A stretch of DNA of 42,361 bases from Macrostomum lignano (taxonomy: Eukaryota): the NCBI GenBank assembly GCA_002269645.1, contig NIVC01004548.1, forward strand, positions 1-42,361. The letters are read 5' to 3'. The position numbers and the translations under genes are program-made. Below, piece after piece: positions 1 to 42,361 of the stretch (position 1 is the stretch's first letter; each line of letters begins with the position of its first letter). Under the pieces are notes generated by a model, which was given only the letters and a program-made list of their open reading frames with translations, did not search any database and had not been told where the DNA came from.

Positions 1-2
1 GC

Positions 3-3000
3 TTCATCGCGTGCTGCCGGACGGCGGTGCGCCGAGTGCAGAGCCGCTCGGAGGCCGTGCCGCTTGGCCTGGCGCTGCTCAGCCTGGACACCCTGGCCAT
101 TGTCTTCTGGGTGAGTCAGCCAGCTGGGTTTGCATGCTGCTATTGATAATCCCATTCTCATGAGCTAATCCCTGACCGTGACATGCATGCTGCTATTGAT
201 AATCCATTCTCATGAGCTAATCCCCTGACCGTGACATGCATGCTGCTATTGATAATCCCATTCTCATGAGCTAATCCCCTGACCGTGACATGCATGCTGC
301 TATTGATAATCCCATTCTCATGAGCTAATCCCCTGACCGTGACATGCATGCTGCTATTGATAATCCCATTCTCATGAGCTAATCCCCTGACCGTGACATG
401 CATGCTGCTATTGATAATCCCATTCTCATGAGCTAATCCCCTGACCGTGACATGCATGCTGCTATGATAATCCCATTCTCATGAGCTAATCCCCTGACCG
501 TGACACGCATGCTGCTATTGATAATCCCATTCTCATGAGCTAATCCCCTGACCGTGACATGCATGCTGCTATTGATAATCCCATTCTCATGAGCTAATCC
601 CCTGACCGTGACATGCATGCTGCTATTGATAATCCCATTCTCATGAGCTAATCCCCTGACCGTGACATGCATGCTGCTATTGATAATCCCATTCTCATGA
701 GCTAATCCCGTTCTCATGAGCTAATCCCATTCTCATTAACTAATCCCATTCTCATGAGCTCATCCCATTTTCATGAGCTAATCCCATTCTCATGAGCTCA
801 TCCCATTTTCATGAGCTAATCCCATTCTCATGAGCTAATCCCCTAACCGTGACATGCATGCTGCTCATAATACTACTGCTCATACTACTGCCTGCTCATA
901 CTACTACCCGTACTACTGCTCATTCTAATGCTCATACTTTTTTCTCATACTACTGCTCTTATAGGCGGCTTATACTACTTCTCATACTAATGCTCTTATA
1001 AGCGGCCTATACTACTTCTCATACTAATGCTCTTATAAGCGGCTTATACTACTTCTCATACTACTGCTCGTGCTGCTACTCGCACTGCTTGTCATACTTT
1101 CTGCTCTTACTAATAGTCATACTTTCTGCTCTTACTAATAGTCATACTTTCTGCTCTTACTAATAGTCATACTGCTACTCATCCTACTCGCCATATTCAT
1201 CCTGCTCATACAAAACGCAACTCCTGCTGCAGACCGGCTTTGTCTCGCTAGACTCCATCGCCCACTGCGACTGCCTGCTGCTTGACGGCCTTCTGGAGCG
1301 GCTGCCGGCGGAGGCCGCTTGCCGGCCGCTGCTGCCCGCCTGCTCCGCCTGGCCGCCCTGCTGTCGCCCGTGTGGCCCAGGCAGCCCGGCGTGCCGCTCC
1401 GCTCCCAGCTGCTGCAGCTGGTCTCCGCGCTCTCCTCCACTGCCACCGCGTCGGCGGCGACTTTACCGAATTCGGCGAGTCAGCAGCCGCCACCGCCTGA
1501 CAGTCTCCGCTCGGCGCTGCTGCTGCTGCTACACGCGCTGTCCCGCTGTGCCGACAGCCTCCTGCAGCTGTTTGCCGACCCCGGCCTGGCCGACTTCGCC
1601 CTTGAATGCCTTCAACGGTACGCCGTGTCCGTCGCCGAGGACAGAGCTGCGGCATCGGCTGAGACGGCCGTGGCCCTGACCGGCAATCTGCTGCTGCCGC
1701 ACTCGCCCTGCCGCCACCGCCTGCTCACCGAGTCCTGCCTGTCGCTGCTGCTCAACCTCCTGGCGACTGCTGCCTGCCCGCGCCGACCCGGCAGCGAAGT
1801 CTCCGCCTGAGCCTGGCCTGGGCGCTGGCCAACGCCGCCTACGACTGCGGCGACAGCGCCGCCTGGCAGCTGCTGGCCGACCGACTGCCGCAGCTCCTGG
1901 CCGCCATGCTGGACGAGCTGCAGCTGCCGCGCACCCAACTGGAGCCTTCGGTGACCATCGCAACTGGTGACGCCACCGCAGACGCCGCGCCTGCTGCAAA
2001 GCGCTGGAGGCGCTGCGCAACCTGCTGGCTGGCGGAGCTGACCGAGCCGACCGCCTGCTGTTGGCGCGGCCGCAGCTGCTGCCGCTGCTGGAGTCCGCGC
2101 TGGACCCCTGCCTGCCCGCCGAGTCCGTTCTGCGGCCCGCCGCCCTGGCCGCTCTGGTCAACGCCGCTGACGGAGGGGCGGCCGCCCGACTGGCGCTGCT
2201 GCCTCGGGAAGCCCTCCTGCTGCGTGTGCGTGACTGCCTGGTGAGCGACTGCCATTCCTGGAGCCTTCCCTGTGACAGTCCTGGAGCCTTCCCTGTGCCA
2301 GTCCTGGAGCCTTCCCTCTGCCATTCCTGGAGCCTTCCCTGTGCCCTTCCTGGAGCCTTCCCTGTGCCAGTCCTGGAGCCTTCCCTGTGCCAGTCCTGGA
2401 GCCTTCCCTGTGCCATTCCTGGAGCCTTCCCTGTGCCATTCCTGGAGCCTTCCCTGTGCCAGTCCTGGAGCCTTCCCTGTGCCAGTCCTGGAGCCTTCCC
2501 TGTGCCATTCCTGGAGCCTTCCCTGTGCCATTCCTGGAGCCTTCCCTGTGCCAGTCCTGGAGCCTTCCCTGTGCCAGTCCTGGAGCCTTCCCTGTGCCAG
2601 TCCTGGAGCCTTCCCTGTGCCATTCCTGGAGCCTTCCCTGTGCCAGTCCTTGGAGCCTTGTGCCAGTCCTGGAGCCTTCGTTGTGCACCTTACATTTAGA
2701 ACCTAAATTTTACAGCCTCACAAAGTATTAAATCAGATTTATTTAAGCATTTTTTATTGAATTGATACAGAAGCAAGTATATCACTAAGGCCAATGTTAA
2801 ATTCATTTCAGAGTCAACCGGAACTGCCTCTGCCGCAGCTGAGCCTGAGAATTTTCACAAATCTGATGGAGCCGCGACCGAATGCTGAAGCAGCTTCTGA
2901 GACGGAAGCTGACTTCGCTTGTGAGTTTGTGTTGATTGGAACGGTCCCTCCCAATGTACGCTCCCGACCACCAATGTACACTACCACCACCCCAATGTCC

Positions 3001-3380
3001 ACTCCCACCACCCCAATGTGCACTCCCACCACCCAATGTACGCTCCCGACCACCCCAATGTACACTCCCCACCACCCCAATGTACACTCCCCACCACATC
3101 AATGTACACTCCCCACCACATCAATGTACACTCCCCACCACCCCAATGTACACTCCCCACCACATCAATGTACACTCCCCACCACATCAATGTACACTCC
3201 CCACCACCCCATACACTCTCCTTACCACCCTTTTCAGCGCCGGACCCGCAGTGCCGCTCCGTGCTGGCGAAGCTGGGCTTCCCCGACCAGGTGGCGAAGC
3301 TGCTGGACCGCAGCCACCGCCATCCCATCCTGACTGCTGAGGAGACGCTCCGAGCGGAGCGAATGCTGAACCTGTTTTAA
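3..3380 (+). CDS. 5'-partial multi-exon gene for a Leu/Ala-rich helical (ARM/HEAT-like) protein
   Basis: Exons 3-110, 1233-2240, 2812-2920 and 3238-3380 join with GT..AG sites and matching phases (0,0,1). The joined product reads FIACCRTAVRR...IVFW|TGFVSLDS...RVRDCL|SQPELPL...DFA-S|PDPQCR...MLNLF*. Exon 2 needs three single-base frame changes (~1335, ~1805, ~2055). The family call rests only on composition and helical motifs such as LAWALANAAY. Confidence 0.65.
134..710. repeat. 54-bp minisatellite, about 10-11 copies, in intron 1 of the ARM-like gene
   Basis: Unit is gcatgctgctattgataatcccattctcatgagctaatcccctgaccgtgacat. It explains ORFs 158..457 and 433..717. Confidence 0.95.
700..1210. 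repeat. 19-bp sub-repeat (ctaatcccattctcatgag) followed by an irregular ctcatactactg-type repeat
   Basis: The 19-mer is a fragment of the adjacent 54-bp unit and repeats about 7 times to ~845. Degenerate ctcatactact/actttctgctcttactaatagtcat repeats then run to ~1210. Confidence 0.85.
2251..2680. repeat. 23-bp minisatellite, about 18 copies, in intron 2
   Basis: Unit is gcca(g/t)tcctggagccttccctgt and starts about 10 nt after the GT donor at 2241. It explains the PGAFPVP/GKAPG repeat ORFs. Confidence 0.95.
2950..3215. repeat. 22-23-bp C-rich minisatellite in intron 3
   Basis: Unit is approximately (c/t)caatgtacactccccaccac(c/a), about 11 copies, ending at the acceptor pyrimidine tract. Confidence 0.9.
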
Positions 3381-4024
3381 TTTATTTATTCTAAACTGCC
3401 TAACACTATTCAATCGCCATTTGTTTAATCTTTAGTCTAAGTGTTACATTGCGACATTTTATTCCCAATTTTATCCCATTCTAGTTGCTGCTTTTACTGC
3501 CTCGTGGCGCAGTCTATTGGCCACAGCGGAACTTGTCTGACAGAGCGCTTCCCGCCTATTTTACCCCTCTGACCTCGCGACCCCGTCTGCTCCCCTTTTT
3601 ATAACGACCAGTTTATTGTTTTCGATTGCAGTGCTTTTTAAACTGAACATCAGTTCATTGAAATTCTAACAATTGCTGAACCTGTTAGCACACACCGCTC
3701 TCACTGATGATGGTCATTGCGCTGGCATACTCAAAAATACATCAGATCGTTTTTGAAAAATTTAACTTAAATAATTTCTTTGCTTATTTGATCTCAGAAC
3801 TGCAGGAAAAAGGTGTCCTAGCATAAGACCCCGTAATACAGTACTTGGGACAGTTGGAGGACAGCTGCCCTGCCGAGCTTATAACTGTTTAACACTTTCT
3901 CATATAAGTACTTATCGGTTTATCTCATAAATGTCTAAACAGTAATCTTAGCTGTAAACATTAACTGCATATTGCAAGCTAAATAACTTAAACTCGAATA
4001 GCTCTAATCGTAACCATTTGCTAG

Positions 4025-4580
4025 CATGCACTCGTTCCAGGCCTTCCCTGCCTCATCCCAAGGTACACTCGCTCCCGGCCCTCCCTGCCCAACACCAAGG
4101 TACACTCGCTCCCGGCCCTCCCTGCCCAACCCCAAGGTACACTCGCTCCCGGCCCTCCCTGCCCAACCCCAATGTACACTCGCTCCCGGCCTTTTCTGCC
4201 CAACCCCAATGTACACTCGCTCCCGGCCCTCCCTGCCCAACCCTAATGTACACTTGCTCCCGGCCCTCCCTGCCCAACCCCAATGTACACTCGCTCCCGG
4301 CCCTCCCTGCCCAACCCCAATGTACACTCGCTCCCGGCCCTCCCTGCCCAACCCTAATGTACACTCGCTCCCGGCCCTCCCTGCCCAACCACTATGTACA
4401 CTCGCTCCCGGCCCTCCCTGCCCAACCCCAATGTACACTCGCTCCCGGCCTTTTCTGCCCCACCCCATTGTACACTTCCGATTTTCCCTCTCTCACCCCA
4501 ATTTTCACTCGCTCCCGGCGTTCTCTGCCTCACCCCAACGTACACTCGCTCCCGACCTTCCCTGCCCCACCACAATGTAC
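4025..4580. repeat. 37-bp minisatellite, about 15 copies, between convergent gene ends
   Basis: Unit is cccaatgtacactcgctcccggccctccctgcccaac. It explains ORFs 4004-4635. Confidence 0.95.
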
Positions 4581-4694
4581 AGTCGTTCCTGAAACATGAC
4601 TTCTCAGAATAGATTTTATATTTATCGGCACTCAAATGAATGATAAAATGAAAGTCACAGTTTGGTCAGCTGCTGGTCACTGCGTTGATTTTTG

Positions 4695-6548
4695 TCAGTC
4701 TGCTCCTCCGTCGAAGCCACCATCAAAGTCGCCATTATAGTCCATGTTCTGATCGAACTGGTCATGGCTCATACCGTGATCGAACTGGTCATGGCTCATA
4801 CCGTGATCGAACTGGTCATGGCTCATACCGTGATCGAACTGGTCATGGTTCATGCCGTGATCAAATTGGTCATGGCCCATACCGTGATCGAACTGGTCAT
4901 GGCTCATACCGTGATCAAACTGGTCATGGCTCATACCGTGATCGAACTGGTCATGGCTCATACCGTGATCGAACTGGTCATGGCTCATACCGTGATCGAA
5001 CTGGTCATGGCTCATACCGTGATCGAACTGGTCATGGCTCATACCGTGATCGAACTGGTCATGGCTCATACCGTGATCGAACTGGTCATGGCTCATACCG
5101 TGATCGAACTGGTCATGGCTCATACCGTGATCAAATAAGTCATGGCTCATATCGTGATCGAATTGATCGTGATCCATGTCGTGATCGCTCTCATCTTGAT
5201 CATCGTCGTCCTCCTCGTCTGGGGAGCATCTGGGCTGCATCATTCTGTTGGCAATCCACGGCTTGGCGCGCCGAGGCTTAGCGCCCCACGACCGGCCGCC
5301 CCCAGACAGGCCTCCTCTGAACAGTCCCCCGAGCAAGCCGCCCACGAACAGCCCTCTGGACAGGCCATCCTTGGACGGGCCACCCCTGGACAGGCCACCC
5401 CTGGACAGGCCAGCCCTGGACAGGCCACCCCACTTCGGAATGCCAATATTGGGGCCGCTCCTGGCCAGGCCGCCGGCGAGGCCGCCAGCCAGGCCGCCGA
5501 CCATGGCCGAGCCCATAAGCTTGGGAACGCCCGAAAAGCTTTTCGGCGCACCGAAGCTCATTGGGCGCTGCTGGTGCATCATCGGCGCCTGCGTCTGACC
5601 GAACGGCATCGAGCCGCGGTAGGCGGGCATCGACACGCTGGGCTCCACTGGATAGAATAGCAGCAGCACGGTTGGCGCGAACTCATGGATAAGGCGCGCA
5701 GTCGAGTCGTTGTAGTTCAGGTCACGCCGGGTCGAGTCGTAGCCCAGATGGCCGGCCCAGCCGCTGCAGTGGTCCCGCAGTCTCTGCCTGAAGTATTGGT
5801 TGCTTCGCAGTCCGTCGTAGGTTTGTCTTCGGTAGGGCTCGGCCAGGGTCATGTAGGCCTGGTAGATCTGCTGTGTGCGCCTTGACGCCTCGTACTCGTT
5901 GCTAGGGTGCCATCTGAAATTACAGAGTGGATTGCTAATCCAGCCAGTATGCCAGCTGCAAGTACGGAGTGGATTGCGAATCTAGCCAGTATGCCAGCTA
6001 GAAGTACGGAGTGGATTGCTAATCTAGCCAGTATGCCAGCTGGAATAACGGAGTGGATTGCGAATCTAGCCAGTATGCCAGCTAGAAGTACGGAGTGGAT
6101 TGCTAATCTAGCCAGTATGCCAGCTGGAATAACGGAGTGGATTGCGAATCTAGCCAGTATGCCAGCTAGAAGTACGGAGTGGATTGCTAATCTAGCCAGT
6201 ATGCCAGCTGGAATAACGGAGTGGATTGCGAATCTAGCCAGTATGCCAGCTGGAATAACGGAGTGGATTGCGAATCTAGCCAGTATGCCAGCTGCAAGTA
6301 CGGAGTGGATTGCTAATCTTGCCAATATGCCAGCTGGAATTAAAGTGGATTGCTTATCTAGCTAATTATAGATTTAGTAGTGTAGCACGGACTGCTAATC
6401 TAAATTGAATATTAGTTCTAATATGTCAAAGCTTTTCAAAGCAGGCGAGAACTCACCGCTCACGCAGCTGTCTGTAGGCAGATTCGATGCTCTGCTTGCT
6501 GGACAAGCCCGACACGCCCAGCACCTCGTAGTAGAAATCCTCGGCCAT
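4695..6548 (-). CDS. J-domain-like protein (HPD replaced by HPS) with Gly-rich and His/Asp/Met repeat tail, about 436 aa
   Basis: Exon 1 (6548-6457) reads MAEDFYYEVLGVSGLSSKQSIESAYRQLRE, followed by a GTGAGT donor. A phase-2 intron leads to an acceptor at 5914 and exon 2 (5913-4695), R-WHPSNEYEASRRTQQIYQAYMTLAEPYRRQTYD, which continues in frame into track ORF 4695..5852. J-domain helices are recognisable (YYEVLGV, AYRQL, WHP, AY..L...RR..YD). Confidence 0.85.
4748..5180 (-). repeat. Coding 27-bp tandem repeat (DHGMSHDQF, about 16 copies)
   Basis: Plus-strand unit gatcgaactggtcatggctcataccgt lies in frame inside exon 2 of the HPS J-gene. Confidence 0.9.
5900..6350. repeat. 42-bp minisatellite, about 10.5 copies, filling the HPS J-gene intron and overlapping its 3' splice site
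   Basis: Unit is tagccagtatgccagct(g/a)gaa(t/g)(a/t)acggagtggattgc(g/t)aatc. The terminal degenerate unit contains the real acceptor at 5914-5915. Confidence 0.95.
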
Positions 6549-6778
6549 GAATCTTGCCGTCAGAGCGCGGATCAGTTTCCAGATTTTGTCTCAAATCTAT
6601 ATACGGACTCGGGATCGAATTCTTGCCATAGAGTGCATTTTGGTTTTCTTATTCAAATCGGCAGTTTTGAATGCAAAACGAAGGCTATTTTTTATTAAAT
6701 GAAATTGGTAAAAGTTAACAGAAACGCTGCTCAGGCTACTTCCAGTAGTCAGTTGATACTTGATGATTTGATTTCAGC

Positions 6779-7621
6779 TCAGCGCCGAGCCAGCTGGTTC
6801 AGAGCCGTGGTGGTCTGCTCCGTCTGCTCGCCGTTTTTGAACACCGTCGTCACCTTTACCCCGTTCTCGACTGTCGTTCTGACGACCGTCCGGTTGCCCT
6901 GCCCGTCTTCCGTGGTCGTCTCGCTGACCGCGCTGAACTGCCCGACAATTCCATCGTTGCCGACGTCGGCACTGCTGAACACTTCGTTATAGACGAAGAA
7001 CGGGTCGCGGAAGGCGCTCCAGAGGTTCCGGTGCAGCTGCTCGGCTGTCGTGCTGCTCCACCTGAAGCTGCCGCCACCCGGCCGCGGACCGTGGGAGCTG
7101 CGGCGAGTGCGGTCATAGTCCGCCCGGCGGCTCGGGTCCGACAGCACTTGGTAGGCCTCGGACAGCTTGCGGAATCGCAGCTCGGCCTCCGGTCGGTTGT
7201 TCGGGTTCTTGTCCGGGTGCCACCTGGAGCAGTGGTTGCAGTGCGCGGGTGAGTTGGGGTTGGCAATGACCGTTTTCCGCCTTTTCAGCGCATCTTGCTG
7301 AACTCATCTTTTTCTGGTGCTTTGCTGGCACTTAATTGATACATTTCTCGAGTCTTAATTACGAGCCTTTCGTACACCCTGCTGACATTCTTACAGGTAC
7401 TTCGCCTTTTGTCATTTACTGACATCACTAGACATCACGCACTTTACTGACATCTAGCATTCACAATGTCATCTTTACTTCTCTTTGGTATGAGGTATCT
7501 CTTTGGTATCTTTGGTAAAATCTCACCTTAGTGCCAGTCGCTTGTACGCCTCCTTAATCTCCTGGGCCGTGGCCGATGGAGGCACCTCCAGAATGGCGTA
7601 AAATTCCTCGGGGTTGGACAT
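6779..7621 (-). CDS. DNAJB6: Canonical class-B J-protein of the DNAJB6/B2/B8 subfamily, about 179 aa
   Basis: Exon 1 (7621-7527) reads [31 protein letters not shown]. After a phase-2 GT-AG intron, exon 2 (7223-6779) reads [41 protein letters not shown] is intact. It also has [12 protein letters not shown] (like DNAJB6 helix V) and a C-terminal TTVENG..V..NG beta region. An AATAAA lies at 6691-6696 on the minus strand. The symbol denotes subfamily, not proven orthology. Confidence 0.92.
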
Positions 7622-8073
7622 GGTTTCGTCTTTGCTAATCTTACTATTCTAATTAGCATCACTTGTGTGCTTTCCAGAATATGCACGCAAATACGGTTGT
7701 GCCATAGACTACGCTTGCGCGAGCTAAAATACTTTAATTAGCACATGTCGTAAGGTGTCGTAGCGAGTGTTGAAAAGGATTGTTGGTTTAGTGCAAAATC
7801 AAGATCTGTATATTTTTTTTTAACTAAAATGTCTTGGGTTGACCTTATAAACAAAAAAATCTTGAATGCTACTGAAGCTCAGTGAATTGAAATGAATTAT
7901 TCTTTTTAAAACGCTTTTAATAACAGAGGTTCGGTGTCCGGAAATTTGGTTTGCAGGTCGAGTGAGAGTTAGAAAATGAGAGTGCACCGATCAAAAGCAC
8001 TCGTCGTAAGCAGACTTTGCTCTCTTATCTTCCAGTTCCAAATCCTTTATAACTTTTGGCTGTCCTCCACCAT

Positions 8074-10985
8074 TCACTTGTTAGTCTTGGTACTTTTTGT
8101 TGTCAACACGGATGTTGTTTTGTGCGAACCACCGCGGTGCGAGCTGGGACCACCATGGTGCGAGCTGGGACCACCGTGGTGCGAGCTGGGACCACCGTGG
8201 TGCGAGCTGGGACCACCATGATGCGAGCTGGGACCACCATGCTGTGAGCTGGGACCACCACCGCGCTGCGATATGGGACCAACCGAGACTGTCATTGCCT
8301 TGGAGACGTTGGTCAACTTGGTGGTCAGCCCCTTGATTCTCATGTCCACCTCCTTGCCGTTGCGGGTTACATTAAGGGTCATCTCACCGCCAGTTGACTG
8401 CACGGTGGTAATTTCAATCTTGTTGCCGAACGGGTCCACATTCTTGGTGTGACGGGTGCCCTTGGCGATGTGCCGCTGCACCAGCTGCTCGCAGAAGGCC
8501 CGGTCGCTGAGGTCAGACGGCGAGTTGCAGACGGCCTCGACGTGCACTTTGTACGGATCCCGCAGAGAGATTAGGTTGGACGGGAAAGAGAGCGCCTCTC
8601 CGCTCTCCGACTTCTCGCTGAGGAAGTTCTTCCTGAGTGCCGTCTCGAATTCCTCGGTTAACTGGTCCAGTTCCATGGTGGATTCCTGCTTGACTCGCGA
8701 CTCCTTGGATTTAACGTCGTTCTTTTCGAGGTCCTGTGCGTTAGACTTCAAAAGGCACTGCAGGTAGCGTTTGCGTTTTTCGTTGCAGTACAGAATCTGG
8801 AAGGCCTCGCTGATGCGGAAGAAGTGCCGCTCAGACTCCGCCTTGTTGTCCGGGTTGTTCTCCGGGTGCCACCTTGGTGTCAGATTGGCAAGGGAGTGAT
8901 TTGGTCGGAGTGAGGCAATGGGAAGCTGATAATCAGGGTTGAAACGCAAATTGATTTCTGGTGTACAGGTGCTGCTTGAGATCGAGATTGAATAGAAGAA
9001 TTTACGCATTGAGGAATAAAAGCGACGCTTGAATACGGCGTACATTAGTTGAACACTATTGACAGTAGCATAATAACACCGAATCTGCAACTTGTATTCG
9101 CGATTTCGCATGAATGAAATATTTAAATTTCCACAACTGACTGTTTGTTTGTTATTAATCACAATTTGTTAGTTTAGTTAGTCAGTGAGTCACAGTCACA
9201 GACCCCTAATTGGACTATCTGGTCGCTACAAAACACTCGTGAAATTTGACTCCTAGCATTGCAGTTTTTGGAGGAGAGCAGAATAGCTCTGCGGTTAGCC
9301 CTAGCCCCTGAGGCATACATGCCTGACAATGAGAACCGGAGTCGCTATACAACCTGTGTGAACGTGTGCCTGCATGCATAAGCCTCGTATTCGTTTGCGA
9401 GAGTGCATCAGTGGAACAGGCATGACTGCTTGGATCCTCGCCGGCTGTGGATAGACTGTTGTCACAATTTTTGCAGTACCAAAGCCACTGCAAACTACGA
9501 GTAATAAGGCATTCTGGTCAGCTCAACGCACTCTTCACCGGACATTCTGGTCAGCTCAACTCACTCTTCATCAGACATTCTGGTCAGCTCAACGCACTCT
9601 TCACCGGACATTCTGGTCAGCTCAACTCACTCTTCATCAGACATTCTGGTCAGCTCAACTCACTCTTCATCAGACATTCTGGTCAGCTCAACTCACTCTT
9701 CATCAGACATTCTGGTCAGCTCAACGCACTCTTCACCGGACATTCTGGTCAGCTCAACTCACTCTTCATCAGACATTCTGGTCAGCTCAACGCACTCTTC
9801 ACCGGACATTCTGGTCAGCTCAACTCACTCTTCATCAGACATTCTGGTCAGCTCAACGCACTCTTCACCGGACATTCTGGTCAGCTCAACGCACTCTTCA
9901 CCGGACATTCTGGTCAGCTCAACGCACTCTTCACCGGACATTCTGGTCAGCTCAACGCACTCTTCACCGGACATTCTGGTCAGCTCAACGCACTCTTCAC
10001 CGGACATTCTGGTCAGCTCAACGCACTCTTCACCGGACATTCTGCTCAGCTCAACGCATTCTTCACCGGACATTCTGGTCAGCTCAACGCACTCTTCACC
10101 GGACATTCTGGTCAGCTCAACGCACTCTTCACCGGACATTCTGGTCAGCTCAACTCACTCTTCATCAGACATTCTGGTCAGCTCAACGCACTCTTCACCG
10201 GACATTCTGGTCAGCTCAACGCACTCTTCACCGGACATTCTGGTCAGCTCAACGCACTCTTCACCGGACATTCTGGTCAGCTCAACGCACTCTTCACCGG
10301 ACATTCTGGTCAGCTCAACGCACTCTTCACCGGACATTCTGGTCAGCTCAACGCACTCTTCACCGGACATTCTGCTCAGCTCAACGCATTCTTCACCGGA
10401 CATTCTGGTCAGCTCAACGCACTCTTCACCGGACATTCTGGTCAGCTCAACGCACTCTTCACCGGACATTCTGGTCAGCTCAACGCACTCTTCACCGGAC
10501 ATTCTGGTCAGCTCAACGCACTCTTCACCGGACATTCTGGTCAGCTCAACGCACTCTTCACCGGACATTCTGCTCAGCTCAACGCATTCTTCACCGGACA
10601 TTCTGGTCAGCTCAACGCACTCTTCACCGGACATTCTGGTCAGCTCAACGCACTCTTCACCGGACATTCTGCTCAGCTCAACGCACTCTTCACCGGACAT
10701 TCTGATCAGCTCAACGCACTCTTCACCGGACATTCTGGTCAGCTCAACGCACTCTTCACCGGACATTCTGATCAGCTCAACGCACTCTTCACCGGACATT
10801 CTGATCAGCTCAACTCAATCTTCATCAGACATTCTGGTCAGTTATCAATCTCGATCAAGAACGCTCCAATTTCAATTATTTGTCCTTGCGACTCACTTAG
10901 TGGCCAATCGCAGGTAAGCATCTTTGATTATCTTCGGGTCGGAAGTTTGCTGCAGCTCCAGAACTTGATAGTAGTCCAACTTCAT
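8074..10985 (-). CDS. DNAJB6-like paralog with HPE instead of HPD, about 295 aa
   Basis: Exon 1 (10985-10897) reads MKLDYYQVLELQQTSDPKIIKDAYLRLAT with a GTGAGT donor. A 2-kb phase-2 intron leads to exon 2 (8872-8074), K-WHPENNPDNKAESERHFFRISEAFQIL...LRDPYKVHVEAV...DPFGNKIEITTV...NG, ending in a GGPSSHH repeat tail. Confidence 0.85.
8133..8262 (-). repeat. Coding 21-bp repeat (GGPSSHH, about 6 copies) in the HPE paralog tail
   Basis: Plus-strand unit gtgcgagctgggaccacc(g/a)tg, in frame in ORF 8074..9162. Confidence 0.9.
9510..10842. repeat. 33-bp minisatellite, about 40 copies, inside the HPE J-gene intron
   Basis: Unit is cattctggtcagctcaac(g/t)cactcttca(ccg/tca)ga, with two main variants. 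It explains ORFs 9447..11051, 9825..10139 and 10155..10799. Confidence 0.95.
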
Positions 10986-11707
10986 TGTGGCCTGCTTTCT
11001 CCGAAACAAATCTCAAGTTCGCTGCAAGGGCCACCCGTCTTGAGCTGTTAAGTACTTCATCAGCTCTACTTAAAGATGGCCTTAGCTACTTCACCCGTGA
11101 CCGAACTCGAATAGTCTGTGGTCTTATTTGTCAAACATCTTCACTTCCTCGCCAAGACAGAAAATAATCGTCTTGATCCACGGGCTTCTAGAATTAAAAA
11201 CCTGGAATGGAAAGCCGATTCTGCTAACCATTGGCCTTTAAGTACCTTGAATACAGAATCGCAGAAAATGATTTTCTCACTTGAACTTCCAATATACTCA
11301 TAAAATGTAGTTATAGTATTCGTTTAATTAGCTGATGCAGATTATATGAGCGTAATGGGTTCAAATGTTTATCCGAAAAGTCCAGGTGTGGAGTGGTCAA
11401 TTTATTGAATAAAACTGAAAGATCATAACTCTCCTATCTCATTTGATGCACTTTCAACTTCTATTCTCGTAGATTTCGAGCTGTCTTTGGAGCTGTGCCC
11501 TTGATATTATTGAGTCCCTTTTACGGCGATATTCCGTGTACACCTGGCAGTCTCGGAAAGAGTAAAGCTCAGAAAAACCAAAAGGTATAAAATGCCCGGT
11601 CTTAAAATGATGCCTCAAGAAAGCAAAATCCAAATATCGTAATATCTTCCATTTAAATAATAACAGAAAATTATGATTAGAAGTGTATAGGCCGTGAGAT
11701 TCGGTCG

Positions 11708-12778
11708 TCACGGGTCTCTGGGCAGCCGCCGCATGCCTGGCGGCGGGTCAGGCGCCTCATCAATGATGATGATGTGCCCGGCCCCGCGCTTCGTCTCCCG
11801 CTCCTCCTCCTGCCAGTCCTCCGGCTTCACGCTGACGCTGAAGTTCTGCACCAGCTTGCCGTTCCGCTTCACCTTGATGTTCTTCATGCCATCGGTGTAG
11901 TCAATCGTGGTGATCACCGTCTTGTTGCCGAATACGTCAAGGACGTCGGTGAGCTTGGCCATGGAGGCAATGTGCCACTCCACCAGCTGCTCGCAGTAGG
12001 TCCACGGACTCTTGTTGGGCTTCGCGCCGCCAACCACCTCGTTGTAGACGCGGTACGGGTTGCGTAGCGACAGCAGCGTCTCGGGGAAGCACGTGACGGT
12101 GTTTCCCCCCACCTGCTGAATCATGAGGTTTTTGCCCAGGGCCGTCTCGTCCGGCAGTCCCTTGGGCTGCGCGTGCGCGTACTTGTGACCCAGGACCACC
12201 GGCTCCTCTGCCGCTTTCGACCCGCTCTCAGACAGTACGCTGCTCAGGCTGCTGCTACTTTCGCTTCTGGCCTTCTCAACTTGTACTGGGCCGGCGCATT
12301 CCTCGTTGAGTAACTGCATGGAGGAACCGGGCTTTTTCACAAAGGGCTTGGCCGCCTTCTTCAGCGCCTTTTTGTAGTGATACCTGCGCTTGTGGTCCGA
12401 GAGGATTTGATAGGCCTCGCTAATCCTGCGAAAGCGCTTCTCTGCCCGGGCTTCGTAGCCCGGATTGTTGGCCGGGTGCCACCTGGAGACCGGTTTGCGG
12501 GCACAGAAGCTTTGCTGAATCATGCTGATTGAGGTATGAGTGGGTATGTTTCTAACACCTGTCCTAGTCTCAAGAGGTACGAGTAAGAATACATGTCTAA
12601 TACCTGCCCAAGCCTCTGGACTTGCTTCAGGCCTCAATATTTCGATTTGGCGTTTAAGTCTGATTATTTAACGCTAGCAAATTACTCACTGCTCAGCGAG
12701 CTGTTTGTAAGCCTCGGTGATTTCGTTGGCCTTTGCGGCTCTCGACAGCCCCAAGATGTCGTAGTAGTCCAGCTTCAT
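11708..12778 (-). CDS. DNAJB6-like paralog with HPA instead of HPD, about 287 aa
   Basis: Exon 1 (12778-12690) reads MKLDYYDILGLSRAAKANEITEAYKQLAE with a GTGAGT donor. After a phase-2 intron, exon 2 (12482-11708) reads Q-WHPANNPGYEARAEKRFRRISEAYQILSDHKRRYHY...LRNPYRVYNEVV...DVFGNKTVITT...NG. Confidence 0.87.
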
Positions 12779-13367
12779 GCTGGCCAACGCGGCTTGCGAA
12801 GGCAAATTATTGCGGCAGCTCAGGCAGCCTCAAGTCACTGCCATGGGTTGGGCTGAGCACGCCACGATTAACCTTGTCACCGTCTCGGTCATAGACTATA
12901 AAAATGGTGATAATCTCCAAAACCGAAGAGGAAGTTTGCTGTCCAAATAATTATTTTTTACTACTCACTCGTCAGTTCTTTGCAGTTTAGAATTTAGTGC
13001 TATACTTGTAAAAACAAAAATTCCCTACTCGCCAATGCATTTTGCAGCGAAAACCTGCAGCGTCCAGCAAAAATTGTCACGATTTGCCAGTGCAGCGTTA
13101 GCTGTCCATGCCCCAGCTATAGCGAATATCGTATCTCTCTCAGGCTTTCGAGTCAATACTGCCCCTGGGCAATGCGCAGCACAGCTCTACCCCACAGTGT
13201 GCAGTCGATCGCCTTGCCGCCCTTTGCACTGCAGTATCATCTGTACGAGCGATCGCGCTACGTGTAAAAAAGATAAACGATCTGCCTATGAGACCACCTG
13301 CGCTAATTTAGTTTCAATTTTGTTTTCCAGGTAAAATAAACGCTGAGCCAACGTCAAGCAGACAGAG

Positions 13368-16300
13368 ATGCTTCGATTGCTGCTCCTGCTACTGAGCTTG
13401 GCGGCGGCCTGCCAGGCTGATGAAGACTTCCCGTTTCGCAATGTCAGCCTCCCGTGGCCGGACCGGGCCGACGATCTGGTTGGCCGCCTGACTGCTCAGG
13501 TGAGGGGGGAAGGCGGGCAATGCCGAGCCAGGAAAGCCTGCCCCAGTTTTCGCCTGTTTTTGCATCGTAAAAACATTGCGTTCTTGAATTCAACATCCAC
13601 AGTTTTTAGTTCAAGCATTCGGAGGGAGTTGAAGCGACTGAAAGGTCGGGGGTTCGATTCTCGACCCACTCTGAACAATTTGTGTCCTTGAGCAAGACAC
13701 TTAACTCTGCATTGCTTCAGTCAAACCAGTTGTGAAATGAGTACCAGCATTAACTAGGGTAATTGAGGGTGTGTGTGGCGACCCTCCAGTCCTTGGGACT
13801 GAACAGCCGTACGCAGCCTTCAGATGCGCAGCACAATAGCTGCGGCTGAGCTGTCGGTTGCACATCTGCGCATTGGGGCAGGTGTAGTCAATTATTATTA
13901 TTATATAAAAACATCCGGCCAATCTGTAATCACCCTAGAAATCTTCTGCACAATTACTCTTGAAAATAGGTTCATAGGATGTAAAAAAGAGTCACATAAA
14001 CACCCTTAAATCGTTCACAAAAATCCGCATAAACATCCCCGAAAATGGCTGGATGAAGACGTTGAAATCGTTCACATAAAGCGTCAGGTAGATGTCCGCA
14101 TAAAAAAACCTCTAAAATATATGGATGCAACCCAACCAAAATATCGGCCGGTAACTTGTGCTGATGCCCATTAACCACATTTTGGCATCAATGACCCAAA
14201 AGTTGCATAAACGCCCCACAATGTTCGCAAAAAATCTTGAAAACAAACCGGCAAGCCCCCACCGCCCGCAGGAGCTGGTGCAGCAGCTGGCCAAGGGCGG
14301 CGGCGGCCCGTTTGGTGGCCCGGCGCCCGCCATCGCCCGCCTTGGCATCGGGCCGTACCAGTGGAACACTGAGTGCCTGCGCGGCGCCGTCAAGTCCGGC
14401 CAGGCCACCTCCTTCCCCCAGGCGGTCGGCTTGGCCGCCACCTTCGATACGGACATTCTCAGCCAGGTTGGCCGCGCCACCGGCCTGGAGGTTCGCGCCA
14501 AGCACAACGACTTCGTCGCCAAGGGCGACTACGGCGATCACACAGGGCTCACGTGCTTCGCTCCGGTGATTAATATCCTGCGGCACCCACTTTGGGGCCG
14601 CAACCAGGAGACCTACGGGGAAGATCCTCACCTGAGCGGTGTGCTGGGGGCCGCCTACGTTGGAGGACTGCAGGTTGGCTCTGGCAACATTGTGATCCAT
14701 TGACCCGGGATTCCCTCATCCAATGACCCTGAATTCTCTGACCCAATGACCCTGAATTCTCTGACCCAATGACCCTGAATTCGGTGACCCAATTACCCTG
14801 AAATCTCTGATCCAATGACCGTGAATTCTGTGTCTCAATAACCCTGACAGTTAAAGGACTTGTGCAAGCTTTTAACCTTGGTGACTACTTTTTTGAAAAG
14901 CTCATCTCACAAGTGACCTTATAGTTCGAGTCCTCTGCTCACCTGCCCGCAGGGCAACGCCACTGACCGCTACCTGCTCACAGGCGCCGGCTGCAAGCAC
15001 TTCGCCGCCTACGACGGCCCCGACAGCTATCCGGAGTCGCGTTTTGGCTTCAACGCGCTGGTCAGCCAACAGGATCTGGAGCAGACTTTCCTGCCGCAGT
15101 TCCGGCGCTGCGTTCAGGCCGGCAGTGTCAGCGTGATGTGCAGCTACAACGCCATCAACGGGGTGCCTGCCTGCGCCAACGCTCAGCTGCTGCGCGAAGT
15201 CCTTCGGGAGCGCTGGAACTTCACCGGCTACGTTGTGAGCGACGCCGGAGCGCTGGAGTTCGCCATCCTCTTCCACAAATACTTTGCGGACCGCCTGGTG
15301 CGCTGGGGTGACTTTTACTGCTGCCTCGCTCATTGGAAGACCTTGAGTTCCTAATATTCATCGTGCAGAGAACTTCACCATCTCCCTTATCATCCGTTCT
15401 TATCTCCCCGTGGCTCCTCATCTCCCCTCTCTTCCTTCTCTGTCTCCCAAAGAAAACGTCATTGAAAACAACTCACTAGTGACTCTAGCGATTCTCTACA
15501 GCAACTCCAGCACGCCTCAGATACGACTCTGCGGCCCCAGAGTCACTTGCGTCTCTCCCTAGAGTTGCAGACAATAAAACACATCGAATTGACTTTTTGG
15601 CAACTTGTACCGTAACATATTGTCTTTTAGGACTCGTCTAGAGTCGCTTTCTTCGTATTTTACCTGTGTTACCTGCAACGACTCTAAAACTATTTTGACG
15701 CGACGCTTCTTGGCCTAGGTGCCGTTTTTATCGGGTCTCTCTCCTCTTCGTTTTTCTCCCAACCCTCCCAACCAATTTTTCCCGCCCGCAGAGCTCTGCC
15801 ATCGGGTCCCTGAGAGCAGGCGTCAACCTTGACCTGTCCGCCTGCCCCTACGAGTCCTGCGTGGTCTTTGAGCAGCTCTCAGTAGCACTGAACACCAGCC
15901 GGATATCCGAGGCGGAGCTGCGGGCCGCCGCCTGGCCGCTGTTCCTTGCCCGCCTGCGGCTGGGTGAGTTCGACCCGCCGGCCCTGAACCCCTACTCCAG
16001 CCTTCGGCCCGACCAGTTCATCCAGTCCGCCGCTCACCGGGCGCTCAGCTTGACGGCCGCCCAGACCTCGCTGGTGCTGCTGAAGAACCTCGGCGGCTTT
16101 CTGCCCGACGGCCTGATAAAGCGCCCGGCCTCCGCCTGGGCGTGGTCGGCCCGCTGTCCGACGACATGTCGCTGGTCTACGGCGACTACTCGCCGAATCG
16201 GATGCCGCAGTTTGAGCAGCCGCTGCTGCCGGCGCTCAAGGAGCGATTCGGTGCTGATAAAATCAGGTGTGATCGCTTGGGAGTGGAGACGGAAGGGTAG

Positions 16301-18407
16301 TAAAATGAGTTGGCAGATGTCTAATATAGCAGATGTTAGAGTTTGAAGCCGAGAGCAGGGAAGAGAGGAGAGAAGAAAGCGTAAGACAAGAGTGTGAAGA
16401 GCGGAGAAGTTGAACAAAGTGAAACAGAGTGAAGAGAGTGGAGCGAATGGAGGGAGCGGCGTAGAGAAGAGAGCGGATGAAAGAGAGGAGAGAGAGTTCA
16501 ATGGAGAGGCATTTCTGATCGCAGCCACCCAGCGCAGCCGCCCTGATCTCGCCCTTCAGTCACGCGACCTACTGCACAGACGGCGGAGTCTATTGCACTC
16601 GACAGGATCCGGCCGCGGTGTCTTCGCTGATCGCGCAGAGCGACGTTCTGTTAGCCGTTGTTGGCACCAGCGTTGACATCGAGACCGAGGCGCTGGACCG
16701 GCGGCAGCTCACCCTGCCGGACGGGCAGCTTGCCCTGCTGCGGTTGCTGACCGCCAGCGGCAGGCCGGTTGTGCTGGCCGTGGTGTCCGGAGCTCCCGTC
16801 GGCCTGGACGAGGCGATTGGCAATGACAGCGTACGAGCGGTGGTCTGGTGCGGCTATCCCGCGCAGACCTTCGGACCGGTGCGTGGGTGCAGGTTTGGAA
16901 TGTGGGGGTTTTGATTGTGTGGGGGTTGACGGTGTGCAGTGCATATGGTGGTATTTAATAATGTTATTAGTGCCGTGTCTATTTTCCATTTTAGCCTCTA
17001 AGAGCCAAAAGTTGAAAATGATTTCAAGAAGAAGTTTTTGAAAAAAACGTTAAGCCTTTAACCTGATATCTAAAATGAATACGTTTTTGTCGCTGCGGGT
17101 CGTTTGATTGTCTTCTACCATTTCTGATTACCTAACGCTCTCACTCCTACTTGCAGTAGGGGAGGTTGCTTCAAATACCAACTGATTCACTCTTGAACTG
17201 GCAGGCGCTCATCAACTTGCTGACCGGGCGCTACTCGCCATCGGCCGCCCTGCCGTTCACCTGGCCGTCGGAGCGCGCCCAGCTGCCCAGCATCACCGAC
17301 TACGATCTGGCTGCGCGCAACCAGACCTACCGCTTCTCCGAGCCCTGGTCGGGCTCGCCTCCGCCTCTGTTCCGCTTTGGCCAGGTGAGCTCCGTCTGGG
17401 ATCCCTGTTGTTTGGGATCTGTTGCGAGCAGAAAGCCGAAGCTTTGTTCGAAACTTTGGGCCGCAACTTTAATCTCCGGAAGCGGATCCAAAGTCAAGTC
17501 CCAAGATCAAACCAACTACAATGATAACTTCTTGTAGAATTCGACAGGAAACACCGATAATATGGGTGATTTTTGTCTTGAGAAGTCTTAAGAAAACAGT
17601 CTGAGAAGATGCCAGTCTTAGCATAACACACTCAATTACCAAGTTCTTCAACCAAACAGTGCTGCCAATGCTAAGAGCGCTTTTGTATCTCAGTAAATCA
17701 GAGCTTGATTAAAACCAGAGCTCCAGAGTTCCTGCGCGCGATCCCTGGGTACTGCGCGATCCTCGCTCGTGGGGACCAACAAGACGCAGTGTGCGCTCTG
17801 CACTGCCTGATCCTAGTCACTGGAACGGGCTGTCTCCTACGAGTACTCGTAGAAAAGCGATGAAATCGTAGTTCGCCGGTAATAATCGATTAGAAACTCA
17901 AATTGGGATGAAACTCAGTAGGAATTCAACGAATATGTCCCTTGCGTTTGGTGGGTCCTAGCGGGACTGCATCATCTGTGCTCAACTTGGCTCAAACCGA
18001 TGCCCCACAGGGCCTGTCCTACTGCCGCTTCTCGCTGACCCACCTGACGGCTCCGCGAGCATCTCGGCTGGCCAAGACCTCCACCTCAGCCTGCGGGTAG
18101 CCGCCAACGCTTCGACTAGCGGCATCTCCGAGTGCCCGATTGTGCTCAAAGCGTACCTGACCCCGCCGACTGGCGTGGGAAGAAATCCAACCATCTGGTT
18201 GGCCAGCTTTCGCAAATTCCGGCTGCAAAGCGGCTCCTCGGCATCGACAGTGAGCCTCAGCGTCCTGGCCAGGGACATGCAGCTGTGGGACGGCAGCGCC
18301 GGCCTCATGCGCAGCTGCCCGGCAACTATGGGCTGCTGGTTGGCGACTATTTCGACGAGAGTTGCGCCGACTGCAGGGTGCGGACAAGCTTTAAAGTTGT
18401 GTCGTGA
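13368..18407 (+). CDS. Secreted glycoside hydrolase family 3 beta-D-xylosidase/beta-glucosidase with Fn3-like C-terminus (7 exons)
   Basis: Exons are 13368-13499, 14272-14673, 14953-15297, 15792-16266, 16560-16878, 17205-17384 and 18011-18407, all GT-AG with matching phases. It has a signal peptide (MLRLLLLLLSLAAACQA) and GH3 motifs RLGI..YQWNTECL, WGRNQETYGEDP, CKHFAAY, MCSYNAING, GYVVSD (nucleophile Asp), LVLLKN, ETEALDR and FGQGLSY. Single-base frameshifts occur near 16125, 18058 and 18320. Confidence 0.93.
13610..13921 (+). mobile_element. tRNA-derived SINE-like element, copy 1 (GH3 intron 1)
   Basis: A B-box-like ggttcgattc is followed by tgtgtccttgagcaagacacttaac and an (ATT)n stretch. 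The body is clearly homologous to 39100-39178 plus 39678-39872. The 5' boundary is approximate. Confidence 0.75.
14700..14845. repeat. 23-bp tandem repeat, about 6 copies, in GH3 intron 2
   Basis: Unit is tgaccctgaattctctgacccaa. Confidence 0.85.
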
Positions 18408-18446
18408 TCACTTTTTTCGAGTACGTGCGAATTTTTGGTTTAAGTC

Positions 18447-18525
18447 CACATGAACTTTAGTACGAGTGCTTGCAAACTTTGGTACGAGTGCTTACAAACT
18501 TTGGTACGAGTGCTTGCGAACTTTA
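18447..18525. repeat. 22-bp tandem repeat, about 3-4 copies, downstream of the GH3 stop
   Basis: Unit is approximately aactttggtacgagtgcttgca. Confidence 0.75.
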
Positions 18526-21249
18526 TCTATGACGAGCGTTGCGAGTGTTGCATCAATGGTTTTACATGTATAAAATGAACTGTTTCAAAATAGTAACTAA
18601 GCTTATATTCCAGACAAATCTCCACTGAAATGACACTCTTCTACATGAGATTTTTAGCCAAATTATCCCAGCGTCTGTTTCAATAGCGTCATTGATTTTT
18701 CTGACTTCAATTATGTTTTTGTATCTTACAATCTTGCCATTATGATACTACTAATATTAACATTTGCAGTCTCGTATGTCGTGATTCTTCTAACGGATTC
18801 GTTCTAAAAGTTATTTGGCCCAAGTTGGTAACCTATTTTTATTTTTATCTTAATTATAAATTTCTTCAACTGCTGTACGAAACTATTCCAGAAATTTACA
18901 TTAGAAAAAGGAATTTCTTAGAAATAATCCATGTTTGTCCAGTTATTTTTTTATTGAATTAAAGTCTGTCCATTAATTTCAAATGACGTTATTCATCACC
19001 GATAAATACTTGAAGGGTATTACGATCACATTACGAGACCATTTTTAGTATATGGACGTACTTGGACTAGCCATGCAAAGTATATGAAACAGGTGCAATG
19101 AGATTTCAACTTCAAACTTCTGCAACTTCAAATGCAATGAGGATTTGTTTATTTGAAGTTCACAAATTTACATTAGTCCGGGTGGTGGCAGCAAAGCATA
19201 GAAGAATCAGAATGTGCATGTAAACTAATGCCAGCAGCTCTGATTGCATGCTTGTGTTTACGCACGCCATCGCAGTACTGGTTATAAATTTGACAGTTCA
19301 TCGGATGACATCAGCTCTGTGCAATACATGTATTTTAGTGCGCAATGAATTTCTGACTTCTCAGTGAAACCGATGAGTCATTGACGATAGTGGGTAGTTA
19401 TATTTATGTTTGATGTCCTCCTACCAAAAGGAGCATTTTGTCGGTCCGCTCTCATAAGGTCGAAAACTTCACATCGTAGCTAAAGCTTAATATAGCAAAC
19501 AAGACCGGACCGTGCAGAATTTTTGGAGTTGTGAAATTTTGGTCTTGTGAACACCCCCCCCCGAATCTAATATGACCAAAAATAAATTAAAATGATTAAC
19601 TTTAAAACGATCGACTGTCTAGGAGTCCTGGTCCCCCAGCTGTGGCGCCCCCTTTCCAGCTGATCCCGGCCCACACGATGGAGCCCCCTGGTACTTACTG
19701 TCCCTTTCGATGGCAAAATGCCTTGGTAAAGTTGGTTTGGGTAAAAGGCTCATGTGACTCCGATCATGGCTGCATGCTGTGCATTTCCGCGACATTTTCT
19801 AAATTTATTATTCTTGCTTAGCTGCTTCTGGAGAACAAGCAGCCGGATTGGGGGGCTTGAATTATACACGATTCACAGAACAGCTTTGCAGCGCTTTTTT
19901 ACTGCTGAACAACACGCACACATACTGTTACTGATGCATTTTTGCAATTGACTGACTTATTTATTTCTGGAAGCAACTAGCATGACCTGAAAGTGGAGCT
20001 TTTGCGCTGTTCAATTGTTTTATTCGCTCAAGCTTCACATTTTTAAAAATCACAATTCATTCGGGATTGTTCTGAATTCATGAACTTCATGTCAAGTCTT
20101 GCCATTTTAATTTTTAACTGAGAGTAGGCTAGGCTGTGTAGTGAGAGCTTTTAAGTTAACAGGTTAAAAAATTGCTTGTATCGCTAGTCCGAAATTCAGT
20201 TCAAATTCAAACTGGCGCGTTTTTTCTGTCTTGTTGTGTTGTTGACTGCAATCTAACCGACCGGCCGCTTTTCTTATCGATAAGGCCTAAATAAGATTAA
20301 GAGCAGCGCCTTCCAGTGTGCCGAGTGCTGGCTGGGTGCGCAAATTTTGGCCCTACTTACTGCTTACTGGTTGGGACCCCCGGACTGGGCCTTGTCAAAT
20401 TCGCTCTTAGCAAGGGAAGACAAGGCCTGTGCAGAAAACTGCGTGTTATCTGACGGGCCACCCCTTCACCCACAAACCAAAAGCCCGCCGCGTCCATCGC
20501 CCCCACAAATGAACGCCCCGACCCCCTTCCTTTTCGCTCACAAAATCAACGGTCGCCACCGATTGGACAGAGGCCCGCCCCCCTCCCGCGCCTAATTGCC
20601 AATCTGGTCAATGTATTATGGGCCCTTTTCAAGTCAGATCCAGTTTGTACGCAATGCACACGCAACCCCCCAATGTCCTCCTTTCCTTTCTCTCCCCCTA
20701 TCTTTAATGTGGGGGCCGGCGATATGCCGATTTAAATTCTTAAAGGCCTACCTAAACCCGCACGAATTCATTAAAACTAAAGCGAAACCGTGTGTTTGGA
20801 ACACTGACTGACGTCCCGACTCCCGACTCCCCTGGGCTTGGTTTGTCACGAAGCAAGCGTGTGGCGTGTTCCGCGTGCTGCTGCCGGCTCATATCTACCC
20901 AAGTTTTCAGCTACTGCTGTGTTTCTGTTCAGCACGTCATTTGGCATTGAAAAAAGAAAAACTCCTTCAACTTTGATAGAATTCATCAGCATTTTGTACC
21001 CGCAGTCTGCAAGTTAAAGAAGGTAAGCGTTTGCCATTTGCCATGCTTGGGACCTTTGAATTTCTTAGTAGTTAGTTATATCTGCCGCCTTTCGCCTTTG
21101 TGCAAGATTGGCCGTGTGAGAATGACTATTCACTGGCTCTCCTTGGCTTTAGCTTCCCCAAACTTCGCTGTAGCCGCTGATTCCCCTGTCCTTCACTCTG
21201 GACCGCTCACCTCTGCTGCTGCTTTCGCTTCCCCGGCCCTTCACTGATG

Positions 21250-22050
21250 GCCTCTGCCTCCTCGGTGCTTCACCCTCTGCTTTAGCTTTCCCGGTGCTTC
21301 ACTGAACTCTGCTTTAGCTTCGCGGTGCTTCACTGACCACTGCTTTAGCTTTCCCGGTGCTTCACTGACCTCTGCTTTAGCTTTCCCGGTGCTTCACTGG
21401 TCTCTGCTTCCCTGGTGCTTCACTTGCCTCTGCTTTCCCAGTGCTTCAAGTTCGTCTCGGCTTCCCGGTGCTTCAAGTTGGTCTCTGCTTCCCCGGTGCT
21501 TCAAGTTGGTCTCTGCTTCCCCGGTGCTTCAAGTTGGTCTCTGCTTCCCCGGTGCTTCAAGTTGGTCTCTGCTTCCCTGGTGCTTCACTGGTCTCTGCTT
21601 CCCCGGTGCTTTAAGTTGGTCTCTGCTTCCCCGATGCTTCAAGTTGGTCTCTGCTTCCCTGGTGCTTCACTGGTCTCTGCTTCCCCGGTGCTTTAAGTTG
21701 GTCTCTGCTTCCCCGGTGCTTCAAGTTGGTCTCTGCTTCCCCGGTGCTTCAAGTTGGTCTCTGCTTCCCTGGTGCTTCACTGGTCTCTGCTTCCCCGGTG
21801 CTTTAAGTTGGTCTCTGCTTCCCCGGTGCTTCAAGTTGGTCTCTGCTTCCCCGGTGCTTCAAGTTGGTCTCTGCTTCCCCGGTGCTTTAGGTTGGTCTCG
21901 GCTTCCCGGTGCTTCAAGTTGGTCTCTGCTTCCCCGGTGCTTCAAGTTGGTCTCTGCTTCCCCGGTGCTTCACTGGTCTCTGATTCCCCGGTGCTTCACT
22001 GGCCTCTGATTCCCGGTGCTTCACTGACCTCTGCTTCCCCGGTGCTTTAT
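21250..22050. repeat. 26/28-bp minisatellite in the probable 5'-UTR intron of prominin
   Basis: Units are ggtctctgcttccccggtgctt(c/t)aagtt (28 bp) and ggtctctgcttccctggtgcttcact (26 bp). The array lies between a GTAAGC donor at 21023 and an acceptor at 22968-22969. It explains ORFs 21389-22056. Confidence 0.9.
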
Positions 22051-23012
22051 TACTGAGTCAATGTAGTGGTTATTACTGAAGCAACTTAGTTAAAATTTTT
22101 AAATAATATCTTCATATCGATAAAACTATTCAAGTTTTTTAGTTTTGTGGAATTTGAGGCAAAGAAGTATTCAAAATTTAAAGCTACTTATTTAAGTAGT
22201 ATAAAGTCAAAGAAAGCAGGATCTCTCGTAACTGCACAGCACTTTTGAATGTTTTTTATCTTTGTTACATTGAAGTAGCTCGTATCAGTAGTTTGATGAC
22301 TAATAAATGATAAGGTCTGCTATAGACAGACGGACTTTGAAACCTGCAGTGACCAAAATTCAATTTGCCCACCACGGGCCAGTTTAAAACTATCTGCATA
22401 CGATAGCATTGATATTATAATTCAAATTAAATGCGTGCGAATTGTCTGGCGGCCTGGACCCGGTCAGAGCAGCGAAAAACATGCAGTGTTTTTATAAAGC
22501 TTAAAACTGCTCGGATCGCGCATAAGTAAGGACAGAGGCCAAAGTTCATGCGTGCAAAACAATTTAATTCAGCTTTGAAACTCGAAACTCTGCATTGCTC
22601 TGCTCTCTCCGCTCGTGTGAATTTCATTTCGTTCTGAACACCCTTAGTTGTTTTTTTCAACTAAAACGGCATCGTAGTTTGAAATAAACACCCGATTCGA
22701 TTATGCTATACACTCGTGCTTTATTGGGGTTTTCGCTTTCTACAGTCTCGAAATTTTGCCGCTAAGCAACTAGAGAAATTTGCATTCCATGCAAGTTGTT
22801 ATTCAAGTTAGGGCGCAGTTCGGCTGTGAGTTCCTTCTCTCCATGGCATTCGATTCAGTTTGTCTATGACGAAAATGCGCCCGAAGCTTTGCCTCTCGCT
22901 CTATCTTGCTAGACTTTTATAAACTTTTCAAGTGATATTTATTTGGTTAAACTTGACTTTTACCTGCAGATCTAATCGAATTTCGAAGCTTGGACAGTTC
23001 TTCAGTGAAGTA

Positions 23013-25613
23013 ATGGAGTCCTACCTGCAGTCCATTCGCAGCAGCGCCATGTCATTCCTCGATGGCAGCCGCGCCTGGGACGGCGGCATCTTCCAGTTGG
23101 TCGGTGAGCGGCACCTCCTCTATTCGGCTGTTGTCAATCGCAGCCTCGACCGCCAGGCCATCGTCGGCGACGCAAAATCCACGATGCTCTCCGGGGGCAA
23201 CCTCACGGCAATCGTGTTCACAGTTCTGCTGGTCCTGGCTCTAATAACTCTGATTGTCGTTAGCATCTGCTGCCGCAGGCGGACTGATTCTAACGCTAGC
23301 AATGCGATGAAAAACAAGCTGCGTCTCCGAGCCAGCCGGGTCAACCAGCTGCCCATTTCACTGCGCCGTCTGATGGGCATTGTGTCCGCCCTGGTCCTGC
23401 TGATGGCCCTCGTGCCGCTTATGCTGTCATTCGCGGCCAATTCTCGCCTCCACGCCAGTGTGTCGGACAGCCAATCCAACCGCGACGGCACCGTGGCCAA
23501 TCAGATCCAGCAGGCTTTCGATAGCGTGGAGACTTTCCTGGCCGATCTGGTGCCCAAGGCTCGCCACGACGTGCAGCCCGTCATCCAGTGGACGCTGGAC
23601 ATGACTGCCGCGATGAAAAACAAGTCGCAGACGGCCTATCAGAATGCATTTCGTGAAAAAATCGGCGCCAACACTCTGACAGCCAGCTCATCGGATCTGC
23701 TTGACCGCATGGGACTGTACTATTACACTGGCGTGCGGCTGGGAGACTTAAGCAAGGTGGTGAACAGTGCACTTAACAACCTAAACAATGCGCGACTGCT
23801 GTCGTTCGAGGCGGATTGCAGGCGCTATCAAGTATCTGATAGCATCTGCAGAAATCACTCCAAAAGTATTAATGATGCATTGATAATTATCCGACAAGTA
23901 CACAATGAATGGGCCGAGAAGCCGTCCAGTATGACTCCACAGGGCGCGTTTAACAACGTTACTAATCTTCTCAGAGATTTTGTCGGTACTCTGGACGGCA
24001 CAAACAACTCGCCCGAAGCTCAGCAGCGAATCAAAGAGAAGAAGGTGAACGTGAGCATTGAATTCAACCGCAACATCTCCAGCGTGTTCGATCGCGAGCT
24101 CAACTCCACCGAGTTCATTTTAAGCGGTCTAAATACGAAGCTTGACGACCTGGAAAATAAGACTCAGAAGGCTATCGGCTCGCTACGCAACGCATCTACC
24201 CGCGTCCAGGCTGGTTACGCCAAATCATCCTCCCGATTCGAGTCCATGCGATTCGGCGTGACCACTGTGCTGCTGGTGCTGCTCTTGCTGACGCTAGTGC
24301 TGTTGGCCACGGAGTCTGTGCTCATCCAACTACCCAGTGTTGCAAAGACTCGGTCGGGCATTCTGATGGGCGGCGTTTACGCCAGCTACATCGCCTACGC
24401 GCTGGCCATCGTGTTCGTCTGCCTGTTGTTTTGCATCACCGGCTACCTACAGACAGAAACCTGCCGTTACATGTACGAGGAGAAAACGGCTGACAGCTTC
24501 CTGGTGCCGGAGGTCAACGCGATTGTGCGCGAGCTCAAGGCCCGCGCCGCCGCTGATCCCAACGCAACCGATTCGATTCCGTTGACCGGCGTTGGCCGGC
24601 TCATCGGTGGCATCCTCGACGGCTGTCAGGCTGACCTGCCCATTGTCAAGGCGCTGGACGCTGTCCGTTACATTGACACCGAGGCTTCCAACAGCGCCGA
24701 GGCGTCTCTCGAGTTCAAGAAGAAAGGACGGGATATCCTTCGCCGCGAGATGAGCAACGCTAATCTTGAGGTGCTGCGCGACGAAAATTTGGGAGACAAG
24801 ATGCGAAGCCTGCGCATGGTGTTCGTCAAGTACACGAATTATCCCTTCGCTGACTTGGGTGGCATTGTGGGCGCGAAATCGGACCTGCTGGCCGGAGCAA
24901 AGGGCGTGTTACTGGTGCTGCAGGAGCTCAACCGCTACATTCAATCGCGAATCAACAACACTGAGGACAGCACATGGAAGTTGGCTGACAGCAATAGGGA
25001 GAATATCGGATCGGTGCTGCGCGCTCTAGGAATTCTGTCGAATACCACTGACTACTTTGTGCCAAAGACGGAGCAATTGGAAGCGAAGAAAAACGTCGTG
25101 TCTGTCATTGACACTGTGATCAACAGCAACGAGCACATGGACAGATTCTTGAGAAACTCGACACTTTGGACGGAGACCGCTGTCGAGTACTACACTATGC
25201 ACGTGATTGATGGCAGCACAGCCGAGTCCAAAGCAATCGCTGACAACACCACTATCGGCTTTCTGTCTGTCATTGCACCGTGTCGCAATGTGTACAACTT
25301 CTACCAGTCGTTTGTTGACATCCCGTGCCGTTCGGTTCTGTATCCGCTCAGCATCCTGTGGTTCTGCATCGCCTGGTTCCTCTGGTTCGCTGTACTGCTG
25401 GCTCTCCTGGTGCACCTGTCGTTGGCGAGCTTAGCCGATCCCGCCAGTCAGCAGCAGCCGCAGGCGTCCCAGAACTTGCCGCTGGACGACAAATATCGGG
25501 CCAGCAATGGCGACCAGCTGACCAGCGGCGTCACCACCGCCACTGAGGATGGCGGAGCCACTGTTGAGCCGCTGCTGCAGAAGAAGCCAGCGTCATCGGA
25601 TGCTGCAGTCTGA
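23013..25613 (+). CDS. PROM: Prominin (CD133)-like pentaspan membrane glycoprotein, single coding exon, about 866 aa
   Basis: Uninterrupted ORF with five hydrophobic segments in the prominin 2+2+1 layout, a Cys cluster after TM1 (ICCRRR), two large N-glycosylation-rich loops and PCRNVYN...PCRSV before TM5. The likely start is the ATG at 23013, downstream of acceptor ttttacctgcag (22969); the track start at 22932 is intronic. Confidence 0.8.
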   Translation: MESYLQSIRSSAMSFLDGSRAWDGGIFQLVGERHLLYSAVVNRSLDRQAIVGDAKSTMLSGGNLTAIVFTVLLVLALITLIVVSICCRRRTDSNASNAMKNKLRLRASRVNQLPISLRRLMGIVSALVLLMALVPLMLSFAANSRLHASVSDSQSNRDGTVANQIQQAFDSVETFLADLVPKARHDVQPVIQWTLDMTAAMKNKSQTAYQNAFREKIGANTLTASSSDLLDRMGLYYYTGVRLGDLSKVVNSALNNLNNARLLSFEADCRRYQVSDSICRNHSKSINDALIIIRQVHNEWAEKPSSMTPQGAFNNVTNLLRDFVGTLDGTNNSPEAQQRIKEKKVNVSIEFNRNISSVFDRELNSTEFILSGLNTKLDDLENKTQKAIGSLRNASTRVQAGYAKSSSRFESMRFGVTTVLLVLLLLTLVLLATESVLIQLPSVAKTRSGILMGGVYASYIAYALAIVFVCLLFCITGYLQTETCRYMYEEKTADSFLVPEVNAIVRELKARAAADPNATDSIPLTGVGRLIGGILDGCQADLPIVKALDAVRYIDTEASNSAEASLEFKKKGRDILRREMSNANLEVLRDENLGDKMRSLRMVFVKYTNYPFADLGGIVGAKSDLLAGAKGVLLVLQELNRYIQSRINNTEDSTWKLADSNRENIGSVLRALGILSNTTDYFVPKTEQLEAKKNVVSVIDTVINSNEHMDRFLRNSTLWTETAVEYYTMHVIDGSTAESKAIADNTTIGFLSVIAPCRNVYNFYQSFVDIPCRSVLYPLSILWFCIAWFLWFAVLLALLVHLSLASLADPASQQQPQASQNLPLDDKYRASNGDQLTSGVTTATEDGGATVEPLLQKKPASSDAAV

Positions 25614-27672
25614 GGCTCAGCAGTGAACGTTGCTTTTGTTATGGAAACTGTGCGACAGTGCATTCAAATTTCTGGTGCTTTTTGTAGATTGACAAATCCT
25701 GTAGCATGTTCCATTTGACTAGGGAGACAAGCTGACTCTCAATCAGTAGCTGATGATTCGGTATGTGGGGCTATACAGCGGTACTATTTTCTGATCAACT
25801 CCGAGCTACGATGCACAGCCTGCTACCAATGGAGCATCGATCGGTGACCCTTCTTGCGCTTTTAGCTTCTTCGCTCCCCTGCGCTTCGCATCTCCCTTCA
25901 TAGTGGGCCAGCTTTGCTCACTGCAGGTGCTTTGTCCTGGCAACTGAAACCGATTGTCTGTGTTGTGCGCGGTTTACGATGAAACGGAATTCGTAGCTAA
26001 TATCCCACCTTTTACTGCTTTGTAACTTTTTCTTTACTTGATTGATATTTATTAATAAAATCTGTATTACTTTTTGTAGCCAATCTTTCTATTTACAATT
26101 TGTATTTTATAATAGTTGTGCAATGCCAGGCTGCAGTGCCAATTCGGGTGTCCCGGACCCTCCTTAAGCTAAAACTTTTCAGTGAAATGCCCGAATTGTA
26201 CCCAGTTGGAATGGATTTTGCGAATTTCCCCTTGAATTTTTTATTATAATAATTGCTTTCGTGAATGGTTTTATTGAAATTCAGCTTCGCCTATTCCAGT
26301 GCTTATTATTTGTGCCTCGGTAATTTTTGTCCCATTTTTTCCATCAACAAATTTTGCTCTGGCTCGTGTTGGGCCTGTTACTTTCAGTCTTGCTGTCTGT
26401 CTACCGGTAATGTATTGCTCTGGCTTAGCGGCTCTGCAACTCCTCTCCCCACACTAATCGCCGAGTAATGAATCACTCGCAAATATCCATCTGTCTGCTC
26501 GCAATTCTCGTCAAAAATATATATTTATCGTCATCACTTGCACGAAGCGGACTTGAGTAGCAGTAGTGTGTATATAACTATGCGAGACATCTGTCGCCAG
26601 TTGTTGGTCAACTGAGCTCGTTGCTTTCGAGCTGCATTGAGTAGCGTGGTGTAGTACTGTATGTTGGTCAGGGGAATCGACAAGTGGGGGAGCGGCTTAG
26701 GGTAACTTCTAGCCTTCCTAAGTGATTCATGACTTATTTATACACCTGGAAGCCAAGCGACCTGTTGCGCCGTCGGTGACTCCAGCTGGCTAGAGGGCCG
26801 CGCCCCCCATCCTCCTCGATTAGAGAGAAAAATCATGGCACCCTTTGTCAGCTGATTTGGCGCCACTACACAGCAGTCGTGGTGCCCCTGATCTTGATTT
26901 TAGTAGTTCTCCCACAACTTTGTCCTTTGGGGGCGGCCTCTCAATACTGTTAGACAGTGTCCTTCCGTGGGAGTTGCTGGGAATCTGGGATGCCACGATG
27001 CTTCATGGATGAATGGCGAGTACATGAACAAGTGTATTCACTAGTCAACACTTGACCGCAATACATGTATGCATAGCTGAAGAAGTTTCGTTAACTTAAA
27101 CGTACCGGTACGCTGGATGTACATGTAATATACTGAATTGGAAACTATCAACCACAATTAAGAACTTCGAAAATTTCGTTAATTCTGTAACCATGCACCT
27201 TGCTCTCCTGGTCCTAGTCGATAGTAGACTCGGGATGTAGCCCGGAGCGAGCCTGAAGCTGCATGTACATGCAAGCGTATAATGAGAGAACTAAAGGCTA
27301 TATGTGCTAAACTGGCTTTCGCGCAGCATTCTGTGCTCACATCTGCACTCTGCTGTGATAAACTGCAGAGAGCGTGCAGTGCAGATTCCTATGCCCGAAG
27401 TGGATACTTGTGCAAACAATGCCCTCCCCGAAACCTCATTGTGCAGCTTTATGCCAGACTCGTATATTTACCCACAGCCTGTCACACCTGTGTACTCCCG
27501 TACTCAGCCGGGCAAATTGTCTTGCCTTCCATCATACTGCATCTTGCGTCGCTAGCCCAAAAGCAACCCCAGTTCGAGCTCGGCCTCAGCAGAGATTTGA
27601 GAAGCTGCCGAGTAGATTAGGAAGATGAATTCGAATTGAACCCTGCGATTTGAGACTCGATTTGAACTCGAA

Positions 27673-30134
27673 ATGGCACGGGACGTAGAGCTATTGACTG
27701 TTCTGAGTCTCGTCAGCATCTTCGAGGGTAAGTGAAGAGCATAAAGAATGTAACTGTATGTACTACTTGCCATTTCTACTGTTTGCAATCGTAATAATGT
27801 GCTGCGTATGAAGTGCCTGTCAACTTACATGTAAGCTCATAAAGTGGAGCCCGAGTAATCTATGTACACAATTATATATCATTCTGCTCACAGTGACACC
27901 AGGAAGCTGGATTTGGTAAAACAAGAGAGAGATTTGAGAGAACAAGCAAGCGGATAATTAGGGACTCCACTTTATGAGCTTACGTTTACATATTAGTCCC
28001 TAATTGTTAGACTCCCATTCCTTTAAGACCATTGATAACCGTATTGACAATGTACTTAAATATCTTCATTTAGCAATAAACGCCTCGCCGCCGGGACTGG
28101 CGCATCTGTACAGCGATTTTTACCTGTCCAGGACCAGTTACAGGTACGCTAGGCCGGTGGTTAACAACTCTCAGCCAGTGATCATGTACATGAACGTCAG
28201 CTTGACGCAAATAATGGACGTGGACGAGAAGAATCAGATCATTAAGCTCAACATGTGGGTGTTGCAGGAGTGGACTGACCCATTCTTCATCTGGCATCCA
28301 GAGAGCTACGGTGGCGTCGATCATATGCTGCTGCCGTCTGATGCGCTCTGGACACCCGACGTTGTGCTTTACAGCAAGTGAGTCGCCTTATGTATTCCTT
28401 ACATTTTAGTGCAACAATCTGTATTTAAACATTGATGATGAACGAAGCGAAGAATCTTACAATATTTGTTTTCTGGTTCGGTACGAGCGTATATATCATG
28501 CAAATTGTTTTCAATACTGCTCTGAGGTTTTGGGGCTAAAGAACAAAAATCTGGACAGAGGTCAGGACCATTTGGCCAAATATAGATCATGGCTGGTGTC
28601 TTGGTCTGGCTTTGCCTGCGTTTGGAATTAAAAAGTCTTTTATCCTTGCTTAATCAACCTTTGCGGCGTCAATGACGGACACGGTGGAAGTGGAGTTGTG
28701 ACAAAACCCTTAGCCACCTAATCCTATCTCGAAACTTTTTGTAGCAGTTTAGTTTTTGATATTTTGACTACTTGAGCACTATCAAGTTGATGCAGTTTAA
28801 CTAGCTCGTCCAACACGAACTACTCAAAGAGTATTTATGATATAACTTGTAGCGCCGGCAGCGACTGGGACCTGAGCCAGTCTTCTACCAAGCTGAAGGT
28901 CTATTATGACGGCACGGTAGTTTGGAAGCCGCCCGTCATCTATGAGAGCACCTGCGACATCAATGTGGAGTTCTTCCCGTTCGACATGCAGGACTGCCGG
29001 CTGAAGATGGGCACCTGGACCTACCACGGGCTGCACATCGACCTGCGACATCTAGCGCAGAAGGCCGAGGCTAAACGGCTCAACAGGATCAAGTTCGACG
29101 ACTGCGAAGCCGAGATCAACTACGCAGTGGATCTGTCCGAGTATGTTGAGAACACGGAGTGGGACCTGCTTCAGGTGTCCGCCAAGCGAAACATTGTTTA
29201 TTATGCCTGCTGCCCGGAGCCCTACCTGGATATCACATTCTTGTAAGCATTAATAAATTTGCATTCAAGAGTCAGAATTTGAATGCTATCTAAACTAATA
29301 TTCGTACTCCTTACCTGAACCAACAGCCTGAAGTTTCGCCGGCAGTCCTTATTCTATGGGATCAGCCTCATCTGCCCCTGTTTGGCCATCAGCTTCCTCA
29401 CCATCTGCGTGTTCTACCTGCCGGCTGATTCACAGGAGAAAATAACACTCAGCATCTCAATTCTTATCGCCCTGACTGTGTTCATGATGATGGTGTTCGA
29501 CCTGACGCCCCCGACATCGCTCGTTGTCCCGCTGATTACCAAGTACCTGATGTTCACAATGATCCTAGTGAGCCTGTCCATCCTCGTGTCCACAGTCGTT
29601 CTGAACGTTCGCTACCGGTCGCCGCACGTGAACAAGGTGCCAGACTGGGCTAAGCGGCTGTTCCTGCAAACCCTGCCTGGCACTCTCTGCATGGACCGGC
29701 GAGCGCCTGTCGAGGACATCAGCCACAGCAGCTACCACGGCGCTGACTGTCTCGAGGACGACGATGATGATGAGAAAGAAGAAGAGGATGAAGAAAGACT
29801 CGAAAGCATGGAGGAGAATGACAGTACGGATGTCATCGATGGTGAGGTGAGCGTCCACGATATGGCACGAGCTGTGCGCGGCGTCCGGTCGATTGCGCGC
29901 CGGATCCGCGCCGACATTCGGTCCAGCACAAGCACGGAGGAATGGAAATACGTGGCGCTCGTGCTGGACAGAATCTTCCTGCTCAGTTTTGGCCTGTCGG
30001 CAATCGTTGGCACTTTTGGGATCTTCTTTCAGGCCCCGACGCTGTTCGACACTCAGAAGCCGCTTCGACGCGAGCTGGTCCACGAGTATGAGAGTAACCT
30101 GACTGTGGTGCGCAACTGCAGCTACCGAGGGTGA
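27673..30134 (+). CDS. CHRNA: Nicotinic acetylcholine receptor alpha subunit (Cys-loop channel), 4 exons
   Basis: Exons are 27673-27727 (signal peptide MARDVELLTVLSLVSIFE), 28074-28377, 28853-29242 and 29327-30134, with phases 1,2,2 matching. Motifs include WTPDVVLY, Cys loop CDINVEFFPFDMQDC, WTY, loop-C YYACCPEPY (vicinal Cys marks an alpha subunit), M1-M4, and LPADSQEKITL. Confidence 0.96.
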
Positions 30135-30633
30135 ACCTCAAAAGAATTTCTGAGATCGGCAGTTTTTCATAAGGCATCCGATACTTTGGTTTCCAATGGG
30201 GCAATTCTCGCAAAGCTTGTTGATTATAGCTCGCATAAACACCGAATTATGACCTTCACAACTCTCTGCTTCCTCTCGGATCCAAAACAATTAGATGGTT
30301 GAACTTCCTTGACTATTATATACGAGCTTGTTTTGAATGTTCTTTACCTTAAAAAATTAGCTCGTACGAGCGTATAATTTCAAAGTTGCGTTAAATTTTT
30401 CTACTGAATACATATGTTTGCTTGTAAATTTTTCTGTTAGCGTTCAATCAAAAAAGCTTTTTGAAGTTGCTGCGTTCTAAAGCAAAGCTGTTGGATAAAT
30501 GTGAAGTTAAAGCAGATCCAGACAGTCGCAATTAAATTATTCACAAAACAGTGTGCAGATAGCCTCGATGATGCAAGGGTAGCTGTTCGTGTAAGTTCTC
30601 TTTGGTACAACAACCAAATGGATATAGAAATAT

Positions 30634-33128
30634 TTAAAACGGCACCACAGGCAGCTCTTCGTCCATCTTGTTTGGCACTCTTTGATGCTTTGAATCAACG
30701 ACGCGACCTTCGCAGGGTCGTCTCAAATCTTCGCGGTTCAGCGTCACCCCGAAGCCAGGCCTGTCGGCGGCCAGTCGTACGAAGCCTCGCTCAGGTAGCG
30801 GCTCATCCAGGAACAAGTTGCCGAAGTACGGGCTCACGGTGTCCGCCTCCGGGCTCAGGTTGATGAACTCGCCAAGCGGACAGTTGGGAAAAGCCATCTG
30901 CGAGATTTGGTAGGACGAAAGGTCAACTGACACACTACAGCCACCCAAGTCGCTATTGAACCGACCAAACTCCCACACGATTAGCATACAAAGGTCTCCC
31001 CGGGGCTCTTTGTGTAAGATTCAGGTTGACAAGGTTCTTTTACGGTGTCTTAATTTGAAATTTAATCCTCATTTTATTCCCCTTATCACCCGGGAGCTCA
31101 AGGCAAGGACCTGAATGCGATGTCTAGGCGTTTTTATTCGACTGACCGGACAAGTTCTGCATGCAGTTTGCGGTCGGCCTGATTCACTTCGGGACCCATT
31201 CCGGTGCTCAAAGTTGGCGTTCCCTTTTGCCTACTTTGATGTTGGTGTAAGCAAGCCTTTAAGGGCATTCGCTCGTAATTCGAAGTTTTTTTTAGTTTAA
31301 TCGGTTAGTTTAGATAAATTCAGAGAATATTGAGTAGCTATAACACTAAATTTAATTTTTAATTTATTGACTATGAGTAGAAGCGGAAACAGAACAAAGC
31401 GAACTTGAAGTACTCTTTAATTAAATCAACTGAAAGCTAGCAGTTGTCAATTTGGTATCCAAGCAAGCTTAAGCCAACCTGCAGATGGTAGCTGTACACG
31501 CTGGATCCATGTGGAACAACTACGGCATCCCGAGCAGCTGCCATGGCGACCACCCGACGCGCCTCGGTAATGCCGCCAAGCCAGGTGATGTCCGGCTGCA
31601 GGACGGTCACGCCGCCATCGATTAGATCTCGAAATCCGTAGCGCGAGTACTCGTGCTCACCGCAGGTCAGCTGGACGGTCGACCCGCTGGCCATCAAGGA
31701 GTCAGCCAACCGGCGATATCCGGGATAGTCATCCGGATGCAGCGGCTCTTCCAGCCATCGCAAGCCGTGCGGCTCGAGAGCCTTGGCCAGGCGCAGGCTG
31801 TAGGGCACGCTGAGCGCCATGTAGCAGTCCAGCATGAGCGGGAAGTCCGGTCCCACCTTGCGGCGCCAATCGGCAAAGTAGGCCACGTTACGGCGCAGGC
31901 CAGCGTCGCCTTCTGCCGGACCGTGCGGGCACGGCACCTTGGCGCCGGCAAAACCCAACTTCTGAGCAATGTCCGGCCGAGCTGTGGTGCAGTACACGGG
32001 CAGGCGGTCGCGACAGAGACCGCCAAGTAGATTATAAACTGGTTCGCCTCGCAGTCGTCCCAGCAGGTCCCACAGCGCCAGGTCCACGCGCTGATTGCTT
32101 GCAGAGTGAGGCCCTTGCGGCCGTAATTACTGTGGCGCGGTACATGCAGTCCCACATCTTCTCGATGTTGCGCGGGTCTTCGCCCTCGATGAAGCGGCTT
32201 AGGTGGTTTTCAACGATGTAACAGCCTGCGGTGAGTAACGGAACGGCAAATTGATGACGTAGACAACTGTACATATAGATACCTGTAGCTGATCGATGTC
32301 TCTCACCTGGCTCCCCGGCGATTGTGACTCCAACTCCGGTGGTGCCGTCCTCCGCTTCGACCTCCACAATCATGCTGCCCAAAGCGTTGATGCCCCATGA
32401 CTTGCGGGTGGCGCGGTACTGAGAATAGCAGCTCATGGGATTAGCGATGGGAGTCGGGTAGCCGTTAATCCAGTGCCTGGACAGATGATTTACTAAGTGT
32501 AGACATGCCATGCCATGTTAATCAGAAATTATACACGCTACAGTAATTCAGTTCCCCCAGACATTGCGGTTCTCCATCTGATTTTCGATTGGAGGACCAT
32601 AGTTTTGATTGGAGGCGCGCTTGAAAGATGTGGGCCCGCCAAAACCTGCGGCACCAGAAACGCTTCAGAAAAAAATAACGCACCAGAAGGTGATGTTGGA
32701 AAGGAAATCTAAGTAGAACATCCAGTCCTCGGGACATTGTACGCAGGTTCTTATCTAACTGCTTTCGCATGGCAAGGCCCTGAACAGGACATCACTTGGA
32801 ATTCAATTGCATCAGCGCGCATCAGTCATGAATTTCTTGTCCAGCTAAGAGCGAGCTAAATGCCATCGTCATGCTTGCATAAACCCAGAATAAGCTCAGA
32901 ATCTCACGCTACATTATTTTTTTTAATATAAAAATAACGTCAGGTCAAATGCCTATTTTCAAATGGATTTTAGACAAAGACCCAACAGAGCACAGTTCAA
33001 TTTCAGCTTTGCCTGTCGTCCACATCGTGGCAGTCGGCGCCCTGACGGTCCCCGCTGTTCGTGACAGCAGCCTTCAGCTGGTCCCTGACGTAGGCTCGGA
33101 CCTCGCGAATCCGGGGCATCGAGGCCAT
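30634..33128 (-). CDS. rhmD: L-rhamnonate dehydratase-like enolase-superfamily enzyme (RhmD/LRA3), 4 exons
   Basis: Exons are 33128-33013, 32476-32307, 32225-31479 and 30897-30634. Motifs include GADCHDVDDRHWI, NPMS, SWGINALGSMIVEVEAEDG, DLALWDLLG, metal ligands LMLDCYM / WLEEP / TCGEHE, QPDITWLGG, VVPHGSSVYSYH and RPGFGVTLN, matching the RhmD family. Two apparent 1-nt deletions lie near 32125 and 32088. Intron 1 is GC-AG. Confidence 0.92.
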
Positions 33129-33791
33129 GGCTCCAAGTAGCGGTACTCCACTCATTACTGCTTATACGAGCGTAGTTCAAGAGTTTACTTGCGAATCTTT
33201 ATTTATTCTGGCTCGGACTTATTGGCCTCTTATCTATCTCTTTAGAATTTTACTCGACTGGGAAAAGTTCGGCTGTTAATATTCAATACAAAATCTCGTT
33301 GAATTGTGACAATCGTGACTTGGCTGGTTCTGCTACTTATAACTTGAACAAGTTTCCGAGAGAAGAGATCCATGCTGAGCATGCGGGACAGAGTTTGGTT
33401 GAGAAACCATATATATATTTTGCACGAACACCTGCCATATCTACTGCTTATGACGAATTTAAAAAATATAATATATAATAAAAAGTACACGCGTCCTTGT
33501 GTAGTAAATTAGTTTGTGTTTTACTAGCTTAATATGCACCTGCAAATTATCGACACCTGTAAATATCGCTAAAACTATTTCAGCGTCTCTTTTGAGAACT
33601 CAGCTCAGCCGACAAAACATAGGTGCTAACATTTTTTATTAAATTTAGGCTTTGAAAAAGAAAATCAGTCTCTATACAATCCAGCGAAGCCCTAATTATA
33701 GCAGATCAATATGCGGGGCCAATAGCTTAGCAGCAACTCTACTATAAGTAGTGATGATGAAAACTGAAAATACTTGCTGCTGAGAACAATC

Positions 33792-35193
33792 TCAAACCAA
33801 AGTGCAAGCAACTCGGTCAGCCAGCAGCAGCAGCAGTGGCAGCAGCTGGCAGCCAGCTCCCAACCCGGCAATCGAGCGGCTTTCTTTGCTCGAAAAATCC
33901 GACGAAACCGTGACGCGAACCTTGGGCCGACGGGGGAAGTCGTCCGCTGAGCTCCCCTTCGCCTCCCGCGACCTGCGCAGCCTGTACTCGAACGGGGTGA
34001 GGCGGCGGACCCACACGTACGACAGCTGGTTCATCAAGTCCGTGTGGTACAGAACCCTGGGCGACTTTGTCTTTTTGAAGTTGCAATATGGCTCTGAGCA
34101 GGTGACGCAGGACTTCTCGTTGGCGGGACAAGTGCCGCAGTCGCCTTTAAAATACTGTCAGAGGTTGTTCATTGCTGCATTGAACACTGTGTCGTCTTAC
34201 GACAAAACTTTACCGTAAAAGTAACATATCTGACACAAGGCACACTGTAGTACAGAACAGGACGTAAAACTCAAGATCTTGTGTGATTTTTTGCGGCCAA
34301 TTTCTTGGAAAATGCACTGCGGAGATAGGAAAAAATTTTTCATCACAAAATCATGATTTCATTTGAACTGGCACAGTGAATATTATCATTTTTTATTTAA
34401 CATGCACAGCAGCTTTACTCTTTGGTATTTTATAGAGTTGTGACGTGACAGTTTCTCTTTCATATTGTTTTTTTTATTTCATAAGCGCAAAGCCGTAAGT
34501 ATTCACTAGCTTTTTTCATAAAATAAAAAAAAGATATGAAGATGAAACTTTGACTGCACAACTCTATAAATTACAACAAAATATCATGCTTCGCATGCTA
34601 ATTTTAAAGATTGGTAATCTTCGCTGCCCCAGACCAAATGCAATTATTTTGGTATTTGTTCAGGAAATTAGTCTCTAAAAATTAGACGATCCTTGAGTTT
34701 CAAGTCCTGTTAGTTATACTACAGTGGTCCTTCAGCTGAAATGCTATAAATTAGATCATCGTGATCGCGCAAATCGACATGACTCACCGTCGATTGCGCC
34801 GGCTGGGCGAAATTCGGGACCGGCCTGCTGACGTTCACGTACCAGCAGCTGAAGATGCCGACGGCGCAGTCGGCCTTGTTGGGCAAAGTCCAATGGGACA
34901 TTCCGTGCATTTCCACCTTGTGGCAGTGCATTGGCTTTAGATGGAGGCGACTGTCTGCTTGCCCTGGTTTACAATACGAGTACAGTAGTGCGAGTTAAAG
35001 AGATTGGATGCGTCAAAGTTGCTACTCGCATTGCTGCTTCAAAAAGTCCAGAAGCTAGAAACCTTTGGCTTCGACTGGGGCTCTAGTCTAGAAGCCCTGA
35101 AAAGTCAGTAGTCAGATATATACGCTTACCGGCGAGAAATACCAACAGCGTCAATGCCCAGAGCACTTGAAGTCGGTTGATGAATGAAGGCAT
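33792..35193 (-). CDS. Secreted/GPI-type Cys-rich protein, Ly6/uPAR (three-finger)-like, 3 exons, about 200 aa
   Basis: Exon 1 (35193-35130) reads MPSFINRLQVLWALTLLVFLA with a GTAAGC donor (phase 1). Exon 2 (34963-34788) reads GQADSRLHLKPMHCHK...ADCAVGIFSCWY...QST with a GTGAGT donor (phase 0). Exon 3 (34154-33792) reads YFKGDCGTCPANEKSCVTCSEPYCN...SIAGLGAGCQLLPLLLLLADRVACTLV*. There are eight Cys ending in CN and a hydrophobic C-terminal tail. Confidence 0.78.
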
Positions 35194-35318
35194 GCTTGAT
35201 TGCAGCTATTCTTTGTACTATGGCTTGAATGATTGGTCTGTAAACCTGGCTTGATTTGGAACTTTTATGCTGAAATTCTACGTCAGGCTCATTTAGGCAC
35301 TGGCTTTAAGTGCATGTA

Positions 35319-36331
35319 TACCTTTTTACGTTCTATTTGATAAAAACTGCAACCAATTTGGCCACGGCTCAGCCTGACCATAGACATAGAATTTTCCATA
35401 GACAGCCACCGCTAGCGGCAACCAATTTGGTAAAAACTGCGAGCTATTTTGCCAGCTTGAAGATAGCAGCTGCTCTGATGGCGAATCGTGGGCCGTACCA
35501 AAAGATAAGTCAGCTGGATCGAGAGCGAATCGTGAGAGCGTACAGGAGTGGCGACGACTGGGGAGAGCTTGGCAGAATGATGGGGATGAAGAAACCGACA
35601 GTGAGGAACATCGTGACCACGTATGAACGAACTGGTAGAGTTGGCACTCTGCCAAAAGGAGGAGTGAAGAGGATGGCGCTGACGGAGGCTATGGTGGACA
35701 CCATTGTTCAATTCGAACGAGCACTTCATGGAATTCCTCTCTGAGATCGATGTTCTGATGGAAGAGGAGTTTGTGCTACTGTCCGATGGGGCTCGCGCTC
35801 ACCTAGTTGTCCCTGGGATGTCTGAAGGTCATGCTCACCGATTCCTGCCTCCATACTCGCCGTTCATCAACCCGGCGGAGTACGCAGGCTCAGCGCTGAA
35901 GGCCAAGCTGAAAACGCAATTGCAATCACCTGCCATTCAGCGCGAGGTGGCAGATACTGGACTGGCTGCTGCAGCAGGTGCGACACTGCATCAGCACAGG
36001 ATACGCATTCTGAAGAGAGAAGTGCAGCAAGCACTGAACTGCATCACGCCTCTCAAGTGCCTGCGCTGGATCAACCATTCCCAGACGTACTTCAATCGGT
36101 GCTTGAATGCTGAGGACATAATGTTCTGACTTCGTGCATGTATTGTTAACATTCTTTATCGTTATTGTTATGCTATTGAGCTGCTATCTTCAAGCTGGCA
36201 AAATAGCTCGCAGTTTTTACCAAATTGGTTGCCGCTAGCGGTGGCTGTCTATGGAAAATTGCTGCGGCTGCGTCAGGCTGAGCCGTGGCCAAATTGGTTG
36301 CAGTTTTTATCAAATAGAACGTAAAAAGGAA
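35319..36331 (+). mobile_element. Internally deleted Tc1/IS630-superfamily DNA transposon with ~150-bp TIRs
   Basis: 35321-35473 is the reverse complement of ~36179-36329 apart from a short divergent patch, with TA on both sides (35317-18, 36332-33). An HTH-like N-terminus starts at ATG 35478 (MANRGPYQKISQLDRERIVRAY...TVRNIV). It is joined out of frame at ~35715 to a catalytic C-terminus (SDGARAH...FLPPYSPFINPAE) that stops at 36129. Confidence 0.9.
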
Positions 36332-36715
36332 TATTAAGTAGATGTCCGCCTTAGTCTATGAGCTAAACAGTAAAACAAACAAATCGTCAAACTAGATTGA
36401 CTCGTCGTGCTGATGAAAAAATGTTCTTTTGCGATTTGTTGACTTCTTTTGCCTGTGCCTTTTGCCTATCACAACTAATTAGAATGTTATATGTTTACTA
36501 CTGCAATTTCGGCATATAATTCGTATGCTTTATTATTCCAGTGAATATAATTATTTTTTCGACGAATCGTGAGTTAAAATAAAATCTCGCACACAAGCAG
36601 TATTCGATCTTATTTTTTCGGTGCCAATGTAAAGCCTCAGGGACAGTTGCATTCTAGCTTGTGTCAAGTCTTTGATTAATTTTGCTAGAATTTTCATCAT
36701 GTCTCTGTCTTCTGG

Positions 36716-36877
36716 CAGGGCTTCGCCACCGCGGGGGGGATAGGGGGGGGGGCACGTCTCCCCAAGTAAAAACCATGGGGGGATATTCCAAAGCCAAAAA
36801 ACACAGATTCCCCAAATAATGTGGGAATTGTTGGCTTTGTTCCCCCCGACACCATAAAATCCATGGAAACGCCTCTG
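36716..36877. mobile_element. 162-bp hAT-like MITE
   Basis: Termini CAGGG...CTCTG with imperfect inverted repeats, flanked by an 8-bp near-duplication: tcttctgg (36708-15) and tcttatgg (36878-85). Confidence 0.6.
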
Positions 36878-37824
36878 TCTTATGGAGTCATTAAGTAAAA
36901 TCCTTTTTACTTAATCCTTTTTATCCTCTTTTAAAATCCTTTTTATCCTCTGCAGTTTTTTTATAATTTGAAACTTCATTTAAAATTTGCTTTTCAAATT
37001 TGTCGCGCGGGAATCTGAACTTCACTTTCAACTCCTACATGTCACTTTGGGCTTGGCCCTATTATTCTCGTCAGGTCATAATTGTGTCTCTATAAATATT
37101 TTTTGAGGTTGCTAATTTAAAATTTAAAATTCATTTCTGTTTAGCTTCAACCCAAAAGTAGCCCAGAACCAACCGTTCCCGGGCATAATAGGAAATGGAG
37201 GAGTTTTGGATAGAGAGATTCATCATGGGGATCGATTTTACACATATAATCTTCAATGGAGGCATGGAGCTCTGTTGAATTTTAGGCATATCAATTACCC
37301 ACTGGTTTAAAGCCAACCACTGTGGTATGCTGCAGTCCACATAAAAAATGTTGTCTGAGCGCGCGATAACATTCAAATCTATTACTTTTCATGCTGCGTT
37401 TCATTTATGTGTGTAGTGAAGCTCAGCCTAATATTGTAAATACAAATTTATTTACAGTTAGCTTAATTTAACAGTCATTTTTCAACTTTTTTGACCGTGC
37501 TTTGTTAAATTGCAATGAATTCAAACGTCAGTTTAACTTGAAAGCGATCTTAACTCTCATTCCTAGATAAACCTTGAATATTCACAGTTTAACTAGGAAT
37601 TTAACCAGGAATCGGCTTCAATTTTTTTAGCGGGTCGGTAAAAACAAAAGGGAAGCACAAGTTGACACTTTGCAAACACAGAGGGTCATTTTTCATAGTT
37701 TTATACGTATATAAGGCTCCCAATCAGTCTCTGGCAAAAGTTAAAGAAATGGTGATTCAAAAATATTTGACGTACCTAAAGTTCAAGAAGTCCAATTCTT
37801 CATTGTCTATGGCCGTTAAGTCAG

Positions 37825-38912
37825 AATCATCGAGGCGCTCTTCTTTTTTCTTGATCAATCACTGATCAACCGCGAACTCCAGTGGTCCACACAGAGATTT
37901 CTCTATTCGATTTTCTTGTGCATGCATGGCATTGAATGCCGCCAATGCAACGCTGACCAGCGAGCCTGAATACCCATTTCATACAGCTGTGCTGACAGCT
38001 TGCTACTTGGTTGGAGCTCTGCAGATCGGCTTCTACGGTTTCTACATCCTGTTCATGGGCATGGACTCCGTGTTCAATGCCAGTCGCGCATTCGACTACG
38101 AGGACTTTGACTGCCAGAGGAAAGCGGTGCCGCAGGGCAGCGAAGAGCTGGAGAACAATGCCAACTCTAGGCGCGTCGGACCAGACGAGGCGACGGTAGC
38201 GACGACCGCCTCCGCCACTGCAACCGCCACCGCCTCCGCCACCGCTAACGAGGAGGCGTACGACAACAACAGCAACTACGGTGGCAAGAAAGTTGTCGAG
38301 GACGAACTGGTTCAGCAGCAGGATGAAACGGATGTTGGAGACGGCGATGGGGGAGCCGGCAGCAGCAGCAGCAGTCGCCGGCATGTCGGTCGGGCGAGCT
38401 CCAGACGCCTTGGCCGTAGCAGTGGAGGCAACGCCGCAATGGCAGTTCGAGGAGGTCGGGGCTTTGCGACCCGAGGCCCGCTATACCGCCTCATGCAGTC
38501 CTGCTCCTGCATGCTGGTCTACAAGTCCGACGATGAAGAGGATGAGGAGGATGATGATGGAAGCGGCTGCGGATTCGAAGATCAGGAGGAAACCGACGAC
38601 GAGAGCAGCAGCTATGATTCCGACTCGGACAGCTGCTCGGACAATGGCAGTAGCGGGCAAGGATCGAAGGACCGGGCTGATGGCGACGCGACGGCCACCG
38701 CGGCTGCAGTGGCGACTCCAGCCACTGCGGCCTCTGCTGCGCCTTGCCCTTCGGGCGGCCACATCAGCATCGAAAAAGGGCCGATTTTCGAAAGACGGCC
38801 TGTGCCAAGCGACATCCAAATGGTCGGCAGGCTCGGCATCAGCACCAGCGCAGCAGCCACTGCTGAGTTATTATCGCCCAGAGAGAAAGTTAAATTGGCG
38901 AACTCAAAGTAG
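37825..38912 (+). CDS. Terminal exon of an unidentified membrane protein with an acidic/Ala-Ser-rich low-complexity tail
   Basis: ORF 37926..38912 has a hydrophobic segment (AVLTACYLVGALQIGFYGFYILFMG), GC-rich coding-like composition and a D/E tract, and is followed by aataaa (~38991). An upstream hydrophobic frame (IIEALFFFLDQ...FLYSIFLCM) joins it if a 4-nt tgca duplication at ~37920 is removed. The family was not recognised. Confidence 0.5.
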
Positions 38913-39074
38913 AAAAAAACTGTTGGATAGTGACTTCTACATGTATGCGTAGCAACAGGCGTTGGCTCTCTCACTCGTGTTAACATAATCAATAAATAAA
39001 TACTCGATTGAACCCAATTTGGGCTCAGGTGTTTAGTTGATAATTTTATTCTCCGGTTCAGTCTAGGGGTTGTA

Positions 39075-39872
39075 ACCTAATGGTTCTGACTCACGATTTG
39101 AAGGTCTGGGAGGGGGGGGGGGTTGATTCCCGATTCCACTCGAACAATTGTGTCCTTGAGCAAGACACTTAACTCTGCTTCCTTTTTGTTTATTTTTTTT
39201 TGAATCCGTGCTCTTGCCACTATGCTCCAACTCGCTCTGGATAGATAGCAATGCTGCCTTTTTCTTCTCCGCGATACCAGGCGTCTTTGCTTTGTCAGCA
39301 AGACACGGATGGCGTATTACGATATTCACAAACTGCTCGTCGCTGGCATCATCAGTATCCATTTCAGATCAGTGCTTGCTAAGCTGTGTTTGCCATGCTG
39401 AGCTATGCGGCTATGCAACACTATACTTAGCTTCGATCGTTAGTGAGTGCTGCCGCTTCTCTTGCTGCTGCTGCAGCTCTGCCTGTCTATGGCTTTAAGC
39501 AGCCAGGCTGCTGCTCAAGCGGTTGAGCAATTACTCTGAGTCTGAGTTTTTTGTTTATTCATACTGAATTGTTGCATTTGCTCTGACTCTGAGTATTTAC
39601 TCAGCCTCGAGAAAATGCTCCAGCTCAGAGTGCGAGCATTTGCTCAAGAGCATTTGCTGATTTTATTCATACGGCCTATTGCTTCAGTTCACCCAGCTGT
39701 AAAATGGGTGCCAGCATTAGCTAGGGTGTGTGTGGCGACCCCCCAGTCCTTGGGCTGAACAGCCGTACGCAGCCTTCAGATGCGCCGCGCAATAGCTGCG
39801 GCTGAGCTGTCGGTTGCACATCTGCGAATTGGGGCAGGTGTAATTATTATTATTATATCAAAACATTCGGCC
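39075..39872 (+). mobile_element. tRNA-derived SINE-like element, copy 2, split by a 499-bp insertion
   Basis: 39100-39178 and 39678-39872 align contiguously to copy 1 (aactctgc|attgcttcag). A tRNA-like head gtaacctaatggttctgactc...ggttgattccc precedes the body. Confidence 0.75.
39179..39677 (-). mobile_element. Insert resembling one end of a PIF/Harbinger-type element with a truncated Myb/MADF-like ORF
   Basis: The segment is absent from SINE copy 1. Its minus-strand end reads aggccgtatgaataaaa, followed by repeated near-palindromic gagcatttgctc motifs. ORF from 39362 reads FVNIVIRHPCLADKAKTPGIAEKKKAALLSIQSEL, resembling MADF/Myb-SANT N-termini. The classification is inference. Confidence 0.4.
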
Positions 39873-41264
39873 AAAAGTCTCCTCAATCGCAACCGTGCTT
39901 CTTTATCGATCCATCTCACTTCAGGCTTGGCAACTCCGGATGCGATGAAAATTCACTTTTCCAGAATTAATCCGACCCAGTAACTAAAACAAATATTGCC
40001 AGCGAAGTAAAACTCTACTGGTTGCTTGTTTAATTGACATAGAGAAATAACATTCCAAAGGTGTAGGCTATATAAGTTTGTTGCCGTCATTAGTCCACAG
40101 CCCTTCTTACTTAGCCAACTAAATGGATGATTTTTACCTGCAGATAGCTGCAGTCCAGTTAGCAAATGATAAAGTTACTTGCGATGTGTTTAGCTAGATA
40201 TGGCGCCATCTTCAGTGTGAGAGGTGCAGATGTTTTGTTACTAGTAAGTTCTGTCCCTATTGACAGCCAATCCGTGAAGTGTACTTCCTGTGCACACTGC
40301 AAAAAGCTGTAGCTACAAGTGGTTTTAGAGCTTGACTCTCAGAATGCTTATCTATTCAATAGTTTAATTATTATATTCAGCATAAAAAACAAAGCGCATT
40401 CCCTTGCTTTCAAGACTCTGCCTTTCTCGAATTATGCCAGTATATTTTGCGAACTCGACTCGCTAAGAAGGTCTGCATTATGTAAGTTACGAGATACGTA
40501 TTTCCATCAGTGCTTAGCCTAATAATTCACTGATTGCACGTCAATCTGTGATAACTTACAACTTAGAATTTTTAATTTGCACCTTTGTCAGCTGGTTTCG
40601 TAGCACAGATAATAGAATACTGATAACTAGACATGTCACTCGCAATTAAAGTAATGGAAAAGTAGATTTACTCTTGTCTGCGCGGTTTCGCTTAAATTTG
40701 ACACGTTGTGACGTGTCTACTTAGTATATTACTGTATCTTTGTTAAGAGGTATTACAGTTGATATGTTATTTTTGACAAGTAGGCGCATATATCTCTAGA
40801 AAAAGCAATTAAAGTTATCTGCTAATGCCATGACTTAGAGTAAGGATCACTCTCTTGCGCGATACTGTGACTGAGACCAAAACGTTCTATCGAAAATTTG
40901 AACAAAACCTTAATTATCGTTCGAACGAATGTTGGGGCAGTGGAGATGCAGGGGCAAAGGGGGTGTTGGGGCAGAATGGTGTTAGGGTAGAGAGGGTGTT
41001 GGGGCGAAGGGGTGTTGAGGCAAAGTGGTTATTGGGGCAGAGGGGGTATTGGGCACAAAATTTTAGTTATAATAAGTGATAATTAATTTCGTCTTTAAAA
41101 TGAGTTAGCAGGAAAAATTGAAAATATTTAGTCAGTTTCACTCTGACCAATTGTCCTGTTGAAAGGCAGAAAAACTTATCCAAAATCAACTCTCTAAACT
41201 TGTGACGGCAAGCAATTCATACCTTTAACAAATCATTCTCTCCTTTCAGAAACTGGCGATCCCG

Positions 41265-42157
41265 ATGACTCGGCTGTTCTCAACGCTTAAGCTGGTGCTG
41301 TTGCTGGCATTCCTGGTTCTGCCATCGCAACCAGCTGCAGCTCAAACTCAACCGATACTTCCGCTTGATCAAGCCCGCAACTTTACCATCAGCTCTAAAC
41401 GTGCACTCGAAGTTCTTGTGAAATATACTCAGCCTGAAAATGAAACTGTAGCTCTTCGATTGGAGACGACCAGCTACTCGAATGCGTCGCTTCTTGTGGT
41501 CGTCAGGCAGCAACTGACACTGCACACCTGGTTGTTGCCATACACCTTTGTTGATGTGAGCAGCACTGGCGAACAGAGCGCTGTAGAGAGATTCCAGTCG
41601 GTGACCAGGACCATCTGCCCACCGCATTTGAGTCCTCAGACACCTGATCAGCAGCAGCAGCAGCAGCAGCAGGTGTATCTGCGGGTGACTACCGAGTCGG
41701 CTGCGCCCATCACTGTGGGTGCCAGAGCTCAACTCGCTTCGAATTTCCGACTGTCGCTTGGAGAGCCGGTTCAGGTTCTGCTGCAGCCGTCCGGTCCGCA
41801 GCTCTTCTTCTTCGACTTCGACTCAGGCCGAGCAAACTTCACGGAACTGAGAGCCGTCCGCATTCTGGTCGAGTCGAACGACTCCGCATGCGGTTTGGTG
41901 TCCGTGGCAGAGAAGCCGCTGCCGCCCTGATCAGGTGCCGCCGTCCGTGCTCCAGCGAGGCTTCAGACAGACGCTGCTGTCCAGCTCCGTCATCTTGATG
42001 AGGCGTGACGAGTTTAACTCCAGCTTCCTTGTGGTGCTGACGGCGTTTCCGGACAACCGAAACTGCCTTGCCAACTGGGAGCAGGAGCGGCGACAGCGGT
42101 TTCCCAGCAAGAGCGTCACGATCAAGGTTGAGCAGATCGCCATGCCCGACTCGCAGA
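41265..42157 (+). CDS. SIDT: First coding exon of a SID-1/SIDT-family transmembrane protein (3'-partial)
   Basis: A signal peptide is followed by LLVVVRQQ, VTRTICP, FRLSLGEP, PQLFFFDF, CGLVSV, GFRQTL..SVILMRRDEF, FLVVL..PDNRNC and KSVTIKV. These parallel SIDT ectodomain motifs (LFVVRQK, VERTLC, PQYFKY, CSVISI, GMYQTMTKKAAITVQRKDF, FYVVVVVKTEDQAC). One extra C at ~41927 splits the two track ORFs. The probable donor is at 42158. Confidence 0.85.
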
Positions 42158-42361
42158 GTGGGCACTTGTTGGTTTGACTTTTCTTTTAGGCGTTATAGAC
42201 TGCGCTGTGGCGATTACTTGTGGCTATTATTTTTTATGATCAAAAGCTGCAAACTTACTATTTTGAGCATATTGGCTTTTGTATCTTTCTACTTCTCTGT
42301 GATAAGTTTCGCTCTTTCCTTCGTTGTTTGCTTCTTTGGTTTTTCAAAAAGCTACTCTGTT

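What the first reader, a model, noticed from the sequence alone, without database searches (positions are those of the whole stretch)
4695..12778. Tandem quartet of DNAJB6-type J-proteins in which the HPD motif reads HPA, HPE, HPD and HPS
Seen: four head-to-tail minus-strand genes each have a ~30-codon exon 1 and a phase-2 intron immediately before W-H-P, so they arose by local duplication. Only the 7621 copy keeps HPD. The HPA and HPE copies keep a helix-V-like motif (LRNPY/LRDPY versus FRDPF) and the C-terminal beta region. Known: the HPD Asp is needed to stimulate Hsp70 ATPase, DNAJB6-class proteins oligomerise, and helix V autoinhibits the J-domain. Inference: three independently altered, still-intact paralogs beside one active copy could be a co-expressed system of Hsp70-uncoupled holdases or hetero-oligomeric modulators of the active chaperone. 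The ORF track does not show this because the J-domains are split by introns.
Basis: partly seen in the sequence, partly recalled or inferred. Interest (0 to 1): 0.8.

Follow-up and report, generated by a model that had tools for sequence, protein, structure and literature searches.

The report
Testis J-protein array, three lacking HPD
A flatworm (Macrostomum lignano) contig carries four neighbouring, testis-expressed relatives of the DNAJB6 chaperone, and three have lost the aspartate that normally switches on Hsp70; this adds a natural example to the known class of "J-like" proteins but is not a new kind of system.

Summary
The window is Macrostomum lignano contig NIVC01004548.1. At 4695-12778 on the minus strand lie four two-exon genes. 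Each has a GT-AG phase-2 intron directly before W-H-P, and each has a Pfam DnaJ domain above threshold. The motif reads HPA, HPE, HPD and HPS.

- **Copy C (HPD)** aligns over its full length with DNAJB6b-deltaST.
- **Copies A and B** are sister paralogs. They keep a degenerate helix-V motif and a four-strand C-terminal sheet but have no S/T-rich region.
- **Copy D** keeps only a J-like domain. Its "HPS" comes with a 4-residue loop deletion, not a simple D-to-S change.

All four reading frames are intact and strongly codon-biased (GC3 0.73-0.83 against 0.38-0.44 in flanking DNA). The copies are old and fast-evolving (J-domain identity 32-50%).

Published tables link transcriptional unit Mlig000041 to DnaJ transcripts (best hits DNAJB2/DNAJB6/mrj). 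These are testis-region-specific, germline-enriched and higher in grouped worms.

The functional reading is untested. HPE is the one replacement reported as tolerated. A and B lack the S/T region that DNAJB6 needs against polyQ. HPD-less "type IV" J-proteins and testis-specific class B paralogs are already known. I score it as a new member of a known kind, of moderate interest.

The parts
11708..12778 (-). Gene A (HPA), 287 aa, two exons (12778-12690, 12482-11708). It equals GenBank PAA47171.1 / BOX15_Mlig000041g5.
   Evidence: Model. Exact match to the deposited protein. Pfam DnaJ 72.3 bits. AlphaFold2 gives J domain pLDDT 80-95, a helix at 172-179, a helix at 189-203 and four strands at 207-247. 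The best PDB fold match is DNAJB6b-deltaST 6u3r.
12470..12481 (-). W-H-P-A codons of gene A (TGG CAC CCG GCC), directly after the phase-2 acceptor.
12032..12067 (-). Degenerate helix-V-like motif of A (LRNPYRVYNEVV, aa 169-180).
   Evidence: Alignments. Predicted helix with pLDDT about 84 inside an otherwise disordered linker. The phmmer match to DNAJB6 helix V is not significant (0.5 bits).
11828..11932 (-). C-terminal beta region of A (FGNKTVITT...RNGKLV..., aa 214-248).
   Evidence: Four predicted strands. hhalign against 16 canonical DNAJB6-like C-terminal domains gives P = 9.5e-4 in the expected register.
8074..10985 (-). Gene B (HPE), 295 aa, two exons (10985-10897, 8872-8074). Its 2024-nt intron holds a 33-bp x 40 tandem repeat. 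Not in the GenBank annotation.
   Evidence: Pfam DnaJ 61.5 bits. Best PDB J-domain matches are DNAJB8 and DNAJB6.
8860..8871 (-). W-H-P-E codons of gene B (TGG CAC CCG GAG).
8530..8565 (-). Degenerate helix-V-like motif of B (LRDPYKVHVEAV, aa 133-144).
8329..8430 (-). C-terminal beta region of B (FGNKIEITT...RNGKEV..., aa 178-211).
8128..8259 (-). Coding 21-bp minisatellite of B, giving a His-rich tail (GGPSSHH x 6).
6779..7621 (-). Gene C (HPD), 179 aa, two exons (7621-7527, 7223-6779). A minimal DNAJB6b-like protein. Not in the GenBank annotation.
   Evidence: Pfam DnaJ 91.7 bits. phmmer aligns residues 6-178 with 4-186 of 6u3r (DNAJB6b-deltaST), E = 4e-24. De novo transcripts RNA1509_17685 and RNA1509_12481 carry a DnaJ domain scoring 91.6 and 91.3, a level only C reaches. 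AATAAA lies 83 nt after the stop.
7211..7222 (-). W-H-P-D codons of gene C (TGG CAC CCG GAC).
6977..7012 (-). Helix-V motif of C ([12 protein letters not shown], aa 103-114).
4695..6548 (-). Gene D (HPS plus a 4-residue loop deletion), 436 aa, two exons (6548-6457, 5913-4695). It has a J-like domain, then a G/L-rich segment, then 16 units of HDQFDHGMS.
   Evidence: A 436-residue gene is annotated at these bounds. Pfam DnaJ 45.9 bits. Gap at HP[DKNP]. The J domain is predicted with lower confidence, pLDDT 58-78. Repeat units.
5901..5912 (-). W-H-P-S codons of gene D (TGG CAC CCT AGC).
4740..5171 (-). Coding 27-bp minisatellite of D (16 units of HDQFDHGMS; a His/Asp-rich tail).

Best explanation
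The region is a head-to-tail array of four old, fast-evolving paralogs of a non-canonical class B J-protein (the DNAJB6/DNAJB2/DNAJB8 type, fly mrj). It lies in Macrostomum lignano, belongs to one annotated transcriptional unit (Mlig000041) and is expressed in the testis region and germline.

Copy C is a compact DNAJB6b-like protein. It has a J domain with HPD, helix V and a C-terminal beta sheet, so it is expected to act as an ordinary Hsp70 co-chaperone.

A and B are sister copies. Asp is replaced (HPA, HPE), the next residue is changed (K to N), and in A the basic face of helix II is weakened. They keep a recognisable but degenerate helix V and the C-terminal sheet. They have an extra amphipathic helix in place of the S/T-rich region.

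D keeps only a J-like domain with a shortened HP loop, followed by low-complexity His-rich repeats.

Inferred mechanism: A and D cannot trigger Hsp70 ATP hydrolysis in the canonical way, so they act as J-like ("type IV") proteins in spermatogenic cells. They would be client-binding or scaffold subunits, or partners of C. B may retain some Hsp70 coupling.

Shown: gene structures, domains, motif states, intact and codon-biased reading frames, and testis/germline expression of DnaJ transcripts from this unit. Inferred: loss of ATPase stimulation, any holdase or modulator role, and which paralog each published transcript represents.
For: - Gene models and motifs.
- Pfam DnaJ above cut-off in all four.
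- Organism, and exact identity of A to an annotated protein. The annotation is transcript-derived (PMC5730564).
- C aligns over its full length with DNAJB6b-deltaST.
- The J domains of A, B and D best match DNAJB6, DNAJB8 and HCG3.
- The A model has helix V, an extra helix and a four-strand sheet, and its top fold hit is 6u3r.
- hhalign of the A/B C-terminus against canonical C-terminal domains gives P = 9.5e-4.
- GC3 is 0.73-0.83 in all four. It is 0.38-0.44 in introns and spacers and 0.70-0.73 in the window's other coding ORFs.
- The shared intron position is absent from two other DNAJB6-like genes.
- Testis-region, germline_FACS and OvI_up annotation of Mlig000041.g1, g2 and g4. Their source transcripts are DnaJ/DNAJB2/DNAJB6/mrj.
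- Background on HPD loss and type IV J-domain proteins: PMC13254874.
Against: - No ortholog or homeolog could be retrieved. There is therefore no dN/dS and no test of whether HPA, HPE or HPS is conserved across species.
- B and C are not in the GenBank annotation.
- The CDS lengths in the published table (1377, 483 and 1350 nt) do not map one-to-one onto my four models. Expression of each individual variant copy is therefore not proven. Only a C-type J domain is directly identifiable in the de novo transcripts.
- HPE can be functional in another system.
- Fast evolution and testis expression also fit relaxed constraint.
- The AlphaFold2 models rest on 3-4 sequences and have mean pLDDT of 57-59.
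Confidence: 0.6

Rival explanations
1. The variant copies are duplicates under relaxed constraint. They are transcribed in the permissive testis environment and are drifting towards loss. The HPD changes are then accidents with no selected function.
For: - All four J domains are only 32-50% identical to each other and 45-49% identical to human DNAJB6, while canonical DNAJB6-like J domains are 57-70% identical across phyla.
- No full-length relative of A or B was found among 1.84 billion representative proteins.
- Testis-region genes evolve fast in Macrostomum (PMC7336406).
- M. lignano has an inflated set of 123 HSP40 genes (PMC9559072).
- D's J domain is the most eroded: 45.9 bits and a loop deletion.
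Against: - The reading frames of 287, 295 and 436 codons are intact, although the paralogs have diverged by more than 50% in protein sequence.
- GC3 is as high as or higher than in the window's other coding ORFs and about twice the flanking GC.
- Splice sites are canonical.
- Conservation between A and B is concentrated in the J domain, helix V, the extra helix and the beta region, while the linker is free.
- A and D have transcript-based annotation.
Confidence: 0.2
2. One or more variant copies, B (HPE) above all, still stimulate an Hsp70, perhaps a co-evolved testis Hsp70. The array would then be four working co-chaperones with different client-binding tails.
For: - HPE is reported as the only tolerated replacement, in E. 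coli DjlB and DjlC with HscC (PMC13254874).
- B keeps several basic residues of helix II (KIIKDAYLRLATKW).
- The J fold of A is predicted with high confidence.
Against: - HPN and QPD abolish stimulation, and the Asp is the most conserved feature of J-domain proteins.
- All 46 N-terminal J domains of canonical DNAJB6-like relatives had WHPD.
- A has also lost helix-II basic residues (EITEAYKQLAEQ).
- D has a 4-residue loop deletion.
Confidence: 0.12
3. The variant codons are assembly or sequencing errors, and the real genes all read HPD.
For: The assembly is long-read based, and raw reads could not be inspected here.
Against: - The differences are base substitutions in three separate genes, each embedded in many other substitutions.
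- D's change is an in-frame 12-nt deletion that keeps the frame.
- The deposited transcript-derived protein for A reads HPA.
Confidence: 0.02

Closest known systems
Human DNAJB6b (with DNAJB2 and DNAJB8; Drosophila mrj): non-canonical class B J-domain proteins
   Same: - The J domain is N-terminal, and it is the best PDB sequence match for all four copies.
- C aligns end to end with DNAJB6b-deltaST.
- The helix V motif and a short C-terminal beta sheet sit in the same order in A, B and C.
   Different: - None has a long S/T-rich region or a G/F-rich region.
- A, B and D lack the HPD Asp, whereas all 46 canonical relatives checked had WHPD.
- A and B have an extra helix (CEQLV..HIA).
- D has no beta domain, and has His-rich repeats instead.
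Type IV / J-like J-domain proteins (HPD corrupted): Plasmodium falciparum type IV JDPs, human DNAJB13 (HPL), Pam16/Tim16
   Same: - A J fold with an altered HPD, in otherwise class-B-like proteins (PMC13254874).
- DNAJB13 is also tied to the male germ line: it is a sperm axoneme component and its loss causes male sterility.
- Pam16 pairs with an active J protein (Pam18).
   Different: - DNAJB13 is a canonical class B protein with two beta-sandwich domains, and Pam16 is mitochondrial. Neither is DNAJB6-type.
- Here the variant copies sit in one tandem array next to an HPD-bearing paralog.
- No interaction between the copies has been shown.
E. coli DjlB and DjlC (HPE) with HscC
   Same: A natural HPE motif, as in gene B.
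   Different: These are bacterial class C proteins with a specialised, divergent Hsp70 partner. Nothing here shows that M. lignano has such a partner.

Membership tests
J-domain protein (Pfam PF00226) | A J-domain match above the Pfam gathering score. | tested here: met
   A scores 72.3, B 61.5, C 91.7 and D 45.9 bits against a cut-off of 27.8.
Functional Hsp70 co-chaperone JDP | An intact His-Pro-Asp tripeptide in the loop between helices II and III. | tested here: not met
   C has HPD. A has HPA, B has HPE, and D has HPS with a 4-residue loop deletion. The feature is met only by C.
Functional Hsp70 co-chaperone JDP | Stimulation of Hsp70 ATPase activity. | not testable with these tools
   This needs purified proteins. 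Literature background only.
Non-canonical class B (DNAJB6/B2/B8 type) | An N-terminal J domain closest to the DNAJB6/B8/B2 J domains. | tested here: met
   The top PDB sequence hits for all four are DNAJB6, DNAJB8 and HCG3, with DNAJB2 also high for A and C.
Non-canonical class B (DNAJB6/B2/B8 type) | Helix V (the autoinhibitory helix) motif FR[DN]PxxVFxEFF after the J domain. | tested here: inconclusive
   - C has [12 protein letters not shown], which is close.
- A has LRNPYRVYNEVV and B has LRDPYKVHVEAV. These keep the R-[DN]-P and V..E positions only. A helix is predicted in A with pLDDT 84, but the phmmer match is not significant.
- D has a possible relic, ARLIHEFA, with a helix predicted at pLDDT about 70.
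- Docking onto the J domain could not be read from the tool output.
Non-canonical class B (DNAJB6/B2/B8 type) | A serine/threonine-rich region, needed for polyQ suppression by DNAJB6. | tested here: not met
   A and B have a helix (CEQLV..HIA) at that place. C has only [10 protein letters not shown] has none. C resembles the deltaST deletion variant.
Non-canonical class B (DNAJB6/B2/B8 type) | A C-terminal beta-sheet domain (NGKKIxTKKVxENGxExVxVxEDG). | tested here: inconclusive
   - C is met by full-length alignment to 6u3r.
- A and B have four predicted strands, top Foldseek hit 6u3r at E = 1.5e-7 over 259 columns, and hhalign P = 9.5e-4 but probability only 22%.
- D is not met.
Type IV / J-like JDP | A recognisable J fold with a corrupted HPD motif. 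| tested here: met
   A, B and D each have Pfam DnaJ above cut-off with Asp absent. The J fold of A is predicted at pLDDT 80-95 and that of D at 58-78.

The most novel reading that the evidence does not exclude
The HPD-less copies (A, B and D) are selected partners of the adjacent HPD copy C in spermatogenic cells. Through their retained J-like domain or C-terminal sheet they would form mixed assemblies. These would gate or redirect C's access to Hsp70, as Pam16 does for Pam18, or would hold sperm-specific clients without engaging Hsp70. That would be a natural, genetically tractable case in which loss of the HPD Asp was positively selected.
Probability: 0.1. Interest if true: 0.65.

Novelty: new member of a known kind. 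Interest (0 to 1): 0.4.

Why it matters
A 2026 review of J-domain proteins says it is still enigmatic whether natural deviations from HPD are accidents or are selected (PMC13254874). This array places one HPD copy and three variant copies side by side in one transcriptional unit. It is expressed in one tissue of an animal for which published work describes transgenesis and knockdown. If the variant copies prove to be conserved in other Macrostomum species and to be needed for sperm formation, the array would be a convenient test case for what J-like proteins do. If not, it is one more example of fast turnover of testis-expressed gene duplicates in a genome that already has 123 HSP40 genes (PMC9559072).

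Tried and rejected
**1. Finding orthologs or homeologs for dN/dS.**
- Three word-index searches were run. A found only itself. C's best hit was 43% identical. D found nothing and is not in the collection.
- One full HMMER scan with an A+B+C profile found no other full-length A/B-type protein.
- The genome and metagenome locus tools cover prokaryotes and viruses, so I did not use them. No dN/dS was possible.

**2. Exact look-up of B, C and D.** None is in the collection.

**3. Assigning published gene ids to paralogs.**
- The CDS lengths for Mlig000041.g1, g2 and g4 are 1377, 483 and 1350 nt.
- The stop-to-stop frame of spliced D is 450 codons, which fits 1350.
- A 160-aa internal-Met ORF of D fits 483.
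- A 458-aa product fits nothing I could build, including all exon-1/exon-2 cross-splices. The assignment is left unresolved.

**4. Searching other Macrostomum supplements for Mlig000041.** Nothing was found in PMC5816591, PMC5946080, PMC5730564 or PMC12896417, and no files are held for PMC12801592. Other sub-clusters of Corset cluster 12500 are not in the stored text.

**5. Synonymous versus non-synonymous changes among D's 16 repeat units.** The count is 8 versus 12. This is too few and too edge-biased to mean anything.

**6. Pseudogene reading.** Rejected as the main explanation because of the intact frames and GC3.

**7. A weak J-like tblastn hit at 31838-31620.** It is an enolase-superfamily gene, not a fifth copy.

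Full report
**What the window is.** Searching the spliced product of the 12778 gene returned a 100% identical 287-aa protein. It is PAA47171.1, [quoted passage not shown], on a contig of exactly 42361 bases. The locus look-up names the record as NIVC01004548.1 of assembly GCA_002269645.1. The window is therefore a whole contig of the free-living flatworm M. lignano. According to its authors, more than half of that genome is repetitive (15% simple and tandem repeats), and the assembly is partly redundant because of a recent genome duplication (PMC5730564).

**Checking the observation.** I read 4400-13100 on the minus strand and assembled the four genes by script.
- A: 12778-12690 and 12482-11708, 287 aa.
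- B: 10985-10897 and 8872-8074, 295 aa.
- C: 7621-7527 and 7223-6779, 179 aa.
- D: 6548-6457 and 5913-4695, 436 aa.

Every intron starts GTGAG and ends AG. Each interrupts the codon just before Trp after its second base. After the junction the proteins read WHPA, WHPE, WHPD and WHPS (coordinates). All four pass the Pfam DnaJ threshold, at 72.3, 61.5, 91.7 and 45.9 bits against a cut-off of 27.8. tblastn finds no fifth copy. A weak hit near 31.7 kb is an enolase-superfamily gene. The finding's description and coordinates are correct.

**What the four proteins are.**
- Copy C aligns from residue 6 to 178 with the NMR construct DNAJB6b-deltaST (6u3r), E = 4e-24. The match covers the J domain, the helix-V region and the C-terminal sheet.
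- The J domains of A, B and D also find DNAJB6, DNAJB8 and HCG3 as their best solved relatives.
- A and B are sister copies. Both start MKLDYY, both have HPxNNP, and both share a helix CEQLV..HIA and the block FGNK..ITT....G.....V.RNGK.V.
- An AlphaFold2 model of A (3-sequence alignment, mean pLDDT 59) gives a confident J domain (pLDDT 80-95) and a disordered linker at 77-166. It then gives an isolated helix at 172-179 over the helix-V-like motif (the 171-180 block averages pLDDT 84). A further helix follows at 189-203, and four strands at 207-247 with pLDDT about 70-84.
- The best fold match of that model in the PDB is again 6u3r, at E = 1.5e-7 over 259 aligned columns.
- A profile comparison of the A/B C-terminus with 16 canonical DNAJB6-like C-terminal domains gives P = 9.5e-4 in the expected register, but only 22% probability. 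I treat the beta region of A and B as probably homologous but diverged.
- None of the four has the long S/T-rich segment of DNAJB6, and C resembles the deltaST deletion.
- D has no such C-terminus. After the J-like domain comes a possible helix-V relic (ARLIHEFA), predicted helical at about pLDDT 70. A Gly/Leu-rich stretch and 16 units of HDQFDHGMS follow.

**The HPD positions.**
- In 47 relatives that carry the strict helix-V motif FR[DN]PxxVFxEFF, all 46 with an N-terminal J domain read WHPD. The Asp is thus effectively invariant in canonical members of this subfamily. The list is the top 150 hits of a profile that itself contains WHP, so it is not an unbiased census.
- The codons are GCC (A), GAG (B), GAC (C) and AGC (D).
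- For A and B, an ancestral GAC, GCC or GAG each needs two steps. Independent loss is therefore not demonstrated. The shared K-to-N change at the next position suggests that the loop was already altered in their common ancestor.
- For D, HMMER and MAFFT both open a 4-residue gap at HP[DKNP]. D has a shortened loop rather than a point substitution, and its J domain is predicted with lower confidence.
- A has also lost basic residues of helix II (EITEAYKQLAEQ against DIKKAYRKLALK).

**Age and origin of the array.** J-domain identities are 47% (A-B), 50% (A-C), 38% (B-C) and 32-42% (D against the rest). That is no higher than their identity to human DNAJB6 (45-49%). Canonical DNAJB6-like J domains from distant animals are 57-70% identical to one another. 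These are therefore old, fast-evolving duplicates.

The shared intron position still argues for common descent of all four, D included. One DNAJB6-like gene in another animal genome (locus L002) is intronless across its first J domain. Another (L003) has introns after residue 21 and residue 58, not before Trp.

**Are they live genes?**
- The reading frames are intact despite more than 50% protein divergence.
- GC3 is 0.83, 0.73, 0.83 and 0.73. It is 0.38-0.44 in the introns and spacers and 0.70-0.73 in three other Pfam-supported coding ORFs of the contig.
- AATAAA or ATTAAA follows the stops of A, B and C.
- The GenBank annotation was built from RNA-seq transcripts and then filtered to drop non-coding transcripts and those overlapping repeats (PMC5730564). 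It contains A exactly as I modelled it, and a 436-residue gene with D's bounds. B and C are absent from it.

**Expression.**
- In the supplement of Brand et al. 2020 (PMC7336406), Mlig000041.g1, g2 and g4 of the v3 transcriptome are annotated "Testis", germline_FACS and OvI_up, meaning higher in worms kept in groups of eight than in isolated worms.
- Positional read counts rise from 16, 12 and 20 in the first listed fragment to 551, 536 and 783 in the next. I read these as head only, and head plus testis region, from the serial amputation design, without seeing the column headers. The three were classified "Testes".
- Those three genes are linked to de novo transcripts RNA1509_17685, RNA1509_12481 and RNA1509_16655.
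- In the supplement of Grudniewska et al. 2016 (PMC5173321), RNA1509_17685 and RNA1509_12481 carry a Pfam DnaJ domain scoring 91.6 and 91.3. Their cluster rows list best human hits DNAJB2 and DNAJB6 and fly mrj.
- Only C reaches that score in my scan, so the HPD copy is certainly transcribed.
- A is Mlig000041g5, and the only J genes on the contig are these four. The testis annotation therefore belongs to this array.
- I could not assign g1, g2 and g4 to individual paralogs from the CDS lengths given. Expression of each variant copy separately therefore rests on the GenBank annotation (A and D) and not on these tables.

**How it most likely works.**
- C should work as a small DNAJB6-like Hsp70 co-chaperone in spermatogenic cells.
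- Replacements such as HPN or QPD abolish ATPase stimulation (PMC13254874), so A and D are expected not to activate Hsp70 canonically. They are J-like, or "type IV", proteins.
- B is uncertain. HPE is the one replacement the same review reports as tolerated, in E. coli DjlB and DjlC with HscC.
A, B and D lack that region.
- Suppression of alpha-synuclein aggregation by DNAJB6 does need a working J domain (PMC5567236).
- A scaffold, client-binding or C-modulating role is possible but entirely inferred.

**Comparison with what is known, and novelty.**
- HPD-less J proteins are an established category. Examples are 13 type IV JDPs in Plasmodium falciparum, human DNAJB13 (HPL, a sperm and cilia axoneme component) and Pam16.
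- From my own knowledge, not tested here: testis-specific class B paralogs are also familiar, for example mammalian DNAJB8, DNAJB3 and DNAJB7.
- M. lignano has an unusually large HSP40 set of 123 genes (PMC9559072), and its testis-region genes evolve fast.
- What is specific here is a DNAJB6-type array in which three of four neighbours have lost the Asp while staying intact, next to an HPD copy. I found no paper describing it.
- I file it as a new member of a known kind, with moderate interest (0.4). Its value would rise if orthologs showed constraint.

Noticed in passing
window 9510-10841 (intron of gene B) and 5908-6362 (intron of gene D): These are large intronic minisatellites: 33 bp x 40 copies at 96% identity in B, and 42 bp x 11 copies in D. 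The first creates a spurious 534-aa ORF on the + strand at 9447-11051.
   Followed up: partly
window 4740-5171 (gene D) and 8128-8259 (gene B): These are in-frame coding minisatellites that give His-rich tails: 16 units of HDQFDHGMS in D and 6 units of GGPSSHH in B. Such tails could bind metal ions or drive self-association. Most D units are identical, so the expansion is recent or homogenised.
   Followed up: partly
window 4029-4589 and 2950-3211: A 37-bp x 15 repeat lies just downstream of gene D and a 22-bp x 12 repeat lies further on. Both contain a GTGTACATTGGGG core. Further arrays lie at 131-709 (54 bp), 2250-2686 (23 bp) and 21380-22047 (28 bp).
   Followed up: no
window 13368-16630 (+), 22932-25613 (+), 29382-30134 (+), 31437-32511 (-): Unrelated neighbours on the contig: an annotated glycosyl hydrolase family 3 gene, a prominin-like ORF, the transmembrane part of a Cys-loop ligand-gated channel, and an enolase-superfamily (MR_MLE) gene.
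   Followed up: partly
window 4695-6548 (gene D): D has no Pfam family in the precomputed gene table, and its protein is absent from the searchable collection. A direct hmmscan nevertheless gives DnaJ at 45.9 bits. Automated pipelines would miss this J-like domain.
   Followed up: yes
L002 3001-3873 and 16100-16768 (GCA_964199285.2, OZ285894.1): Another animal genome has two intronless DNAJB6-like coding stretches about 13 kb apart. They are fused into one 497-aa gene model (P0020), and both carry HPD. Tandem duplication of this gene type is therefore not unique to M. lignano.
   Followed up: partly
window 6549-6778, 7622-8073, 10986-11707 (spacers between the four genes): The intergenic spacers are short: 230, 452 and 722 nt. 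Gene A is the fifth gene of one annotated transcriptional unit, Mlig000041. In M. lignano such units are cut into mRNAs by spliced-leader trans-splicing and polyadenylation (PMC5730564). The array may therefore be transcribed as one precursor.
   Followed up: no
proteins P0021, P0025, P0029, P0035, P0046, P0050: Several unrelated proteins among the top profile hits carry two J domains in tandem reading HPE plus HPS, HPS plus HPS, HPE plus HPM, or HPE plus HPE. Their organisms are unknown. HPD variants seem to cluster in multi-J proteins.
   Followed up: no
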